In this document: in pieces, positions 1-32,000 of the stretch
Position numbering within the stretch: the first letter of the stretch is position 1
Layout of the letters: every line of letters begins with the position of its first letter
Source: an uncultured Erysipelotrichaceae bacterium
GTDB taxonomy: Bacteria > Bacillota_I > Bacilli_A > Erysipelotrichales > Erysipelotrichaceae
Assembly: GCA_942492995.1 (NCBI GenBank)
Contig: OW818653.1
Span: 1,260,001 to 1,292,000 of the forward strand
Length of the DNA: 32,000 bases
Direction of reading: 5' to 3'
Notes under the pieces: generated by a model
Databases searched by the model: none
Told to the model about the DNA's origin: nothing
What the model saw: the letters and a program-made list of their open reading frames with translations, nothing else
Program-made: the position numbers and the translations under genes

Positions 1-1077
1 GCCAGGATGATTGGTTGTTTTAATGCCTTCAAGTGTTGGCCAAATTTCATTGTATTTCTCTAACATTTCTTGGTTAGCGGAGAATCCACCTGTCGCAAGA
101 ATAACCCCATTGTTCGCGTGAAGTATAACATCACCTTCCAATGATTCTGCTTTAACCCCAGTTACACGACCATCTTCGATGATTAGTTCGAGTGCTTCTG
201 TATCAAGTAGAACTTCGATACCTTCATGCGTATCAATATAGTTTTGATAAGTACTGATAAATCCAGTTCCAAGTGGCGTTGTAGGTTTGTGTGCTCTTGG
301 CCACATTCCACCTAAAACAGTAAATACTTGGTCTTTAAATTCCATGCCTAATCCTTCTAACCAAACAACTGCAGAATATGCATTTTCAACTAACGTTTGA
401 ATCAAGACAGGATTGCCTTGTTTATCTCCACCTTCATACGTTTGTGTGAAGTGTTTTTCAACTGAATCTTCAATATCTTGTGCTTCTTGACGTACAGGAT
501 CTACCGCATTAAATGCCCCACCGGATAGAATCGTATTACCACCAAGTCTTGACATCTTTTCTACTACAATAACAGTTGCGCCATTTTCATTAGCGGAAAC
601 TGCAGCTGCTAATCCAGCTCCACCCCCACCAATAATAACTACGTCTGTTGTATATTCCTTAGTTTCGCCTTTAACAGCTGCACTATCATTCTTAACATTT
701 AGCTTTTCAATATCAGCACCAGCAAGCTTTAGAGCTTCAGAAGCGCCATTAATAATTGCTTTACTGGAAACTGTTGCCCCTGAAATTGTATCAACCGCTA
801 AACTTTGTTCATCAACGATCGCTACTGGAATTCTTTCAATCGCCGCATCAGAGATACTTGGACTTTCCATGTGATCTAAAATATTAACTTCTAGAATTTC
901 GCTATCACTAACAACTACTTCAACTGTCATGTCCCCATTATGACCTGCGACAGTTGCTTCATATGTTCCAGCTTTGAATAACGCTTCATTACTTGATGAT
1001 TGACATCCAACAAGTGACATTAACATTAATACACTGAAAACGATAGACACTAACTTTTTAGTAAAACTTCTTTTCAT
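1..1077 (-). CDS. Secreted lipoprotein flavoenzyme: FMN-binding domain fused to an FAD-dependent fumarate/urocanate-reductase-like flavoprotein (partial; C-terminus lies beyond the window edge)
   Basis: Absent from the ORF track because it runs off the window. Own translation of the minus strand from ATG at 1077 gives MKRSFTKKLVSIVFSVLMLMSLVGCQSS (signal peptide plus lipobox LVGC). Further on: SLAVDTISGATVSSKAIING (FMN_bind-type D-x-x-SGAT motif), EYTTDVVIIGGGGAGLAAA (GxGxxG FAD fold, nt ~600-655) and ILATGGFSAN. The frame stays open to nt 1. Confidence 0.8.
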   Translation of the reverse strand, partial: MKRSFTKKLVSIVFSVLMLMSLVGCQSSSNEALFKAGTYEATVAGHNGDMTVEVVVSDSEILEVNILDHMESPSISDAAIERIPVAIVDEQSLAVDTISGATVSSKAIINGASEALKLAGADIEKLNVKNDSAAVKGETKEYTTDVVIIGGGGAGLAAAVSANENGATVIVVEKMSRLGGNTILSGGAFNAVDPVRQEAQDIEDSVEKHFTQTYEGGDKQGNPVLIQTLVENAYSAVVWLEGLGMEFKDQVFTVLGGMWPRAHKPTTPLGTGFISTYQNYIDTHEGIEVLLDTEALELIIEDGRVTGVKAESLEGDVILHANNGVILATGGFSANQEMLEKYNEIWPTLEGIKTTNHPG

Positions 1078-1196
1078 TTCCCTCATTAATCCTCTCTCTA
1101 TTAATTGAGTTATTCCAATCTAAAAACTAAATTCTTGAATAGAATATCGTTTAAAATCCTTGCCTTGTAATGTATGAATTTTTATATGTTTCAGTC

Positions 1197-1232
1197 ATAT
1201 TCTAACTTGAGAATATTTTAACGAACTAGTTC
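1197..1232. promoter_or_regulatory. Two palindromes in the divergent flavoprotein/TetR intergenic region (candidate TetR operators)
   Basis: ATATTCT-N6-AGAATAT at 1197-1216 and the perfect 10-bp palindrome GAACTAGTTC at 1223-1232, read directly from the sequence. Assignment to the TetR protein is inference from position only. Confidence 0.3.
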
Positions 1233-1362
1233 ACTGAACTTATTCATTATATTATAGGGTAATTAATGGCGTCAATATGATTTGTTAATATATTATCAAG
1301 CGTTTTTCACAAGTGATAAATTAGTGTGTTATGGTATACTTACTTTGGAGTTTTTAATTAAC

Positions 1363-1944
1363 ATGAACATCGAAAAACAAACAACTCGGCAAGCACAAGC
1401 CCAACAAACAAAAGATAAAGTTTATCAAGTTGCGATCGAGCTATTTGAGACAAAAGGATTTGAAAATATCACTGTAGATGAGATATGCAAAGTCGCAAAT
1501 GTTTCAACTGGTACGTTTTATAATGTATTCAAATCTAAATACGAGATTTTAGATCGAATATTTGAATTAGCGGATGATTATTTTAATGAAACGGTTAAGA
1601 ATACGGTTTTATCTGATAATACAAAGGATCAAATATTAACTTACTTTGATTACTATGCACTTTATAATTTGAAATGTGGAATTAAATTTACTAAACAATT
1701 GTATAATGTTAAAAATAATTTGTTCGCTAAAGAGAATCGACCAATGCAGATAATATTAAAAGAAATTATCGAAAATGGACAAAATAAAAAAGAACTTGAT
1801 ACAAGTATGAGTTCCAATGAAATCGTTCAATTCTTATTTATTTGTGTTAGAGGATTAGTCTATGATTGGTGCTTGAGGGATGGATCATTCGATTTAAGAT
1901 TAGAAATAAAAACATTAGTTACGCGTTTATTAAAGACAATATAA
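1363..1944 (+). CDS. TetR/AcrR family transcriptional regulator
   Basis: ORF 1282-1944. The N-terminal HTH region TVDEICKVANVSTGTFYNVFKSK is typical of TetR. Start moved to ATG 1363 (MNIEKQ), preceded by GGAG at 1347-1350. Confidence 0.8.
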   Translation: MNIEKQTTRQAQAQQTKDKVYQVAIELFETKGFENITVDEICKVANVSTGTFYNVFKSKYEILDRIFELADDYFNETVKNTVLSDNTKDQILTYFDYYALYNLKCGIKFTKQLYNVKNNLFAKENRPMQIILKEIIENGQNKKELDTSMSSNEIVQFLFICVRGLVYDWCLRDGSFDLRLEIKTLVTRLLKTI

Positions 1945-1976
1945 AACCCTAGATAACTCTAGGGTTCGTTTTTTTA
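1943..1976. terminator. Bidirectional intrinsic terminator between convergent genes
   Basis: Stem AACCCTAG (1945-1952) / CTAGGGTT (1959-1966), loop ATAACT. Followed by a T-run at 1969-1975 and preceded by an A-run. Confidence 0.75.
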
Positions 1977-2594
1977 TTGGTTTCTACGATTTTGTCTACT
2001 TTGTGAATTTAGTACTGGATCACAATCTACATTTGTTTTACCATCACGGTAATCTTCGAATATGGATAAATGACTTTCTGACGCATTCATTAAATGTGTG
2101 AATACATTTTCTACATTAGCAGGTAAATCTTTTTCTAAGAATGCTTTATACAATGCGATATTGTCAGTTTCAGCTTTTATACCAATCACATATGCTTCAG
2201 CTAATGTACTTGGCACTACCGCAAAATCACTTCCATTATCCGCTGGTACATCTAATCCATAGACAGTGAATAATTGTGTTAACGCTCTAATGTGACTTGT
2301 TTCTGCTCTGATAAGATTCACAAACGGAGTTACTTCTCCAAATTTACTAACGAGTGCTTGATATTCAGCACGTGCCTTATATTCATCTTTAATCAATACT
2401 GTTAAGATACTTTCTAGTTGAACCAATTCTTCTGCACTAACTGCACTTACAGCACTTACTTGTGCTACACCTTGGTTTTGGTTAGATGATCGATTTTCAC
2501 CATATCGTGCATCGACTGGTTGAAACATTGTACTCATTAATAACCCACCTAGGGTTAGGGATAATATCCCTGTCATAATTATTTTTTTATTCAT
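1974..2594 (-). CDS. Secreted DUF2202/ferritin-like domain protein
   Basis: N-terminal signal-like segment MNKKIIMTGILSLTLGGLLMS. The pattern DEYKARAEYQALVSKFGEVTPFVNLIRAETSHIRAL resembles the ferritin-like DUF2202 repeat (E..A...Y ... F.NI..AE..H). SD AGGAG lies upstream of ATG 2594. Confidence 0.55.
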   Translation of the reverse strand: MNKKIIMTGILSLTLGGLLMSTMFQPVDARYGENRSSNQNQGVAQVSAVSAVSAEELVQLESILTVLIKDEYKARAEYQALVSKFGEVTPFVNLIRAETSHIRALTQLFTVYGLDVPADNGSDFAVVPSTLAEAYVIGIKAETDNIALYKAFLEKDLPANVENVFTHLMNASESHLSIFEDYRDGKTNVDCDPVLNSQSRQNRRNQ

Positions 2595-2684
2595 ATTGAT
2601 CTCCTAAAGCCATTGCTTTATGGAAGTATCATAGAATAAAGATGTTACAGAGATGTGTCAGAAGTAATCTATTTCTGTGACGAA

Positions 2685-3008
2685 TTACTTAACCAAACCA
2701 TATTTCCAAGTCGCGACGCCACCAATGTTATGTACATTGGTATAGCCAACTTTTTTGAGATAACTTGTCGCATCTGAAGCACGTGCACCACTTAAACAAA
2801 TCACAAAGATTGTTTGATCTGTTTTTGGTAATGCGGATTGAAATTTCTGTGGAAGTGTATTTAGAGGAATATTTACGCTTCCTTTAATATGACCATCCTT
2901 ATACTCTTCTTTTGTTCTAACATCAATTAGTTTGATTGTGGAATCATTTTGTAGTTGTGCATATGCCTTATCTTGACTTAAATTACTTGATTGAAAAAAA
3001 TTAAACAT
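2685..3008 (-). CDS. Single-domain rhodanese (sulfurtransferase) protein
   Basis: 107 aa. Active-site loop C-LSGA-R (VICLSGARAS) and typical IDVRTKEEYKDGHIKGSVNIP. Confidence 0.8.
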   Translation of the reverse strand: MFNFFQSSNLSQDKAYAQLQNDSTIKLIDVRTKEEYKDGHIKGSVNIPLNTLPQKFQSALPKTDQTIFVICLSGARASDATSYLKKVGYTNVHNIGGVATWKYGLVK

Positions 3009-3032
3009 GTGATTTCCTCGCTTTATTGTTTA

Positions 3033-3449
3033 TTAACATCTCTTTGTATTCGATTCTTGATAGATTTCCATAAATTCTAACGTTCGATTAATTTTCTCGA
3101 AATTAAAGAATCTACTTTCTCTTAATACTTCTCTTCCTTCTGACCAGACCAACATCGTTGGGACTGTGAACACTTGATGTTGACCTGATATTGCAGGATA
3201 TTTAATCGCATCAATTTCGATTAACTCAATATCATAATCTTCAATCAAATTCTTAAGTCGAGGTAGTAGCGCATGACAAACACCACATTCTTCCGTATAA
3301 AAATACATTATGAAAGGTTTTTGATTTAGTTTGTGATTCATAATGTTTGTAATAGAAGTTGTTGTTTGTATGCGATGGCTCATATCTTTACTCTCTTTAT
3401 TGATGTCTACATTACTATTATAAGGGGACACTTCTTGAATTTCAATCAT
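3033..3449 (-). CDS. Thioredoxin-fold protein (CGVC redox motif); start codon uncertain
   Basis: Motif FYTEECGVCHALLP plus FTVPTMLVW (cis-Pro region) are thioredoxin-like. Alternative in-frame starts at 3383 and 3341. None has a convincing SD. Confidence 0.65.
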   Translation of the reverse strand: MIEIQEVSPYNSNVDINKESKDMSHRIQTTTSITNIMNHKLNQKPFIMYFYTEECGVCHALLPRLKNLIEDYDIELIEIDAIKYPAISGQHQVFTVPTMLVWSEGREVLRESRFFNFEKINRTLEFMEIYQESNTKRC

Positions 3450-3454
3450 TTTGA

Positions 3455-3478
3455 TTAAAAAAGAGTATTTAACTCTTT
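3455..3478 (-). terminator. Intrinsic terminator after the PTS-IIB gene
   Basis: Minus strand reads AAGAGT-TAAAT-ACTCTT followed by TTTTTAA (plus-strand arms at 3461-3466 and 3472-3477). Confidence 0.6.
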
Positions 3479-3483
3479 CTTAC

Positions 3484-3789
3484 TTACTCTTCTTTCATTA
3501 AACGACGTGCATGTTCAAGAATTTTTGCGCCATTCATTGAACCATACGCTGTCATATCCATTGTCTCAACTGGACAGTGTTTAATTTGATCTCTAAATTT
3601 GTTAAGCATAAAGCGAACTTGAGGTGCTACTAACACGACATCCGCATCATCTGAATGTCCAACAACAGTAGTTGTATCATATCCTTCTACGACATAATCA
3701 TATCCGGCTTCTTTTACCGCATTACGAACTTTTAATACAAGTAAACTACTGGACATCCCAGCACCACAAAATAATACAATCTTTTTCAT
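3484..3789 (-). CDS. PTS lactose/cellobiose-family EIIB component (orphan)
   Basis: 101 aa. MKKIVLFCGAGMSSSLLV carries the phospho-Cys P-loop typical of the cellobiose-type IIB. No IIA or IIC gene in the window. Confidence 0.75.
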   Translation of the reverse strand: MKKIVLFCGAGMSSSLLVLKVRNAVKEAGYDYVVEGYDTTTVVGHSDDADVVLVAPQVRFMLNKFRDQIKHCPVETMDMTAYGSMNGAKILEHARRLMKEE

Positions 3790-3864
3790 TTAATTTTCTC
3801 CAACGATTAGTCTTATTCTACTTTATCAATGATTAGTACTTCAATCTATTTCGATAATATATTT

Positions 3865-4686
3865 TTATAATCGTTCGATTTCTTTTATCCCATCAAGAAT
3901 TTTTATGTCATTGTTTGATAATTCGAAATCTAAGCTCGCATTTTCTACCATACGTTCTTTACTACGCGTTTTAGGTAGAGGTAGAGTTCCTTTTTCTAAA
4001 CAGTACTTAATGCATAATTGTGCTACACTCACATTATTTCTAAGCGCAATGGATTGAAGTTCTTCGTTTTGGAAAACACTTCCTGTTCCTAACGGAGAAT
4101 ATGCTTCGATTAGGATATTATTCGATTGACAGAATTCAACAATTTCATTTTGAGTAAATCCAACAGAGAATCTAATTTGATTAACCATTGGGACAATTTC
4201 ACATTCATTAATAATTGCCTTAAGATCTTCCACACTGAAGTTACTTACACCAATTGAACGTATTTTACCTTCTTTAAGGAGTTGTTCCATCGCCTTCCAA
4301 GCTTTTATGTTTTCTGTAGTACGTGATTGTCCACGTTGGTCCCATGCCCATGGCGCATGGATTAAGTATAAGTCCATATAATCCAATCCAAGTTCTTTGA
4401 GTTGTGTATTAAACGCTAAAATGGTTTCATCATATCCTAGTGCTGGAGCTCTAAGTTTACTTACGACAAATAGCTCTTCACGCTTAATACCTGAATCTTT
4501 GATTGCTCTACCTACCGCATCTTCATTGTGGTACGACTTCGCAGTATCGATATGACGGTATCCAGAATTTATCGCATCCAATGTGGCTTGATATGCTTCA
4601 TCATTTGATATTTGCCATGTCCCAAACGCAATCTTAGGAATCTTAACTCCATTATGTAACGTATAAACTTCTGTTAAATAGTTCAT
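3865..4686 (-). CDS. Aldo/keto reductase (small, 2,5-diketo-D-gluconate-reductase-like class)
   Basis: 273 aa. AKR catalytic residues in context: IDTAKSYHNE (D, Y), VSKL (K), LIHAP (H). Confidence 0.85.
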   Translation of the reverse strand: MNYLTEVYTLHNGVKIPKIAFGTWQISNDEAYQATLDAINSGYRHIDTAKSYHNEDAVGRAIKDSGIKREELFVVSKLRAPALGYDETILAFNTQLKELGLDYMDLYLIHAPWAWDQRGQSRTTENIKAWKAMEQLLKEGKIRSIGVSNFSVEDLKAIINECEIVPMVNQIRFSVGFTQNEIVEFCQSNNILIEAYSPLGTGSVFQNEELQSIALRNNVSVAQLCIKYCLEKGTLPLPKTRSKERMVENASLDFELSNNDIKILDGIKEIERL

Positions 4687-4707
4687 TGTAATATCTCCTT
4701 TAAGTGA

Positions 4708-4738
4708 ATTATACTCTTTAGAGTTAACTCCAAGTCAA
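4708..4738 (-). promoter_or_regulatory. MerR-type sigma-A promoter (19-bp spacer with dyad) for the 3865-4686 aldo/keto reductase
   Basis: Minus strand reads TTGACT (4738-4733) - TGGAGTTAACTCTAAAGAG (19 nt) - TATAAT (4713-4708). The dyad TTnGAGTT/AACTCnAA is centred in the spacer. The 18-mer TTGACTTGGAGTTAACTC is identical to 5761-5778. Confidence 0.6.
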
Positions 4739-4741
4739 TAA

Positions 4742-5209
4742 TTATTTATGATACTTGCCTGTAAATTCCTGTACAACAACTTTCATTACAGTTACCATAT
4801 TTACCATCTTCTCATCAAAATCAAACTCTTTCATTGTTTCATGATGCATAAGCAACTGTAATCCTTTTAGTTTTTCATTATACTCTTCCACAAAACTTAC
4901 GTGTCCATTGCCAATAATACTCTTAAATCCAAAGGAATAATCACATGCTTTATCCCCTTCGATTAAGCGATGATCGCAATCCATTTCAATACATACATTA
5001 GGGTTTGATTTTAATGCGTCGATTTTACGACCAACTTTAGCACTGTGGAAATATAGATTGAGTTGATTATCAACATATTCAAATCCATAGTTTAATGGCA
5101 CAATATAAATCCCTTTGTCATCTTGCATACCCAAATGACAAATCCGACATTCTTGTATAATCCCTAACAACTCATTAATATCTGTAACTTCACGATCTTT
5201 TCTTCTCAT
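4742..5209 (-). CDS. Pyridoxamine 5'-phosphate oxidase-family FMN-binding protein
   Basis: 155 aa. The N-terminus MRRKDREVTD and overall pattern are typical of the PNPOx-like split-barrel family. Confidence 0.7.
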   Translation of the reverse strand: MRRKDREVTDINELLGIIQECRICHLGMQDDKGIYIVPLNYGFEYVDNQLNLYFHSAKVGRKIDALKSNPNVCIEMDCDHRLIEGDKACDYSFGFKSIIGNGHVSFVEEYNEKLKGLQLLMHHETMKEFDFDEKMVNMVTVMKVVVQEFTGKYHK

Positions 5210-5219
5210 AATGTTTCCT

Positions 5220-5687
5220 TTACTTTGTTAAATCTAAACTGAAATAGGTTGCGCCTTCTAATGGATTTTCATAATAAGATTCAATCTCCTTAAACCCAAA
5301 AGATTGATATAAGCTAATCGCTGGTTTCATTGTATTCAATGTATCGAGAAGGATTTGTTTATATCCAACTTCCTTCGCATCATTAATTACGTGTTGAACG
5401 AGTTTCTTACTCATTCCTAACCCTCTAAATTCAGTACGAATGAATAATCGTTTTAACTCAGCACGTGTATCATCATAACGACGCAAAGCTACACATCCTG
5501 CTAGATGATTATTCCAATACGCTACATAAAGTCGTCCATCCGGTTGTGCATATTTACCAGGCAATGTATCGAGTTCGTACTTGAAGTCTTGAAAACATAA
5601 ATCTACTTCGAGTGATTGTGCGTATTCATTAAATAATAGTTTAATTGATTCAATATCATCGTATGCTGGTTTAATGACTAAATTCAT
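5220..5687 (-). CDS. GNAT family N-acetyltransferase
   Basis: Acetyl-CoA motif RGLGMSKKLV. Start moved to ATG 5687 (MNLVIK) because GAGGTGG sits immediately upstream. The track start at 5699 lies inside that SD. Confidence 0.8.
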   Translation of the reverse strand: MNLVIKPAYDDIESIKLLFNEYAQSLEVDLCFQDFKYELDTLPGKYAQPDGRLYVAYWNNHLAGCVALRRYDDTRAELKRLFIRTEFRGLGMSKKLVQHVINDAKEVGYKQILLDTLNTMKPAISLYQSFGFKEIESYYENPLEGATYFSLDLTK

Positions 5688-5760
5688 TTTCCACCTCATG
5701 ATTAAATTATTTTTATTATACCTTACAACATTAAATATTTTTAAAACATTTATTATTCAC

Positions 5761-5791
5761 TTGACTTGGAGTTAACTCAAGGGTATACAAT
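5761..5791 (+). promoter_or_regulatory. MerR-type sigma-A promoter (19-bp spacer with dyad) for the 5815-6810 aldo/keto reductase
   Basis: TTGACT (5761-5766) - TGGAGTTAACTCAAGGGTA (19 nt) - TACAAT (5786-5791). The perfect palindrome GAGTTAACTC lies in the spacer. SD AAGGAGG is at 5801-5807. Confidence 0.6.
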
Positions 5792-5814
5792 AAAATCAAC
5801 AAGGAGGATTTACA

Positions 5815-6810
5815 ATGGAATATGTAAAACTTGGTAATACTGGATTAGATGTATCACGTATATGTTTAGGTTGTATGGGATTTGGAGAAGTTGGAACTGG
5901 TTTCCACCAATGGGTCGTGGATGAAGCACAAAGTCGTGAGGTGATCAAACACGCATTAGATTTAGGTATTAACTTTTTTGACACCGCAAATGTGTACTCA
6001 GCAGGTACAAGTGAAGAATACTTAGGGCGCGCTTTGAAAGATTTTGCGGATCGCGATAAAGTTGTGATTGCGACCAAGGTAAACTTTAGAATGCATGATG
6101 GTCCTAATGGGGCTGGATTGTCGCGTAAAGCAATAATGAGTGAAGTTGAAAAGAGTTTAAAACGACTTCAAACAGATTATATTGATTTGTATATTATTCA
6201 TCGTTGGGATTACGATACACCGATTGAAGAAACGATGGAAGCACTCCATGATTTAGTTAAATCGGGTAAAGTTCGTTATATCGGGGCTTCCGCAATGTAT
6301 GCTTGGCAATTTCAAAAGGCTCAATATGTGGCAGAGAAGAATGGTTGGACTAAGTTTGTGTCGATGCAAAATCACTATAATTTAATCTATCGTGAAGATG
6401 AACGTGAATTAATTCCATTCTGTATCGAAAATAAGATTGCGCTAACACCTTACAGCCCTCTTGCGTCAGGCAGATTAACTCGTGCTAAGAGCGAAGGTTC
6501 AGTGCGTTCCGAGACAGATAAAATGCAAACGATTAAATATGGATCAATGGAACAAGTCGATCAACCGATTATTGATCGTGTTGGCGAATTGGCTGAGAAA
6601 TACAATGTTTTGCGTTCACATGTCGCACTCGCATGGATATGGAATCGTCAACCTGTTGTATCTCCGATTATTGGCGCAACAAAACTAAGTCATTTAGATG
6701 ATGCGGTTAATGCGTTAAACTTAAAATTAACAGATGAAGATATGAATTATTTAGAAGAAATGTATCAACCTCATCAATTAGTTGGATTAATACCCTATAC
6801 ATTTAGATAA
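5815..6810 (+). CDS. Aldo/keto reductase (large Tas/YghZ-like class)
   Basis: 331 aa. FDTANVYSAG, ATKV and YIIHRWD motifs. Confidence 0.85.
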   Translation: MEYVKLGNTGLDVSRICLGCMGFGEVGTGFHQWVVDEAQSREVIKHALDLGINFFDTANVYSAGTSEEYLGRALKDFADRDKVVIATKVNFRMHDGPNGAGLSRKAIMSEVEKSLKRLQTDYIDLYIIHRWDYDTPIEETMEALHDLVKSGKVRYIGASAMYAWQFQKAQYVAEKNGWTKFVSMQNHYNLIYREDERELIPFCIENKIALTPYSPLASGRLTRAKSEGSVRSETDKMQTIKYGSMEQVDQPIIDRVGELAEKYNVLRSHVALAWIWNRQPVVSPIIGATKLSHLDDAVNALNLKLTDEDMNYLEEMYQPHQLVGLIPYTFR

Positions 6811-6813
6811 ACA

Positions 6814-6848
6814 AAAAGGTATCAAACTTAAACAGTTTGGTACCTTTT
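6814..6848. terminator. Bidirectional intrinsic terminator
   Basis: AAAAGGTATCAAAC (6814-6827) pairs with GTTTGGTACCTTTT (6835-6848), with one G-U pair and loop TTAAACA. A-run and T-run flank it on both sides. Confidence 0.8.
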
Positions 6849-6852
6849 ATAA

Positions 6853-6990
6853 TTAATCACATTTACAATCATCATTTCCTGTTGATGGACAAGAACTGCA
6901 GGTTACGCCACATTTACGATCACGAATTACTTTTCTGAGCGCAAATCCTACGATAAGGACTATAATACCTAATACGATAAAATCTTGCAT
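6853..6990 (-). CDS. FeoB-associated Cys-rich small membrane protein (45 aa)
   Basis: Not in the ORF track. Own translation: MQDFIVLGIIVLIVGFALRKVIRDRKCGVTCSSCPSTGNDDCKCD. It has one TM helix and a Cys-rich tail. The ATG at 6990 is 1 nt after the feoB stop (6992-6994). Confidence 0.75.
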   Translation of the reverse strand: MQDFIVLGIIVLIVGFALRKVIRDRKCGVTCSSCPSTGNDDCKCD

Positions 6991-6991
6991 A

Positions 6992-8986
6992 TTATACACC
7001 TTCCTTTTGAAGACTTAATGCCGGTGAATCATTACGTTTAATCAAATAAACAATAACACCGATATAGATTACAACACCAATTAAGCCATACAATGCGCCA
7101 TTTCCAATGTTACCTGTTGTGATAAATGTACCAATTTGATAAATGAAATACGCTAAGGTATAACCCATTCCAAGTTGGAACCCAATCGCTCCAAATAACC
7201 ATTTCTTACTATCTAACTCCGCATTCATTGCGCCAATTGCCGCAAAACATGGAGGTGTAAATAGATTAAACACAAGATATGCAAGTGCAGCGACAGTTGT
7301 TAATCCCATGATGGATGCGACTTGACCAGAGCCTGAAACTAAGACTAACTCTTCAGTATTTATGAAGTTAGTGATTCCAAACACGACTGCTAATGTACCA
7401 ACAACATTTTCCTTCGCAATAAATCCAGTAATCGCAGCTGCGGCTAATTGCCATAAGCCAAATCCTAATGGAATAAAGATTAGAGCTAAAGGACTTGCGA
7501 TACTTGCTAGAATACTTGTGGAAGCCATACCATCTTCAATTAATTGGAAATTCCAATTAAATGTTTGCATAATTTGAACTAGAGTATTACTGATAAGAAT
7601 GATTGTGACTGCTTTAATCACAAACTGTTTACCTTGAGAAATCATCGAAATAAATGCACGTTTGAAACTTGGAAAACGATATTCTGGAAGTTCTAGAATA
7701 AAAAATGAGCGCGTTGATGAATCACCTGTAATTTTACGAATAACAAGTGCACCAATAACCACAATCATAATACCGATGAAATACATAAGAGTACCAACCC
7801 ATGCGGCTTCTTGGAAGAATACACCAGCGAATAACGCAATAACTGGTAATTTAGCTCCACACGGCATGAATGAAGTTAACATTGCGGTTGTACGACGTTG
7901 ACGATCATCACGAATTGTACGCGTAGACATAATCCCAGGAATCGCACATCCAGTACTGATAACCATCGGGATAATTGAGCGACCTGATAGTCCAACTTTC
8001 TTTAAATATGGATCCATTACTACCGCAACACGAGCCATATATCCACTATCTTCAAGTAGTGCTAATAAGAAGAAGAGAACCATAATAAGTGGTAAGAAAC
8101 CAACAATTGCGCCAACTCCACCAATGATTCCATCTAATAACAAAGCCCTTAATAAAGGCGAAACACTACTACCAATGATTGTATCTACAAAACCATAGAA
8201 TGAATCAATCCAACCAACTAAGTAATCAGCTAAGAATGGACCAACTGTTGTTTGAGATATGGAAAATACGAAATATAGAATAAATGCGAAGATTGGAATA
8301 CCTAAGTATTTATTTGCGACAATCCTGTCAATTGAATCATTAATGTTCTGTTTAGAACTAGATTCTTTACGAATTTCAACATCAGATACAAGTTGATTAA
8401 CATACGTAAATCGTTTCTTATCTTGTTCAATTAATGTCTCTTTATCAACCGTATCTAAGTCTACCCCAACAAATGGTGCAGATTGTCCTGTGCCTACTAC
8501 TTGATTACATGCGTTTATTAACTCTGATAAACCTTTATCATTAATAGCGGTTGTCTTAATAATCGGACAACCTAATAATTCAGACAATTTTTCAGTATCG
8601 ATTTCAATGGATTTCTTCCCAGTTAAATCCCATTTATTTAATGCGACAACAACAGGAACTCCCAACTCAAGAAGTTGAGTTGTAAAGAATAAAGAACGAT
8701 TTAAACTTGATGCATCTACGATATTTATAATCACATCAGGATTTTCATTGTTCACAAAGTCACGCGTAATACGTTCTTCTGACGTAAAAGGTGACATTGA
8801 ATAGGTCCCAGGTAAATCGATAATACGTACTGGATTTAATCCTTTTGTGATCTGTTTTTTCGCATTACCTTCTTTACGAGAAACAGTTACACCTGGCCAA
8901 TTCCCTACATGTTCTATACTTCCAGTAATCGCATTGAATAATGTCGTCTTACCGCTATTTGGATTTCCTGCTAAAGCAATACGCAT
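6992..8986 (-). CDS. feoB: Ferrous iron transporter FeoB
   Basis: 664 aa. N-terminal G-domain GNPNSGKTTLFN, DLPGTYS and NKWD, followed by a polytopic membrane region. Confidence 0.95.
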   Translation of the reverse strand: MRIALAGNPNSGKTTLFNAITGSIEHVGNWPGVTVSRKEGNAKKQITKGLNPVRIIDLPGTYSMSPFTSEERITRDFVNNENPDVIINIVDASSLNRSLFFTTQLLELGVPVVVALNKWDLTGKKSIEIDTEKLSELLGCPIIKTTAINDKGLSELINACNQVVGTGQSAPFVGVDLDTVDKETLIEQDKKRFTYVNQLVSDVEIRKESSSKQNINDSIDRIVANKYLGIPIFAFILYFVFSISQTTVGPFLADYLVGWIDSFYGFVDTIIGSSVSPLLRALLLDGIIGGVGAIVGFLPLIMVLFFLLALLEDSGYMARVAVVMDPYLKKVGLSGRSIIPMVISTGCAIPGIMSTRTIRDDRQRRTTAMLTSFMPCGAKLPVIALFAGVFFQEAAWVGTLMYFIGIMIVVIGALVIRKITGDSSTRSFFILELPEYRFPSFKRAFISMISQGKQFVIKAVTIILISNTLVQIMQTFNWNFQLIEDGMASTSILASIASPLALIFIPLGFGLWQLAAAAITGFIAKENVVGTLAVVFGITNFINTEELVLVSGSGQVASIMGLTTVAALAYLVFNLFTPPCFAAIGAMNAELDSKKWLFGAIGFQLGMGYTLAYFIYQIGTFITTGNIGNGALYGLIGVVIYIGVIVYLIKRNDSPALSLQKEGV

Positions 8987-9001
8987 AGTTTCTCCTCTAT
9001 T

Positions 9002-9017
9002 GTTAGCTATAGCTAAC
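9002..9017. promoter_or_regulatory. Perfect 16-bp palindrome GTTAGCTATAGCTAAC in the feoA-feoB spacer (DtxR-family operator candidate or RNA hairpin)
   Basis: Read directly from the sequence. It matches 12/16 positions of GTTACCCTTAACTAAC at 9712-9727 (shared GTTAnCnnTAnCTAAC). Confidence 0.4.
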
Positions 9018-9032
9018 TTAACCTACAAAAAA

Positions 9033-9317
9033 TTAAACGATAATCGCTTTCGCTAATTCCGTATCAATACTATATCGAGCATCGTTGATATTAACCACAT
9101 ATGTCGAACTTAATTTTGATATAACCGTTATTGATTGTCCTTCATAACATCCTAATGTAAATAGAAAATCACGCATCGCATGATCATTTGTATGTATCGC
9201 ACGAATAATATGAGTAGTATTCATTTTCACTTTTGTTAAATCATGTCCCATACTATTTTCCGTCTCCACTTCGAATGTTTCATCCATTAATCTATGTCTA
9301 TTTAAAACAATATCCAT
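9033..9317 (-). CDS. feoA: FeoA family protein
   Basis: The C-terminal ~70 aa (IRAIHTNDHAMRDFLFTLGCYEGQSITVISK...NINDARYSIDTELAKAIIV) is FeoA/SH3-like. The start at 9317 abuts the dtxR stop (9319). An internal start (MGHDL) is possible. Confidence 0.8.
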   Translation of the reverse strand: MDIVLNRHRLMDETFEVETENSMGHDLTKVKMNTTHIIRAIHTNDHAMRDFLFTLGCYEGQSITVISKLSSTYVVNINDARYSIDTELAKAIIV

Positions 9318-9318
9318 A

Positions 9319-9696
9319 TTAACTCAATTCTTCTTTATTTAAATATTCTTTTATTGATTCCAATAAAGTGTCCGTAATAACATGTTCCATACGACACGCA
9401 TTCTCTTCCGCATCCTCTGGACTTAAGTTTAGCGATTGTTGCAAATACTCAGTAATAATCAAATGTCTCTCATAGATTTCTTGAGATAATTCTCTACCCT
9501 TGTCCGTTAATGTGACTGGACCATAATCATCTTTATTAATCAATAATCGATTTTTAAGTTGATCCATCGCTTTCGTAACACTTGGTTTAGAAATGCTTAA
9601 TGCCTTAGAAATCTCAGCCACATGTGCATGACCTTGACTTTTTTCTAATAGATAAATCGTTTCCAAATACATTTCTGCTGAATCGTGATATTTCAT
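9319..9696 (-). CDS. DtxR/MntR family metal-dependent transcriptional repressor (no SH3 domain)
   Basis: 125 aa. SAEMYLETIYLL...VAEISKALSISKPSVTKAMDQL is a winged HTH, and ERHLIITEYL...EENACRMEHV is the metal/dimerisation region. Confidence 0.85.
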   Translation of the reverse strand: MKYHDSAEMYLETIYLLEKSQGHAHVAEISKALSISKPSVTKAMDQLKNRLLINKDDYGPVTLTDKGRELSQEIYERHLIITEYLQQSLNLSPEDAEENACRMEHVITDTLLESIKEYLNKEELS

Positions 9697-9711
9697 CGCT
9701 TTTCCTCAAGA

Positions 9712-9727
9712 GTTACCCTTAACTAAC
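9712..9727. promoter_or_regulatory. Candidate DtxR-family operator in the dtxR-feoAB leader
   Basis: GTTACCCTTAACTAAC lies between a putative promoter (minus strand TTGCAT-N16-TATACT, ~9733-9760) and the dtxR ATG at 9696. The outer arms GTTA/TAAC are inverted. Confidence 0.4.
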
Positions 9728-9894
9728 TTTCATAGTATAGTATAAGCGAATCACTCGCAAATGCAAGTTAGAATGTTCACAATTATTTAACTAATTTATT
9801 AAATTTCCTAGATACGATGTGATATTTGTCATATTTTGTGAAAGTTGTAACATTTCGCACAAATAGAAAACATCTACGTTAATAGATGTCTAGG

Positions 9895-11451
9895 TTAAAT
9901 CATTTTTGTCGTCCAGTTTTCTACATTCCATACATCGCTTACGATGTCTTGATAGAATTCTGGTTCATGACATACTAATATGATTGTGCCTTTGTATTCT
10001 TGTAAAGCACGTTTTAATTCATCTTTCGCATCCACATCTAAATGGTTCGTTGGTTCATCTAGTACTAATACATTACTTGGTGTATTAATAATCTTACATA
10101 GACGTACTTTAGCTTGTTCACCACCACTTAATACAGATACTTTTGATTCTAACTGTTGACGTGTTAATCCTACCTTCGCTAAGGCATTACGTACTTCAAG
10201 TTGATTCATACTTGGAAATGCTTTCCAAACATCTTCGATACAACTTAAATTATTGTCTTTTTTAACTTCTTGTTCGAAGTATCCAATGGATAAGAATTCA
10301 CCAGTATGTATATTCCCTTCAAACGGTTGAATGATACCTAAGATACTCTTCAACAGCGTTGATTTACCTAACCCATTTGCGCCGGTTAATGCGATTTTTT
10401 GACCACGTTCAACCAAAAATTTTAATGGTTTCGATAGCGCTGATTCATACCCTATGACTAAATTTTCTGTTTCAACGATCACTCTACCAGCTGTTCGTGC
10501 TTGTTTGATATTAAAGACTGGTTTTGGTTTTTCTGGATTTAATTCAATACGCTCCATCTTATCTAATACTTTTTGACGTGAAGCCGCAATACCACGAGTT
10601 GATACACGTGCTTTATTGCGTTGGACGAAGTCTTCTAATCGTGCAATTTCTGATTTTTGACGTTCATAGCTTGCTTCAAGTGCGTATTTATTCATCTCAT
10701 AGATACGTAAGAAATCATTGTATCCACCAACATATCGAGTTAGTTTTAAGTTCTCAACATGATAGATTAAGTTAACTACTTCATCTAAGAATGGAATATC
10801 ATGTGAAATTAAGATAAAAGCATTCTCATATTCCTGTAGATAACGTTTTAACCATATAATGTGTTCTTCATCTAAATAGTTGGTTGGTTCATCTAATAAT
10901 AGGATATCTGGTTGTTCAAGCAATAGTTTGGTTAATAATACCTTTGTACGTTGACCACCACTTAAATCATCCACATCACGATCTAACCCTATACTTGATA
11001 ATCCAAGTGCAGATGCGACTTCATCGATTTTAATATCGATTTTGTAGTAGTCGTGATGATCTAACATATCTTGTAAAATCCCGATTTTATCTAATATTTT
11101 ATCCATATCAATCTCAGGATCAAGTGCCATTTGATTGTATAGTTCCATAATTTCAGCTTCAACATCAATTAAATATTGGAAAGCTTTTTGTAGATTCTGA
11201 CGAATCGTTGTGCCCTTTTCAAGAACGGTATGTTGATCTAAATATCCAACACGAACTTTTGATGACCACGATACTTTACCTTCATCGGGAGTTAATTTAC
11301 CGGTAAGTACACTGAAAAAAGTTGATTTACCTTCACCATTTGCGCCGATCAAACCAACATGTTCACCTTTTAATAATCTAAATGACACGTCTTCAAAGAT
11401 TCCACGATCTCCAAATCCATGACTTAAGTTTTCAACTGTACAAATACTCAT
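9895..11451 (-). CDS. ABC-F family ATPase (two ABC domains, no membrane domain)
   Basis: Two Walker A motifs (GANGEGKST, GANGLGKST), two signatures (LSGGQRTK, LSGGEQAK) and a charged inter-domain linker. Start moved to ATG 11451 (MSICTVENL), preceded by AGGAGG (11458-11463). Confidence 0.85.
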   Translation of the reverse strand: MSICTVENLSHGFGDRGIFEDVSFRLLKGEHVGLIGANGEGKSTFFSVLTGKLTPDEGKVSWSSKVRVGYLDQHTVLEKGTTIRQNLQKAFQYLIDVEAEIMELYNQMALDPEIDMDKILDKIGILQDMLDHHDYYKIDIKIDEVASALGLSSIGLDRDVDDLSGGQRTKVLLTKLLLEQPDILLLDEPTNYLDEEHIIWLKRYLQEYENAFILISHDIPFLDEVVNLIYHVENLKLTRYVGGYNDFLRIYEMNKYALEASYERQKSEIARLEDFVQRNKARVSTRGIAASRQKVLDKMERIELNPEKPKPVFNIKQARTAGRVIVETENLVIGYESALSKPLKFLVERGQKIALTGANGLGKSTLLKSILGIIQPFEGNIHTGEFLSIGYFEQEVKKDNNLSCIEDVWKAFPSMNQLEVRNALAKVGLTRQQLESKVSVLSGGEQAKVRLCKIINTPSNVLVLDEPTNHLDVDAKDELKRALQEYKGTIILVCHEPEFYQDIVSDVWNVENWTTKMI

Positions 11452-11524
11452 AAAATTCCTCCTACAATAACAATCGCTATCATACACGACTTATGCATTT
11501 GTTTCAAGATTTGTACGCATTTAA

Positions 11525-11557
11525 AAACCAAAGTCTTTTATTATGCGACTTTGGTTT
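11525..11557 (-). terminator. Intrinsic terminator after the duplicated lipoprotein gene
   Basis: Arms AAACCAAAGTC (11525-11535) and GACTTTGGTTT (11547-11557). On the minus strand the hairpin is followed by TTTTTAA. Confidence 0.8.
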
Positions 11558-11563
11558 AAATAA

Positions 11564-12940
11564 TTATTTAATTTTTAATTCAATTGCGATTCGATTATCA
11601 AACGATTTCTTAATAGCGCCAAGAATATCTCCATGACCATCTCTTAAGCTCATCGTTGCGGCAGTTGTCACATCAGCTAACACTGCTTTATCATCATCGG
11701 ATAATGCATTATATTTCGCAATATCTTCATCTTTTGTGGAATCTGCTTTTAAAGGTCTTCCATTTAAGTCTGATGAATACTTCGCAAACCATTCTTCGAT
11801 TTCAGTAACAGTTTTACCAACAAATAATGCTTGGTACTTTTCAATTTGATCTGTCCAAGTACCTGTGTTCATTACATATTCAGAACCACGTTCACGTTTA
11901 GTAGCCCATGTAGCGATTTCGGCAAAGAAATTTTCTTCAGTATCTAATGTCTTACTATCCACAACTTCATCATGATTTTCATCAAAGTTATATCCACCTT
12001 GACCTAAGTAACCACTAAAATGAGGCATTCCAGCACCATCATAATTAGGTGTTGCGACTTCAAGTTGATCGATATACAACGCAACTAGTTTGTCATCTTT
12101 ATCAAATAGTGAATTAACAAATACTTGGTTAAAGCTCCATACTTGAGTTTCAGTATTATCAGCACCTGGTCCTTTACGACCTGTACTAAGAACTGCGAAA
12201 CCTGAAGATGTTGCTTCTTTGATTTCTAATTTAACACGGTTGTCATATGCTTTTTGAATAGCCGCAATGATATCCCCATGACCATCTCTTAAACTCATTG
12301 TCGCAGCAGTTGTAACATCTGCTAACATTTCTTTTTCATCATCTGTTAATGTCGCATATTTTGCGATATCTTCTTCTTTTTCTGATTCAGCTTTTAAAGG
12401 TCTTCCATTTAAATCAGATGCGTATTTTGTGAACCATTCTTCAATCTCAGCGACTGTTTTACCAACAAATAATGTTTGATATTTTTCGATTTGATCTGTC
12501 CAAGTACCAGTGTTCATAACATAAGCATCACCACGTTCGCGTTTTGTTGCCCATCCAGCAATTTCCGCAAAGTAATTTTCTTCTGTATCAACAGTCTTAC
12601 CATCTACTACTTCATCATGATTTTCATCATAATTATATCCACCTTGACCTGGGAAACCACTGAAATGAGGCATACCTGCACCATCATAATTCGGTGTAGC
12701 CACTTCAAGTTGGTCAATATAGATTGAAACTATTTTGCCTTCTCCATCAAATATAACATCCGCAAACACTTGGTTGAAACTCCAAACTTGAGTTTCAGTA
12801 TTGTCTGCACCAGGTCCTTTGCGACCCGTACTTACAACTCCAAATCCTTGATATGCTTCATCTAATTTTGATCCATCGGCACATGCGGTTAAACTACTTA
12901 ACATAAGTAAGCATAATAATAGACTAATTATTTTTTTCAT
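11564..12940 (-). CDS. Lipoprotein built from two tandem ~215-aa repeats (divergent FMN_bind-like modules?), partner of the FTR1 permease
   Basis: Start moved to ATG 12940 (MKKIISLLLCLLMLSSLTAC, lipobox LTAC) with AAAGGGG upstream. The two halves align colinearly (GFGVVSTGRKGPGADNTETQVWSFNQVF... and GFAVLSTGRKGPGADNTETQVWSFNQVF...). Each half ends in LADVTTAATMSLRDGHGDI. Confidence 0.6.
   Translation of the reverse strand: MKKIISLLLCLLMLSSLTACADGSKLDEAYQGFGVVSTGRKGPGADNTETQVWSFNQVFADVIFDGEGKIVSIYIDQLEVATPNYDGAGMPHFSGFPGQGGYNYDENHDEVVDGKTVDTEENYFAEIAGWATKRERGDAYVMNTGTWTDQIEKYQTLFVGKTVAEIEEWFTKYASDLNGRPLKAESEKEEDIAKYATLTDDEKEMLADVTTAATMSLRDGHGDIIAAIQKAYDNRVKLEIKEATSSGFAVLSTGRKGPGADNTETQVWSFNQVFVNSLFDKDDKLVALYIDQLEVATPNYDGAGMPHFSGYLGQGGYNFDENHDEVVDSKTLDTEENFFAEIATWATKRERGSEYVMNTGTWTDQIEKYQALFVGKTVTEIEEWFAKYSSDLNGRPLKADSTKDEDIAKYNALSDDDKAVLADVTTAATMSLRDGHGDILGAIKKSFDNRIAIELKIK
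11567..12847 (-). repeat. Intragenic tandem duplication (unit 1 at 12203-12847, unit 2 at 11567-12202)
   Basis: By-eye protein alignment of the two units shows roughly three quarters or more identical residues over ~212 aa. Long identical DNA runs are also visible. Confidence 0.9.
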
Positions 12941-12967
12941 CCTGTATAAAACCCCTTTCATTATTTA

Positions 12968-12997
12968 ACTATAGGAAGAGTTAAGGATGACTGTCAA
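12968..12997 (-). promoter_or_regulatory. Sigma-A promoter of the lipoprotein gene
   Basis: Minus strand reads TTGACA (12997-12992) - 18 nt - TATAGT (12973-12968). Confidence 0.6.
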
Positions 12998-13107
12998 CGA
13001 ATTACTTGTTAAATGTTTCACATAAAATGTAAATTCATGAAATGTTTGTGATTTTTTTAATTAATATACTATAAAAGTTAAACTATTCACAAGTGATATA
13101 ATAATGG

Positions 13108-13147
13108 GTAAAAAAAGACTCTACACACAATAATTTGGTAAAGTCTT
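13108..13147 (-). terminator. Probable intrinsic terminator after the FTR1 gene
   Basis: AAGACT (13115-13120) pairs with AGTCTT (13142-13147), with extra inner pairs TAC/GTA. On the minus strand it is followed by a T-run (plus-strand A-run 13110-13116). The large loop lowers confidence. Confidence 0.45.
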
Positions 13148-13152
13148 AATTA

Positions 13153-13971
13153 CTATTTCTTAGATACAATCTTACGCCATATTCCAAACATACTTATCGT
13201 ATAAACATATTGTAAAATAAATTGTATCCATTCAGGTCTAGAGTACCAACCCACTGTAACATAGAGTGGTAATCCAATAATACCTTCTTTATGATCTAGT
13301 ACTGTGGATGAGAAATCATATGCTTTAATAAATAGAATATGGTTTTCTGCTATATAACCCAATGACTTTAATGCGGACAAACCTTCATGTACTGCATAGC
13401 CTAATAAGAATCCAGCTTGCAAGATTAAATACGCTAAAGTTATCGTAAACAACAGTTTGAGATTAACATTTATTAATGCATGATAAACTAAATACGCTAA
13501 TACTAGTGAAATAAGAATCCCTGTTAGTATTGATATTAAAGTATACTTTCCGGCAAAGGTAAATATCGCTATTTCTGCACCTTCTCGTACAACCATAATA
13601 AATGCGACACTAAACAAACCGCTTGTAGAAAGATTTTGTTTAACTTTGTCCTCTACATCACCAATCATATTTTGTCCATGTTTCATCATCCAAAAAATAA
13701 ATGTCGTTATAAGCAATAACGCAATTATACTTGCGCCACTTTCCCATATTTTCGCAATCTCATCTGTTTTTTGAATAAGTGTTGAGATGAAAAATAATCC
13801 AGCACCGATTAAAAGTGAAGCGATTATTCCAGCAAATGCGCCATAATATACATTCTTTTTTAAATTAGTCTGTTTAGTATGATTTAAATACTGCAGAATA
13901 ATCACCACAATTAAAAAGGCTTCTAACCCTTCGCGAAAACCCATAATAAGACCAGGTATAAATACATCCAT
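13153..13971 (-). CDS. FTR1/EfeU-family iron permease
   Basis: 272 aa and polytopic. Two REXXE motifs: GFREGLEAFLI and VVREGAEIAIF. Confidence 0.85.
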   Translation of the reverse strand: MDVFIPGLIMGFREGLEAFLIVVIILQYLNHTKQTNLKKNVYYGAFAGIIASLLIGAGLFFISTLIQKTDEIAKIWESGASIIALLLITTFIFWMMKHGQNMIGDVEDKVKQNLSTSGLFSVAFIMVVREGAEIAIFTFAGKYTLISILTGILISLVLAYLVYHALINVNLKLLFTITLAYLILQAGFLLGYAVHEGLSALKSLGYIAENHILFIKAYDFSSTVLDHKEGIIGLPLYVTVGWYSRPEWIQFILQYVYTISMFGIWRKIVSKK

Positions 13972-14164
13972 ATGCTTTCCCTAACACTTTCTAATCGTTG
14001 TGTATTTCAAGAATAGCGTATGTACCTTTTATTTACATTTATTATGCTCATAACCATTAAGAAATAATTAATGAAAATAGTGAAAATTTACATAGACAGA
14101 TGGGTCATAAACACATAAAATTAAAACAATACAAATTTGAAAATTAGAAAAAGTGGAGAGTTTT

Positions 14165-14674
14165 ATGTCAACATTTAAAGTAATTACACCAGAAGAGATT
14201 AAATCAAACCCGTTTCATTTAATTGGCAAAGAATGGATGTTAGTAACAGCTGAAATGGATGGTAAAGTTAACACTATGACAGCTAATTGGGGTGGTGTTG
14301 GCGTAATGTGGAATCTTGATGTTGTGTTTGTGGTTATTCGTCCACAACGCTACACAAAGGAATTTGTCGATCACTCTGATACATTCTCATTAACGTTCTA
14401 TGACCAAAGCTATAAGAAAGATCTCTCTTACTTAGGCAGTACATCTGGTAGAGATGAAGATAAGCTTGCACATACTCATTTAGAATTAGTCTACGATGAT
14501 AAAACACCTTTTTTCAAACAAGCTAAAACGGTTCTAATATGTAAAAAACTTTTCGCACAAGATTATCAAAAAGAGTCTTTTATTGATTTAAGTATTGAAA
14601 AAGAAGTATATGATTCAAATGATTATCATACGTTATACATAGCGGAAATTACGAAAGTACTAGTTTCGGAATAA
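14165..14674 (+). CDS. Flavin reductase-like (FMN-binding split-barrel) domain protein
   Basis: LVTAEMDGKVNTMTANWGGVG is typical of the flavin_reduct family. Start moved to ATG 14165, with GTGGAGAG (14153-14160) acting as SD rather than as the start. Confidence 0.7.
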   Translation: MSTFKVITPEEIKSNPFHLIGKEWMLVTAEMDGKVNTMTANWGGVGVMWNLDVVFVVIRPQRYTKEFVDHSDTFSLTFYDQSYKKDLSYLGSTSGRDEDKLAHTHLELVYDDKTPFFKQAKTVLICKKLFAQDYQKESFIDLSIEKEVYDSNDYHTLYIAEITKVLVSE

Positions 14675-15109
14675 TCAATCGACAAATACAATCTCATCTC
14701 CTGGTTTTATATTCCCTCCAACTAATACCCGAGCGAAGATTCCTTCTCTTGGCATAATACAATCACCGACTAAATTCCTAATTTCACACCCAACGTGACA
14801 TTCTTTTCCTATTTGTGTCACTTCAAGTAATACATCACTTACTTTGAACTTTGTCCCAATTGGTAGATGGTGTAAATCAACGCCAATGGTTGTTAGGTTT
14901 TCTGCAAACTTCCCTGGAACTAAACCACTAACCCCTTTGTTTGTCATTTTATCGATACTCTCTTGAGCTAATAAACTAACCATTCGATGCCATGGACCTG
15001 AATGTGCATCACCAACCATCCCTAATTCTGTTTCAAACTTTCCTTCAGGAATTGGATTTTTGATTACACCTTTCGTTTCACTTATATTCACTGATACAAC
15101 TTTTGCCAT
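14675..15109 (-). CDS. Small MOSC domain protein
   Basis: MAKVVSVNISETKG...VTQIGKECHVGCEIRNLVGDCIMPREGIFARV matches the stand-alone MOSC pattern with a conserved Cys. Start moved to ATG 15109, preceded by AAGGAGAAG. Confidence 0.7.
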   Translation of the reverse strand: MAKVVSVNISETKGVIKNPIPEGKFETELGMVGDAHSGPWHRMVSLLAQESIDKMTNKGVSGLVPGKFAENLTTIGVDLHHLPIGTKFKVSDVLLEVTQIGKECHVGCEIRNLVGDCIMPREGIFARVLVGGNIKPGDEIVFVD

Positions 15110-15126
15110 AGTCTTCTCCTTTTCAT

Positions 15127-15705
15127 TTACCATGTCTTTTCAATCTCAATCGTTTGATTCGATACACAATATTGAACACCTGTTTTAAATGGTTTTTCTC
15201 CATTTCCATGTGTTATAAGCAATACCGTTTTATTTTTATCTAATAATTCTTTTTGAATAAGTTCATAAGCAATATTCTTTGCGTATTCATCCATATATGA
15301 AGTAGGTTCATCTAGTAAGTAGATATCTGTATCACTACAAAGCGTTCGTATCAGCGCAATCTTTTGGCGTTCACCTCCAGATAATTTCGATATTGGTACA
15401 TCGCTGTCATAGTCTAAATTAAACATATCTAACCATTCCATTACTTGATTTGTTTGGCTTAAATTATTCCTTATTTTTGGACTGAATAGATGAAAATGTT
15501 GAGGTTGATACGTCCATGTACCATTGATTGTAATATCACCTTGATATGAATTTAACCAACCGATCATACTTCTAAATAAGCTTGTTTTACCACACCCATT
15601 TTCGCCTTTTATTAAATGTAATTTACCTGATTCAAAAGTTAAATCATTAATGTAAAGTAAGGTTCTATCATTGAATAATAGTTTGAAATTAGTACATTGG
15701 ATCAT
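15127..15705 (-). CDS. tupC: ABC transporter ATP-binding protein, tungstate-uptake type
   Basis: Walker A GENGCGKTS, signature LSGGERQKIAL, Walker B IYLLDEPTS. Short (192 aa). Overlaps the permease gene by 17 nt. Assignment rests on operon context with TupA. Confidence 0.7.
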   Translation of the reverse strand: MIQCTNFKLLFNDRTLLYINDLTFESGKLHLIKGENGCGKTSLFRSMIGWLNSYQGDITINGTWTYQPQHFHLFSPKIRNNLSQTNQVMEWLDMFNLDYDSDVPISKLSGGERQKIALIRTLCSDTDIYLLDEPTSYMDEYAKNIAYELIQKELLDKNKTVLLITHGNGEKPFKTGVQYCVSNQTIEIEKTW

Positions 15706-16342
15706 GACTTACCTCTTTAAACACACTGTGTACTAAGTAATTTATCCCAAAGCTAATTATCAACAAACATATCCCAAGAATAAGTGCCGTTTGATAGTTC
15801 CCTTGATTTGTTTCTAATACAATAGCGGTTGTCATAACTCTCGTCTTAAAACGTATATTTCCACCTACCATCATTACAGCCCCAACCTCTGCCATTGCTC
15901 TACCAAAACCAATTAAGATTGATGCTAATATTCCATATTTCAACTCTTTAATGAGATAAACCATTTGTTTATAGTTGGATATATGTAAGCCATAACAGGT
16001 TTCTAGAAAACTTGATTTAATCGGAAGTACTAATGGATATACACTTGCGATGATAAGCGGGAGTACAATTAATATTTGCGCAATTATGATTGCGGTATGC
16101 GTATAGAGTAATTTTAATGAACCAAGTGGACCTGAATTGGATAATAGTAAAAATATCGTAATACCTGCTAATACAGGTGGAAGTCCTGCTAAACTCGATA
16201 TAAATGGACGTATTCTTAATACGCTCTTTTTAGTACTTTTACCAAGTAACAATCCTAACGGTACCCCAAAGAATGCCGCAATTGTGGTAGAGGTTAAGCA
16301 TATTAAAATTGAATTTACGATTATCTGAATAATTTCACTCAT
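15689..16342 (-). CDS. tupB: ABC transporter permease, tungstate-uptake type
   Basis: 217 aa and about 5-6 TM segments. Sits between the binding-protein and ATPase genes. Confidence 0.7.
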   Translation of the reverse strand: MSEIIQIIVNSILICLTSTTIAAFFGVPLGLLLGKSTKKSVLRIRPFISSLAGLPPVLAGITIFLLLSNSGPLGSLKLLYTHTAIIIAQILIVLPLIIASVYPLVLPIKSSFLETCYGLHISNYKQMVYLIKELKYGILASILIGFGRAMAEVGAVMMVGGNIRFKTRVMTTAIVLETNQGNYQTALILGICLLIISFGINYLVHSVFKEVSHDPMY

Positions 16343-16344
16343 GT

Positions 16345-17169
16345 TTATTCTGTAAAAAACAATGCTTGTTTATATGCTTCCTTTCCGAATTCACTAATCA
16401 AACCTAATGCTTTTTCACTTAACATCCATTCTTCAAACTTAAGTGCAGTTTCACTATCCACATTTTCAACTTTTTCAGGGTTAATTACGATGATTGAATA
16501 ATCATTCCGTAAATCTGGACTTTCACTCACAATTACATCTAAATCTAATTTATCTTGCATAGAAAGGAATGTGGCTAAATCAGTTAATGTGTAAGCTTGT
16601 TTCTCATTCGCCATGATTAATGTATTTCCCATTCCACTTCCACTTGATACATAGAAACTCGTATCGAGAGATAGTTCATCATAAATTAAATTAGTTGATT
16701 TCCAAATATTCTTTTCTTTACTATGTGTACCAGAATTATCACCTCGCGATACAAATAATGATTTAGTTTCATAAATCTTGAGAAATGCGTCTTTAGCGCT
16801 TAAATTTATGATTGTTGCTGGATCCGTGTTTGGACCTACGATCGCAAAGAAATTGTACATAAAGGTACTACGTTTTAATCCATATCCATCTTGTACAAAC
16901 GTATCTTCTGCGGCAGGTGAATGTACGAGCAATACATCCGCATCCCCTCTTTGTCCTGCTTCGATTGCGGCACCAGATCCAAGTGATACTACTTCAAGAT
17001 TGATATTCAAATCTTCTAGAATGTAAGGTCTTAAATATTCTATTAGTCCACTATCATTTACTGACGTAGTCGTTGTTAATCTCAGATTTGTCGGTTCTTC
17101 TTTTACAATTGTTTGAGTTGAGCATGCGGATAATAGTAATACGAGTAATAAACAAAAGATACGTTTCAT
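16345..17169 (-). CDS. tupA: Tungstate-binding lipoprotein TupA
   Basis: MKRIFCLLLVLLLSAC lipobox. LRLTTTTSVNDSGL (TupA TTTS signature) and SRGDNSGTH oxyanion-binding motifs. Start moved to ATG 17169. Confidence 0.75.
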   Translation of the reverse strand: MKRIFCLLLVLLLSACSTQTIVKEEPTNLRLTTTTSVNDSGLIEYLRPYILEDLNINLEVVSLGSGAAIEAGQRGDADVLLVHSPAAEDTFVQDGYGLKRSTFMYNFFAIVGPNTDPATIINLSAKDAFLKIYETKSLFVSRGDNSGTHSKEKNIWKSTNLIYDELSLDTSFYVSSGSGMGNTLIMANEKQAYTLTDLATFLSMQDKLDLDVIVSESPDLRNDYSIIVINPEKVENVDSETALKFEEWMLSEKALGLISEFGKEAYKQALFFTE

Positions 17170-17173
17170 TTTT

Positions 17174-17668
17174 TTAGTCCTTTCTGGCACATTCTTGTGC
17201 AGACCCAATTAATATATCTAACCCATGTTTTAATGGTTCGATAATATATAACAATGATTCTTCAACTGCTTTCGGACTTCCTGGTAATGTAATAATCAAT
17301 GTTTCATTACGAATACCAGATATTGCACGCGATAACATCGCCTTCTTAGTAATGGTCATACTATAGGCACGAATCGCCTCTGAAATCCCAGGTGTATTTT
17401 TATCTAATAAGGGTTGAAGAGCTTCAGGTGTAACATCCCTTACTGCGAATCCAGTACCACCAGAAATTAGCAATAAATCTACCTTTAATTCATCTGAACA
17501 ATGCTTAATCTCTCTTTGGAGATGTTCAACTTCATCTGGAACGATGACAGTATACTCAAGTTTAAACGGTTGATTAAACATACACTTTTCTATCGTTGGT
17601 ATTCCTCCGTCAACTCTTAAGTTTTGCGAACCTTTATCCGAAGAAATTATTATGGCATATCGATACAT
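17174..17668 (-). CDS. moaB: MoaB/MogA-family molybdopterin adenylyltransferase-like protein
   Basis: LLISGGTGFAVRDVTPEA and TLPGSPKAV motifs. Start moved to ATG 17668 (MYRYAIII), preceded by GGGAGG. Confidence 0.8.
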   Translation of the reverse strand: MYRYAIIISSDKGSQNLRVDGGIPTIEKCMFNQPFKLEYTVIVPDEVEHLQREIKHCSDELKVDLLLISGGTGFAVRDVTPEALQPLLDKNTPGISEAIRAYSMTITKKAMLSRAISGIRNETLIITLPGSPKAVEESLLYIIEPLKHGLDILIGSAQECARKD

Positions 17669-18093
17669 TTTATGACCTCCCATTGATCATTTGATTTAAC
17701 TATTCCTGAACTCAAACATTTTAGATAGATTGTATTTATTCTTAATGGACAATTTTCATGATTCCGCAAGTAGTTACACCCATCACTGATGTGACATCGT
17801 TTACCTATTTTAATTATTTTAAGTAATACGTCATTCTTTCGTATTGTATCCCCTACAGATAATCGAATATTCTGAGAATTATCATAGATAATATTCGCAT
17901 AGAAACTCTTCATGCATAATGCGTTATCTTGATTCATCTGATTATATGTATCCATATCAAGCATTAATATTTGATCATCATTATGATAATCTTCCAATAT
18001 ACCTGATTCTGTAAGTGTTAAACTCTCTCGATTAGATACATTATCTTTATTAATCCCAACATATAGAGCATGAATTCTAAATATTTCTGACAT
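17650..18093 (-). CDS. Divergent MOSC-like small protein (paralog of 14675-15109)
   Basis: IIKIGKRCHISDGCNYLRNHENCPLRINTIYLKC aligns with QIGKECHVGCEIRNLVGDCIMPREGIFARV of the other MOSC protein. The start is 18093 or 18114; both overlap the moaC 3' end. Confidence 0.5.
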   Translation of the reverse strand: MSEIFRIHALYVGINKDNVSNRESLTLTESGILEDYHNDDQILMLDMDTYNQMNQDNALCMKSFYANIIYDNSQNIRLSVGDTIRKNDVLLKIIKIGKRCHISDGCNYLRNHENCPLRINTIYLKCLSSGIVKSNDQWEVIKCIDMP

Positions 18094-18553
18094 AATGTCC
18101 AGATTTCCCACCAATCTTTTCGATTAAATAGATATCCGTTATATGCATCGAAGGATCCATTGATTTTGCCATATCATAGATTGTGAGCGCACAAATGCTT
18201 GCGCCTGTTAGAGCTTCCATTTCTACCCCTGTCTTCCCTTCACACGTTACTTTACAAACTACTCTTATCGAGAAATTTGTATCATCAGAATGAAAAAGAA
18301 TATTAATGCCTGTTAATAAAAGTGGATGGGCCATTGGGATTAATTCAGCTGTCTTCTTAACTGCTTGTATCCCACCAACTTGCGCAACAGATAGAACATC
18401 ACCTTTTTTCATTTGTTTGTTCATAATCGCATTATAGGTAATTTCGTTCATATGAATTACAGCTTGTGCACTCGCGGTTCTTGAAGTAACAGTCTTTTGT
18501 GTCACATCTACCATCTGACCATGCCCCTGTTCATTTATGTGTGTAAGTTTCAT
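18077..18553 (-). CDS. moaC: Cyclic pyranopterin monophosphate synthase MoaC
   Basis: 158 aa. GKTGVEMEALTGASICALTIYDMAKS is the MoaC signature. Confidence 0.9.
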   Translation of the reverse strand: MKLTHINEQGHGQMVDVTQKTVTSRTASAQAVIHMNEITYNAIMNKQMKKGDVLSVAQVGGIQAVKKTAELIPMAHPLLLTGINILFHSDDTNFSIRVVCKVTCEGKTGVEMEALTGASICALTIYDMAKSMDPSMHITDIYLIEKIGGKSGHYVRNI

Positions 18554-19513
18554 TTATCCTCCTATTTGACTCATTTGACGAACAATCATTTGATGTTCAT
18601 CGAGTAAATGTTTTTCTGGTTTAACTTGGTAAGCTTCAAGAATTAAAGGTAATATGTCTAAATTAGCTCGTAATGGAGTTTTTAAATCAATTTCAAGATC
18701 ACTGTGTAAACATGGTTTTAATTTACCATCTGGAGTTAATCTCAATCGATTACAATATGCACAGAAATTACATGACAATGGAGAGATTAGACCTACCTTG
18801 CCTCTTGCGCCATCTAATCGATAGTATCGAGCAGGAGATGAAGGATCATCTGATTTTACTGACTTTAGTTCAGGATGATGACTTATGATTAGTTCATTTG
18901 AATAAAAGTGCTTTTTAGCATATGCGACATTACTACCAATCGGCATTAGTTCAATGAAACGCACATCAACGCCCCAATCCTTTGTGAGTTGAATAAAATC
19001 AGTTATTTCATCATCATTGATTCCTCGATTAACGACACAATTTAACTTAACTTTAAGTCCTACATTTAATGCACTGTGTATTCCTTCCAACACATTACGT
19101 AATTGTCCACCACGGCTCATTAATTTATATCGGTCATGATTTAATGTGTCCAAACTGATATTTACACGATGTAACCCAGCTTCTTTTAATGGTTTTGCGA
19201 GCAATTTAAGAAGCACTCCATTGGTAGTCATTGCGATATCATCAAGTTGTTTTAGTTGAGCAACTTTTCGAACAAACTCAACCACATCTTTACGCACTAA
19301 AGGTTCTCCACCTGTAATACGTAATTTCTTTACACCTAAACCAACAAATTTTTCAATTACTGTATATAACTCTTCAAAACTTAGTATTTCTTCGTGTGGC
19401 ATCGATTCTACACCTTCTTCAGGCATACAATAGGTACAACGCAGATTACATCGATCTGTAATTGATACTCTCAGGTACGTTAAATCACGATTAAAACGAT
19501 CAAGCATATTCAA
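18554..19513 (-). CDS. moaA: GTP 3',8-cyclase MoaA (radical SAM)
   Basis: LRVSITDRCNLRCTYCMPEE (CxxxCxxC) and the C-terminal cluster CNFCAYCNRLRLTPDGKLKPCL. Confidence 0.95.
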   Translation of the reverse strand: MNMLDRFNRDLTYLRVSITDRCNLRCTYCMPEEGVESMPHEEILSFEELYTVIEKFVGLGVKKLRITGGEPLVRKDVVEFVRKVAQLKQLDDIAMTTNGVLLKLLAKPLKEAGLHRVNISLDTLNHDRYKLMSRGGQLRNVLEGIHSALNVGLKVKLNCVVNRGINDDEITDFIQLTKDWGVDVRFIELMPIGSNVAYAKKHFYSNELIISHHPELKSVKSDDPSSPARYYRLDGARGKVGLISPLSCNFCAYCNRLRLTPDGKLKPCLHSDLEIDLKTPLRANLDILPLILEAYQVKPEKHLLDEHQMIVRQMSQIGG

Positions 19514-21410
19514 TTACCTCCCCGCAGTTATGTGTATCATAACCACCTAATTCAAAACACTTATCTCTGAACTCATTTGATTTTAAACACTCTAAAAATA
19601 ACTTCATCATGTCAGTTTCAAGAAGTCCTTTACGACATACAAAATCATAGTCCTCTTCACCTAATGGAATAAAATCGCATCCCATTACGTTTGCGGCAGA
19701 ATAAACACCTAATCCACAATCTACTACACCATTTTGTACAGCCGCAGCGACTGCTAAATGTGTATTTAATTCTTTATCATATCCATTAATACTATTTGGA
19801 TTTATATTCTTTTTAGTTAGCCAATAATCAAGTAGAACGCGTGTTCCGGCACCGCGTTGTCGATTCACAAATCGATGATACACTAAATCTTCTATCGTAC
19901 ATATATTTAGTGGATTATCTTTTTTAACAATCAAACCCTGAATTCGTTTAACCCCTTTTATTAACACCATTTCTTCATCTTTGAATAGTTGTTTAATAGT
20001 ATCAATATTATAGGTTCCACTTTGATCAAGTAAGTGTGTCATTGCGATATGTGATTCTTTTCGTTTAAGTGCTAATAATCCAGCATAAGAACCTACATGT
20101 ACACTTGATATATGATAGTGCACATTATTTCTTTCTATCTGTTCTAATTGATTATTTAATACATCCATTACAAGATCATGTGATCCTATTGCCATCAGTG
20201 TATTTTGAATGGTTTGTATCGGTTTATTTAACCAAACCTCAATTCTTTCATTCGATTCTATGCCTTCACTATTCTTATCAATCATTGCGTATCCATCGCT
20301 CTTTACAACAGACATCATCATACCTGCACCACGAGCAAGCGGAGTTGCGATATATTTTCCATCTATATACCCAAGTTTTACACGGATGTATTCTTTACTC
20401 TTTAAACTTGATACGATTCTACGTGTACTTATCGCTTGAATAATCGATGTTTGTTTAACTGGATAATGATTTAATTTCAATAATAATGGTGTAACAAACT
20501 CTTCAAATACGATATGAGCACTAACAGGATAACCAGGAATTCCAATAACCGGTACATTTCCAATTCTGCCTAATATCGCAGGTTTACCTGGTTTTATGGA
20601 TAATCCATGGATGAATACTTCACCTAATTCTTTGATTACAGATGCGGTATAATCTTCTCTTCCCGCTGATGAACCTGCATTAATTAGTACTACGTCATAG
20701 TGTTCAGCCGCAGATTTTACCGCATTTAATAACTCATCATATACATCAGGAATAATCTTTAACGTTGTTGGGATTGAGAATGCTTCTTGTGCCAATCCCA
20801 TAAATAAATACGAATTAGATTCCACAATATCCCCAATATTTACTGAATCATACGCAGACCGTATTTCCGTTCCAGTTGGAATAATCGCTACACTAACTTG
20901 TTTATACACTTCAATATGGAGTTGATTAGCAGCCATAAGAACACTAATATCCATTGGACGTAACACATGTTCCATCGGAAATAAAAGTTCACCTTCTACA
21001 ATATCTTCACCAATTGGTCGCACATTTTCCCACGGGACAACTGATTTAATAATCTGTATCCCATTATCTGTTTCTATGCAATCTTCAACCATAATAACCG
21101 CATCATACGGATCAAGAATAGGATCACCCGTATCTACTTCGATATAGTCATTTACATTAATTAACAGTGGTCTATGTTCATTCGCATCAAATGTTACTCT
21201 CGAATTAATTGCGATTCCATCCATCGCTGAACTTGGATAAAATGGCACACTTCGTTTAGCATAAATTGGTTGCGAAAGTACACGATTTAGAGCGTTTCTA
21301 CTTTCCACAATTTCAATTTTGCGATCCAAATAAATATCTTCTAAGACTTGATTATAGTTTGCCTTAGCTATTTCTAAATCTGTAGACTTAAGATAAAAAG
21401 ATCGTTTCAT
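19500..21410 (-). CDS. moeA: MoeA (metal insertase) fused to a C-terminal periplasmic-binding-protein-like domain
   Basis: 636 aa. The N-terminal ~400 aa is MoeA-like (SAMDGIAI, IPTGTE, INAGSSAGREDY, GIPGYPVSAHIVF). The C-terminal ~230 aa (IGSHDL...NRQRGAGTRVLLD...CGLGV) resembles a type-2 PBP oxyanion-binding fold. Confidence 0.75.
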   Translation of the reverse strand: MKRSFYLKSTDLEIAKANYNQVLEDIYLDRKIEIVESRNALNRVLSQPIYAKRSVPFYPSSAMDGIAINSRVTFDANEHRPLLINVNDYIEVDTGDPILDPYDAVIMVEDCIETDNGIQIIKSVVPWENVRPIGEDIVEGELLFPMEHVLRPMDISVLMAANQLHIEVYKQVSVAIIPTGTEIRSAYDSVNIGDIVESNSYLFMGLAQEAFSIPTTLKIIPDVYDELLNAVKSAAEHYDVVLINAGSSAGREDYTASVIKELGEVFIHGLSIKPGKPAILGRIGNVPVIGIPGYPVSAHIVFEEFVTPLLLKLNHYPVKQTSIIQAISTRRIVSSLKSKEYIRVKLGYIDGKYIATPLARGAGMMMSVVKSDGYAMIDKNSEGIESNERIEVWLNKPIQTIQNTLMAIGSHDLVMDVLNNQLEQIERNNVHYHISSVHVGSYAGLLALKRKESHIAMTHLLDQSGTYNIDTIKQLFKDEEMVLIKGVKRIQGLIVKKDNPLNICTIEDLVYHRFVNRQRGAGTRVLLDYWLTKKNINPNSINGYDKELNTHLAVAAAVQNGVVDCGLGVYSAANVMGCDFIPLGEEDYDFVCRKGLLETDMMKLFLECLKSNEFRDKCFELGGYDTHNCGEVIEYA

Positions 21411-21425
21411 ACAATTCCCCCTTAA

Positions 21426-22649
21426 CTAAATTAATATGACATTTACTAATTCATCCTTTTTATATCCTTCTAAATTACCCGGTACGAAAAGATATGCGTT
21501 AGCCGACAATAATGTAGAAATTAAACCACTCTTTGTGTATACAATACGTGCTCTAGTACAATTATTTTCTTGGTAAACGGTTAAGAAGATAATCGTTTCT
21601 TTACCTTGAGATGAAATTACATTTGTGTCTATTTTTGCGAATATTGAGTTCGTGTTCTGTTCAAATACTTGTTGGAATGATGTTTTGAAAACTCTCTGGA
21701 ATATCGCAAATGCACTCACTGGATGACCAGGTAAACCGATAAGAAGACACTTACCAATAGAGCCTAAAATAGTTGGTTTCCCAGGCTTAACAGCTAAACC
21801 ATGCGACCACACAACATTTTTCCCTAACGATTCAAATATCTTAACCGTGTAATCTTTTTCACCTTGTGAACTCCCGCCACTTACAAATATCACATCAACT
21901 TCTTTACTTAAACGATTAATTGCTTTATTTAGTTGATCAAAATCATCTTGGATTAATAACGTAGAATGTACATTAATGTTTAATTCATTTAATTGAACAG
22001 TTAAAAGAGTTCCATTAATATCATGAACTTGACCTTTTTTTATGGATTGATTTATTGGAAACACTTCATCACCGGTAGAAATGATTGCGGCGTTTAATTT
22101 CGCATAAACTTCTACAGTATCAATTCCAACACCAGCACAAACACCAATAGCTTGAGTAGTTAGACGCTTACCCTTCTCAACAATTACCTGTTTGTAATTT
22201 ATATCTTCACCTGTTCGAATAACATTTTCATTACTCGCAATCGATTTATAAATAAGCACATCATTCGTATTGAATAATTCTGTATACTCAATCATTACAA
22301 CTGCGTCTGCACCTTCTGGCAACATTCCACCAGTTGGCACATATGCACATTCACCAGCATTAATTGTAATAAGTGCTTCTTGTCCCATCGCAATCTTATC
22401 AACACACTTCAGAATTGTTGGCAGTGATTCAGATGCGCCTTGTGTCTCTTTTGAGTGTACTGCATACCCATCTACAGTAGATCGTGTAAAGTTAGGAAGC
22501 ACTTCTGGACTGTATATCGGGGTTGAGACAATACGATTAAGTGCTTGTTCAATACAAATAATCTCGGTTTTACCAAGATGATATTTCTTTAAATGATTTT
22601 TACAATTCACTATAGCATTTTCGACAGTATCAACTTTTAATAGAGCCAT
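21426..22649 (-). CDS. moeA: Molybdopterin molybdenum/tungsten-transferase MoeA (stand-alone)
   Basis: 407 aa. STVDGYAV, VPTGGMLPEGADAVV, VSGGSSQGEKDY and GLPGHPVSAFAIF. Confidence 0.9.
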   Translation of the reverse strand: MALLKVDTVENAIVNCKNHLKKYHLGKTEIICIEQALNRIVSTPIYSPEVLPNFTRSTVDGYAVHSKETQGASESLPTILKCVDKIAMGQEALITINAGECAYVPTGGMLPEGADAVVMIEYTELFNTNDVLIYKSIASNENVIRTGEDINYKQVIVEKGKRLTTQAIGVCAGVGIDTVEVYAKLNAAIISTGDEVFPINQSIKKGQVHDINGTLLTVQLNELNINVHSTLLIQDDFDQLNKAINRLSKEVDVIFVSGGSSQGEKDYTVKIFESLGKNVVWSHGLAVKPGKPTILGSIGKCLLIGLPGHPVSAFAIFQRVFKTSFQQVFEQNTNSIFAKIDTNVISSQGKETIIFLTVYQENNCTRARIVYTKSGLISTLLSANAYLFVPGNLEGYKKDELVNVILI

Positions 22650-22711
22650 TTCAAATCAATTTTATGGTCATAAAAAAACACCAACACCTTTAAATCTAGT
22701 ATAGCACATTG

Positions 22712-22728
22712 AAATGTAAGCGCTTTAT
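22712..22728. promoter_or_regulatory. cre-like operator copy 1 (AAATGTAAGCGCTTTAT) in the divergent moeA / radical-SAM promoter region
   Basis: 17-mer identical to 23862-23878. The core ATGTAAGCGCTTTAT matches 9 of the 10 specified positions of the cre consensus WTGNAANCGNWNNCW. An extended -10 (TGcTATACT, minus strand, ~22697-22705) for the moeA operon lies just beside it. Confidence 0.5.
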
Positions 22729-22780
22729 TAAAAATGTGAAATATCTTGAGTCGATTAATGTTTTGCCCTATAGTAAGATT

Positions 22781-23848
22781 ATGATGAATTTACATATCAA
22801 TGATGATGTCCCAATAAATAAGATTTATCTAGAACTTACACAACGCTGTAATCTTCAATGTAAGAACTGTTTTAGACAGAATTGGACATTACCAGAAACA
22901 CAAATGTCGCAAGAGATTTTTGACAATATACGAAATAGTTTAAACGATATCCCAAGTTTAAAAGAGATTGTGTTAGGTGGAATTGGTGAACCTACGATAC
23001 ATCCTAAATTTGTGGAATGGGTTAAATTACTACCTAATGTTGAACTTAGTGTTACGACTAACGCCTATTATTGGAAAGACGAAACGATTCAATTACTAGC
23101 AGAACGATTTAACCGCATTGTAATTTCTGTCGATGGTTTAGAATCAACATTCTACAAAATACGTAGCTTTGAACTTTCTTTACTTGAACAAAATGTAAAA
23201 CGATTAATCCATATTCGTACATCACTTGGAAAGTATGAACCATTCTTAATTACACAAATTGTATTAAGTACAGACAATGTCGATGAGATTGAAGAACTAA
23301 TCCCAATACTCGCAAAGATGGGATTTATGAAGATTATTATATCTAACTTGTTACCTCAAAACGAGTTAGATAAAGATAAAATACTATACACTTTACATGA
23401 AAATCCAAGAATGACAAAACTTCGTACAACTTGGTTAAATAAAGCTTTATCCAATCAGATTCAAATAAAATTTCCAGCAATACAACTTAAAACAGAAAGA
23501 CGTTGTAACTTCGTACATGATGGAACGCTAACCATAAACAGTGATGGTAATATTGCGCCGTGTTATCGATTTGCACATCCATCCATCGAATATGCATTTG
23601 GTAGACGTAAACAAGTTTATCCTTTCCATTATGGTAATGTCCTTAATCAATCAATTAACGAGATTTGGTTTACACGTTTATATACCGATCTACGCCTGCA
23701 AAACATTCGCAATCGTTTCCCATCATGCCCAGATTGTGATCGGGTGGATTGTTGCGACTACATCAATGACTCACTTTGTGATTGTAGAGGACAGAATCCC
23801 TCATGTGCTGATTGTTTATGGACAAGAGATTTCATTCAATGCATATAA
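22781..23848 (+). CDS. Radical SAM/SPASM-domain maturase associated with tungsten-cofactor oxidoreductases
   Basis: LELTQRCNLQCKNC (CxxxCxxC) and GGIGEPT. The Cys-rich C-terminal SPASM-like region reads CYRF...CPDCDRVDCCDY...CDCRGQNPSCADC. It lies immediately upstream of aor. Start placed at ATG 22781 (MMNLHIN). The SD is weak, so the start is uncertain. Confidence 0.7.
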   Translation: MMNLHINDDVPINKIYLELTQRCNLQCKNCFRQNWTLPETQMSQEIFDNIRNSLNDIPSLKEIVLGGIGEPTIHPKFVEWVKLLPNVELSVTTNAYYWKDETIQLLAERFNRIVISVDGLESTFYKIRSFELSLLEQNVKRLIHIRTSLGKYEPFLITQIVLSTDNVDEIEELIPILAKMGFMKIIISNLLPQNELDKDKILYTLHENPRMTKLRTTWLNKALSNQIQIKFPAIQLKTERRCNFVHDGTLTINSDGNIAPCYRFAHPSIEYAFGRRKQVYPFHYGNVLNQSINEIWFTRLYTDLRLQNIRNRFPSCPDCDRVDCCDYINDSLCDCRGQNPSCADCLWTRDFIQCI

Positions 23849-23852
23849 GACC

Positions 23853-23881
23853 TTTACTTTAAAATGTAAGCGCTTTATAAT
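23853..23881 (+). promoter_or_regulatory. Sigma-A promoter of aor overlapped by cre-like operator copy 2 (23862-23878)
   Basis: TTTACT (23853-23858) - 17 nt - TATAAT (23876-23881). The 17-mer AAATGTAAGCGCTTTAT fills the spacer and runs into the -10. Confidence 0.6.
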
Positions 23882-23887
23882 TAAGTT

Positions 23888-24012
23888 AAGTTCCGAGTTA
23901 TTCACCTCAAAAGGCAAAATAACCGATGGGTTTTATTGGAAACGATAAAGCCTCCCACTCCTTGGAAAGGGACTGCATTTTTAAAATGCGGCCCTGTACA
24001 CCAACACATAAT
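23888..24012 (+). promoter_or_regulatory. Candidate Moco/Tuco (molybdenum/tungsten cofactor) riboswitch aptamer in the aor leader
   Basis: The ~170-nt leader contains blocks I recognise from the Moco RNA motif: CCGAG (23893-23897), AAAGCCTCC (23947-23955) and GGAAAGGG (23964-23971). Local hairpins: GTTATT/AATAAC (23897-23923), CCGAT/ATTGG (23923-23939), TCCC/GGGA (23953-23972). I could not run a covariance model. Confidence 0.55.
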
Positions 24013-24037
24013 ACAAGGGTCGCCCCTTGTTTTTTTA
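24013..24037 (+). terminator. Intrinsic terminator acting as the leader's expression platform, 20 nt before the aor SD
   Basis: CAAGGG (24014-24019) - TCGC - CCCTTG (24024-24029) followed by TTTTTTT. SD AAAGGAGGA at 24047-24055 and ATG at 24058. Confidence 0.75.
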
Positions 24038-24057
24038 TGTTTGACAAAGGAGGAAAT

Positions 24058-25857
24058 ATGTCAACAACTTATAATCTTAAATTGCTTAGAGTCAATCTTA
24101 CTGAAGGAACAATCAAAACTGAAACTTTAGATGAAAAATTGGCTAAAAAATTCTTAGGGGGACGTGGTTTAGGCACTAAAATACTATTCGATGATGGTAT
24201 TGCTAAAGTAGATCCACTATCACCGGAAAACAAGCTTATCTTTATTAATGGACCATTAACTGGTGCTAATGTTCCAACTGGCGGACGTTATATGGTCGTC
24301 ACAAAATCACCTTTGAATAATATGATCGCAAGTTCAAACTCAGGTGGTGTTTGGGGTGCCCGTTTAAAATATGCTGGTTATGATGCACTAATTGTAGAAG
24401 GTAAAGCAAGTAAACCTGTTTATATTTCAATCGATGATGAAAAAGTAGAAATCAAAGATGCGAAAGAATTATGGGGCAAAACTTCTGAACATGTCGAAGA
24501 AACATTGAAAAAAGTTTATGGAGAAGAAGCTTCAGTCTTAAATATCGGTCCTGCAGGAGAAAATCTATCTCTAATGGCTGCGATTATTAATGAAGCGGAT
24601 CGTGCAGCTGGTAGAAGTGGTGTTGGAGCTGTTATGGGATCAAAATTACTAAAAGCTATCGTATGTAAATCAACTCGTACAGTTGTAGAACCTTTCGATA
24701 AAGAAGCATTACGTGAAACAGTTACTCATTCATTAAAACTTATTCGTGATAATGGTGTAACTGGAACTGGATTACCAACGTATGGTACTGCAGTATTAGT
24801 CAATATCATCAATAATATTGGTTCATTCCCAACTAAAAACTGGCAAGAATCAGAATTCGCAAATGCGGAACAAATCAGTGGCGAAACACTAAAAGAAAAA
24901 CATATCGTTAAACAAGGTTTCTGTCACCGCTGTCCTATCGGCTGTGGTCGTGTTATTAATCTAAATGGTAAAGTAGTTGGTGGTCCTGAATATGAACCAC
25001 TATGGGCTTATGGCGCAAACTGTGGTGTTGATAATTTAGAAGCCATCAATGAAGCAAACTATTGGGCTAATGAAATGGGTTTAGATGCGATTAGTTGCCC
25101 TACAACGATTGCGACTGCGATGGAATTGTATCAAAAAGGTTATATTAAAGAAGAAGACTGTGATGGCATACCTCTAGAATTTGGTAGTGCCAAGGCAATC
25201 GTAGAATGGACAAAACGCATTGGATTGGGACATAATAAATTAGCTAAATTAATGGCTCAAGGGTCATATCGTTTATGTGAAGCGTATGGTGTTCCTGAAC
25301 TTTCAATGTCTGTTAAGAAATTAGAAATGCCTGCATATGATGCACGTGGTATCCAAGGGATTGGTTTAAACTATGCGACATCAAATCGTGGTGGATGTCA
25401 TGTACGTGGCTATATGATTTCTCCTGAAATTTTAGGTCTACCTCAACTACTTGATCGTTTTGAAACTAAAGATAAAGCTATTTGGACTAAAACATTCCAA
25501 GATTTAACCGCTGTTATTGACTCAGCTGGTGTTTGTTTATTCACATCATTCGCATTGGGTGCACCAGAATATGCATCAATGATTAATGCGGCAACTGGCA
25601 CAACGTATACACCTGCTCAATTGCTTGAAGTTGGAGAACGTATCTATAATATTGAACGTTTATTTAACAAAGAAGCTGGTATGAAAGCAGAAGATGATCG
25701 TTTGCCAACACGTCTTATGAAAGAACCTATTCCTGCAGGTCCATCAAAAGGTGAAGTAAGTAAGTTGAACATTACATTGCCTGAGTATTACACTGTAAGA
25801 GGTTGGGTTAACGCATTCCCTACTGAGGAAACATTAAAACGTTTAGACTTACTCTAA
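24058..25857 (+). CDS. aor: Tungsten-containing aldehyde:ferredoxin oxidoreductase (AOR family)
   Basis: 599 aa from ATG 24058 (MSTTYNLKLLRVNLTEG...FLGGRGLG). 4Fe-4S ligands CHRCPIGCG, plus SNRGGCH and DSAGVCLF. The track ORF start at 23926 is an upstream artefact covering the leader. Confidence 0.9.
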   Translation: MSTTYNLKLLRVNLTEGTIKTETLDEKLAKKFLGGRGLGTKILFDDGIAKVDPLSPENKLIFINGPLTGANVPTGGRYMVVTKSPLNNMIASSNSGGVWGARLKYAGYDALIVEGKASKPVYISIDDEKVEIKDAKELWGKTSEHVEETLKKVYGEEASVLNIGPAGENLSLMAAIINEADRAAGRSGVGAVMGSKLLKAIVCKSTRTVVEPFDKEALRETVTHSLKLIRDNGVTGTGLPTYGTAVLVNIINNIGSFPTKNWQESEFANAEQISGETLKEKHIVKQGFCHRCPIGCGRVINLNGKVVGGPEYEPLWAYGANCGVDNLEAINEANYWANEMGLDAISCPTTIATAMELYQKGYIKEEDCDGIPLEFGSAKAIVEWTKRIGLGHNKLAKLMAQGSYRLCEAYGVPELSMSVKKLEMPAYDARGIQGIGLNYATSNRGGCHVRGYMISPEILGLPQLLDRFETKDKAIWTKTFQDLTAVIDSAGVCLFTSFALGAPEYASMINAATGTTYTPAQLLEVGERIYNIERLFNKEAGMKAEDDRLPTRLMKEPIPAGPSKGEVSKLNITLPEYYTVRGWVNAFPTEETLKRLDLL

Positions 25858-25872
25858 CCAATAAGGAGATTT

Positions 25873-26094
25873 ATGATTGAAGTTCGACTCTTTGCGTATT
25901 TTCGTGATAATAGAGGTAAAATTCTTCATTTAGATGCGCAAGAATTCCAAACTCCTCAAAGTATACTTAATCATCTTGGAATCGATATCAAAGATGTGGC
26001 TATATTATTAGTTAATGGTAGACATTCTAATGGTGAACATATTTTAAAGGATAGTGACATTGTCGCATTCTTCCCTCCTGTAGCAGGCGGATAA
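25873..26094 (+). CDS. moaD: MoaD/ThiS-family sulfur-carrier protein
   Basis: 73 aa ending in ...FFPPVAGG (C-terminal Gly-Gly). SD AAGGAG at 25862-25867. Confidence 0.8.
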   Translation: MIEVRLFAYFRDNRGKILHLDAQEFQTPQSILNHLGIDIKDVAILLVNGRHSNGEHILKDSDIVAFFPPVAGG

Positions 26095-26095
26095 T

Positions 26096-26133
26096 AAAAA
26101 GGTCTATAATCATTTAATTGGTTATAGACCTTT
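26096..26133. terminator. Bidirectional terminator between moaD and moeB
   Basis: AGGTCTATAA (26100-26109) pairs with TTATAGACCT (26122-26131). It is flanked by an A-run and a T-rich tract. The right arm overlaps the last moeB codons. Confidence 0.7.
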
Positions 26134-26940
26134 ATTATGTTTGGTACCACAAAGTATACATTCTTCATTTCTATTGATTTGAATTTCTTCAAATTCGCAA
26201 TCCAATCCATCGAATGTTAGTAATCTACCTAACATTAACTGTCCTGCATCTGTAATTAATTTAATTACTTCAAGCGCTTGGAGTGAACCGATAACACCGG
26301 TAATTGCGCCAAGTATACCAATTTCATTACAGGTTGGGAATTCATGACCTTCGTTATTATTTGGATATAAACAACGATAACACGGCGTTTGATCAGGGAT
26401 GATTGTTGTAAGTATTCCGCTAAATCCAACGACAGCCCCTTCTATAAGTGGCTTTTTTAGTTTATAACATGTGTCTGTTATTAAATAGCGAACTTTGATT
26501 GTATCTACCGCATCCACAATCACATCATATGTTTCAAATATTCCTTCAATATTATCTACTTTCAATTCAATATTATGTTCGATGATTTGTATATTGGGAT
26601 TTAAACGCGATAACTTTTCTTTTGCGGATACTGTTTTTAATGACTCCAAGTCATCAGATGAATGTAGAATCTGTCGATTTAAGTTAGAAAGCTTTATCAC
26701 ATCGTAATCCACAATTCCGAGTGTCCCAACACCAGCCGCAGCTAAATAGTAAAGGATTGGTGATCCAAGTCCTCCAGCTCCACAAACACATACTCTTGCG
26801 TTCTTTAATTTTTCTTGTCCCTCTATCCCAATATCTTTTAAAATCATTTGCCTATGATAACGTATAGAATCATTATTATTTAGTTTATCCATGTTCATAC
26901 CTTTAGATTCATTATAATTTTTAGTATTCTTTAAACTCAT
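26122..26940 (-). CDS. moeB: MoeB/ThiF-family adenylyltransferase (E1-like) for the sulfur carrier
   Basis: RYHRQMIL, GAGGLGSP (ATP loop), NLNRQIL, and zinc CxxC pairs (CYRC ... CILC). No C-terminal rhodanese domain. The start could also be the MNMDKL Met. Confidence 0.8.
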   Translation of the reverse strand: MSLKNTKNYNESKGMNMDKLNNNDSIRYHRQMILKDIGIEGQEKLKNARVCVCGAGGLGSPILYYLAAAGVGTLGIVDYDVIKLSNLNRQILHSSDDLESLKTVSAKEKLSRLNPNIQIIEHNIELKVDNIEGIFETYDVIVDAVDTIKVRYLITDTCYKLKKPLIEGAVVGFSGILTTIIPDQTPCYRCLYPNNNEGHEFPTCNEIGILGAITGVIGSLQALEVIKLITDAGQLMLGRLLTFDGLDCEFEEIQINRNEECILCGTKHNKGL

Positions 26941-26981
26941 TTTACACCATTAAAGTAATTGATTATACTTAATCGAACTAT

Positions 26982-27002
26982 AAAAAAAGCACTTTCGTGC
27001 TT
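26982..27002 (-). terminator. Intrinsic terminator downstream of cueP
   Basis: Minus strand reads AAGCAC-GAAA-GTGCTT followed by TTTTTTTA (plus-strand arms 26987-26992 and 26997-27002). Confidence 0.7.
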
Positions 27003-27094
27003 ATGTAAACATTCCCTATATAACCATACCAATTAGATGTAATTTCAAAAGGGGGAGTTTTGTATATCAATATGGTTTGTTAGGTAAATAGTGA

Positions 27095-27664
27095 TTAGAA
27101 TTTTATTGGTTCAAGTTTTAATGGTGTAGTAATACATGTATCACTTTCACTAAAGGTAGAGATAGGATATTCAACAGTCAAACCATCATAATCGACTTTT
27201 AATGTAGCTTTAATTCCTTTTGGCAACCATATTCCAATAAACCCATTATCCTGAGTAGTACGCTCTTCATCAATAATAATCTGATTGTTTTCATCGACAA
27301 TTCTAACTCTCATGGTTTGATTGAATATTTCACCACGACATGAAACTAAATTATGAATGGTACATGGGTGTACTTCATTAATATATGGTGCGATAGACAC
27401 AAAGAAAGAATCCGTAGGCAAGTCTAGACTATATTCCTTTTCATTATCATATAGAAATAGTTTATCTCCTGTAATTCGTGCCCCAACATGTGTAGGTTCA
27501 TCAATTCTTTGATCAAGATTATTCACTACTTCTTTAATTTCTGTATTTTCTAAATCAAGTTGTTTTAATACTTTGTTTACACCACTTGGTAACGAAAGAA
27601 ACCAAACTGATACGCTTATAAATACAATTCCTAAAATAATGATTAACCCAAGTTTATTTTTCAT
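27095..27664 (-). CDS. cueP: CueP-family metal (copper)-binding protein with an N-terminal membrane anchor
   Basis: 189 aa. FFVSIAPYINEVHPCTIHNLVSCRGE ... DNGFIGIWLPKG ... SDTCITTPL follows the pattern I recall for CueP (APY..xH.C..H.L..CRGE, NGFIG.WLP, D.TCIT). Confidence 0.7.
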   Translation of the reverse strand: MKNKLGLIIILGIVFISVSVWFLSLPSGVNKVLKQLDLENTEIKEVVNNLDQRIDEPTHVGARITGDKLFLYDNEKEYSLDLPTDSFFVSIAPYINEVHPCTIHNLVSCRGEIFNQTMRVRIVDENNQIIIDEERTTQDNGFIGIWLPKGIKATLKVDYDGLTVEYPISTFSESDTCITTPLKLEPIKF

Positions 27665-27696
27665 TGTTCAACCCTCATTTATAGTTTAAAGGTTGG

Positions 27697-27716
27697 ATAT
27701 GTAGAACTTATGAAGA
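27697..27716 (-). promoter_or_regulatory. Direct-repeat response-regulator box (a) upstream of cueP
   Basis: Minus strand reads TCTTCATAAGT TCTACATAT, two half-sites 11 bp apart. TTCTAC lies 17 nt upstream of TATAAA (27683-27678). It overlaps the HK stop codon. Confidence 0.55.
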
Positions 27717-29108
27717 TTGTTTAATTGGAAGTATTATCGTGAAAGTAGACCCAACATTTAACTCACTTTCAACTTTAATGGTTCCTTTATGTGCTTCAAC
27801 GAGTTGTTTAACAATGGTTAAACCAATACCACTACCTCCGCTCTCACGTGTCCTGGAAGAATCTACTCGATAGAAACGTTCAAATATATAAGGTAATGAT
27901 TCTTCTGGTATGCCTATACCTGTATCTGATATTTGAATTAAGATGTTATTGTCCATTTTATTAACATTGATTTTCAGTTTCGCATTTTCATTTGAGTAAT
28001 TATATGCATTCAAAATCAAGTTATATAGCACCTGATAAATTCGACTTCGATCAGCTTGGATATTAAGTGGTATTGAGTTTAGTTCGATTGAAATAGATTG
28101 ACTTGTTTGTTTGAACTCAAGTGATTTTAAACATTCCTTAATAAGTTCATTGATATCAAATTCAGTTAGTTCTAGCTTATTGGTTAATTGTTCAATCTGA
28201 GTTAATTGTTCTAAATCTTTCACAATTCTTGTCAATTGTAATATTTCATCATGAATGCTCTTTAATCGATTATCATCCATCTTAATAATTCCATCCATAA
28301 TAGCTTCAACACTTATTTGAAGTGTTGATAAAGGTGTTCTTAGTTCATGTGCTACATCTGAAGTAATTTGTTTCTTTATACGATCTTGTTCATAAAGATT
28401 TATCGATAAGTGATTTATCGAATCAATCAACTCACTAACTTCATTAATATTTGTTTTATATTCAATCTCACTTCCGTAATGTCCATTCGCAATATTCTTC
28501 GTCGCATCAATCGTCTTTAAGATTGGTCTACTAAGTGTCTTCGCAAAGAGCACACCAACAACTACACTTGATAATATGCTTGTTAATGCAATGATCAATA
28601 AAACTGATTGAAGTTGGTTAATAAATATTACATCATCCTCTTGATAGAAATAAGGTCCGAAATAACTAATTGTGACTTTGCCTACATCCGTATTTTTGTA
28701 CTCAAGCAAATAATCATATGACACAAATTCACCTTTTTGAGTTGGAAATTGCGTTAACATACGATGTGAAATATCATTTATCAACTGTACACAAGCACTC
28801 ATATCCCAAACTTCCGCATCCCAAATAGAACTATTCTCGTTATCATAGACTTTTATAATATAACCACTATATAACGCTAGCATGCCTACTTCATGTACTT
28901 TTTCATTATCCCAAGACGAACGATTAACATCATACTGTAGTGATACTTGGGCAATAATTTGATTAATTGTTTGCGTTTGTTTATCAATAATATAATCTTT
29001 GAATCGATCATGGATAAAATAGCTCGATATTGAACTTACTAATCCAACCGCAACTAAAACAGTTAATACAATAACAGATGTAAGTTTACGACTTAAAGAT
29101 TGTTTCAT
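27708..29108 (-). CDS. Sensor histidine kinase (two TM segments, ~140-aa extracytoplasmic loop, HAMP, HisKA, HATPase)
   Basis: H-box SDVAHELRTPLS, N-box LILNAYNYS, G-boxes DTGIGI and GGSGIGL. Confidence 0.9.
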   Translation of the reverse strand: MKQSLSRKLTSVIVLTVLVAVGLVSSISSYFIHDRFKDYIIDKQTQTINQIIAQVSLQYDVNRSSWDNEKVHEVGMLALYSGYIIKVYDNENSSIWDAEVWDMSACVQLINDISHRMLTQFPTQKGEFVSYDYLLEYKNTDVGKVTISYFGPYFYQEDDVIFINQLQSVLLIIALTSILSSVVVGVLFAKTLSRPILKTIDATKNIANGHYGSEIEYKTNINEVSELIDSINHLSINLYEQDRIKKQITSDVAHELRTPLSTLQISVEAIMDGIIKMDDNRLKSIHDEILQLTRIVKDLEQLTQIEQLTNKLELTEFDINELIKECLKSLEFKQTSQSISIELNSIPLNIQADRSRIYQVLYNLILNAYNYSNENAKLKINVNKMDNNILIQISDTGIGIPEESLPYIFERFYRVDSSRTRESGGSGIGLTIVKQLVEAHKGTIKVESELNVGSTFTIILPIKQSS

Positions 29109-29800
29109 GTTAAAGACCCGAATCGATAACCTAAACCAAATACTGTTTGTATGTACATTGGTTTCTTTGGATTATCTTCAATTTTATTTCTTAAATTTTT
29201 AATATGCGTATCGATTGTACGATCATAACCATCAAAATCTGATCCAAACGCATAATCTACCAATTCTACTCGATTAAATACTCTATTTGGATGATGGATT
29301 AATACAGTTAATAGACGAAATTCATTAGGGGTTAAATGTATTTCAACATTATTTTTAAGTACACTTTTCTTATTCAAATCAATCTCTAATCCTCCATCAA
29401 ATTTCATGATTTGATATAGTGGTAAAATGGATGATTCTGATCGTCTTAGTACTGTCTCAACACGCGCATTCAATTCTTTCAAACTAAATGGCTTTGTGAT
29501 ATAGTCATCTGCCCCAAGTTTCAATCCATCAATAATGTTTTCTTCTGTCGAACGTGCAGTTAACATAATAATCGGCACTCTCGAAAATTGTCGTATTGTT
29601 TGACATACTTGTTCACCACTTAATTTTGGAATCATTAAATCAAGTAACACTAATGAAAAAGTTAAGTCTTTTGCGAGTGCAACTGCGCTAACTCCATCAT
29701 GTGTAGTGACAATATTAAAACCTTGATGCTCGAAATTCGCTTTAAGTATTTCGACAAGTTTTATTTCATCTTCAACAATCAGGATTGTTTTATTTTCCAT
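29105..29800 (-). CDS. OmpR/PhoB-family response regulator
   Basis: Receiver domain ILIVEDE...LLDLMIP...TA and winged-helix C-terminus LTPNEFRLL...VFGLGYRF. Start moved to ATG 29800 (MENKTILIVEDE), preceded by GAGG. The 4-nt overlap with the HK gene suggests translational coupling. Confidence 0.9.
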   Translation of the reverse strand: MENKTILIVEDEIKLVEILKANFEHQGFNIVTTHDGVSAVALAKDLTFSLVLLDLMIPKLSGEQVCQTIRQFSRVPIIMLTARSTEENIIDGLKLGADDYITKPFSLKELNARVETVLRRSESSILPLYQIMKFDGGLEIDLNKKSVLKNNVEIHLTPNEFRLLTVLIHHPNRVFNRVELVDYAFGSDFDGYDRTIDTHIKNLRNKIEDNPKKPMYIQTVFGLGYRFGSLT

Positions 29801-29821
29801 TCGTATAACCTCATTTAATGC

Positions 29822-29850
29822 ATTAATGCCCAACTAGGTTGAGCATTAAT
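29822..29850 (-). other. 13-bp-arm hairpin/palindrome between the lipoprotein stop and the response-regulator SD
   Basis: ATTAATGCCCAAC (29822-29834) - TAG - GTTGAGCATTAAT (29838-29850), with one mismatch and no T-tract after it on the minus strand. Confidence 0.5.
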
Positions 29851-29880
29851 ACGATTTATAACTACACTTCAATTATTGAT

Positions 29881-30582
29881 TTATTTACCGTTAATATCAA
29901 ATGGTTTTAATAGTTTATCAACCATTACCATTTTACCGTTTTCATCCATTATCTCAACTTGTGCAAATACCCAACCTTCAACAGATTCAACATCAACACC
30001 AGCATCAACAAATGTCTGTGGATTTAATACAAACACAATATCTTTATCGTTAGTCGTAAAGTCTTTAGCCCATTCAAATACATTCCCATTACCGAAACTT
30101 AACCCATAATGATCAAGTGCTGCATGATAGCCCACTAAAGTAGGATCAATTCTGAATACTGATTCAAATGCTGGAACTACATCTTGAACATTAACGCCTT
30201 CATTCCCTAAATCATATCCAAATACAATCTTATTATCAACAAACATTCCTTCTGGCAATAAGGCAGTATCTAATCCTGCGTTAATAAAAGGTGTCGCTTC
30301 AATCTCCATTTTATAGTCGTATGGAGTTGTGAATGCGATGTCTGATGATATCGAGAATACAACTTGATTGTCTGGTGAAGTTAGTGTGTAAAATCTACTT
30401 TCATCTACAAGTTGGAAACTTACGTAATTCGCCATATCTCCAAACGCTATAATTGATGGATCTTTTTCATCAACTGGTGTTTCTACTACAGGTGTCTCTA
30501 CTACAGGTTCTTCATCTACCTTAGCAGTACATGCGCCTAATGTTAAAACTAACAAAATGGCTAAAATAATCATTCTTTTCAT
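29881..30582 (-). CDS. Uncharacterised lipoprotein (no family recognised)
   Basis: MKRMIILAILLVLTLGAC lipobox, then a PVVETPVVETPV linker. SD GAGGGAG lies 7 nt upstream. No motif that I can assign. Confidence 0.6.
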   Translation of the reverse strand: MKRMIILAILLVLTLGACTAKVDEEPVVETPVVETPVDEKDPSIIAFGDMANYVSFQLVDESRFYTLTSPDNQVVFSISSDIAFTTPYDYKMEIEATPFINAGLDTALLPEGMFVDNKIVFGYDLGNEGVNVQDVVPAFESVFRIDPTLVGYHAALDHYGLSFGNGNVFEWAKDFTTNDKDIVFVLNPQTFVDAGVDVESVEGWVFAQVEIMDENGKMVMVDKLLKPFDINGK

Positions 30583-30628
30583 GTTTTGTCTCCCTCAGTT
30601 TTCACTGCTTATAAACAATAACATAGAA

Positions 30629-30648
30629 ATATGTAGAACTTATGTAGA
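30629..30648 (-). promoter_or_regulatory. Direct-repeat response-regulator box (b) upstream of the lipoprotein gene
   Basis: Minus strand reads TCTACATAAGT TCTACATAT. TTCTAC lies 19 nt upstream of TATAAG (30613-30608). 16 nt are identical to box (a). Confidence 0.55.
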
Positions 30649-30683
30649 TATGCTTTTTTAGATATCATGCATAATTATGAATT

Positions 30684-30703
30684 CCTTCATAATTTCTACA
30701 TAA
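30684..30703 (+). promoter_or_regulatory. Direct-repeat response-regulator box (c) upstream of the micro-ORF
   Basis: Plus strand reads CCTTCATAATT TCTACATAA. TTCTAC lies 18 nt upstream of TAGAGT (30718-30723). Confidence 0.5.
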
Positions 30704-30743
30704 TATTTCGTTAGATTTAGAGTGTAAATAAGGAGGTGATTTA

Positions 30744-30839
30744 ATGTTAGGTTTAGCACTTGCGAATTGCATACATACTTGTGGACTACGTGGACAAGCA
30801 TTAGCTGATTGTATTCAAATGATGATTCATGGTATGTAG
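30744..30839 (+). CDS. Unannotated 31-aa Cys/His/Met-containing micro-protein
   Basis: Not in the ORF track. AAGGAGGTG (30729-30737) lies 6 nt before the ATG. Own translation: MLGLALANCIHTCGLRGQALADCIQMMIHGM, then stop. An in-frame TAA sits at 30729-30731. A dedicated terminator lies 27 nt downstream. Confidence 0.55.
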   Translation: MLGLALANCIHTCGLRGQALADCIQMMIHGM

Positions 30840-30865
30840 TCTTTATAAATATTAAGCGTTATAAG

Positions 30866-30897
30866 AAAAATTCATTCGTTTATAGAATGAATTTTTT
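30866..30897. terminator. Bidirectional intrinsic terminator (micro-ORF / SHOCT gene)
   Basis: AAAAATTCATTC (30866-30877) - GTTTATA - GAATGAATTTTT (30885-30896). The A-run and T-run form part of the arms. Confidence 0.8.
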
Positions 30898-30900
30898 AAT

Positions 30901-31632
30901 TTATTTAAGTGTACTTGTAATCTGTAAGAACTCTTCACGTGTGATTTCACCTCGTGCATAACGTTCTTTCGCAATATTCAACGCATTGTTAGTCGTTGGT
31001 TGACCTTGATTTCTATTATTAGAAGAAACTAAATAAACCACAGCCCCAATCACAATTGCGAATCCTAAGAATCCCATAAACATTCCTCCTGAACCAAAGT
31101 TCATCATTCGATTATTTCCATAGTCTTGTGCATAAGCAAAGCTATCATCATTACGATTATAGCGATAATTGCGACCCATCATTCCATAGTTTTGGTCTGT
31201 ATTATACCCATCATTACGATATCCACGCATCATTGGTCCAATTTGTCCATACGAATTGGTTTGATCATCACTATATCCATATTGCATAAATGTCATCATT
31301 GTAATTGGATAACCATTTAAATAATCAGCTCCAATTTGAGTATGCAAGTTGGTTAATGTTTCTGAATCATCACCACCATAATATTCATCAAGTGCTTCAT
31401 GTTGTTCAGAATCTCCAATATACGCTTCCATTACGGAATCACCAAGTTCTTCAAGTAATACTTCATCAACTAGATTAACATCAATCGCATCATTAACTGT
31501 AATCCCTAAATCAGTTCTAATTTCTGAAACAATTGCGTCAACTGAACGCATAGGTGTTTCTAATGCGCTAACACCAATAACAGTTGTTAATAGAAAAGCG
31601 ACAATAAACAATGAGGTTAATATTTTTTTCAT
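30901..31632 (-). CDS. Membrane protein: signal/anchor, acidic ectodomain, Met/Tyr/Asn/Gly-rich low-complexity tract, TM helix, C-terminal SHOCT domain
   Basis: 243 aa. The low-complexity tract reads MMTFMQYGY...GPMMRGYRNDGYNTDQNYGMMGRNYRYNRND...NNRMMNFGSGGMFMG. TM helix FLGFAIVIGAVVYLV. The SHOCT-like tail is AKERYARGEITREEFLQI. Confidence 0.65.
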   Translation of the reverse strand: MKKILTSLFIVAFLLTTVIGVSALETPMRSVDAIVSEIRTDLGITVNDAIDVNLVDEVLLEELGDSVMEAYIGDSEQHEALDEYYGGDDSETLTNLHTQIGADYLNGYPITMMTFMQYGYSDDQTNSYGQIGPMMRGYRNDGYNTDQNYGMMGRNYRYNRNDDSFAYAQDYGNNRMMNFGSGGMFMGFLGFAIVIGAVVYLVSSNNRNQGQPTTNNALNIAKERYARGEITREEFLQITSTLK

Positions 31633-31644
31633 TTATCTCCCTTC

Positions 31645-31908
31645 CTACAAACTCTTTCGAATTGTATCGTATTCTTCTTTTGTAATCTCACCTTTAGCAT
31701 ATCGTTCATTAAGGATTTCTATACTTCGATTACTCGTTTGAGATACAACATTCTTATTTGAACGATTCATCAATGTTTTAATTAGCCAAACGATTCCAAC
31801 AATAACTAGAACGATAATAATTAAACAAACTAACATTCCAAACCAACCAAAGTTGCCCATCATTCCAAATCTTGAAAATGCTTGACCACCACTAAATCCT
31901 CTCATCAT
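31645..31908 (-). CDS. Small SHOCT-domain membrane protein with a Met/Gly/Phe-rich N-terminus
   Basis: 87 aa. MMRGFSGGQAFSRFGMMGNFGWFGM, then TM helix LVCLIIIVLVIVGIVWLI, then LNERYAKGEITKEEYDTI (SHOCT). Confidence 0.7.
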   Translation of the reverse strand: MMRGFSGGQAFSRFGMMGNFGWFGMLVCLIIIVLVIVGIVWLIKTLMNRSNKNVVSQTSNRSIEILNERYAKGEITKEEYDTIRKSL

Positions 31909-32000
31909 ATGTTTACCCTCATATAAAAGTTTAACTTTTATATTATTTTAACTTTCCGTCATATCTCTCTGACATCTGTATCTTAACAGTCAATTGTTAC

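Follow-up and report, generated by a model that had tools for sequence, protein, structure and literature searches.

A duplicated lipoprotein related to the FMN-binding domain, encoded next to an FTR1-type permease gene

Within the 32-kb window, that is, the whole stretch of DNA analysed here, we identified a gene for a 458-aa lipoprotein (11564..12940; this and all other features described below lie on the minus strand) that contains two copies of an enlarged, uncatalogued domain. Taken as a whole, the observations are best explained by a two-copy lipoprotein derived from the FMN-binding domain (FMN_bind, PF04205) that bears two covalent flavins and takes part in extracellular electron transfer, an account that we consider reasonably probable. 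Covalently flavinylated proteins are an emerging flavin-based counterpart of multihaem cytochromes in extracellular electron transfer, mostly in Gram-positive bacteria.

The lipoprotein gene and its two units

The open reading frame at 11564-12961, which encodes the 458-aa lipoprotein of the initial annotation, is real. The reading frame extends to an upstream ATG at 12961, but the second ATG, at 12940, is the likely start codon, judging from the position of the promoter and from the spacing of the ribosome-binding site in the ortholog of locus L058. The first ATG lacks a ribosome-binding site and lies about 7 nt downstream of the -10 element in the best promoter-like site. That site, TTGACA-18-TATAGT (12968..12997), lies just upstream of the gene, agrees with the promoter consensus at 11 of 12 positions (a consensus match only), is the best such match in the region 9000-14700 and is conserved in L058. 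The product translated from the second ATG begins with a signal peptide and lipobox, MKKIISLLLCLLMLSSLTAC (12881..12940), with Cys20 as the lipidation site; its L-T-A-C was judged by eye to agree with the pattern [LVI][ASTVI][GAS]C. As read from the sequence, the lipobox places the lipoprotein outside the membrane.

The protein was described in the initial annotation as two colinear duplicated units, and the alignment bears this out. Unit 1 (12203..12847) and unit 2 (11567..12202), each about 212 aa long, can be aligned without gaps, with 167 of 210 residues identical (80%, E = 5e-134). The units are also 80% identical at the DNA level, with 63% identity at third codon positions. AlphaFold modelled the single unit with a pLDDT of 94 and the full-length protein with a pLDDT of 93 and a pTM of 0.91. 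The strands are longer in the full-length model, in which the two units are predicted to pack as one rigid body.

Relationship of the units to the FMN-binding domain

Searches of Pfam, NCBIfam and PDB sequences with the full lipoprotein produced no match, and those with a 51-sequence profile of the unit and the full protein returned noise alone, for example, Tox-PLDMTX, sulfatase and uL13. Neither the window protein nor unit 1 matches PF04205 even at E <= 10, and the window protein falls short of the gathering cut-off of that family, 22 bits. Nevertheless, PF04205 is the sole Pfam family that recurs, if weakly, among the units (13 of 51, best E = 0.0012), as opposed to at most three units for any other family. 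The relative P0166, representing proteins with units of about 175 aa and the motif EAISGAT, exceeds the cut-off at 25.1 bits.

In hhalign comparisons, the full unit was aligned to FMN_bind with a probability of 45% (P = 2e-4), with DvtS.AT placed on D.VsGAT. Removal of the insertion (residues 59-159) raised the probability to 89% (P = 2e-6) over 78 of the 90 FMN_bind columns; this strongest result depends on the excision, which was made by hand at the analyst's choice. The FMN_bind domain maps onto unit residues 20-58 and 160-215, and the single-unit AlphaFold model has strands at residues 2-14, 20-33 and 39-50 and its first helix from residue 89. Foldseek searches against PDB with the single-unit and full-length models retrieved nothing at E <= 0.001 (best E = 0.34 and 0.05, respectively), and FMN_bind structures were absent from the 50 best matches listed for either model. 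The SSB, IscU, LptE and MHC class I matches were dismissed as chance partial β-sheet similarities. The Foldseek comparison, proposed in the initial annotation as a structural check, was thus negative for PDB.

One could suppose that the resemblance to FMN_bind is convergent or accidental and that an unrelated fold happens to contain a short D-x-x-T-x-A-T string, as would fit the negative Foldseek results, the modest probability of the full-unit alignment and the shortness of the motif. We find this very improbable because the trimmed alignment extends over the β-strands, the E-x-T-P element and the C-terminal motif with its helix and lies about 15 standard deviations above column shuffles (score 36.8; the shuffles averaged 10.5 and did not exceed 19.1), intermediate relatives exceed the Pfam cut-off, the canonical SGAT occupies the homologous site in relatives, and fusion to FMN_bind domains is a consistent feature of the units. 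The sequence comparisons thus support derivation of the unit from the FMN-binding domain, in an enlarged form that is missing from the domain catalogues. They further support retention of the three-strand β-meander and the C-terminal motif-plus-helix of FMN_bind, with about 10 residues inserted between β1 and β2 and about 100 residues, comprising loops and a helical subdomain, between β3 and the motif. The layout originally proposed, an FMN_bind core with a large insertion followed by an attachment motif, is upheld by the hhalign result, the SGAT of the relatives and the fusions to FMN_bind.

As with the canonical FMN_bind domains of NqrC, RnfG, PplA and the C. perfringens protein 3O6U, the unit is extracytoplasmic and runs from a three-strand meander through an E-T-P element to D-x-x-[ST]-x-A-T and a helix; moreover, most homologs of the lipoprotein are fused to a canonical domain. 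In contrast to those domains, the unit has about 110 extra residues, carries Ala in place of the motif Gly, contains four inserted residues (the L-x-D-x-H-G region) after the motif and before the final helix, and has no Pfam or Foldseek match.

The candidate flavinylation motif and the protein family

Each unit contains, as reported in the initial annotation, the end motif DVTTAAT, at 12299..12319 in unit 1 (with the Thr encoded at 12299-12301) and at 11654..11674 in unit 2. Compared with the attachment site D-x-x-[S/T]-G-A-[S/T], this candidate flavinylation motif retains the D, the [S/T], the A and the T but has Ala in place of Gly. The site is conserved throughout the family in the form D-x-x-[ST]-[GSTA]-A-[TS], and no other stretch of the unit is as well conserved: D177, A182, T183, S185 and L186 are each found in at least 90% of the sequences. 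The variable fifth position is occupied by Gly in 24 of the 52 units of the representative set (for example, DALSGAT and DVVSGAT), and divergent relatives have the canonical D-x-x-S-G-A-T at the position homologous to DVTTAAT.

A different interpretation is that the units are degenerate FMN_bind descendants that lost the flavin wherever the motif Gly was replaced and now serve outside redox chemistry, for instance in binding a ligand or metal via the insertion or as a cell-wall scaffold. Indeed, Ala, Ser, Thr, Lys or Arg stands at the Gly position in many members of the family, the insertion has near-invariant residues of its own (T101, K102, R103, G106, Y109 and W116) as well as a loop, DENHDEVVD, that by eye resembles calcium-binding loops, some relatives carry LysM domains, and Foldseek matched no flavoprotein fold in PDB. 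However, the D, A and T/S of the motif persist in at least 90% of the units even where the Gly is gone, and their persistent fusion with canonical FMN_bind domains speaks for a redox function common to both. Furthermore, ApbE tolerates the Gly-to-Ala change in one tested substrate, the fumarate reductase of K. pneumoniae, where about 50% flavinylation was still obtained (Bertsova 2019, reviewed in PMC12052999). On balance, loss of the flavin seems unlikely to us.

As judged from its lipobox, the protein is lipid-anchored at the outer surface of the membrane in a low-GC Firmicute. Under the preferred, flavinylated reading, an ApbE-type flavin transferase would attach FMN in both units to the final Thr of DVTTAAT. 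With FMN at both sites, the lipoprotein would constitute a two-flavin electron-transfer module among the multi-flavinylated extracytoplasmic proteins. In most relatives, electrons would probably enter via the fused canonical FMN_bind domain or domains; the window lipoprotein has no such domain and would need a separate electron donor. Our literature search found no report of flavin on any member of the family.

The window contains a further lipoprotein gene (1-1077) for a protein with FMN_bind and FAD_binding_2 domains, and its DTISGAT matches the textbook SGAT motif ascribed to this flavoenzyme from the outset. The presence of this canonical flavinylation substrate leads one to expect ApbE to be encoded in the genome. 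No apbE was detected among the scanned ORFs of the window, as stated in the initial annotation, nor did the 138 genes immediately flanking homologs include one.

Approximately 1055 homologs were found. The family is a small one, amounting at 50% identity to about 160 clusters in a set of 1.8 billion representative proteins. Of the 120 best homologs, the majority have one to three copies of PF04205 N-terminal to the unit pair, in some cases with an RnfG-like membrane anchor. In the 794-aa relatives, the number of predicted flavin sites reaches five, from three FMN_bind domains and two units.

The closest counterpart of the unit in the literature, compared by description and not by sequence, is the FMN-bind2 subtype (Huang et al. 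2024, mSystems; PMC11334425), exemplified by NTW96865.1 from an Erysipelotrichaceae bacterium. Both have an FMN_bind-derived core with insertions at β1/β2 and between β3 and the first helix, occur in Firmicutes, have an even tandem copy number and lack an InterPro signature, and the FMN-bind2 pair is predicted to form one pseudo-symmetric two-flavin unit. At about 160 aa, FMN-bind2 is some 50 aa smaller than the unit, which has an extra helical subdomain, and its motif is [S/T]GA[S/T] as opposed to the TAAT of the lipoprotein. The shorter relatives with units of about 175 aa, such as P0166, may represent the described FMN-bind2 type. There is also a likeness to multi-flavinylated extracytoplasmic proteins (Meheust et al. 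2021, PMC8238504; SaFMN3 and CbFMN4, PMC10339131), which are secreted or anchored, have several ApbE sites and are presumed to serve as electron relays. Unlike the characterised members of that group, which are strings of canonical FMN_bind domains, the relatives of the lipoprotein have two C-terminal domains of the enlarged variant, and the window lipoprotein consists of those alone.

Because the family is invisible to Pfam, NCBIfam and PDB searches, genome surveys based on PF04205 miss these sites and would undercount the flavins per protein, for example, three instead of five in the 794-aa relatives. A domain model of the unit would improve inventories of flavinylated proteins. The SAAT, SSAT and TAAT motifs of the family also bear on the range of sites naturally accepted by ApbE.

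The FTR1 neighbour and a possible link to iron

FTR1-type permeases generally pair with an extracytoplasmic redox partner, as in Fet3/Ftr1, EfeUOB and FtrABCD. The upstream neighbour of the lipoprotein gene encodes a 272-aa permease of the FTR1/EfeU family (13153..13971), a candidate partner at most. This gene and its two REXXE motifs had been correctly recognized in the initial annotation: the protein scores 124 bits against PF03239 and 131 bits against the NCBIfam EfeU model, which is under the cut-off of that model, and the translation contains REGLE and REGAE. The same holds for the absence of EfeO, EfeB, P19 and multicopper oxidase, none of which was found among the window ORFs scanned. 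Searches of Pfam, NCBIfam and PDB sequences, as well as Foldseek, did not link the lipoprotein itself to P19/FtrA, EfeO, EfeB or multicopper oxidase. The order of genes in the neighbourhood is FTR1, lipoprotein, ABC-F, DtxR-type repressor, FeoA and FeoB. A comparison of the regions upstream of FTR1, the lipoprotein gene and dtxR-feoAB for a shared operator yielded only AT-rich 16-mers with three mismatches, e.g., TTGTGAATAGTTTAAC and TTGTGAACATTCTAAC, which were judged not significant. In L060, a flavodoxin-like gene adjoining FTR1 was considered as a secreted flavinylation substrate and discarded, as its product has no signal peptide.

The lipoprotein might be a dedicated redox or iron partner of FTR1, either a flavin ferric reductase or an electron sink, that replaces P19, EfeO or multicopper oxidase. 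The two genes lie side by side in the same orientation, in a neighbourhood rich in iron genes, and such a role would conform to the general habit of these permeases. Their order is kept in the close relatives L052 and L053 (lipoprotein 96% identical) and in L058 (lipoprotein 94% and FTR1 88% identical). In L059, the FTR1 gene and a flavin reductase gene are intact and the lipoprotein gene has decayed to a 59-aa fragment, a remnant indicating that the adjacency predates these species; the same decay alongside a retained FTR1 argues against a dedicated partnership.

Several other observations speak against this role. No FTR1 was found by phmmer within flanks of up to 10 kb of the homologs in L001-L003 and 47 species-level loci, nor next to the 454-aa forms P0003, P0006 and P0009. 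No Pfam family recurs in more than five of the 138 flanking genes of homologs, FTR1 is not among the common families, and when all flanking ORFs were clustered, the sole recurrent cluster consisted of generic ABC ATPases. Conversely, FTR1 homologs at 69% and 61% identity lack the lipoprotein neighbour. Finally, a terminator-like hairpin followed by U7 (13110..13147; -13.5 kcal/mol, z = -3.8) lies directly past the FTR1 stop codon; besides a promoter-like site of its own, the lipoprotein gene has a second terminator-like hairpin, followed by U5, directly past its stop codon (11523..11556; -14.3 kcal/mol, z = -3.95). These sequence signals suggest that the two genes are transcribed separately. 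With FTR1 adjacency confined to one narrow lineage, a dedicated iron role of the lipoprotein is not supported, and the suggestion in the initial annotation of an iron-handling partner for FTR1 failed for want of synteny outside the immediate clade of the window, through the decay in L059 and on account of the seemingly separate transcription units; we rate such a partnership as unlikely.

In Gram-positive bacteria, clusters are known in which P19 and FTR1 genes occur together with an FMN_bind gene (Meheust et al. 2021, PMC8238504), and these lend the partnership some plausibility. There, as in the window, FTR1 adjoins a gene for an FMN_bind-related extracytoplasmic protein. The window locus differs from these clusters in that it lacks P19, its adjacency is limited to one narrow clade, its genes are seemingly transcribed separately and one relative has kept FTR1 but lost the lipoprotein gene.

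A more elaborate proposal is that the enlarged pair represents a distinct, uncatalogued class of ApbE substrates in which the insertion forms a site for a substrate or metal above each flavin, and that it serves as the ferric reductase of this lineage, feeding an orphan FTR1 in a P19-, EfeO- and copper-independent manner suited to anaerobes; we regard this combination as quite improbable. In the two-flavin reading that we prefer, extracellular ferric iron or other oxidants are plausible terminal acceptors, and a link to the adjoining permease would be at most lineage-specific and dispensable. The lineage-specific site beside FTR1 offers one concrete candidate for a physiological acceptor, namely iron.

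A duplicated lipoprotein and its relatives

Two genes lie in the same orientation on the minus strand: that for the FTR1/EfeU-family iron permease FTR1 (13153-13971) and, following it, an ORF of 465 aa counted from its first ATG (11564-12961). The most likely start of the lipoprotein, judging from the sequence, is the second ATG (12940), giving a 458-aa product that begins with MKKIISLLLCLLMLSSLTAC, a signal peptide with the lipobox LTAC at its end. The first ATG is an unlikely start because a promoter-like TTGACA-18-TATAGT site, the top match across 9000-14700, ends at 12968 and leaves no space for a ribosome-binding site. In the ortholog from L058, a close relative with the same gene order, a well-spaced AAAGGGG precedes the second ATG. 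The signal peptide is followed by a short linker and two colinear units (unit 1, 12203-12847; unit 2, 11567-12202), which were accurately described in the initial annotation: their gap-free alignment shows 80% identity (E = 5e-134), and both carry DVTTAAT. Across this protein (11567-12847) and 133 two-unit homologs, the paired units of a single protein are on average 81% alike, compared with ~70-75% for orthologous units of different species, yet unit 1 still falls slightly nearer to its counterparts in other proteins than to unit 2s. This pattern suggests an old duplication, partly homogenised by gene conversion.

Neither the lipoprotein nor a 51-sequence unit profile matched any Pfam model, NCBIfam model or PDB sequence. 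A search of 5.8 billion proteins returned ~1055 homologs. Of the best 120, most have a length of 550-800 aa, and in these the unit pair is preceded by one to three genuine FMN_bind (PF04205) domains; the 794-aa homologs begin with an RnfG-like membrane anchor, and pair-only forms of the window protein's kind (454-465 aa) are a minority among the best 120. When 1.84 billion representatives were searched exhaustively, only 161 clusters emerged, including one-unit proteins, two-unit proteins and LysM-domain forms. The family is small and mostly clostridial (Tissierella, Gudongella, Sedimentibacter, Proteiniclasticum, Youngiibacter, Gemmiger, Christensenella), with further members in Holdemania and Fusobacterium.

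Some related proteins (P0185, P0194, P0203, P0225, P0145) join a LysM domain to one unit and also have a second motif-like string (DATTGAS, DATSGAS, DAVSAAT) directly after the signal peptide; in P0225 the unit halves stand in swapped order, a circular permutation. Lipoproteins P0259-P0266 (~300-350 aa, two ~150-aa repeats, no Pfam match) have only the helical segment TKR..GD.Y.M..G.W in common with the unit, carry D-S-A-L-S-S-S-C-T in place of the motif, and may constitute a further sister family.

Relationship of the unit to FMN_bind domains

When the 51 units were scanned singly against Pfam (E <= 10), FMN_bind (PF04205) was the sole recurrent family, found in 13 of them with a best E of 0.0012; no other family matched more than three units. 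For profile comparison with hhalign, an FMN_bind profile was built from 40 canonical domains of unit-bearing homologs together with the window's own FMN_bind domain. The whole unit aligned to it with a probability of 45% (P = 2e-4), pairing aDvtS.ATMSL..HGdil.Ai.kA of the unit with VD.VsGAT.T....S.aI..AV..A of FMN_bind. Without residues 59-159, 78 of 90 FMN_bind columns aligned with a probability of 89% (P = 2e-6), including FD..GkI....vDqLEvaTPN against v...d.kI..v.v...ET.gig; the score of 36.8 compares with a mean of 10.5 (sd 1.8, maximum 19.1) for 150 column shuffles and 11.7 for the reversed alignment. By sequence, the unit family and FMN_bind are bridged by P0166, a relative with two ~175-aa units and the motif EAISGAT, which is 40% identical to the unit across residues 24-154 and exceeds the Pfam FMN_bind cut-off (25.1 bits against 22). 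The P0166 gene (L062-L064) adjoins genes for a LysR-type regulator and a ZIP-family metal permease, a metal-transporter neighbourhood different from that of the window.

The AlphaFold2 model of one unit (pLDDT 94) has strands at 2-14, 20-33 and 39-50, a loop region at 51-88, helices between 89 and 181, the motif at 177-183 and a final helix at 193-202. For the mature two-unit protein, pLDDT 93 and pTM 0.91 indicate that the units are held in a fixed arrangement. Foldseek found no match in the PDB at E <= 0.001 for either model, so the structural test suggested in the initial annotation was negative as run. The initial proposal of an FMN_bind-like fold with a large insertion was borne out by sequence profiles and not by fold; on the former, the interpretation of the units as candidate flavin domains is well supported.

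The most conserved stretch in the alignment of 51 units (mutual identity below 66%) comprises D177, A182, T183, S185 and L186, each present in at least 90% of sequences. The consensus of the heptad over 292 units is D-[VAL]-x-[ST]-[GSTA..]-A-[TS], and its fifth position is Gly in 24 of the 52 units of the representative set; the DALSGAT, DVVSGAT and DAISGAT of such units correspond to the canonical ApbE motif, D-x-x-[S/T]-G-A-[S/T] (PMC12052999). Replacement of this Gly by Ala in one tested ApbE substrate is reported to have left ~50% flavinylation (PMC12052999).

Multi-flavinylated proteins have been described by Meheust et al. 2021 (PMC8238504), and FMN_bind has been divided into the compact FMN-bind1 (~120 aa) and the rarer FMN-bind2 (~160 aa), which has insertions at beta1/beta2 and beta3/alpha1, even copy numbers and a predicted pseudo-symmetric two-flavin pairing (Huang et al. 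2024, PMC11334425). FMN-bind2 was identified there through BLAST and is tabulated without an InterPro identifier. The unit resembles FMN-bind2 in insertion sites, copy number and apparently rigid pairing, but is ~50 aa larger. We treat FMN-bind2, compared by its description alone, as the closest known kind and the unit as an enlarged variant rather than a proven member. The lipoprotein represents a known type of protein in a form so far uncatalogued.

Sequence and models together show a putative lipid-anchored extracytoplasmic protein with two FMN_bind-derived domains predicted to form one body. Each DVTTAAT would receive FMN from ApbE at its last Thr, creating a two-flavin relay. In most relatives the fused canonical FMN_bind domain would carry electrons from the membrane to the unit pair; the window lipoprotein would need a separate electron donor. 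The inserted subdomain, in which T-K-R, G, Y and W residues hardly vary across the 51-unit alignment, might conceivably help to form the flavin pocket or a substrate site. By eye, the insertion also carries a calcium-binding-loop-like D-E-N-H-D-E-V-V-D (12617-12643 in unit 1, 11972-11998 in unit 2); relatives have DADGDGTVEG here, and shorter family members lack the loop.

The FTR1 neighbourhood

For Gram-positive bacteria, Meheust et al. 2021 (PMC8238504) reported 260 P19/FTR1 clusters that include an FMN_bind gene. In the window's immediate clade, contigs with lipoproteins 96% and 94% identical share the arrangement Flavin_Reduct (divergent), FTR1, lipoprotein, ABC-F, DtxR-type repressor, FeoA and FeoB. 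Outside it, phmmer detected no FTR1 homolog in L001-L003 and 47 species-level loci (flanks of up to 10 kb each), and none lies near the 454-aa forms P0003, P0006 and P0009 or the Tissierella gene P0093. Among 138 genes within two positions of a homolog, no Pfam family occurred in more than five, and the families that recurred did not include FTR1, P19 or ApbE. In locus L059, where FTR1 identity is 74%, Flavin_Reduct, FTR1 and ABC-F are retained, with only a decayed lipoprotein remnant (L059:5842-6138; tblastn, 42% over 127 aa) between the intact FTR1 gene and ABC-F; just the C-terminal end of unit 2 survives, in a 59-aa ORF ending ...EDVTTAATMSLKDSHGDILGTIKKSFDNVVAIELKVK. No lipoprotein neighbour accompanies the FTR1 homologs with 69% and 61% identity. 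By these comparisons the adjacency is old in one narrow lineage, and neither general nor indispensable.

A hairpin with U7 directly follows the FTR1 stop codon (minus strand; -13.5 kcal/mol, z = -3.8), and a near-consensus promoter-like site and a terminator-like hairpin (minus strand; -14.3 kcal/mol, z = -3.95) belong to the lipoprotein gene itself; the adjacency probably does not reflect an operon. The initial annotation had named a lack of synteny between the lipoprotein family and FTR1 elsewhere as grounds for refuting the partnership, and this is the outcome in the loci compared. The suggestion that the lipoprotein is the partner of FTR1 is not supported. From position only, iron reduction is a possible output in the window's lineage.

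AT-rich elements with [GT]AACATT[TC] occur upstream of both the lipoprotein gene (12941-13152, minus strand; TTGTGAATAGTTTAAC) and dtxR-feoAB (9697-9894, minus strand; TTGTGAACATTCTAAC), a likeness without established significance. The cytoplasmic Flavin_Reduct gene (14153-14674, plus strand) is divergent from FTR1, and the pair is kept where FTR1 is 88% and 74% identical; in the 69% relative, a cytoplasmic flavodoxin-like (Flavodoxin_4) gene follows FTR1 instead. This orphan FTR1 may have a cytoplasmic flavoprotein as its conserved companion.

Other genes in the window

Another lipoprotein gene is cut by the window start, so that 1-1077 (minus strand) covers only its N-terminal part. It encodes FMN_bind (DTISGAT) and FAD_binding_2 domains, by sequence those of a fumarate-reductase-like extracytoplasmic flavoenzyme. 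A tungsten/molybdenum block (14675-25857) encodes a MOSC protein, an ABC transporter with a PBP_like_2 binding protein, MoaA/MoaC/MoaB-type proteins, two MoeA proteins, a radical SAM/SPASM protein and an aldehyde:ferredoxin oxidoreductase. At 27095-29833 (minus strand), the gene for a CueP-like copper-binding protein adjoins a histidine kinase and response regulator pair; all three genes recur together upstream of FTR1 in L059.

Follow-up and report, generated by a model that had tools for sequence, protein, structure and literature searches.

What does the untranslated leader of a tungsten-enzyme gene sense, and does it switch that gene on or off? In the current study, we addressed this question for a gene encoding a tungsten-type aldehyde:ferredoxin oxidoreductase (AOR) in a 32,000-nucleotide stretch of DNA from an uncultured Erysipelotrichaceae bacterium (hereafter the window, with positions counted from its first base). 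Among the major riboswitch classes, few have been studied as little as the Moco/Tuco riboswitch, and a 2024 review described the structure of its RNA as unknown. We consider it probable that the leader belongs to the Moco RNA motif family, as a Tuco-type RNA lacking P3, and that it controls transcription of an AOR-moaD-like operon through a terminator, in a wiring that predicts activation by the ligand. The class and the context are both known; the part that we predict from models is the transcriptional ON logic.

The sequence blocks of the leader are all found where the earlier note on this DNA had placed them: CCGAG at 23893, AAAGCCTCC at 23947, CCTTG at 23960 and GGAAAGGG at 23964, followed by CAAGG at 24014, a T7 run at 24030-24036, AAGGAGG at 24047 and ATG at 24058. 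A scan of the forward strand returned a promoter-like site at 23853..23881 with 10/12 hexamer matches, in which TTTACT (-35, 23853-58) and TATAAT (-10, 23876-81) are separated by a 17-nt spacer; both hexamers are kept in orthologous leaders. Transcription is predicted to start at ~23888-23889, and a start at ~23888 gives a leader of ~170 nt, the size proposed earlier. At its downstream end, the Shine-Dalgarno sequence AAGGAGG (24047-53) precedes the ATG at 24058-60, also on the forward strand. The 643-aa open reading frame occupies 23926-25857, whereas a start at 24058 yields 599 aa, and close AOR homologues, most of them 597-599 aa long, are covered from residue 1 of the shorter product. Judging by these homologues, the 643-aa frame is an over-extension that hides an untranslated leader, as the earlier note had claimed. 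The promoter-like site also holds a palindrome. CcpA binds cre sites with the consensus WTGNAANCGNWNNCW, and a cre-like palindrome, TGTAAGCGCTTTAT (23865..23878), overlaps the -10 box; by eye, ATGTAAGCGCTTTAT at 23865-23878 fits the consensus bar one position. Nearly all in-group leaders carry TGTAAGCGCTTTATAAT or TGAAAGCGCTTATAAT at this place, and L134 has TGTAAACGTTTTATAAT, in which two bases differ. A regulator of the CcpA/LacI type may bind this palindrome, which would be the counterpart of the CcpA-like motif that a study of Eubacterium limosum places at all of that organism's Tuco-regulated operons (PMC11725836).

An Rfam covariance-model search, the check that the earlier note had named, matched RF01055 at 23879-23988 on the forward strand with a score of 55.6 bits (E 6.7e-11), above the gathering score of 36. 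The match spans the full model (1-135) without truncation and is the sole Rfam match in the whole window. Together with the flanking sites, this score supports the proposed arrangement of a Moco-motif aptamer with a promoter before it and an intrinsic terminator after it, ahead of the AOR gene. The aptamer core (23889..23974, forward strand), delimited by the RF01055 match and stem covariation, consists of P1 (23889-94 with 23969-74), P2 (23897-23923), P4 with its GAAA loop (23928-23953) and P5 (23954-55 with 23964-65); the model positions of P3 are deleted in the alignment. In our whole-leader alignment, CCGAG, GCCUCCC and GGAAAGG form invariant or nearly invariant columns and P4 bears a GNRA (GAAA) loop, so that stems, blocks and loop are those of the published motif (PMC2408646). 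The earlier note had made its call depend on stems that covary in homologous leaders, and they do: across 20 orthologous leaders, 87.8% of the cells in aptamer stems are paired, 13 pairs have changes on both sides, and the covariation score (0.343 vs. 0.158 in shuffles) is reached by 0 of 500 shuffles. Pairs changed on both sides fall in P2 (5/6) and P4 (5/11), while P1 and P5 hardly vary and therefore carry little covariation information. Like other members of RF01055, which serve genes for the synthesis, transport or use of Moco/Tuco, the element lies in a 5' leader, here that of a cofactor-using enzyme. We conclude that the AOR leader genuinely belongs to the Moco/Tuco riboswitch family. 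At the divergent moeA-moaA-tupABC operon (59-bp intergenic region, 22650-22708), no second copy was found at the gathering threshold.

The first gene under the leader's control would be that of the AOR itself (24058..25857, forward strand, 599 aa), which has both the AFOR_N and AFOR_C domains (PF02730, 1.1e-79; PF01314, 7.1e-141). It is followed on the same strand by a gene for a ThiS/MoaD-like small protein (25873..26094), recognised by a profile match and presumably co-transcribed, since this gene order is kept in orthologous loci; the protein of the AOR operon is named WorX in PMC13328260. A terminator-like hairpin (26098-26133) lies after this gene. Upstream of the leader and again on the forward strand, a gene at 22709..23848 encodes a likely radical-SAM/SPASM maturase of tungsten-cofactor oxidoreductases (TIGR04317, 344.7 bits, just under the cut-off of 380). 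Because the scan found no terminator between this gene and the leader, read-through transcripts would also traverse the riboswitch. Additionally, the neighbourhood contains TupA/TupB-like transporter genes (best NCBIfam matches, with scores below equivalog cut-offs), moaA/moaC/moaB, two moeA genes and moeB.

Absence of P3 is the published correlate of tungsten-cofactor (Tuco) use (PMC2408646), and its loss here, in the midst of tungsten-cofactor genes, places the element in the Tuco subtype, as had been suggested. The 2008 description of that subtype mentioned both a Tuco-using enzyme and a downstream intrinsic terminator, and the window shares the two (PMC2408646). The tungsten context described in the earlier note is borne out, with TupA/TupB-like genes, maturase and AOR nearby. 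Its framing of the locus as a special test case is overstated, since P3-less aptamers before Tuco-using enzymes were already noted in 2008 and the WOR1 example of E. limosum appears in a 2024 report (PMC11725836). We infer the ligand from this setting, and a different one may be considered: the same architecture could respond to the molybdenum cofactor, to metal-free molybdopterin or to a pathway intermediate, each compatible with an ON mechanism. Biochemistry has yet to establish the ligand of RF01055, or direct, selective binding of Tuco or another pterin cofactor by one of its members in vitro (PMC2408646; PMC10845959). That RNAs lacking P3 go with Tuco is a correlation across genomes, to which there are exceptions, and deletion of P3 in the E. 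coli RNA left specificity unchanged. Set against this are the aptamer without P3 and a tungsten context that runs through the locus, from the TupA/TupB-like genes (below equivalog cut-offs) and the radical-SAM maturase to the AOR-family enzyme itself, and we think another ligand unlikely.

Downstream of the aptamer, the forward strand encodes the hairpin with a T7 run that had been read as an intrinsic terminator (ACAAGGG-UCGC-CCCUUGU, 24013-24030, with U7 at 24030-24036). A terminator scan gave 6 sites in 4 kb vs. 2.3 +/- 1.8 expected, which by itself is not significant. The reading is upheld by compensatory changes in orthologous leaders, in which 88.3% of cells are paired, four pairs have changes on both sides and the score is reached by 0 of 500 shuffles. 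Ahead of the terminator lies a further hairpin, H1 (23968..23995, forward strand, -14.5 kcal/mol), with basal pairs A68-U95, G69-C94, G70-C93, G71-C92, C73-G91 and U74-G90 (last two digits of each coordinate, here and below). It too is backed by covariation (91.6% of cells paired; five pairs changed on both sides; the score reached by 0 of 500 shuffles). The base of H1 takes up the entire 3' strand of P1, so that H1 and P1 are mutually exclusive.

The 3' half of H1 includes a segment, s3 (GCGGCCCUGUA, 23988..23998), that would also serve as the 5' strand of an antiterminator, whose 3' strand would be s4 (UACAAGGGUCGC, 24012..24023), made up of the 5' arm and loop of the terminator; both lie on the forward strand. 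The pairs are G88-C23, C89-G22, G90-C21, G91-U20, C92-G19, C93-G18, C94-G17 and U95-A16, then, past a bulged A15, G96-C14, U97-A13 and A98-U12. In the window leader, this duplex is worth -16.3 kcal/mol vs. -8.8 for the terminator hairpin, and all 20 leaders give -14.2 to -19.2 kcal/mol for the duplex and -7 to -14 for the terminator. The helix extends into the terminator loop, and s3 and the loop change together: GCGG/UCGC in the window becomes GUGA/UCAC in L007, AUGG/CCGU in L035, GCGG/CUGC in L008 and GCGA/UCGC in L134. When the window's terminator loop was randomised, the s3:s4 duplex weakened to a mean of -10.3 kcal/mol and 1.4% of random loops equalled the native one; across lineages, which are related to one another, randomisation costs 4-10 kcal/mol and a random loop equals the native in 0-7.8% of trials, so that in each single lineage the loop is unlikely to be complementary by accident.

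The whole-leader MAFFT alignment misaligns the terminator 3' arm where loop lengths differ and was used only for the aptamer and H1. Antiterminator and terminator were tested on pseudo-sequences of equal length, with the CCC and GGG cores as anchors, a choice that fixes one register and so undercounts pairs past the bulge. On this anchored alignment, 71.3% of s3:s4 cells pair, a figure matched by 308 of 500 shuffles, and seven cells are changed on both sides. In six pairs, both sides have changed (3.6 expected), a number reached by 12 of 500 shuffles. The 7-bp core is paired in 99 of 105 cells, and its invariant GGCCC/GGG is uninformative on covariation. We rate the covariation support for the antiterminator, as the aligned sequences give it, as modest to moderate. 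The spacer, the H1 loop and stems P2 and P4 have diverged freely in these leaders; H1, s3 and the terminator loop, by contrast, remain conserved and have kept their complementarity.

Since s3 is complementary both to the 3' strand of P1 and to the 5' arm and loop of the terminator, closing P1 would free the antiterminator. Classical attenuators are a relay of three mutually exclusive helices (anti-antiterminator, antiterminator and terminator), and these results lead us to propose such a relay with H1 as the anti-antiterminator. In the absence of ligand, the weak 5-6 bp P1 would be displaced by H1, in which the 3' strand of P1, GGGACU, pairs with the GGCCC segment of s3. With s3 sequestered in this way, the terminator and its U7 run would form and transcription would end ahead of the AOR gene. 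Bound cofactor would lock P1 shut and release s3, which would pair with s4 as the latter emerges from the polymerase; the s3:s4 antiterminator would then block the terminator and RNA polymerase would continue into the AOR gene. Under this scheme, apo-enzyme would be made only when the tungsten cofactor is present. The direction of control is predicted from secondary-structure models and nearest-neighbour energies.

Folding of 13 distinct leaders (37 C nearest-neighbour energies, secondary structure) revealed the corresponding coupling in silico. The unconstrained minimum free energy (MFE) structure contains H1 and the terminator in 12/13 leaders; the exception, L007, already contains the antiterminator. 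With P1 forced, the MFE structure has the antiterminator without the terminator in 10/13 leaders, the window's among them, and it has the antiterminator in 13/13 if the transcript ends before the terminator 3' arm. At ensemble level, terminator probability in the window leader is 0.98 unconstrained and 0.19 with P1 closed. Over the 13 leaders it ranges from 0.40 to 0.99 without constraint, and closing P1 brings it to 0.29 or less in 10/13; in the other three, the terminator still prevails at equilibrium (L008, 0.98; L075, 0.91; L136, 0.76). Changing CCC to AAA in s3 abolishes the coupling and returns the terminator probability with P1 closed to the unconstrained level (0.98 in the window). The helices are thus mutually exclusive and, with three of the 13 lineages excepted, wired in silico so that a closed P1 disfavours the terminator. 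Before the terminator 3' arm is made, the ligand-free window transcript has nearly equal energies for P1 plus antiterminator (-38.1 kcal/mol) and H1 (-38.3), so the outcome would depend on kinetics. We also considered a translational layer. In the full-leader MFE structure of the window, CUCCUUG (23958-64) pairs with the Shine-Dalgarno region, yet the unpaired probability of the Shine-Dalgarno sequence is 0.44 unconstrained vs. 0.46 with P1 forced; this equal accessibility gives no indication of a translational mechanism for the window, and the candidate was rejected.

A conventional OFF switch would be built differently. Here the CCUUG of the P5 loop (23960-64) would pair with CAAGG (24014-18) in the ligand-free RNA, as the earlier note had proposed, and ligand would fold the loop, permit the terminator and repress the AOR gene. 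The five complementary bases exist, and when the window transcript is cut before the terminator 3' arm, its unconstrained MFE structure (-38.3 kcal/mol) has the CCUUG/CAAGG helix around H1. Precedent points the same way: RF01055 switches with functional data are OFF, as for E. coli moaA (PMC2408646), and the terminator-type fetABC1 and focA elements of E. limosum, which have expression data, behave as OFF (PMC11725836). However, the duplex is weak, with -4.0 to -7.6 kcal/mol before loop closure, and the complementarity is missing or re-registered in L008, L035, L140, L141 and L142, while the terminator is kept in all. Such a switch would leave the conservation of H1, s3 and the terminator loop unexplained, and closure of P1 would still free s3 to form the stronger s3:s4 helix. 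We therefore rejected CCUUG/CAAGG as the main switch helix; it would imply OFF control, whereas the conserved alternative helices predict ON, and we judge the OFF reading improbable. That aptamer and terminator are real but uncoupled, the terminator being a constitutive attenuator or leftover with AOR regulated at the promoter, or the aptamer acting via RNA stability or translation, is similarly improbable: the conserved cre-like palindrome over the -10 box, the CcpA-like sites also described at E. limosum Tuco operons (PMC11725836) and the three lineages that retain the terminator at equilibrium despite a closed P1 speak for it, and against it stand an in-silico coupling that depends specifically on s3, the conserved complementarity of H1, s3 and terminator loop amid freely diverging spacer, P2, P4 and H1 loop, and a Shine-Dalgarno accessibility (0.44 vs. 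0.46) that does not point to a translational mechanism.

The ON reading is also consistent with the distribution of the leader, which recurs in more than 20 other loci, each time ahead of an AOR orthologue. Of 31 genome loci, 14 have an RF01055 match immediately before the AOR orthologue, and the aptamer-H1-terminator design is found in the window's close relatives (L001-L006 and L008), in L007, whose aptamer scores under the Rfam threshold, and in 12/12 further loci obtained via AOR homologues. It is present in metagenome loci as well: a pattern scan with GCCTCCCACN{3,7}GGAAAGGGA gave 100 matches, mostly chance occurrences in unrelated GC-rich DNA, among which about a dozen were real leaders, including the new variants L035 and L075. 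In two more distant AOR leaders, L011 and L024, a U-run immediately follows the hairpin that holds the 3' strand of P1. As read from the sequence, this layout is an ON design by construction and would lend independent support to the ON reading.

Transcriptional ON riboswitches are familiar from other classes. In the pbuE adenine and gcvT glycine riboswitches, ligand-stabilised P1 competes with a downstream helix and so prevents termination; in pbuE-type switches, the 3' strand of P1 belongs to the terminator itself. The window differs from these in aptamer class and ligand and in interposing one additional helix, while L011 and L024 resemble the pbuE layout. Similar logic has been proposed for bis-MGD-dependent activation of torCAD in E. 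coli, where a consumer gene is expressed only with its pterin cofactor, possibly via the 5' UTR; torCAD has no RF01055 motif, and its RNA element is hypothetical and unrelated in sequence to that of the window (PMC10845959). Within the family, PMC2408646 describes repression only, either with P1 containing the ribosome-binding site or with the aptamer followed by a terminator, and the window departs from those platforms by its extra hairpin, H1, which inverts the predicted logic to ON. The E. limosum study reports Tuco riboswitches at WOR1, tupABC, fetABC1, fetABC2 and focA, with P3-less RF01055 aptamers as in the window, one of them directly upstream of the AOR-family WOR1 operon (PMC11725836). 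As described there, the WOR1 element is translational (a ribosome-binding-site sequestor), with no direction given, whereas the window's is of the terminator type; the terminator-type fetABC1 and focA elements go up under tungsten limitation, which is OFF behaviour, whereas the window's is predicted to be ON (PMC11725836). In our literature searches, the coverage of which was incomplete, we found no ON-type Moco/Tuco platform, and all functional results that they returned were of repression. Keeping this in mind, we put at about even the chance that the AOR leaders found in Erysipelotrichaceae and in related Firmicutes represent the first ON-type riboswitches to be recognised in the family, with the tungsten cofactor activating synthesis of the apo-enzyme that consumes it. 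They would then comprise at least two platform designs, the H1/antiterminator/terminator relay of the window and the direct terminator holding the 3' strand of P1 in L011 and L024.

Should the ON prediction prove false, the leader would just be a further ordinary representative of a family, and in a setting, that are both known already. If it is right, P1 5' strand, s3 and terminator loop would offer a compact set of point mutations with clear predicted phenotypes, and the leader could provide a positive (gain-of-signal) reporter for the intracellular tungsten cofactor, which is too unstable for direct assay; E. limosum, a genetically tractable species, would be one host for it. For the family as a whole, it would mean that the class serves feed-forward control of cofactor-consuming enzymes besides feedback on synthesis and transport, and that it runs both ways, one for genes that make the cofactor and the other for genes that use it.

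An Rfam scan of the whole 32-kb window returned exactly one match at the gathering threshold, the Molybdenum/Tungsten riboswitch aptamer (RF01055, Moco RNA motif), which covers the full model at 23879-23988 on the plus strand with 55.6 bits (E 6.7e-11; gathering score 36 bits) and so bears out the motif call of the earlier note. The sequence blocks named there lie where they had been placed (CCGAG at 23893, AAAGCCTCC at 23947, GGAAAGGG at 23964, CCTTG at 23960 and CAAGG at 24014). In the window's alignment to the model, stems P1, P2, P4 and P5 all occur along with the conserved junctions, and the P3 positions are absent, which is the proposed signature of the tungsten-cofactor (Tuco) variant, as P3-less forms correlate with tungsten-cofactor genes (PMC2408646). 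In a 20-sequence alignment, 87.8% of aptamer-stem cells are paired and 13 pairs show changes on both sides, with a covariation score of 0.343 vs. 0.158 in shuffles (0/500 reach 0.343); the signal sits in P2 and P4, and P1 and P5 are near-invariant. Homologous leaders thus share the covariation-supported stems on which the earlier note had let its call depend, and membership of the RF01055 family is secure.

The window leader is more stably folded than shuffled versions (z = -3.98). A scan placed a sigma-70-like promoter, TTTACT-17-TATAAT, at 23853-23881 on the plus strand, from which a transcript would begin at ~23888, at the 5′ end of P1. Overlapping its -10 box is a palindromic cre-like TGTAAGCGCTTTAT (core AAGCGCTT; 23865-23878), which almost every in-group AOR leader retains as TGTAAGCGCTTTATAAT or TGAAAGCGCTTATAAT, with locus L134 off at two bases. 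This palindrome resembles the CcpA-like motif borne by all Tuco-regulated promoters of Eubacterium limosum (PMC11725836) and suggests a candidate second control layer by a CcpA/LacI-type regulator. Also on the plus strand, the scan recovered the hairpin and T7 run anticipated in the earlier note (ACAAGGG-UCGC-CCCUUGU then U7, 24013-24036; T7 at 24030-24036), followed by the Shine-Dalgarno sequence AAGGAGG at 24047 and an ATG at 24058. The latter is the true start of AOR, as had been proposed, and the 643-aa ORF from 23926 is over-extended, since most close homologues are 597-599 aa long and their alignments begin at the first residue of the protein started at 24058. Gene callers often extend AOR into the riboswitch leader, as in the window (23926-25857) and in public homologues recorded at 605-643 aa vs. 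the usual 597-599 (proteins P0001, P0012, P0050, P0072 and others), and the leader is thereby hidden in annotations.

Four elements 3′ of the aptamer are common to the in-group leaders: a hairpin (H1), a freely varying spacer, the terminator and the Shine-Dalgarno site. The base of H1 (23968-23995, plus strand) comprises A68-U95, G69-C94, G70-C93, G71-C92, C73-G91 and U74-G90 (leading 239 omitted) and takes up the P1 3′ strand in full, making H1 and P1 mutually exclusive. Pairing holds in 91.6% of cells for H1 and in 88.3% for the terminator, and five and four pairs, respectively, differ on both sides; in each case 0/500 shuffles reach the score. The 3′ half of H1 (s3, GCGGCCCUGUA, 23988-23998, plus strand) is complementary to the 5′ arm and loop of the terminator (s4, UACAAGGGUCGC, 24012-24023, plus strand). 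Together they would form a putative antiterminator of G88-C23, C89-G22, G90-C21, G91-U20, C92-G19, C93-G18, C94-G17 and U95-A16, continuing past bulged A15 with G96-C14, U97-A13 and A98-U12 (12-23 stand for 24012-24023; 88-98 again lack the leading 239). Duplex energies span -14.2 to -19.2 kcal/mol across all 20 leaders (-16.3 kcal/mol for the window), vs. -7 to -14 kcal/mol for the terminator hairpins.

Where the s3:s4 helix extends into the terminator loop, the loop and s3 vary in step. Taking as reference the window, where the four nucleotides of s3 that lie 5′ of CCC are GCGG and the loop is UCGC, C-G has become U-A in L007 (GUGA, UCAC) and G-C has become A-U in L035 (AUGG, CCGU). Pairing is retained in L008 (GCGG, CUGC), L134 (GCGA, UCGC) and L140 (GCGG, UCGU), with one mismatch in L141 (GCGG, CCGA) and two in L075 (GCGG, CCCA). 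Random terminator loops weakened the duplex by 4-10 kcal/mol and equaled the native loop in just 0-7.8% of trials, depending on the lineage. In the anchored alignment, the seven core pairs are formed in 99/105 cells. Six pairs show change on both sides, which 12/500 shuffles reach; because such changes are confined to seven cells and 308/500 shuffles of the anchored alignment match its overall pairing of 71.3%, we consider this helix moderately supported by covariation.

These helices could act as a relay of mutually exclusive pairings, P1 against H1, H1 against the s3:s4 helix and the latter against the terminator, such that a stabilized P1 should block termination. We folded 13 distinct leaders, P1 closure being imposed by forcing five P1 pairs. 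The unconstrained full-length minimum free energy (MFE) structure contained H1 and the terminator in 12/13; with P1 forced, it contained the antiterminator without the terminator in 10/13, and the antiterminator in 13/13 when the transcript was also cut before the terminator's 3′ arm. In the Boltzmann ensemble of the window, closing P1 lowered the terminator probability from 0.98 to 0.19; across lineages it was 0.40-0.99 unconstrained and, with P1 closed, ≤0.29 in 10/13, the exceptions being L008 (0.98), L075 (0.91) and L136 (0.76). Closure costs 2.3-8.6 kcal/mol over lineages (6.3 in the window), which a tightly binding ligand could probably afford. Replacing the CCC of s3 with AAA in silico returned terminator probability with P1 closed to its unconstrained value in every lineage; the coupling therefore passes through s3. 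A translational layer is not indicated in the window, where the Shine-Dalgarno sequence was equally accessible in both folded states. Overall, folding leads us to predict, with somewhat better than even confidence, that the window leader is a transcriptional ON switch. An OFF switch, in which the antiterminator would instead be the CCUUG/CAAGG helix of the earlier note, is a minor alternative: the helix formed in one unconstrained fold of a truncated window transcript, but its duplex energy is just -4 to -7.6 kcal/mol, its complement is missing or re-registered in five lineages that all keep the terminator (L008, L035, L140, L141, and L142), and it leaves the conservation of H1, s3 and the terminator loop unaccounted for.

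RF01055 lies directly 5′ of the AOR gene in 14/31 genome loci encoding AOR relatives, and L007, additional to these, has the same leader with an aptamer just under the Rfam threshold. The same leader occurs in 12/12 further loci fetched via AOR homologues of 76-88% identity, usually in the order rSAM maturase, leader, AOR and ThiS-like gene, and metagenome contigs contributed two more variants (L035 and L075). In two more distant AOR leaders, L011 (Proteocatella, ~2330-2440) and L024 (a Clostridia MAG, ~2300-2420), a U-run directly follows a hairpin containing the P1 3′ strand, so that P1 and the terminator would exclude each other directly in a predicted one-step ON design. In L024, another strong hairpin of terminator type (GCAGAGUC-GCG-GACUCUGC + U8) follows before the gene. 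Leaders L012, L014 and L018-L021, just upstream of position 2501, are without a terminator. Their unconstrained MFE structures pair the conserved aptamer block CCUCCC with the Shine-Dalgarno GGAGG, a pairing freed in most of them when P1 is forced, which hints at translational ON switches with the aptamer core as anti-Shine-Dalgarno. Besides the aptamer, the Defluviitaleaceae leaders L009 and L010 (upstream of 2501) have in common a GGUUCC...GGGAACC hairpin, whose loop holds ~110 extra bases in L010 relative to L009. An Oscillospiraceae MAG has a lysine riboswitch, unrelated to the leader, close to its AOR locus (RF00168, 79.4 bits; L021 6480-6648, minus strand).

The gene behind the window leader encodes an aldehyde:ferredoxin oxidoreductase (AFOR_N and AFOR_C; 98% identity to the closest genome, an Erysipelotrichaceae MAG) and is followed by a ThiS/MoaD-like gene (25873-26094, plus strand) and a terminator. 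The gene preceding the leader, also on the plus strand, codes for a radical-SAM/SPASM protein that best matches the tungsten-cofactor oxidoreductase maturase TIGR04317. Only a 59-bp intergenic region separates this gene from a long divergent operon for cofactor synthesis and tungstate transport (14675-22649, minus strand): moeA, moeA fused to a periplasmic-binding-protein-like domain, moaA, moaC, MOSC-like, moaB, TupA-like, TupB-like, ABC ATPase and MOSC. The context agrees with the all-tungsten setting (tupABC, AOR) of the earlier note; TupA and TupB are the top NCBIfam matches, at scores under the equivalog cut-offs. The window also carries an iron uptake cluster (DtxR-like repressor, FeoA and FeoB; 6992-9696, minus strand) and an FTR1-family permease (13153-13971), recalling the tungsten-iron co-regulation described in E. 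limosum; the Rfam scan of the window found RF01055 at neither. Just past moeB, a CueP-family periplasmic copper-binding protein gene adjoins a histidine kinase and OmpR-type response regulator pair (27095-29833, minus strand). Since the same scan found no second RF01055 copy at the moeA-moaA-tup-like operon at the gathering threshold, gene arrangement indicates that the riboswitch in this organism would govern the cofactor's consumer, not its supply.

The Moco motif, its P3-containing and P3-less forms, its occurrence at genes of cofactor-using enzymes and terminators 3′ of the aptamer were described in 2008, with repression only shown and discussed (PMC2408646). Five P3-less elements were reported in E. 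limosum in 2024, one before the WOR1 (AOR-family) operon, described as translational with its direction not stated; the terminator-type elements, fetABC1 and focA, are up-regulated under tungsten limitation and are therefore OFF (PMC11725836). For E. coli torCAD, it has been proposed that the cofactor activates expression of an enzyme that uses it, via a hypothetical RNA (PMC10845959) that is unrelated to the window leader. In the literature searched, whose coverage is incomplete, we came across no account of an ON-type platform in the RF01055 family. Taken as an aptamer in its AOR context, the element adds an ordinary new case to a known family and was correctly named in the earlier note; what would go beyond the known is the conserved relay, which predicts an ON switch.

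Follow-up and report, generated by a model that had tools for sequence, protein, structure and literature searches.

A Putative Copper-Responsive Two-Component System and Its Accessory Genes in a Probable Pump-Less cop Locus of an Uncultured Erysipelotrichaceae Bacterium

Introduction

In Corynebacterium glutamicum, the CopRS two-component system (TCS) activates cg3286 with strict dependence on copper, the CopR site having been established by EMSA and mutagenesis; in this organism, copR-copS-...-copB is divergent from cg3286-copO-... (PMC3140484). In C. crenatum, a copR mutant contains less cueP mRNA (PMC11124244). Furthermore, CopL of Staphylococcus aureus (copXL = copBL), whose gene immediately follows that of a Cu-ATPase, is a lipoprotein that binds copper at the surface (PMC5947656), and a SHOCT membrane protein of Haloferax is induced by silver (PMC10694973).

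In the present work, we analyzed a 32-kb stretch of DNA (hereafter, the window) from an anaerobic gut-type Firmicute whose cop locus is devoid of its pumps. We consider, with a probability of about 0.7, that the region represents the sensing/regulatory and accessory genes of a copper-resistance (cop) locus of the Erysipelotrichaceae type, with a copper response that would be driven by a sensor histidine kinase (HK) and its response regulator (RR). Four proteins of the locus are uncharacterised: the lipoprotein, SH243, the micro-protein, and, as far as its sensor domain is concerned, the kinase.

Comparison with Described Systems

As in C. glutamicum, where the gene occupying the cg3286 position of the Corynebacterium cop region carries a CueP-family annotation, in the window an OmpR-type TCS adjoins a CueP-family gene that would be under its control; the TCS operon seems to be autoregulated, and the proposed signal is extracytoplasmic copper. 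CueP had initially been regarded as the only component with a described role, which has to be amended, since the pairing of a TCS with CueP has a precedent in CopRS. The RR box shares 15 of 21 positions with the Corynebacterium CopR site, with the same 11-bp period and core (Corynebacterium, AAATCTTCAtcAAGTCTTCA; window, CAATCTTCAtaAGTTCTACA), although it lies at -35 in the window and far upstream of cg3286 in Corynebacterium. As for the proteins, the RR is only 41% identical to a Corynebacterium plasmid CopR-type RR, an identity that is ordinary among OmpR-family paralogues, and the kinases align in their cytoplasmic part alone (30%), CopS (395 aa) lacking a large ectodomain and having a sensor domain unrelated to that of the window kinase. 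Moreover, the window harbors no multicopper oxidase, TlpA, or pump, whereas Corynebacterium is without the lipoprotein, the micro-ORF, and the SHOCT proteins.

The window CueP aligns to Salmonella CueP (4GQZ) over the whole domain (E=2e-30), the Cys/His cluster (HPC..H..C motif and C-terminal Cys) is kept, and both proteins are extracytoplasmic. However, it reaches 139 bits versus the Salmonella-type cutoff of 195, belongs to a Gram-positive-type cell, and carries an N-terminal anchor; furthermore, cueP is preceded by a TCS box in the window and is induced by CueR in Salmonella (PMC7558416).

The gene of the window lipoprotein family shares with that of S. aureus CopL the position straight after a copper P-type ATPase gene (63 of the 78 loci of the family, with a CopA-type Cu(I) P-type ATPase gene immediately upstream), and for both proteins it is plausible that they bind copper at the surface. 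The two are nevertheless unrelated in sequence: CopL is a DUF1541 protein, and the window lipoprotein has no such Pfam match, has a predicted fold without PDB match, and belongs to a family whose gene is coupled to a TCS. Like the proteobacterial heavy-metal systems CusRS, CopRS, and PcoRS, the system combines a membrane kinase having an extracytoplasmic sensor with an OmpR-type regulator that would activate copper-handling genes, but it scores 181 against 292.55 for TIGR01386 (CusS/CopS) and 158 against 279.2 for TIGR01387, and its sensor domain has no PDB match. The CusR box is palindromic and differs from the putative operator found here.

The relatives' locus, in turn, resembles the Firmicute copZA operons controlled by CsoR or CopY in holding CopA, CopZ, and CsoR, whereas the window has none of the three and would rely on a surface-sensing TCS rather than on cytoplasmic repressors. 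Finally, two proteins here called SH87 and SH243 end in a SHOCT domain (PF09851; PMC3581485) scoring above the gathering cutoff of 27 bits (34.2 and 28.9, respectively); this domain has no assigned function, and the Met-rich ectodomains of the two proteins, like the helical ectodomain of SH243, are undescribed.

Organization of the Locus and Its Relatives

The ORF check of the window confirmed, at the positions reported in Table 1, all six minus-strand ORFs of the initial annotation; the seventh gene is a plus-strand micro-ORF.

Table 1. Features of the locus, with their positions in the window.
Feature	Position	Strand	Details
Intrinsic terminator, 3' of cueP	26987..27002	-	-7.4 kcal/mol and U-run
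CueP-family protein, 189 aa	27095..27664	-	N-terminal hydrophobic signal or anchor
RR box, cueP promoter	27699..27715	-	CTTCATAAGTTCTACAT; at -35; overlaps 3' end of kinase gene; TATAAA 15 nt downstream
Sensor histidine kinase, 466 aa	27708..29108	-	HAMP, HisKA, HATPase_c
Response regulator, OmpR/PhoB family	29105..29800	-	Response_reg and Trans_reg_C; 231-aa form from ATG 29800
Lipoprotein, 233 aa	29881..30582	-	Lipobox LGAC; Pro/Glu/Val tether; globular domain, residues 42-233
RR box, lipoprotein-RR-HK promoter	30631..30647	-	CTACATAAGTTCTACAT; at -35; TATAAG 17 nt downstream
RR box, micro-ORF promoter	30685..30701	+	CTTCATAATTTCTACAT; at -35; TAGAGT 16 nt downstream
Micro-ORF, 31 aa	30744..30839	+	MLGLALANCIHTCGLRGQALADCIQMMIHGM; Shine-Dalgarno (SD) AAGGAGGTGAT; divergent from lipoprotein operon
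Bidirectional AT-rich hairpin terminator	30865..30896	both	Between convergent SH243 and micro-ORF genes; from folding
SH243, type-I membrane protein, 243 aa	30901..31632	-	Signal peptide; TM helix 182-205; cytoplasmic SHOCT 215-242
SH87, membrane protein, 87 aa	31645..31908	-	Met/Gly/Phe-rich N-terminal tail; one TM helix; C-terminal SHOCT

The micro-ORF, already proposed initially, proved to be real: its product is Cys/Met-rich, its SD site is strong, its dN/dS is 0.19, and homologues occur in the loci of eight other species (L006, L007, L008, L010, L018, L059, L061, and L065), with the box upstream every time. In L001-L003 it is annotated as a gene, and seven clusters of the micro-protein (29-31 aa) were found in 1.8 billion representatives.

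In agreement with the reported lack of pumps, tblastn retrieved no CopA, CopB, CopZ, CsoR, HMA-DsbD, or DUF2933 from the 32-kb window. The closest relatives, L006 and L007 (lipoprotein 83-85% identical), carry these genes in an identical order, with copB and copA-csoR-DUF2933-HMA/DsbD-copZ-copZ interspersed among them; the order in L007 is CopB, SH87, SH243, micro-ORF (opposite strand), CopA, CsoR, DUF2933, HMA-DsbD, CopZ, CopZ, lipoprotein, RR, HK, and CueP. The CopB of the relatives is of the CPH type, with a His-rich N-terminus. Both pump operons are missing from the window locus and from L001-L003. Since L006 and L007 interleave the same genes with the pump operons, and the box precedes copA there, the module is not separate from the cop operons, contrary to the initial proposal, in which an envelope-facing system was set apart from the canonical operon. 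Iron-transport genes (FTR1, FeoAB, DtxR-type) are found in the neighbourhood of the locus.

Over 79 species, the conserved core is CopA-lipoprotein-RR-HK. Of 80 loci, CueP and the micro-ORF occur in one identical set of 8, five of which also have SH243, but all these loci fall within one clade, so that they are not phylogenetically independent; these three genes are additions limited to that clade. The SHOCT pair, moreover, is a transcription unit of its own: this two-gene operon begins with SH87, lacks a box in the window, and ends in its own terminator. These data do not agree with a single six-gene module. The copper assignment, on the other hand, was strengthened far beyond CueP and amino acid composition: homologues of every module gene lie inside cop loci of related Bacillota, the box is located 5' of copA in the relatives, and it resembles the Corynebacterium CopR operator.

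The Two-Component System and the RR Box

The longest ORF of the RR starts at TTG 29833; in L001-L003, the gene is called with a product of 231 aa. The kinase has two TM helices around an extracytoplasmic domain that is about 135 aa long, followed by HAMP, HisKA, and HATPase. The alignment of this sensor domain from 59 orthologues revealed that C106 and M117 are 100% conserved, M76 90%, M103 86%, and H72 81%. The PDB matches of the kinase cover only its cytoplasmic part. No curated metal-sensing TCS family has a cutoff that the RR or HK reaches; the best matches of the two proteins are PhoB/MtrA/RegX3 and BaeS.

The direct repeat CTWCAT-N5-CTACAT has exactly three matches in 32 kb, against 0.23 expected, and no shuffle reached three; when the spacer was left free, the same three exact matches, and no others, were found in the window. 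This bears out the three boxed promoters previously suggested. The box occupies the -35 position at the cueP, lipoprotein-RR-HK, and micro-ORF promoters, with a -10-like hexamer 15-17 nt downstream of each, and kinase and regulator appear, from these sequences, to switch on all three. The lipoprotein-operon box has the same position in L001, L006, L008, and L010, the cueP box is kept upstream of cueP in the cueP-carrying relatives, and overall up to eight other species keep the box 5' of their orthologues of the micro-ORF, cueP, the lipoprotein gene, and copA. Folding of the hairpin between SH243 and the micro-ORF gave, for the minus strand, -10.1 kcal/mol (z -6.2) and, for the plus strand, -12.6 kcal/mol (z -5.7), with a U-run after both.

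CueP, Lipoprotein, and SHOCT Proteins

The CueP homology was confirmed by profile searches, with PF21172 (E=5e-45, 153 bits; cutoff 27) and NCBIfam CueP_fam NF038094 (155 bits; cutoff 60); the protein is predicted to bind copper and to be exposed at the cell surface.

The lipoprotein has no Pfam or NCBIfam family in profile searches, in spite of 1236 homologues from at least 358 species genomes. Its globular domain consists of two units arranged in tandem, each of about 90 residues, derived from an internal duplication (hhalign probability 96%, E=1.4e-9), and its invariant residues include H153, D157, H158, E170, W171, N178, D179, K180, D181, E210, and M212. The AF2 model has a pLDDT of 84.9 and a pTM of 0.78. 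In the lipoprotein loci of 79 species, HMA-DsbD is nearby in 56, and a kinase sharing the sensor domain of the window kinase in 54. Judging from gene order, this is an uncharacterised family partnering with CopA.

SH87 and SH243 share one architecture, as proposed initially, SHOCT profiles and predicted structure being in agreement. The SH243 ectodomain (AF2 pLDDT about 90) comprises a conserved helical part (residues 31-120, approximately) and a disordered Met/Gly/Tyr/Asn-rich tract (120-179); the 84 members of the family have invariant E61, E62, L63, G64, D65, S66, M68, H78, H97, Y104, and L105. The structure and sequence searches in the PDB retrieved no solved relative of either this ectodomain or the lipoprotein. 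The small SHOCT relatives, those of SH87 included, adjoin an HMA-ATPase, a CopA or CopB-type ATPase, or a multicopper oxidase, and binding of copper at the cell surface is the probable role of the Met-rich ectodomains of SH87 and SH243.

Proposed Mechanism and Alternative Explanations

According to these data, we can depict the following scenario. The kinase would sense extracytoplasmic copper, probably as Cu(I), either directly, through the invariant Cys/Met/His of its 135-aa domain, or with the help of the co-transcribed lipoprotein, and would phosphorylate, as expected from its family, the OmpR-type regulator. The latter, to judge from motif position and conservation, would bind CTWCAT-N5-CTACAT (core TCTWCA, 11-bp period) in place of a -35 hexamer and activate its own lipoprotein-RR-HK operon, cueP, whose product would be a surface-anchored Cu-binding protein, and the divergent micro-protein gene. 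The SHOCT pair, which accompanies a CopB-type ATPase in the relatives, forms a separate operon devoid of the box. The lineage is without both pump operons at this locus, the other seven genes being kept under purifying selection.

A different reading is that of a generic envelope-stress system of the BaeSR/CpxAR kind, which happens to have cueP in its regulon, and copper as only one of several indirect inducers. The top NCBIfam match of the kinase is indeed BaeS_SmeS, the RR matches BaeR in the PDB, and no solved metal-sensor domain resembles the kinase ectodomain; in addition, Salmonella cueP also requires CpxR/CpxA. Nevertheless, the BaeS and CpxA scores are far under their cutoffs (BaeS, 244.6 bits versus 500), copA, HMA-DsbD, and FtrD-like genes of the relatives have the box upstream, and kinases with this sensor domain, with its invariant Cys and Met, are encoded near Cu-ATPases in 52 of the 57 loci carrying them, which makes this reading unlikely. 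We judge slightly less probable still that the module deals with a different metal (Ag, Zn, or Cd) or supplies Cu to extracytoplasmic cuproenzymes instead of detoxifying it. In Salmonella, SodCII receives Cu from CueP (PMC7558416), and the absence of an efflux pump from the window and the nearby FTR1, FeoAB, and DtxR-type genes would fit such a role; on the contrary, the locus has no cuproenzyme gene, and CsoR, CopZ, and CopB are co-located in the relatives. Furthermore, in one partner ATPase inspected by eye (L026, a representative of 822 aa), we recognized GMTCxxC HMA domains and, in the transmembrane regions, CPC, N-x6-YN-x4-P, and M-x2-SS-x5-N, which we take to be the Cu(I)/Ag(I) P1B-1 signature.

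The loss of the pump operons of L006 and L007, here and in L001-L003, might also suggest a decaying remnant with no present function. This is very improbable, as all seven ORFs, the boxes, the SD sites, and the terminators are intact, and the comparison with the other pump-less genome gave dN/dS values of 0.018 for the lipoprotein (versus L001), 0.054 for the HK, and 0.045 for CueP. Versus L007, the values range from 0.08 to 0.20 across all seven genes (0.18 for SH87), and the pump-less cop locus is, on these sequence comparisons, still under purifying selection (dN/dS 0.02-0.2).

Gene Content of the Locus

All six minus-strand genes named in the initial annotation are present, together with a plus-strand gene for a 31-residue peptide, hereafter the micro-ORF. 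Two starts are conceivable for the response regulator (RR) gene: a TTG (29833; 242 residues) opens the longest ORF, whereas the ATG at 29800 (231 residues) has a GAGG 9 nt upstream and is the start used by gene callers in L001–L003, three contigs that are 96% identical to the window. SH87 and SH243 denote the two SHOCT membrane proteins, and HK the histidine kinase.

Features of the locus and its surroundings in the window
Feature	Position	Strand	Remarks
SH87	31908..31645	-	ORF, 87 aa
SH243	31632..30901	-	ORF, 243 aa
Lipoprotein	30582..29881	-	ORF, 233 aa; lipobox LGAC
RR, OmpR-type	29800..29105	-	ATG start, 231 aa
HK	29108..27708	-	ORF, 466 aa
CueP-like protein	27664..27095	-	ORF, 189 aa
Micro-ORF	30744..30839	+	encodes MLGLALANCIHTCGLRGQALADCIQMMIHGM; Shine-Dalgarno AAGGAGGTGAT
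RR box, cueP	27699-27715	-	covers last codons and stop of the HK gene
RR box, lipoprotein-RR-HK operon	30631-30647	-
RR box, micro-ORF	30685-30701	+
Bidirectional terminator	~30865-30896	both	12-13-bp AT-rich hairpin, U-runs on both strands
12-mer upstream of SH87	31995-32000		cut by the window end
Moco riboswitch	23879-23988	+	55.6 bits, gathering score 36

The RR and HK genes overlap by 4 nt. Profile searches found Response_reg and Trans_reg_C in the former product and HAMP, HisKA, and HATPase_c in the latter; the pair thus has the receiver and winged-helix domains, the HisKA and HATPase domains, and the adjacent genes of an OmpR/PhoB-type two-component system (TCS). The CueP call was borne out by profile search (PF21172, 153 bits, cutoff 27; NF038094, 155 bits, cutoff 60), and the protein aligns with Salmonella CueP (4GQZ) at E=2e-30, keeping the HPC..H..C cluster and the C-terminal TC (Cys). 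With NF038095, the model for the Salmonella-type CueP metallochaperone, it scored 139.4 bits, below the cutoff of 195. The role of the Cys/His cluster of the CueP C-terminal domain has been described (PMC7558416). Both small membrane proteins carry SHOCT (PF09851; 28.9 and 34.2 bits, gathering threshold 27), a domain with no established function (PMC3581485); a Haloferax SHOCT membrane protein is silver-induced (PMC10694973).

A 47-residue minus-strand ORF (30658..30801) was considered as the micro-ORF of the initial annotation and was dropped in favor of the plus-strand one, because the 31-residue peptide is conserved in eight relatives (tblastn), has a strong Shine-Dalgarno sequence, and shows a low dN/dS. 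An exhaustive search of representatives placed the micro-protein family in seven clusters of 29–31 residues, with the consensus, drawn by eye, MxGLxLAxCIHxCGxxGQxLAxCIxMM. The same search with the micro-ORF also retrieved P0205, a 416-residue protein with six tandem NCxHxCCGLTGxALxDC repeats, which matched the micro-ORF core ANCIHTCGLRGQALADC at 58% identity (E=5e-14); a small Cys-hairpin motif may be common to both, or the resemblance may be coincidental.

Transcription Units and the RR Box

The direct repeat CTWCAT-N5-CTACAT, here called the RR box, occurs as a 17-mer three times in the 32-kb window against 0.23 occurrences expected, and none of the shuffles reached three; the boxed promoters of the initial annotation are therefore real repeats, and allowing a free spacer gave no exact matches in the window beyond those three. 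In all of them, a -10-like hexamer lies 15–17 nt downstream, which puts the box at the -35 position. Since the cueP box overlaps the 3' end of the HK gene, the cueP promoter is embedded in the end of the upstream operon; the lipoprotein-RR-HK operon, in turn, carries a box itself and is therefore probably autoregulated.

The locus comprises four transcription units, namely SH87-SH243, which has no box, and the micro-ORF, lipoprotein-RR-HK, and cueP units, each with its own. Thus, the SHOCT pair, which had been included in one module with the other genes, forms a separate transcription unit. Its operon and the convergent micro-ORF end at the shared bidirectional hairpin, which on folding gave -10.1 and -12.6 kcal/mol (z about -6), and a further terminator lies 3' of cueP. 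Upstream of SH87, neither an RR box nor, by eye, a CsoR-type inverted repeat was seen. A 12-mer distinct from the RR box, ACTTTYGTAACA, is conserved in four genomes, about 30–130 nt ahead of where the SH87-type gene is annotated to start (L001 8577-8588; L007 3386-3397; L061 4247-4258; L087 7607-7618, the L numbers denoting homologous loci of other genomes); it may be a promoter element or an operator for another regulator.

A cop Locus Lacking the Pumps

The absence of pumps, chaperone, and repressor was confirmed by tblastn: probing the window with the CopA, CopB, CsoR, CopZ, HMA-DsbD, and DUF2933 sequences of relatives did not retrieve anything. The canonical cop operon set (copper P-type ATPase, chaperone, repressor) is not in the window, and all of it is in L006 and L007, the latter from an Erysipelotrichaceae MAG, whose lipoproteins are 83–85% identical to that of the window. 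In L007, the genes are arranged in the order CopB (CPH type, with a His-rich N-terminus), SH87 homologue, SH243 homologue, micro-ORF (on the opposite strand), CopA, CsoR, DUF2933, HMA-DsbD, CopZ, CopZ, lipoprotein, RR, HK, CueP, and ThiF. The window and L001–L003 have the seven non-pump genes in identical order and orientation, and CopB and the copA-to-copZ operon are missing. Hence, the proposal of a system distinct from the cop operon did not stand: judging from the L006/L007 gene order, the window holds a cop locus without its pumps. A related arrangement occurs in L018 and L059 (CopB, CopA, lipoprotein, CsoR, HMA-DsbD, RR, HK, CueP, CopZ, SH243 homologue), where the micro-ORF is convergent to the SH243 homologue.

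Decay of a locus that lacks its pumps is argued against by the genes themselves: all seven are intact, and the dN/dS against L007 is 0.08–0.20 for every one of them, micro-ORF included; in the comparison of the two pump-less genomes, the lipoprotein has 0.018, HK 0.054, and CueP 0.045. The retained locus suggests that an efflux pump need not be linked for copper binding and sensing at the surface to be maintained.

Of the 80 species loci, eight have CueP, and these are precisely the ones that have the micro-ORF; SH243 is present in five of them; in at least two of the three CueP loci without SH243, the contig ends short. The full gene set is a single-clade elaboration of a widespread CopA-lipoprotein-RR-HK core, and the co-occurrence of CueP, the micro-ORF, and SH243, being confined to one clade, is phylogenetically non-independent.

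A membrane protein of 73–86 residues, with a His/Met-rich C-terminus ending in CH, is encoded between csoR and HMA-DsbD in relatives (L006 3641-3862; L007 7806-8048; L061 10872-11132) and is missing from the window; its L087 counterpart is DUF2933 (PF11666).

The Lipoprotein Family

The lipoprotein had been described as having no recognisable motif, and no Pfam or NCBIfam family was assigned to it at E<=1; DUF1541 (CopL) is absent, and the sole Pfam match at that threshold was a weak signal-peptide one. None of its 1236 homologues has a Pfam domain, and the family, for which a Pfam model is lacking, has relatives in at least 358 species (one genome scanned per species), mainly Bacillota (Erysipelotrichaceae, Clostridia, Acetobacterium, Herbinix, and Oscillospiraceae). 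A search against plasmids gave a single match, an Acetoanaerobium replicon without annotation.

The best 79 loci were annotated with a custom ORF caller and phmmer, and Pfam searches bore out the identities of the neighbors. The immediate upstream gene on the same strand codes for a CopA-type ATPase in 63 of 78 lipoprotein loci; among the 79 best loci, the vicinity includes an HMA-DsbD_2(-cupredoxin) membrane protein in 56, an HK with a sensor domain like that of the window in 54, an FtrD-like protein in 38, and CsoR in 10. Scoring was then limited to the 53 loci that extend 5 kb or more to both sides: within 6 kb, the ATPase and this type of HK were both found in 38, the ATPase alone in 10, the HK alone in three, and neither in two. 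In Acetoanaerobium noterae, the order is HMA-DsbD, HMA-ATPase, lipoprotein homologue, RR, and HK. Inspected by eye, one representative ATPase (L026, 822 residues) has two GMTCAAC HMA domains and the transmembrane motifs CPC, N-x6-YN-x4-P, and M-x2-SS-x5-N, which we take to be marks of a Cu(I)/Ag(I) P1B-1 pump.

The homology and fold searches that the initial annotation had proposed for the lipoprotein and SH243 returned no PDB relative of either, in fold or in sequence. The AlphaFold model of the lipoprotein (pLDDT 84.9, pTM 0.78) had no Foldseek match in the PDB at E<0.1, and its alignment profile no relative among PDB sequences. According to hhalign (96% probability, E=1.4e-9), the globular part consists of two tandem copies of a unit some 90 residues long; BLASTP revealed no repeat between the halves. 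The invariant residues include H153, D157, H158, E170, W171, N178, D179, K180, D181, E210, and M212. The nearest functional analogue is CopL of S. aureus, a lipoprotein that binds copper at the cell surface and whose gene follows that of a Cu-ATPase (PMC5947656), although the two are unrelated in sequence.

SHOCT Proteins and the Kinase Sensor Domain

The SH243 family has only 84 members. Its ectodomain is helical and confidently predicted, with E61, E62, L63, G64, D65, S66, M68, H78, H97, Y104, and L105 invariant, and is followed by a variable disordered GMMG/Tyr/Asn tract, a TM helix, and SHOCT; the fold search and the alignment-profile search against the PDB, like an exact look-up, gave no match. 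Elsewhere, the pair of SH243 and a small SHOCT protein recurs beside a CopB-type ATPase, and also within 4 kb of CopA-CsoR-DUF2933-HMA-DsbD. As regards SH87, the neighbors of one relative are a Metal_resist protein on one side and a multicopper oxidase on the other; a second immediately precedes an HMA-ATPase, a third is found near ArsR and ArsP, and a fourth has no metal context. A further member of the SH243 family, P0197 (225 residues), has a CopA-like HMA domain (MTCAACA...) where the signal peptide and the initial portion of the ectodomain would be; it resembles a fusion of copA with the SH243 gene, arisen by deletion or in assembly.

In HK, two hydrophobic segments surround an outside domain of about 135 residues, which matched no solved structure by sequence. 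Among 59 kinases of lipoprotein loci, C106 and M117 are invariant, and M76, M103, and H72 are conserved in 90%, 86%, and 81%, respectively. Cu(I) is usually liganded by Cys, Met, and His; it is therefore plausible that HK senses copper directly through these residues.

Comparison with Corynebacterium CopRS

Copper-sensing TCSs are well studied in Proteobacteria and Corynebacterium. In the literature searched, no copper-sensing TCS characterised in Bacillota was found, cop control in this phylum being assigned to CsoR and CopY only, and nothing on SHOCT and copper, Clostridia copper TCSs, or Desulfosporosinus describes the present system. The C. glutamicum CopR binds TGAAGATTTnnTGAAGATTT, a direct repeat with an 11-bp period, as determined by EMSA and mutagenesis, and copR and the divergent cg3286 operon are activated by CopRS only on copper addition (PMC3140484). 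The RR box resembles this site, the one copper TCS operator characterised so far in Gram-positive bacteria. A plasmid of Corynebacterium comes shares the cop layout; its gene in the cg3286 position is annotated as 'CueP family metal-binding protein', and the intergenic site AAATCTTCATCAAGTCTTCA is identical to the cueP box of the window with its flank, CAATCTTCATAAGTTCTACA, at 15 of 21 positions; the 11-bp period and the core TCTWCA are common to both, the box being a putative operator in the window. In C. crenatum, deletion of copR lowers cueP mRNA by 78–98% (PMC11124244).

The box is also kept in relatives. Upstream of the micro-ORF it was found in seven of eight loci at up to two mismatches, L010 having only a weaker site; upstream of cueP it was marked in seven of eight, the L061 copy lying 2 nt before the called start. 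It precedes the lipoprotein gene where this heads the operon, and copA where the lipoprotein follows copA (L006, L007, L018, L061, and L065). In distant loci, exact TCTWCA-N5-TCTWCA sites are rarer, and five of nine precede HMA-DsbD, FtrD-like, or CopA genes. Given its position at the -35 of cueP and its presence in relatives, the box points to a candidate control of the adjacent CueP-family gene resembling that by CopRS.

The parallel has its limits. The window RR is 41% identical to the Corynebacterium RR, which is ordinary for the family; the HK alignment with Corynebacterium CopS, a protein of 395 residues without the large 135-residue ectodomain, is limited to the cytoplasmic part, so that homology does not extend to the sensing region. 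The scores were below cutoff for CusS/CopS (TIGR01386, 181.2 versus 292.55) and CusR/CopR (TIGR01387, 158.3 versus 279.2), and likewise for BaeS_SmeS (244.6 versus 500), CpxA (171.7 versus 486), and BaeR (187 versus 380). On these grounds, the TCS is assigned to no curated family; by analogy, it would work like Corynebacterium CopRS. The copper assignment made in the initial annotation is now well supported by gene context, regulon footprinting, and a characterised precedent.

Possible Roles and Significance

The overall kind of system, a copper-responsive TCS driving CueP, is already known; the undescribed parts are the HK sensor domain, the CopA-partnering lipoprotein, the SH243 ectodomain, and the boxed micro-protein. 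A broader reading, to which we give roughly three chances in ten, is that the lipoprotein, the micro-protein, and the SH243 ectodomain are three undescribed types of copper-handling protein under one CopR-like box, with a sensing and sequestering layer that works alone. The two-repeat surface lipoprotein, with its invariant H-x3-D-H, Trp, and Met set, may take copper from CopA and/or present it to HK as a co-sensor; the CxxxC...C/MM micro-protein may be induced by copper and serve in the cytoplasm as a Cu(I) buffer or regulator; and the helical SH243 ectodomain (EELGDSxM...H...H), tethered to SHOCT by the Met-rich tract, may couple metal binding at the surface to a cytoplasmic partner, for instance CopB. 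If true, SHOCT would for the first time be placed in a functional context, and the pump-less state would show the sensing and sequestering layer working on its own.

For copper biology the locus is incremental; it offers concrete entry points for SHOCT-linked proteins and the CopA-partner lipoprotein, and a functional context for three unannotated families (the lipoprotein, the conserved micro-protein, and the SHOCT-fused new ectodomain). Moreover, it is a testable regulon, with one box, three promoters, and an HK ectodomain with invariant Cys and Met.

Neighboring DNA

A 12.4 kb stretch of the window (14676-27037) is missing from the otherwise 96%-identical L001, where its flanks adjoin. It carries molybdenum/tungsten cofactor genes (MoaA-like, MoaC, two MoeA, MogA-like, MOSC), an ABC transporter with a PBP_like_2 binding protein, a radical-SAM/SPASM protein, an aldehyde:ferredoxin oxidoreductase (AOR), MoaD, and ThiF; the ThiF-MoaD-AOR part is likewise 3' of cueP in L006 and L007. 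The molybdenum/tungsten cofactor (Moco) riboswitch, the only Rfam match in the whole window and outside the locus, is situated immediately 5' of the annotated AOR start or overlaps it (gene 23926..25857), the true start being probably further downstream. The DNA that stands beside the module in the island-free relative (window 7584-14675; L001 13611-20702) holds an iron-related set: flavin reductase, FTR1, an ABC-F protein, a DtxR-type repressor, FeoA, and FeoB.

Follow-up and report, generated by a model that had tools for sequence, protein, structure and literature searches.

Introduction

According to reviews, Firmicutes sense copper in the cytoplasm only, by way of CsoR or CopY (PMC10141476, PMC9470648). 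Among the closest known two-component systems (TCS) is CopRS of Corynebacterium glutamicum, whose response regulator CopR binds the EMSA-proven site TGAAGATTTgaTGAAGATTT, a perfect direct repeat of 11-bp period, and activates the copR operon as well as a copper operon divergent from it (PMC3140484); in C. crenatum cueP is CopR-dependent (PMC11124244). Salmonella cueP is governed by the cytoplasmic MerR-type CueR plus CpxR/CpxA (PMC9470648). The envelope-stress regulator BaeR has the binding consensus TCTNCANAA (PMC3799227).

Here we describe a locus from an uncultured Erysipelotrichaceae bacterium (contig OW818653.1), contained in a 32,000-nt stretch that was analysed as a whole and is called the window below. 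We predict that the locus is an uncharacterised, copper-linked two-component regulon.

Results

Genes and elements of the locus

The features of the locus are collected in Table 1. A sequence-only reading had called genes for CueP, an OmpR-type response regulator (RR), a HAMP-HisKA-HATPase histidine kinase (HK), a 233-aa lipobox protein and a 31-codon ORF, and these calls proved right. CueP family membership is clear from both family models (PF21172, E 5e-45, 153 bits against a cutoff of 27; NF038094, 155 bits against 60), while the protein scores 139.4 against the cutoff of 195 for the Salmonella-type CueP equivalog NF038095. No copper exporter adjoins the system in the window, and no Rfam family was found within 26900-32000. 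The stem-loop that separates the lipoprotein gene from the RR gene is kept in two related loci (L084 and L085) and carries a compensatory change in a third (L087); it possibly sets the ratio of lipoprotein to RR/HK expression. At the other end of the locus, the terminator of the micro-protein gene lies tail-to-tail with a SHOCT gene.

Table 1. Features of the cueP/two-component locus, in window coordinates.
Feature	Position	Strand	Basis or remark
Terminator-like hairpin, operon end past cueP	26987..27002	-	
cueP, 189 aa, membrane-anchored or secreted CueP-family metal-binding protein	27095..27664	-	PF21172, NF038094
Predicted -10 TAAACT, internal cueP promoter	27683..27688	-	9 nt after box (a)
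Box (a), TCTTCATAAGTTCTACATA	27698..27716	-	Upstream of cueP, at kinase/cueP junction
Sensor histidine kinase, 466 aa, HAMP-HisKA-HATPase_c	27708..29108	-	
OmpR/PhoB-class response regulator, 231 aa, recognition helix DRTIDTHIKNLRNKIE	29105..29800	-	
Stem-loop between lipoprotein and RR genes, no U-tract	29820..29852	-	z -3.6
Lipoprotein gene opening the TCS operon, 233 aa	29881..30582	-	Lipobox, invariant Cys18
Predicted -10 TATTGT, operon promoter	30615..30620	-	Fixed offset and orthologous loci
Box (b), TCTACATAAGTTCTACATA	30630..30648	-	Putative operator of the lipoprotein-RR-HK(-cueP) operon
Box (c), CCTTCATAATTTCTACATA	30684..30702	+	Putative micro-protein gene operator, divergent from box (b)
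Predicted -10 TAGATT, micro-protein promoter	30712..30717	+	Fixed offset and orthologous loci
Micro-protein gene, 31 aa, MLGLALANCIHTCGLRGQALADCIQMMIHGM	30744..30839	+	Orthologs, dN/dS
AU-rich hairpin and U-run, micro-protein gene terminator	30865..30897	+	-12.6 kcal/mol, z -3.0

A direct-repeat box occurs three times in the window

The pattern TCTWCATANNTTCTACATA matches at boxes (a), (b) and (c), each 19-20 bp long, on the strands and at the places where the boxes had been reported; boxes (a) and (b) do have 16 consecutive nucleotides in common. The layout is TCTTCATAA-gt-TCTACATA, that is, two tandem 9-bp half-sites with an 11-bp period, which bears out the earlier reading of an OmpR/PhoB-type direct repeat and is kept in 54+ sites. 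Half-sites placed about one helical turn apart are what is expected of a putative operator for this regulator class. In box (a) the distal half-site, TCT-TCA-TAA, doubles as the last two codons (Ser-Ser) and the stop of the kinase gene.

The genome is AT-rich, which is the only point in favour of the boxes being chance matches or relics of mobile or repetitive elements with no regulatory role. When up to two mismatches were allowed, three matches were observed against 0.04 expected from 100 dinucleotide shuffles, none of which gave three; a third mismatch added a single match at chance level, at 14623. A 34-nt matrix likewise found three matches in the window and none in reversed-sequence controls. 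Together with the conservation at orthologous positions and the fixed distance to the -10 described below, these comparative data refute an origin by chance, to which we give practically no credence.

The boxes stand in place of a -35 element

Searching related loci with nothing but the box gave 54 independent sites, of which 51 have a TAnnnT hexamer at exactly 9 nt past the box, and no other offset is seen in more than five of the 54. In the window the conserved hexamers are TAAACT, TATTGT and TAGATT, each exactly 12 nt after TTCTAC, and the orthologous positions at cueP promoters read TAAAAT, TAAACT, TAGAAT and TAAGAT. The -10 hexamers named earlier (TATAAA, TATAAG and TAGAGT, 17-19 nt from TTCTAC) are thus not the conserved ones; their offsets score 4, 4 and 0 of 54, and that spacing is not kept. 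Were TTCTAC a -35 paired with TATAAA at box (a), transcription would start within the cueP Shine-Dalgarno sequence. A downstream -10 also fails in L087, where the ATG follows 6 nt past the conserved hexamer and leaves no space for it. From the conserved hexamers we predict transcription starts near 27676 for cueP, with a leader of ~12 nt opening with the Shine-Dalgarno sequence GAGGG, near 30608 for the lipoprotein operon and near 30724 for the micro-protein gene.

These promoters have no usable -35, the expected position reading ATAAGT. Since the box is held at 9 nt from a -10 that itself lies 12 nt after TTCTAC, it would replace the -35 as the pho box does. By sequence the arrangement is that of a class II operator about 10 bp upstream of the -10 and in place of the -35, and the predicted geometry is pho-box-like and activator-dependent. 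The likeness to PhoB and the pho box extends to the tandem direct repeats, the 11-bp period and the lack of a -35, whereas the half-sites differ in sequence and the regulons in content.

A box that overlaps the expected -35 region could also serve repression, with the regulator blocking RNA polymerase until a signal frees it, and some OmpR-family regulators do repress from positions overlapping the -35. We consider this improbable. With no usable -35 at any promoter and -10 hexamers that are mostly imperfect, little activity is expected of these promoters unless an activator is present. The distance to the -10 is strictly phased to one turn in the same 51 of 54 sites, and such a fixed, phased distance is a hallmark of class II activation as known from PhoB. 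Moreover, the homologous regulators CopR and BaeR activate at sites of this kind (PMC3140484, PMC3799227).

The box follows the two-component lineage and copper genes

Relatives were gathered in two ways: a scan with a kinase alignment, in which the generic DVAHELRTP pattern was matched widely, listed matches of up to 44% identity, and close relatives were collected individually. A pattern search at related cueP/TCS loci, as the sequence-only reading had suggested, found the box before orthologous cueP, lipoprotein, RR and micro-ORF genes. At 54-97% kinase identity it precedes cueP, the lipoprotein operon and the micro-ORF, and in relatives that have no lipoprotein gene it directly precedes the RR gene. 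It is found at the HK/cueP junction in five loci (L081, L084, L085, L087, L089) and before the lipoprotein gene in six (L084, L085, L087, L093-L095), and is kept at orthologous positions although synonymous divergence is saturated. In the L091/L092 lineage the box before the micro-ORF has decayed. This lineage-wide placement supports well the proposal that the three genes would form a shared regulon and that the TCS would be autoregulated.

The regulon had also been described as compact and local. The three local genes do share the box, but relatives add a copA-csoR-DUF2933-HMA/DsbD-copZ operon (box upstream in L081, L082, L085 and L096-L100) and, as predicted from sequence, a copZ gene and a SHOCT gene. 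The box also lies upstream of HMA-DsbD or CopA in L006, L007, L011, L012, L015, L019, L028 and L105, and in Clostridia and Paenibacillus it precedes genes for HMA-DsbD, CopA and metal-associated secreted proteins. Predicted members without an obvious copper role (NlpC/P60, DUF6803, DUF2680) appear in distant lineages.

Among the matches listed, distant loci with 30-44% kinase identity have the box co-oriented with the TCS 26 times against 2, often just past the kinase stop. Full-length relatives among the listed loci hold 25 box matches in 455 kb and loci sharing only the kinase catalytic core 3 in 410 kb. The box was not found in 18 distant loci without strong matches; in L003, the one inspected, the operon starts beyond the examined DNA, so that this absence carries no information. 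Overall the box tracks the RR/HK lineage through Erysipelotrichaceae, Clostridia, Paenibacillus and one Anaerolinea MAG. This tracking across lineages, before the TCS operon or at the kinase stop, the 26-to-2 co-orientation and the difference between full-length and core-only loci argue against the boxes belonging to another OmpR-family regulator encoded elsewhere, with the adjacent TCS incidental. Such a regulator could draw on the fact that the DNA-binding domain of the RR is not distinctive in sequence and on boxes that lie far from any TCS, as upstream of micro-protein genes with no TCS inside 5 kb (L103), and we regard it as very improbable.

The regulator and kinase fall outside named families

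The RR consists of a receiver (PF00072, E 1.3e-27) and a winged-helix Trans_reg_C domain (PF00486, E 4.3e-26), which places it in the OmpR/PhoB class, and its recognition helix is conserved throughout the family. Over its full length it matches the RegX3, MtrA and BaeR structures, and its top NCBIfam match is PhoB at 212.7 bits, under the PhoB cutoff of 296.2. The DNA-binding domain alone was uninformative about kinship, as OmpR, BaeR, RegX3 and PhoB all score 60-64 bits. Both RR and HK stay below the curated cutoff of every named family, BaeSR and the heavy-metal TCS models among them, and function is therefore not transferable by orthology. The heavy-metal models for CusRS/CopRS/PcoRS/SilRS/CzcRS (TIGR01386, TIGR01387) give 181.2 against 292.55 for the HK and 158.6 against 279.2 for the RR; the Cu/Ag equivalogs NF007345 and NF007346 give 137.9 against 423 and 140.8 against 420. 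For BaeSR the scores are 244.6 against 500 with NF012163 (BaeS), 211.2 against 603 with NF007837 and 186.4 against 380 with NF007982 (BaeR). On these cutoffs and on the sensor-domain search described next, assignment to the heavy-metal family or to BaeSR was rejected.

The kinase has two TM segments around an extracytoplasmic domain of ~130 aa with invariant His72, Met76, Met103, Cys106 and Met117. This sensor domain alone has no NCBIfam match at E <= 1, BaeS included.

The same operator and regulator could answer to something other than copper itself, with the kinase sensing envelope, thiol or multi-metal stress in general, in the manner of BaeSR. BaeS is, below its cutoff, the best full-length kinase model, and the half-site equals the BaeR consensus. 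BaeSR is reported to react to several stresses, metals among them, and the distant regulon holds NlpC/P60, FtrD-like, DUF6803 and DUF2680 proteins. Against this, the BaeS and BaeR cutoffs are missed widely, the sensor domain alone lacks BaeS similarity, and the steadiest partners of the box and TCS are copper-specific in kind: a P1B ATPase with HMA domains, CsoR, CopZ, CueP, HMA-DsbD and a multicopper-oxidase-like gene. We hold a signal other than copper to be rather unlikely.

The lipoprotein and micro-protein families

The lipoprotein has a signal peptide with the lipobox MKRMIILAILLVLTLGAC, and its Cys18 is invariant in 24 homologs, as expected of a bacterial lipoprotein. His153, Asp157, His158, Glu170, Trp171, Glu210 and Met212 are invariant as well. 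This uncharacterised family has no Pfam or NCBIfam domain, and Foldseek matched it to nothing in the PDB.

The micro-protein contains three Cys, two His and four Met. Orthologs are present in 10+ loci, a metagenome scan being among their sources, and a representative search led to the consensus MxGLxLAxCIHxCGxxGQxLAxCIxMM for a family that is unnamed. With a dN/dS of 0.09-0.20, the micro-ORF is a real gene. Gene callers and annotators leave such ~30-aa micro-proteins "hypothetical".

Discussion

We think it probable that the boxes are operators of the phosphorylated RR, which would activate the three promoters, with the kinase sensing copper or copper-like stress. Sequence comparison establishes the boxes, their constant geometry, their conservation and which genes follow them; from it we infer binding by the regulator, activation rather than repression, the transcription starts and copper as the signal. 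Most likely the kinase would sense copper or copper-like stress outside the cytoplasm through its ~130-aa domain. A head-to-tail regulator dimer would then occupy two TCTNCANAA-type half-sites with their 11-bp period, span roughly -40 to -22 and bring in RNA polymerase in a PhoB-like way. At the first promoter this would give positive autoregulation of the lipoprotein-RR-HK operon with read-through into cueP; the second, internal and overlapping the kinase stop codon, would boost cueP; and the third, divergent, would express the Cys/His/Met-rich micro-protein.

Corynebacterium CopRS resembles this system in its OmpR-type RR, its 11-bp direct repeat and a TCTTCA core (TGAAGATTTgaTGAAGATTT on the opposite strand). 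The CopR repeat TGAAGATTTnnTGAAGATTT (= AAATCTTCAnnAAATCTTCA) and the window boxes share core and period and differ in the flanks, which are TAAGT/TATCC in the window; Clostridia boxes (TCTTCATAAAATCTTCACA) come nearer the CopR flank AAATCTTCA than the window boxes do. On a Corynebacterium plasmid (locus L101), AAATCTTTgccAAATCTTTa lies between an RR-HK pair and a divergent cueP-MCO pair. The CopR-like RR of this plasmid is 41% identical to ours, no better than PhoB, RegX3 or MtrA, and the kinases align from the HAMP domain onward only, at 29% identity. From this comparison with the plasmid-encoded proteins, and from the published short sensor loop, orthology to CopRS was rejected. CopS of C. 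glutamicum has a short periplasmic loop (PMC3140484) where the window kinase has its conserved ~130-aa domain. C. glutamicum has one CopR site per genome, 266-285 bp upstream of the mapped cg3286 start, whereas the window system has boxes at several predicted promoters, fixed 9 bp from the -10. CopRS is not described as having a lipoprotein or micro-protein partner.

The distal half-site TCTTCATAA fits the BaeR consensus 9/9 and the proximal TCTACATAt 8/9, a match in sequence only, and the half-site also resembles TTTTTCTCCATDATTGGC (PMC3799227). BaeR is among the top solved relatives of the RR, and BaeSR is autoregulated, as we predict here, but its regulon comprises RND/MdtABC pumps, AcrD and Spy, with no CopA, CueP or HMA proteins. 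Proteobacterial CusRS/CopRS/PcoRS/SilRS likewise pair an OmpR-type regulator with a kinase that has two TM segments, and they sense metal outside the cytoplasm, autoregulate and control neighbouring copper genes, as is predicted for the window system. Their outputs are instead RND pumps and periplasmic oxidases, and CusR has a site of the inverted-repeat type, unlike the direct repeat seen here. In Salmonella, too, a CueP-family protein is under an envelope-sensing OmpR-type TCS (PMC9470648). There, however, CueR is also needed and CpxRA is a general stress system, whereas the window cueP sits inside the TCS operon with a box of its own.

Taken together, this locus and those related to it suggest that Erysipelotrichaceae, Clostridia and Paenibacillus have a second, TCS-driven layer of copper sensing. 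Tentatively, extracytoplasmic copper sensing may be widespread and unrecognised in anaerobic Firmicutes, with a core of a lipoprotein without a recognised fold, a kinase with a novel sensor and an OmpR-type RR. Micro-proteins of ~30 residues with a Cys3/His/Met2 signature (MxGLxLAxCIHxCGxxGQxLAxCIxMM) might be its most constant output, binding Cu(I) as a minimal chaperone or buffer or modulating a copper exporter. The operator TCTTCATAAnnTCTNCAYA-N9-TAnnnT makes regulon prediction possible in any genome from these groups. Three unannotated parts are also placed in a likely copper setting, namely a large Pfam-less lipoprotein family, a kinase sensor domain with an invariant His/Met/Cys set and a ~30-aa micro-protein.

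Box Positions and Gene Context

The three boxes lie where the sequence-only reading had placed them, and its gene calls (lipoprotein, response regulator (RR), kinase (HK), CueP and 31-codon ORF) were correct. Using a degenerate box pattern, three matches with at most two mismatches were found in the window, against 0.04 expected. A fourth match requires three mismatches and is at chance level.

Features of the box-associated region
Feature	Position	Strand	Sequence
Box (a)	27698-27716	minus	TCTTCATAAGTTCTACATA
Box (b)	30630-30648	minus	TCTACATAAGTTCTACATA
Box (c)	30684-30702	plus	CCTTCATAATTTCTACATA
Lipoprotein gene, 233 aa	30582..29881	minus	
Stem-loop, 13-15 bp, between lipoprotein and RR genes	29820-29852	minus	core GCUCAAC-nnn-GUUGAGC
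OmpR-type regulator gene (RR)	29800..29105	minus	
HAMP/HisKA/HATPase kinase gene (HK)	29108..27708	minus	
CueP gene	27664..27095	minus	
Terminator-like hairpin	27002..26987	minus	
31-codon micro-ORF with terminator hairpin of its own	30744-30839	plus	
Two SHOCT-domain membrane protein genes (243 and 87 aa), tail-to-tail with the micro-ORF	30901-31908	minus	
Flank of the two-component system (TCS) and cueP: ThiF/MoeB-like, ThiS/MoaD-like, aldehyde:ferredoxin oxidoreductase, radical SAM and MoeA genes	19500-26940		

The final two codons of the kinase gene (Ser-Ser) and its stop are at the same time the distal half-site TCT-TCA-TAA of box (a) (27708-27716, minus strand). This overlap (…TCTTCATAA) is also seen in the related loci L081, L084, L085, L087 and L089. 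Its retention in these five loci indicates mutual constraint between the operator and the C-terminal end of the kinase.

The stem-loop between the lipoprotein and RR genes (z −3.6) is conserved in L084 and L085, and carries a compensatory C>U/G>A pair in L087. Lacking a downstream U-tract, it does not qualify as a canonical terminator; it may act in mRNA processing or stability and so set the ratio of lipoprotein to RR/HK, or be a palindromic site for protein binding.

Related Loci

Kinase homologs were found at graded identity, from 100% down to about 42%, in sources named Erysipelothrix, Erysipelotrichaceae and various Clostridia. We compared the loci of relatives with 97, 84, 80, 70, 63 and 54% kinase identity. 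The RR-HK core is the same in all six, and copper genes surround it in all but the 97% one. The fullest order, seen in L084 and L085, is micro-ORF(-) / copA-csoR-DUF2933-HMA/DsbD-copZ-copZ / lipoprotein-RR-HK-cueP / ThiF-ThiS-AOR. The TCS-cueP flank of the window, a tungsten or molybdenum cofactor context, is syntenic in these two loci. One report (PMC3160322) connects tungstate with Salmonella BaeSR, whose half-site is the same; this parallel may well be coincidence.

In the 70-84% relatives, the copA…copZ block separates the micro-ORF from the lipoprotein gene (L084 1-5500, L085 550-5500, corresponding to window 30649-30683). In the window and the 97% relative, L089, the right flank or core is the same and the block is absent, and the micro-ORF and the lipoprotein operon are therefore immediate divergent neighbours; loci L093-L095 independently show this order too. 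The boxes of copA and of the lipoprotein gene point the same way, as direct repeats, and the block could thus have been lost by recombination between the two. Behind box (b), the leader gcagtgaaaactgagggaga shows homology to the one that precedes the lipoprotein gene in L084, which identifies box (b) as the lipoprotein operon's own.

In the related loci the box precedes cueP, in every case at the kinase stop codon, and is also found upstream of copA, the micro-ORF and the lipoprotein gene or, in L082 and L083, which lack that gene, directly before the RR gene. The two SHOCT genes of the window have no box, either here or in L089. In L087, however, boxes precede one copZ gene and also the 57-aa SHOCT gene adjoining copZ, which suggests that SHOCT proteins are loosely linked to the copper locus. 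The comparison supports cueP, the micro-ORF and the lipoprotein gene as targets of the compact local regulon proposed earlier, whose extent would be wider, including copA, copZ and SHOCT genes in relatives.

Promoter Geometry

Every genuine site has a TAnnnT hexamer exactly 9 nt behind the 19-nt box; those of the window are TAAACT (a), TATTGT (b) and TAGATT (c). To avoid circularity, sites were detected by the box part of a 34-nt matrix only and TAnnnT was then scored at each downstream offset. The motif is present at offset 9 in 51 of 54 unique sites, and at any other offset in at most 5. The sequence-only reading had placed a -10-like hexamer 17-19 nt downstream of TTCTAC. This is not borne out, as the implied offsets 14-16 score 4, 4 and 0 among the 54 sites. 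Under that model, starts would lie 5-7 nt downstream of those predicted here. Its TATAAA as the cueP -10 was rejected, because transcription would begin inside the Shine-Dalgarno sequence (SD).

No -35 element is seen, the position at a 17-nt spacer reading ATAAGT. From the fixed -10 distance and the missing -35, the box is predicted to span about -40 to -22 and to replace the -35 in the manner of a pho box. The predicted cueP leader of the window is about 12 nt and starts with the SD. In L087 (8387-8429; identical in L088) only 6 nt separate the conserved -10 from the cueP ATG (TAAGAT-ggtcac-ATG), so that the internal promoter is predicted to yield a leaderless cueP mRNA.

Distribution in Distant Lineages

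The 34-nt matrix, built from 18 sites, gave 25-31 matches in 455 kb of distant loci that, among those listed, have full-length kinase alignment at 30-44% identity; these come from Clostridia, Lutispora, Ruminiclostridium and Anaerosolibacter. Reversed-sequence controls gave no match, and a comparison group of loci aligning over the kinase catalytic core only gave 3 in 410 kb; the two box-bearing Paenibacillus loci and an Anaerolinea MAG belong to this group. The distant matches are co-oriented with the TCS (26 vs 2), many directly after the kinase stop. The genes behind them encode HMA-DsbD membrane proteins, CopA, the RR, and small secreted or membrane proteins (FtrD-like PF10080, cupredoxin-like, YtkA-like, DUF6803, DUF2680 and one NlpC/P60 protein). 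Acetoanaerobium L105 has one box, at the head of HMA-DsbD-CopA-lipoprotein-RR-HK. The recognition helix of the RR, DRTIDTHIKNLRxKIE, is nearly invariant throughout the family.

Comparison With CopRS and BaeSR

The Corynebacterium glutamicum CopR site TGAAGATTTgaTGAAGATTT (complement AAATCTTCAtcAAATCTTCA), established by EMSA and mutagenesis, shares the TCTTCA core and the 11-bp period with the window box; CopR switches on both the operon that encodes it and a divergently oriented copper operon (PMC3140484). The UniProt accessions listed there for CopR/CopS are Q6M1P4 and Q8NLH8. In C. crenatum, cueP and copS depend on CopR (PMC11124244). On a Corynebacterium plasmid cop island (L101), RR-HK is divergent from cueP-MCO with AAATCTTTgccAAATCTTTa in between; its RR is 41% identical to that of the window, and alignment of the kinases begins only at the HAMP domain. 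The BaeR consensus of E. coli and Salmonella, TCTNCANAA (quoted in PMC3799227), fits the window half-sites at 9/9 and 8/9 positions.

Of the full-length kinase models, BaeS gives the window HK its highest score, yet one below cutoff (244.6 bits against 500). The same holds for BaeR (186.4 against 380), the heavy-metal HK TIGR01386 (181.2 against 292.55), the heavy-metal RR TIGR01387 (158.6 against 279.2) and PhoB (212.7 against 296.2). The DNA-binding domain of the RR is equally close to OmpR, BaeR, RegX3 and PhoB. As all curated cutoffs were missed and the sensor domain by itself matched no model, the system is not a demonstrable member of the CopRS or BaeSR family; by analogy, it would work like them. 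Reviews of copper homeostasis describe sensing in Firmicutes as only cytoplasmic, by CsoR or CopY (PMC10141476, PMC9470648), and our literature search found no description of a system of such type in this phylum.

The Lipoprotein and the Micro-Protein

The lipoprotein family comprises 1236 homologs, none with a name, and no full-length match carries a Pfam domain. Invariant residues include Tyr152, His153, Asp157, His158, Glu170, Trp171, Asp179, Asp181, Glu210 and Met212. An AlphaFold model of high confidence (pLDDT 84.7) gave no Foldseek match in the PDB (best E 0.15). Among the matches listed, the RR gene is immediately preceded by a homolog in 14 of the 16 distant loci having one, and in L105; lipoprotein-RR-HK is therefore a conserved module, in which the lipoprotein is plausibly an accessory sensor or metal-binding partner. 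In L081 (5004-5256) the start of a copZ-like gene runs into a frameshifted remnant of the lipoprotein gene, its C-terminal third, and the TCS, boxes, cueP and micro-protein gene are intact despite this. Together with the absence of the gene from L082 and L083, this indicates that the lipoprotein is dispensable for the TCS in some lineages.

The micro-ORF is a real gene. Orthologs are present in all Erysipelotrichaceae-type loci covering the region and in 11 metagenome loci, with pairwise dN/dS of 0.09-0.20 and synonymous sites near saturation. An exhaustive search of 1.84 billion representatives returned seven clusters only, of 29-31 aa proteins with the consensus MxGLxLAxCIHxCGxxGQxLAxCIxMM, all members labelled "hypothetical"; Pfam and NCBIfam hold no model. 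The box and 9-nt gap precede the gene in every lineage except one. In this sole exception found (L091 3880-4000, same in L092) the box has decayed to a single half-site, TCTACATA, and the distal half-site and the TAnnnT at the fixed offset are absent. The box also precedes a divergent micro-protein gene in L103, with no TCS nearby, and in L104 (5001-6117; TCTCCATAATTTCGACACA-N9-TATAAT). A 297-aa Cu-oxidase_3 (multicopper-oxidase-like) gene 128 nt downstream in L104 provides an additional independent copper association, and with three Cys, His and Met-Met as potential ligands, the micro-protein may bind Cu(I).

A 416-aa 'hypothetical' JGI metagenome protein, P0241, contains six tandem repeats NCxH(L/M)CCGLTG(Q/K)ALxDC, similar to the micro-protein core CIHxCGxxGQxLAxC (58% identity, E 5e-14). 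The spacers between them end in KR or KK, suggestive of a precursor processed at dibasic sites.

Proposed Regulation

Copper genes and this RR/HK lineage both co-occur with the box. Phosphorylated OmpR/PhoB regulators dimerise head to tail on tandem direct repeats and, from such a position, activate promoters that have no -35; CopR and BaeR, with half-sites like the one seen here, are activators. We infer that the RR would bind the three boxes and that the HK would sense extracytoplasmic copper, possibly through the invariant His72, Met76, Met103, Cys106 and Met117. Transcription would start near 27676 and 30608 on the minus strand and near 30724 on the plus strand, and cueP would be fed by read-through from box (b) with a boost of its own from box (a).

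Taken together, the regulatory signal first recognised from the sequence alone is genuine, with its promoter anatomy and regulon extent revised, and is best read as part of a metal-linked two-component regulon of the OmpR type. The box itself is of less interest than what it appears to reveal: a widespread, uncharacterised, putative copper-linked sensing module in Firmicutes and two unannotated protein families.

What the first reader, a model, noticed from the sequence alone, without database searches (positions are those of the whole stretch)
30744..30839. Unannotated 31-codon gene encoding a Cys/His/Met peptide with its own promoter box, strong SD and terminator
The peptide MLGLALANCIHTCGLRGQALADCIQMMIHGM is too short for the ORF track but has several hallmarks of a real gene:
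- AAGGAGGTG lies 6 nt upstream of the ATG.
- An in-frame stop sits just upstream.
- A 12-bp-arm terminator lies 27 nt downstream.
- A copy of the regulon box lies upstream.

It contains three Cys (including C-x3-C with an embedded His), two His and four Met. It has no signal peptide or TM segment. I do not recognise the family.

CueP and the Met-rich SHOCT proteins are neighbours. A thiophilic-metal (Cu/Ag) binding or buffering peptide, or a small modulator of the kinase, is therefore plausible. This is inference only.
Basis: partly seen in the sequence, partly recalled or inferred. Interest (0 to 1): 0.7.

Follow-up and report, generated by a model that had tools for sequence, protein, structure and literature searches.

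The report
Conserved copper-regulon 31-residue cysteine peptide gene
The 31-codon ORF is a real gene from a widespread, unnamed family of about 30-residue Cys/Met helical peptides in Firmicutes, and its promoter carries the binding box of a two-component system that sits in copper-resistance loci, so it is probably a new small player in copper handling.

Summary
ORF 30744-30839(+), its Shine-Dalgarno (SD) site, upstream in-frame stop, terminator hairpin and upstream box are all present.

It is a real gene. A degenerate-codon scan found 53 further loci in Clostridium, Paenibacillus, Erysipelotrichaceae, Oscillospiraceae and others. Every hit is a 29-34 aa ORF starting M-x-G behind a GGAGG-type SD. 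Purifying selection is clear (dN/dS about 0.2).

No Pfam, NCBIfam, PDB or Rfam match exists. Public records call members "hypothetical protein".

49 of 54 distinct upstream regions carry the same 20-nt direct-repeat box, TCTTCATAATATCTACATAA. In 39 of those 49 a -10 hexamer starts exactly 8 nt after it. In the window the box occurs only three times: before this gene, before cueP, and before the lipoprotein-RR-HK operon.

Orthologous kinases elsewhere sit in copA/copZ/csoR operons preceded by the box. Some peptide genes abut a multicopper oxidase or CopA.

AlphaFold predicts one amphipathic helix, not a membrane helix. All conserved residues lie on one face, including C9, C13, C23 and M27. C23 is sometimes replaced by Met or His.

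Best reading: a two-component-system-activated, copper-responsive cytoplasmic peptide that binds Cu(I) at a helix-helix interface. Regulation is well supported. Copper induction and metal binding are inferred.

The parts
30684..30703 (+). 20-nt direct-repeat activator box (CCTTCATAATTTCTACATAA; hexamers TCTTCA-N5-TCTACA with an 11-bp period). This is the proposed binding site of the OmpR-type response regulator, and it overlaps the -35 region of the peptide promoter.
   Evidence: PWM score 25.9 bits. 49 of 54 distinct upstream regions of family members have the box at 15 bits or more, mostly starting 58-72 nt before the start codon. An independent metagenome set gives 20 of 22.
30712..30717 (+). 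Putative -10 hexamer TAGATT, 8 nt after the box.
   Evidence: In 39 of 49 family promoters the best TATAAT-like hexamer starts exactly 8 nt after the box. The window hexamer occupies that position. The transcription start was not mapped.
30730..30738 (+). Shine-Dalgarno sequence AAGGAGGTG, 5 nt before the ATG.
   Evidence: An equivalent purine-rich SD (GGAGG in most, AGAGG in some) sits before nearly every family member; L035 has only a weak AAGGAG.
30744..30839 (+). CDS of the 31-aa peptide MLGLALANCIHTCGLRGQALADCIQMMIHGM. It is predicted to be a single amphipathic helix. Conserved residues are G3, L6, A7, C9, I10, C13, G14, G17, L20, A21, C23, I24 and M27.
   Evidence: Family found by phmmer and codon-pattern scans. 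dN/dS is about 0.21. Frame 0 is open in 51 of 51 unique sequences, and G3 is invariant while using 4 different codons. AlphaFold pLDDT is 89 and 93, with a helix over residues 2-29/30.
30865..30903 (.). Intrinsic terminator: a 13-bp AT-rich hairpin plus a T-run. It lies between the peptide gene and the convergent SHOCT gene and is probably bidirectional.
   Evidence: -12.6 kcal/mol, z = -3.3. Hairpin plus T-run follows most family members.
30629..30648 (-). Second box copy, 66 nt before the start of the lipoprotein-RR-HK operon. This implies autoregulation of the TCS.
   Evidence: PWM score 21.9 bits.
27697..27716 (-). Third box copy, 52 nt before cueP. It overlaps the 3' end of the kinase gene.
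   Evidence: PWM score 23.5 bits.
29881..30582 (-). 233-aa lipoprotein with no known family. It is the first gene of the TCS operon and is divergent from the peptide gene.
   Evidence: No Pfam or NCBIfam hit. It is 48% identical to unnamed genes between copA and copZ in L050 and L051, and distantly similar to the gene preceding copA in L057.
29105..29833 (-). OmpR/PhoB-type response regulator, the presumed binder of the box.
   Evidence: Pfam Response_reg plus Trans_reg_C. It is 48-53% identical to the RRs in L010, L031 and L049-L051.
27708..29108 (-). Sensor histidine kinase with two TM segments, an extracytoplasmic domain of about 140 aa, and HAMP, HisKA and HATPase domains.
   Evidence: Full-length orthologues (37-48% identity) sit next to CueP/HMA or copA/copZ/csoR in five other lineages.
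27095..27664 (-). CueP-family copper-binding protein. It is a regulon member with its own box.
   Evidence: Pfam CueP 5e-45 and NCBIfam CueP_fam.
30901..31908 (-). Two Met/Gly-rich SHOCT-domain membrane proteins (243 aa and 87 aa), convergent with the peptide gene.
   Evidence: Pfam SHOCT. A SHOCT gene is adjacent to the peptide in 7 loci. In L035, box, SHOCT gene and peptide form one unit.

Best explanation
The ORF encodes a translated, cytoplasmic, roughly 30-residue single-helix peptide of an unnamed family found across Bacillota. Its monocistronic gene is switched on by the phosphorylated OmpR-type response regulator of the neighbouring two-component system. The regulator binds a direct-repeat box (TCTTCA-N5-TCTACA) that replaces the -35 element. 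The same box drives cueP and the regulator's own operon here, and copA, copZ and HMA-DsbD operons in other genomes, so the inducing signal is most probably excess copper (or silver) sensed outside the membrane. Once made, the peptide packs its conserved face against other helices, most simply copies of itself. That face carries small residues (G3, A7, G14, G17, A21), hydrophobic residues (L6, I10, L20, I24) and thiophilic residues (C9, C13, C23, M27, often H16). The packed helices bind Cu(I) through the CxxxC and CxxxM pairs and so buffer or hand on cytoplasmic copper. Shown: gene reality, family, promoter architecture, shared box, copper-gene association. Inferred: copper as the signal, oligomerisation, metal binding.
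For: **Coding**
- phmmer found 29-31 aa relatives.
- 31 genome loci and 22 metagenome loci match a codon pattern. All are 29-34 aa ORFs starting M-x-G, nearly all behind a purine-rich SD, although start, stop and SD were not in the pattern.
- dN/dS is about 0.21.
- At codons the pattern left free, entropy follows pos3 > pos1 > pos2. G3 is invariant with 4 codons. Other frames carry stops.

**Regulation**
- The box is present in 49 of 54 distinct upstream regions, with the -10 exactly 8 nt after it in 39 of 49.
- An independent test set gives 20 of 22.
- The window has three hits only (peptide, cueP, TCS operon), against 0.01 expected.

**Copper link**
- Kinase orthologues lie in copA-copZ-(csoR)-RR-HK operons, with the box in front.
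- L031 reads copA, box-peptide, RR, HK.
- L057 has boxes before the copA operon and a TlpA/DsbD pair.
- The peptide lies next to a multicopper oxidase in L009, L057 and L070.
- The box half-site and 11-bp spacing match the proven C. glutamicum CopR site TGAAGATTTnnTGAAGATTT read on the other strand (PMC3140484).

**Metal ligands**
- C9, C13 and M27 are invariant. Residue 23 is C43/M6/H1/F1 of 51.

**Structure**
- One helix, pLDDT 89-93.
- All 13 conserved residues fall on heptad positions a, d, e and g.
- It is not a TM helix.
Against: - There are no expression, translation or metal-binding data of any kind.
- Only 13 of 59 loci show recognisable copper genes within the fetched DNA. Most members are solitary, although the stretches are short.
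- Three Cys per 31 residues is few for a storage protein. H11 is Gln in many members, and M26 is not invariant.
- AlphaFold monomer helices for short peptides are weak evidence. Oligomerisation was not modelled.
- The TCS signal is inferred from neighbours. Some box-preceded genes (NlpC/P60, TlpA/DsbD, DUF6803) would also fit a wider envelope or thiol stress response.
- The kinase scores below every NCBIfam equivalog cut-off. BaeS scores above the heavy-metal sensor model.
Confidence: 0.5

Rival explanations
1. Feedback or connector peptide. The helix is made on TCS activation and docks onto a helical partner, such as the kinase DHp bundle, the RR or CopA, to tune signalling or efflux. The Cys and Met residues serve as a metal-dependent switch or merely as packing residues. 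In function this would resemble Sda acting on KinA or MgrB acting on PhoQ.
For: - The gene is the most consistently box-associated target.
- It lies directly next to the RR-HK pair in the window, L010, L031 and L056.
- A single amphipathic helix with a small-residue face suits tight docking on another helix.
Against: - Two divergent paralogues occur in one genome (L018/L040 and L034/L046).
- Adjacency to a multicopper oxidase without a nearby TCS fits an effector better than a dedicated regulator.
- Cys-to-Met and Cys-to-His swaps at residue 23 point to ligand chemistry.
- There is no TM helix as in MgrB.
Confidence: 0.2
2. Copper-stress protectant that works through thiol chemistry rather than metal storage. 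The peptide would be a sacrificial or redox-buffering thiol peptide, or a helper that shields or repairs Fe-S or thiol proteins during copper or oxidative stress.
For: - The same box precedes thiol-disulfide genes (TlpA-like plus DsbD in L057; HMA-DsbD in L050 and L051).
- Cysteines are conserved.
Against: - The strict conservation of Gly/Ala spacing and of M27 on one helical face implies a defined structure or interface rather than generic thiol supply.
- Met substitutes for Cys23, which keeps metal affinity but loses redox activity.
Confidence: 0.12
3. Precursor of an exported or modified peptide, such as a chalkophore-like RiPP or a signalling peptide.
For: - It is short and contains Cys.
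- It is linked to copper.
- A metagenomic 416-aa protein carries six similar units separated by KR sites.
Against: - There is no leader/core division and no signal peptide.
- No recurring maturase, protease or exporter appears among neighbours in 59 loci.
- The whole length is conserved.
Confidence: 0.05
4. Not a protein. The region would be a leader, an sRNA or a chance ORF.
For: - It is very short.
- There is no experimental proof of translation.
Against: - Frame, start, SD and amino-acid pattern are conserved with synonymous turnover in 51 unique sequences.
- A terminator and a convergent gene follow it, so there is nothing downstream to attenuate.
- There is no Rfam hit.
Confidence: 0.02

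Closest known systems
CopRS regulon of Corynebacterium glutamicum, and more loosely CusRS of E. coli: copper-sensing OmpR-type two-component systems
   Same: - An OmpR-family RR with a membrane kinase, autoregulated from a divergent intergenic region.
- A direct-repeat site with an 11-bp period. The half-site TCTTCA equals the CopR motif TGAAGA on the other strand (PMC3140484).
- Targets include a copper ATPase and possibly a multicopper oxidase (adjacent, no box scored), plus proteins of unknown function.
   Different: - A different phylum, and only generic family-level similarity of the HK and RR. All NCBIfam equivalog scores are below cut-off.
- The box sits at the -35 position rather than far upstream.
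- The regulon includes a conserved 30-aa peptide, CueP and SHOCT proteins, none of which is reported for CopRS.
Copper storage proteins Csp1/Csp3 (four-helix bundles with a Cys-lined core). This comparison rests on my own knowledge of the family.
   Same: - Helical.
- CxxxC spacing places thiols on one helical face that points into a helix-helix interface.
- A cytoplasmic copper-buffering role is proposed.
   Different: - One 30-residue helix with 3 Cys, against about 120 or more residues with 13-19 Cys.
- No sequence similarity (no Pfam hit).
- Any bundle would have to form by self-association, which is untested.
MymT, the small copper-inducible metallothionein of Mycobacterium tuberculosis, and the CopZ/Atx1 chaperones. 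This comparison rests on my own knowledge of these families.
   Same: - Small cytoplasmic proteins.
- Linked to copper.
- Ligands based on Cys.
   Different: - MymT is Cys-dense with CxC/CxxC motifs and little regular structure.
- CopZ has the HMA ferredoxin-like fold with MxCxxC.
- This peptide has neither.
Small proteins induced by, and acting on, two-component systems (MgrB on PhoQ, Sda on KinA). This comparison rests on my own knowledge.
   Same: - Tiny gene.
- Transcribed from a promoter controlled by the TCS, next to the TCS genes.
   Different: - MgrB is a membrane protein, whereas this peptide is not.
- There is no evidence of interaction.
- Metal-ligand residues are conserved here.

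Membership tests
Regulon of a copper-locus OmpR-type two-component system (CopRS-like) | RR-type direct-repeat site at a fixed position upstream of the gene | tested here: met
   The box is at 30684-30703, with the -10 8 nt after it. The same geometry holds in 39 of 49 family promoters.
Regulon of a copper-locus OmpR-type two-component system (CopRS-like) | The same site lies in front of the TCS operon and of recognised copper genes | tested here: met
   Window: the cueP and lipoprotein-RR-HK promoters. L049-L051 and L057: box before the RR, HMA-DsbD/copA operons and the copA operon.
Regulon of a copper-locus OmpR-type two-component system (CopRS-like) | Transcription induced by copper and dependent on the RR and HK | not testable with these tools
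   Needs RNA measurements with and without Cu, and mutants.
Regulon of a copper-locus OmpR-type two-component system (CopRS-like) | The kinase or regulator belongs to a curated heavy-metal sensor family | tested here: inconclusive
   NCBIfam cztS_silS_copS scores 181 bits against a cut-off of 293, and cztR_silR_copR scores 158 against 279. BaeS and PhoB models score higher, also below cut-off. The sensor domain has no PDB relative.
HMA/CopZ copper chaperones | HMA domain with an MxCxxC motif | tested here: not met
   No Pfam HMA hit for any of 36 members. The motif is CxxxC, and the model is a single helix.
Copper storage proteins (Csp, DUF326-type Cys repeats) | Four-helix bundle with many Cys repeats, recognisable by profile | tested here: not met
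   No Pfam hit. The peptide has 31 residues, 3 Cys and one helix. Only the CxxxC-on-a-helix principle is shared.
Membrane small proteins and type I toxins (MgrB-like, KdpF-like) | A hydrophobic transmembrane helix | tested here: not met
   The best 19-residue Kyte-Doolittle mean is 0.4-1.2. The Hessa insertion energy is +6 to +13 kcal/mol in 36 members.
RiPP precursors (methanobactin, bufferin, sactipeptide or ranthipeptide type) | Co-located maturase (MbnBC/DUF692 or radical SAM) and exporter recurring across loci | tested here: not met
   No such gene recurs among neighbours. The radical SAM/SPASM gene at 22709-23848 pairs with the aldehyde ferredoxin oxidoreductase gene and is absent from other loci.
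Leader peptide or attenuator | A co-directional downstream gene whose expression the ORF controls | tested here: not met
   In the window a terminator and a convergent gene follow the ORF. Most members are monocistronic with their own terminator.
Known RNA families | An Rfam covariance-model match | tested here: not met
   Only two chance-level snoRNA matches (E = 0.2-0.8) in 30400-31100.

The most novel reading that the evidence does not exclude
The peptide founds a new class of copper-handling protein. It would be a single 30-residue helix that self-assembles, perhaps as an antiparallel dimer or a four-helix bundle, around Cu(I) bound by CxxxC and CxxxM pairs. That would make it a minimal "one-helix copper store or chaperone". 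It would also be the most conserved output of a previously uncharacterised copper-sensing two-component system that spans Clostridia, Erysipelotrichia and Paenibacillus and has a definable DNA box.
Probability: 0.3. Interest if true: 0.8.

Novelty: new variant of a known kind. Interest (0 to 1): 0.64.

Why it matters
- Small proteins under 50 residues are routinely missed, and very few have a predicted regulator, signal and chemistry.
- This case offers a fully specified, testable module: a 20-nt activator box, a fixed promoter geometry, a cognate TCS and a 30-residue product that can be made by peptide synthesis.
- If the peptide binds Cu(I), it adds a new and minimal component to Gram-positive copper homeostasis. 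Current descriptions centre on CsoR/CopY, CopA and CopZ.
- It would also give a natural counterpart to designed Cys-containing coiled-coil metal sites.
- The box defines a regulon (peptide, CueP, SHOCT proteins, an unknown lipoprotein, DUF6803, CopA, HMA-DsbD). That regulon assigns a physiological context to several families of unknown function.
- The box could also serve as a copper-responsive promoter part in clostridia.

Tried and rejected
- **The search for related loci with alignment A1:** A hand-made degenerate codon pattern replaced it.
- **Pfam, NCBIfam, PDB profile and Rfam searches:** no hits.
- **Long phmmer hits P0007, P0008, P0011, P0013 and P0017:** the three inspected (P0007, P0011, P0017) are RCC1-type repeats sharing only "HTCGLR..G...CWG". 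P0008 and P0013 have the same hit pattern. All five were rejected as spurious.
- **AlphaFold with the 36-sequence alignment A2:** It was rerun with the permitted 31-sequence alignment A3.
- **Helix-turn-helix hairpin idea:** suggested by the internal 14-residue repeat LAxCIxx[C/M]G and by G14/G17. AlphaFold did not support it, giving one continuous helix in both runs. It is not excluded for a metal-bound form.
- **Transmembrane peptide idea:** rejected on hydrophobicity.
- **ABC-transporter association:** 6 loci have one, which is no more than expected for such common genes.
- **Literature searches:** searches for SHOCT with copper, CueP with Gram-positive TCS, and for the peptide's sequence strings found nothing that describes this family.
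- **Further box copy before the SHOCT genes:** looked for using the longer locus L001. None found.
Full report
**1. Observation**

  - The ATG is at 30744 and the stop at 30837-30839.
  - The product is MLGLALANCIHTCGLRGQALADCIQMMIHGM.
  - AAGGAGGTG lies at 30730-30738, 5 nt before the ATG.
  - An in-frame TAA lies at 30729-30731.
- A 13-bp hairpin at 30865-30897 is followed by a T-run. It folds at -12.6 kcal/mol, z = -3.3 against shuffles.
  - It lies between this gene and the convergent SHOCT gene, which ends at 30901. It can therefore serve both genes.
- Pfam confirms the neighbours:
  - CueP (27095-27664, minus strand);
  - an HAMP/HisKA/HATPase kinase (27708-29108, minus strand);
  - an OmpR-type regulator (29105-29833, minus strand);
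  - a 233-aa lipoprotein with no family (29881-30582, minus strand);
  - two SHOCT proteins (30901-31908, minus strand).

**2. It is a gene, and it belongs to a family**

- The exact peptide is already a called gene on 11 public contigs from near-identical strains, all with the same context.
- phmmer against 1.84 billion representatives found seven 29-31 aa relatives at 61-87% identity.
- I turned the shared motif C-I-[H/Q]-x-C-G-x2-G-x2-L-A-x2-I-x-M-M into a degenerate codon pattern of about 50 bits.
  - It hit 31 places in species-representative genomes.
  - It hit 22 places in metagenome contigs.
- The pattern says nothing about start, stop or ribosome-binding site. Even so, every hit lies in a 29-34 aa ORF that begins M-x-G.
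  - Nearly all sit 5-8 nt behind a GGAGG- or AGAGG-type site.
  - L035 has only a weak AAGGAG.
- Hosts include Clostridium (C. carboxidivorans P7, C. vincentii, C. algoriphilum), Paenibacillus (P. wynnii, P. rhizophilus), Erysipelotrichaceae, Oscillospiraceae, Eubacteriaceae and Acidaminobacteraceae/Fusibacter.
- Evidence of purifying selection:
  - Pairwise dN/dS is about 0.21.
  - The pattern itself forces some conservation, so I repeated the test on the 14 codons it leaves free. Entropy follows pos3 (1.40) > pos1 (1.08) > pos2 (0.85).
  - G3 is invariant while using four codons, and L6 uses seven codons.
  - The reading frame is open in 51 of 51 unique sequences, whereas the other frames mostly contain stops.
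- The non-coding reading is therefore effectively excluded. No Rfam family matches.

**3. The family is undescribed**

- No Pfam or NCBIfam model matches the window peptide. No Pfam model matches any of 36 members.
- A profile of the family finds nothing in the PDB.
- Where public records name members, the name is "hypothetical" or "uncharacterized" protein. Examples are EET88996.1/C6PPB8, PRR83469.1 and MDQ0193054.1.
- Full-text searches, including searches for sequence strings, found no description.
- This is absence of evidence in the libraries I could search. It does not prove the family was never noted.

**4. The promoter is the most informative part**

- When the upstream regions are lined up, nearly all members show the same 20-nt element, consensus TCTTCATAATATCTACATAA.
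  - It consists of two hexamers, TCTTCA and TCTACA, 11 bp apart.
- A weight matrix of 21.6 bits was built from 32 genome loci.
  - The box is present at 15 bits or more in 49 of 54 distinct upstream regions.
  - In 44 of those 49 it starts 58-72 nt before the start codon.
  - In 39 of 49 the best TATAAT-like hexamer begins exactly 8 nt after it.
- The metagenome loci were not used for training. They reproduce the result in 20 of 22 cases.
- The geometry is an 11-bp direct repeat that overlaps the -35 position next to a good -10 hexamer. From general knowledge of PhoB/OmpR-type regulators, this is what a class II activator site looks like.
- In the 32-kb window the matrix gives three hits of at least 9 bits and no others:
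  - the peptide promoter (25.9 bits);
  - 27697-27716(-), 52 nt before cueP (23.5 bits);
  - 30629-30648(-), 66 nt before the lipoprotein-RR-HK operon (21.9 bits).
- Shuffled windows give 0.01 hits of at least 20 bits.
- The neighbouring regulator is therefore the obvious candidate binder, and it would be autoregulated.

**5. Link to copper**

The kinase has full-length orthologues that include the extracytoplasmic domain. Their contexts are:

| Locus | Host | Kinase identity | Context |
|---|---|---|---|
| L010 | Erysipelotrichaceae-like | 48% | SHOCT, HMA, CueP, HK, RR |
| L031 | Oscillospiraceae | 37% | copA (with C-terminal HMA), box-peptide, RR, HK, box-DUF6803 |
| L049 | Clostridium aminobutyricum | 45% | copA, copZ, RR, HK; box before the RR and before a YtkA gene |
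| L050 | Sinanaerobacter | 47% | box before the HMA-DsbD gene, then csoR, copA, unknown, copZ, RR, HK |
| L051 | Anaerosacchariphilus | 46% | box, then HMA-DsbD, copA, unknown, copZ, RR, HK |

- L057 carries five boxes:
  - one before the peptide;
  - one before an unknown-plus-copA operon;
  - one about 400 nt upstream of a TlpA-like/DsbD pair (13.9 bits);
  - one before an NlpC/P60 gene;
  - one before a 102-aa unknown.
- The peptide gene is immediately upstream of a multicopper oxidase in L009 and immediately downstream of one in L057 and L070.
- In L035 the peptide follows a small SHOCT gene, and the box sits in front of the pair.
- The half-site and spacing equal the experimentally proven CopR site of Corynebacterium glutamicum, TGAAGATTTnnTGAAGATTT, read on the complementary strand as TCTTCA-N5-TCTTCA (PMC3140484).
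  - This is a resemblance, not proof of orthology.
- Caveats:
  - Only 13 of 59 loci show copper genes within the DNA I hold, and many stretches are short.
  - The kinase and regulator reach no curated equivalog threshold.
  - The sensor domain has no solved relative.
  - No expression data exist.
- Copper or silver as the signal is therefore a strong inference from five independent gene neighbourhoods. It is not an observation.

**6. The product**

- Conserved residues:
  - invariant or nearly so: G3, L6, A7, C9, I10, C13, G14, G17, L20, A21, I24, M27;
  - C23 in 43 of 51 members, otherwise Met (6), His (1) or Phe (1);
  - H11 is often Gln, residue 16 is often His, and M26 varies.
- AlphaFold2 gives one continuous helix.
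  - With 9 sequences: residues 2-30, pLDDT 89.
  - With 31 sequences: residues 2-29, pLDDT 93, and four of five models above 91.
- On a heptad wheel, all 13 conserved residues fall on positions a, d, e and g, and none on b, c or f:
  - a: G3, I10, G17, I24;
  - d: L6, C13, L20, M27;
  - e: A7, G14, A21;
  - g: C9, (H16), C23.
- The peptide is not a membrane helix. The best 19-residue insertion energy is +6 to +13 kcal/mol.
- One face of an amphipathic helix about 42 Å long is thus conserved. It mixes very small residues, aliphatic residues and thiol/thioether residues in CxxxC (9/13) and CxxxM (23/27) pairs.
- My inference is that this face is a helix-helix interface that holds a thiophilic metal.
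  - The replacement of Cys23 by Met or His keeps a soft-metal ligand. That fits Cu(I) better than Zn or Fe-S.
  - The simplest arrangement is a homo-oligomer. In an antiparallel dimer, C9 of one chain would be level with C23 of the other.
  - This arrangement is unmodelled and untested.
- A hairpin form is suggested by the 14-residue internal repeat and by G14/G17. AlphaFold did not predict it, but it cannot be excluded for the metal-bound state.

**7. Mechanism proposed, with the status of each step**

1. Excess extracytoplasmic copper activates the kinase. (Inferred.)
2. The phosphorylated regulator binds the box. (Inferred from the shared box and autoregulatory layout. The box and its geometry are shown.)
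3. Binding activates cueP, its own operon and the peptide gene. (Inferred.)
4. The short mRNA, with a leader of about 20-25 nt, is translated efficiently from a strong SD. (Sequence shown; translation inferred from conservation.)
5. The peptide assembles through its conserved face and binds Cu(I). It then buffers the metal or passes it to CopZ, CopA or another acceptor. (Inferred.)

Overall confidence in this chain is about 0.5. Confidence that it is a real protein-coding gene is above 0.95. Confidence that it belongs to this TCS regulon is about 0.85.

**8. Rivals**

- A docking or feedback peptide for the kinase, regulator or ATPase (0.2).
- A thiol-based protectant without defined metal storage (0.12).
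- An exported or modified peptide (0.05). No maturase or exporter recurs.
- A non-coding element (0.02).

**9. Comparison and novelty**

- In how it works, the locus is closest to the CopRS and CusRS type of copper regulon.
- In its proposed chemistry, it is closest to the Cys-lined helical copper stores (Csp), to small metallothioneins such as MymT and to CopZ.
- It fails the defining tests for HMA, Csp, membrane small proteins, RiPP precursors and leader peptides (see the membership table).
- I rate it a new variant of a known kind: an unnamed small-protein family placed in a recognisable type of regulon, with an unusual single-helix architecture.
- Interest is 0.64.
  - The family-wide conservation of a complete promoter-peptide module across classes of Bacillota is unexpected and directly testable.
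  - The function is still inferred.

**10. Origin of the window**

- Closest relatives of the locus are Erysipelotrichaceae metagenome-assembled genomes.
- The kinase is 63% identical to a protein labelled Erysipelothrix sp..
- The species-representative genome collection held no identical peptide.

Noticed in passing
window 29881-30582 (-); L050 6240-6926; L051 6393-7067; L057 8627-9298: The 233-aa lipoprotein that heads the TCS operon has no Pfam or NCBIfam family. It is 48% identical to unnamed genes that sit between copA and copZ in Sinanaerobacter and Anaerosacchariphilus. It is distantly similar (24% identity, E = 1e-9, with an internal repeat) to the gene preceding copA in L057. It looks like an undescribed extracytoplasmic protein family associated with copper loci.
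   Followed up: partly
P0003 / L052 1627-2877: A 416-aa protein on a short metagenome contig contains six repeats, NCQHLCCGLTG[KQ]ALEDCL. The repeats resemble residues 4-25 of the peptide and are separated by KR/KRR sites, like a processed polyprotein. It was the top phmmer hit (E = 5e-14, summed over repeats). Origin and relationship (homology or convergence) are unknown.
   Followed up: partly
L031 4401-4945: A box copy (22.4 bits) lies 65 nt before a 159-aa membrane protein of family DUF6803, directly after the RR-HK pair. This places a family of unknown function in the same regulon.
   Followed up: partly
L057 3490-3601 and 8126-8340: Two divergent pairs of boxes lie in one metagenome locus. 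They flank an NlpC/P60 peptidoglycan hydrolase gene, the region upstream of a TlpA-like thioredoxin plus DsbD pair, a 102-aa unknown and the copA operon. The regulon may reach into cell-wall and thiol-disulfide functions.
   Followed up: partly
L018 and L040 (same MAG, CAAEXF01); L034 and L046 (same MAG, WSYG01): Two diverged paralogues of the peptide gene occur in a single genome. Each has its own box.
   Followed up: no
L026 (JBLNDT010000070.1): A contig assigned to a Solirubrobacterales (Actinomycetota) MAG carries a typical AT-rich, Clostridium-like copy with box and SD. This is probably a binning error rather than a true actinobacterial member.
   Followed up: no
window 22709-26940: A radical SAM/SPASM gene (22709-23848) lies directly upstream of an aldehyde:ferredoxin oxidoreductase gene (23926-25857). 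A ThiF/MoeB-like gene (26122-26940, minus strand) follows. This may be a tungsto- or molybdopterin enzyme with its maturation genes. It appears unrelated to the peptide.
   Followed up: no
L001 7308-8147 (just beyond the window's 3' end): A nitroreductase-family gene (TM1586_NiRdase) lies upstream of the two SHOCT genes on the same strand. From my own memory, a copper-induced nitroreductase (CinD) is known in Lactococcus lactis. No box scoring at least 10 bits was found before it (the nearest, 10.3 bits, lies more than 400 nt upstream).
   Followed up: partly
window 30658-30801 (-) and 30665-30772 (-): Antisense ORFs of 47 aa and 35 aa overlap the peptide gene and its promoter. Two of the three reverse frames carry stops in most family members, so these ORFs are unlikely to be conserved.
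   Followed up: partly
L021, L053 and L061: Three family members lack a scoring box. L053 also has Phe at residue 23 and a C-terminal Cys. These could be differently regulated or decaying copies.
   Followed up: no
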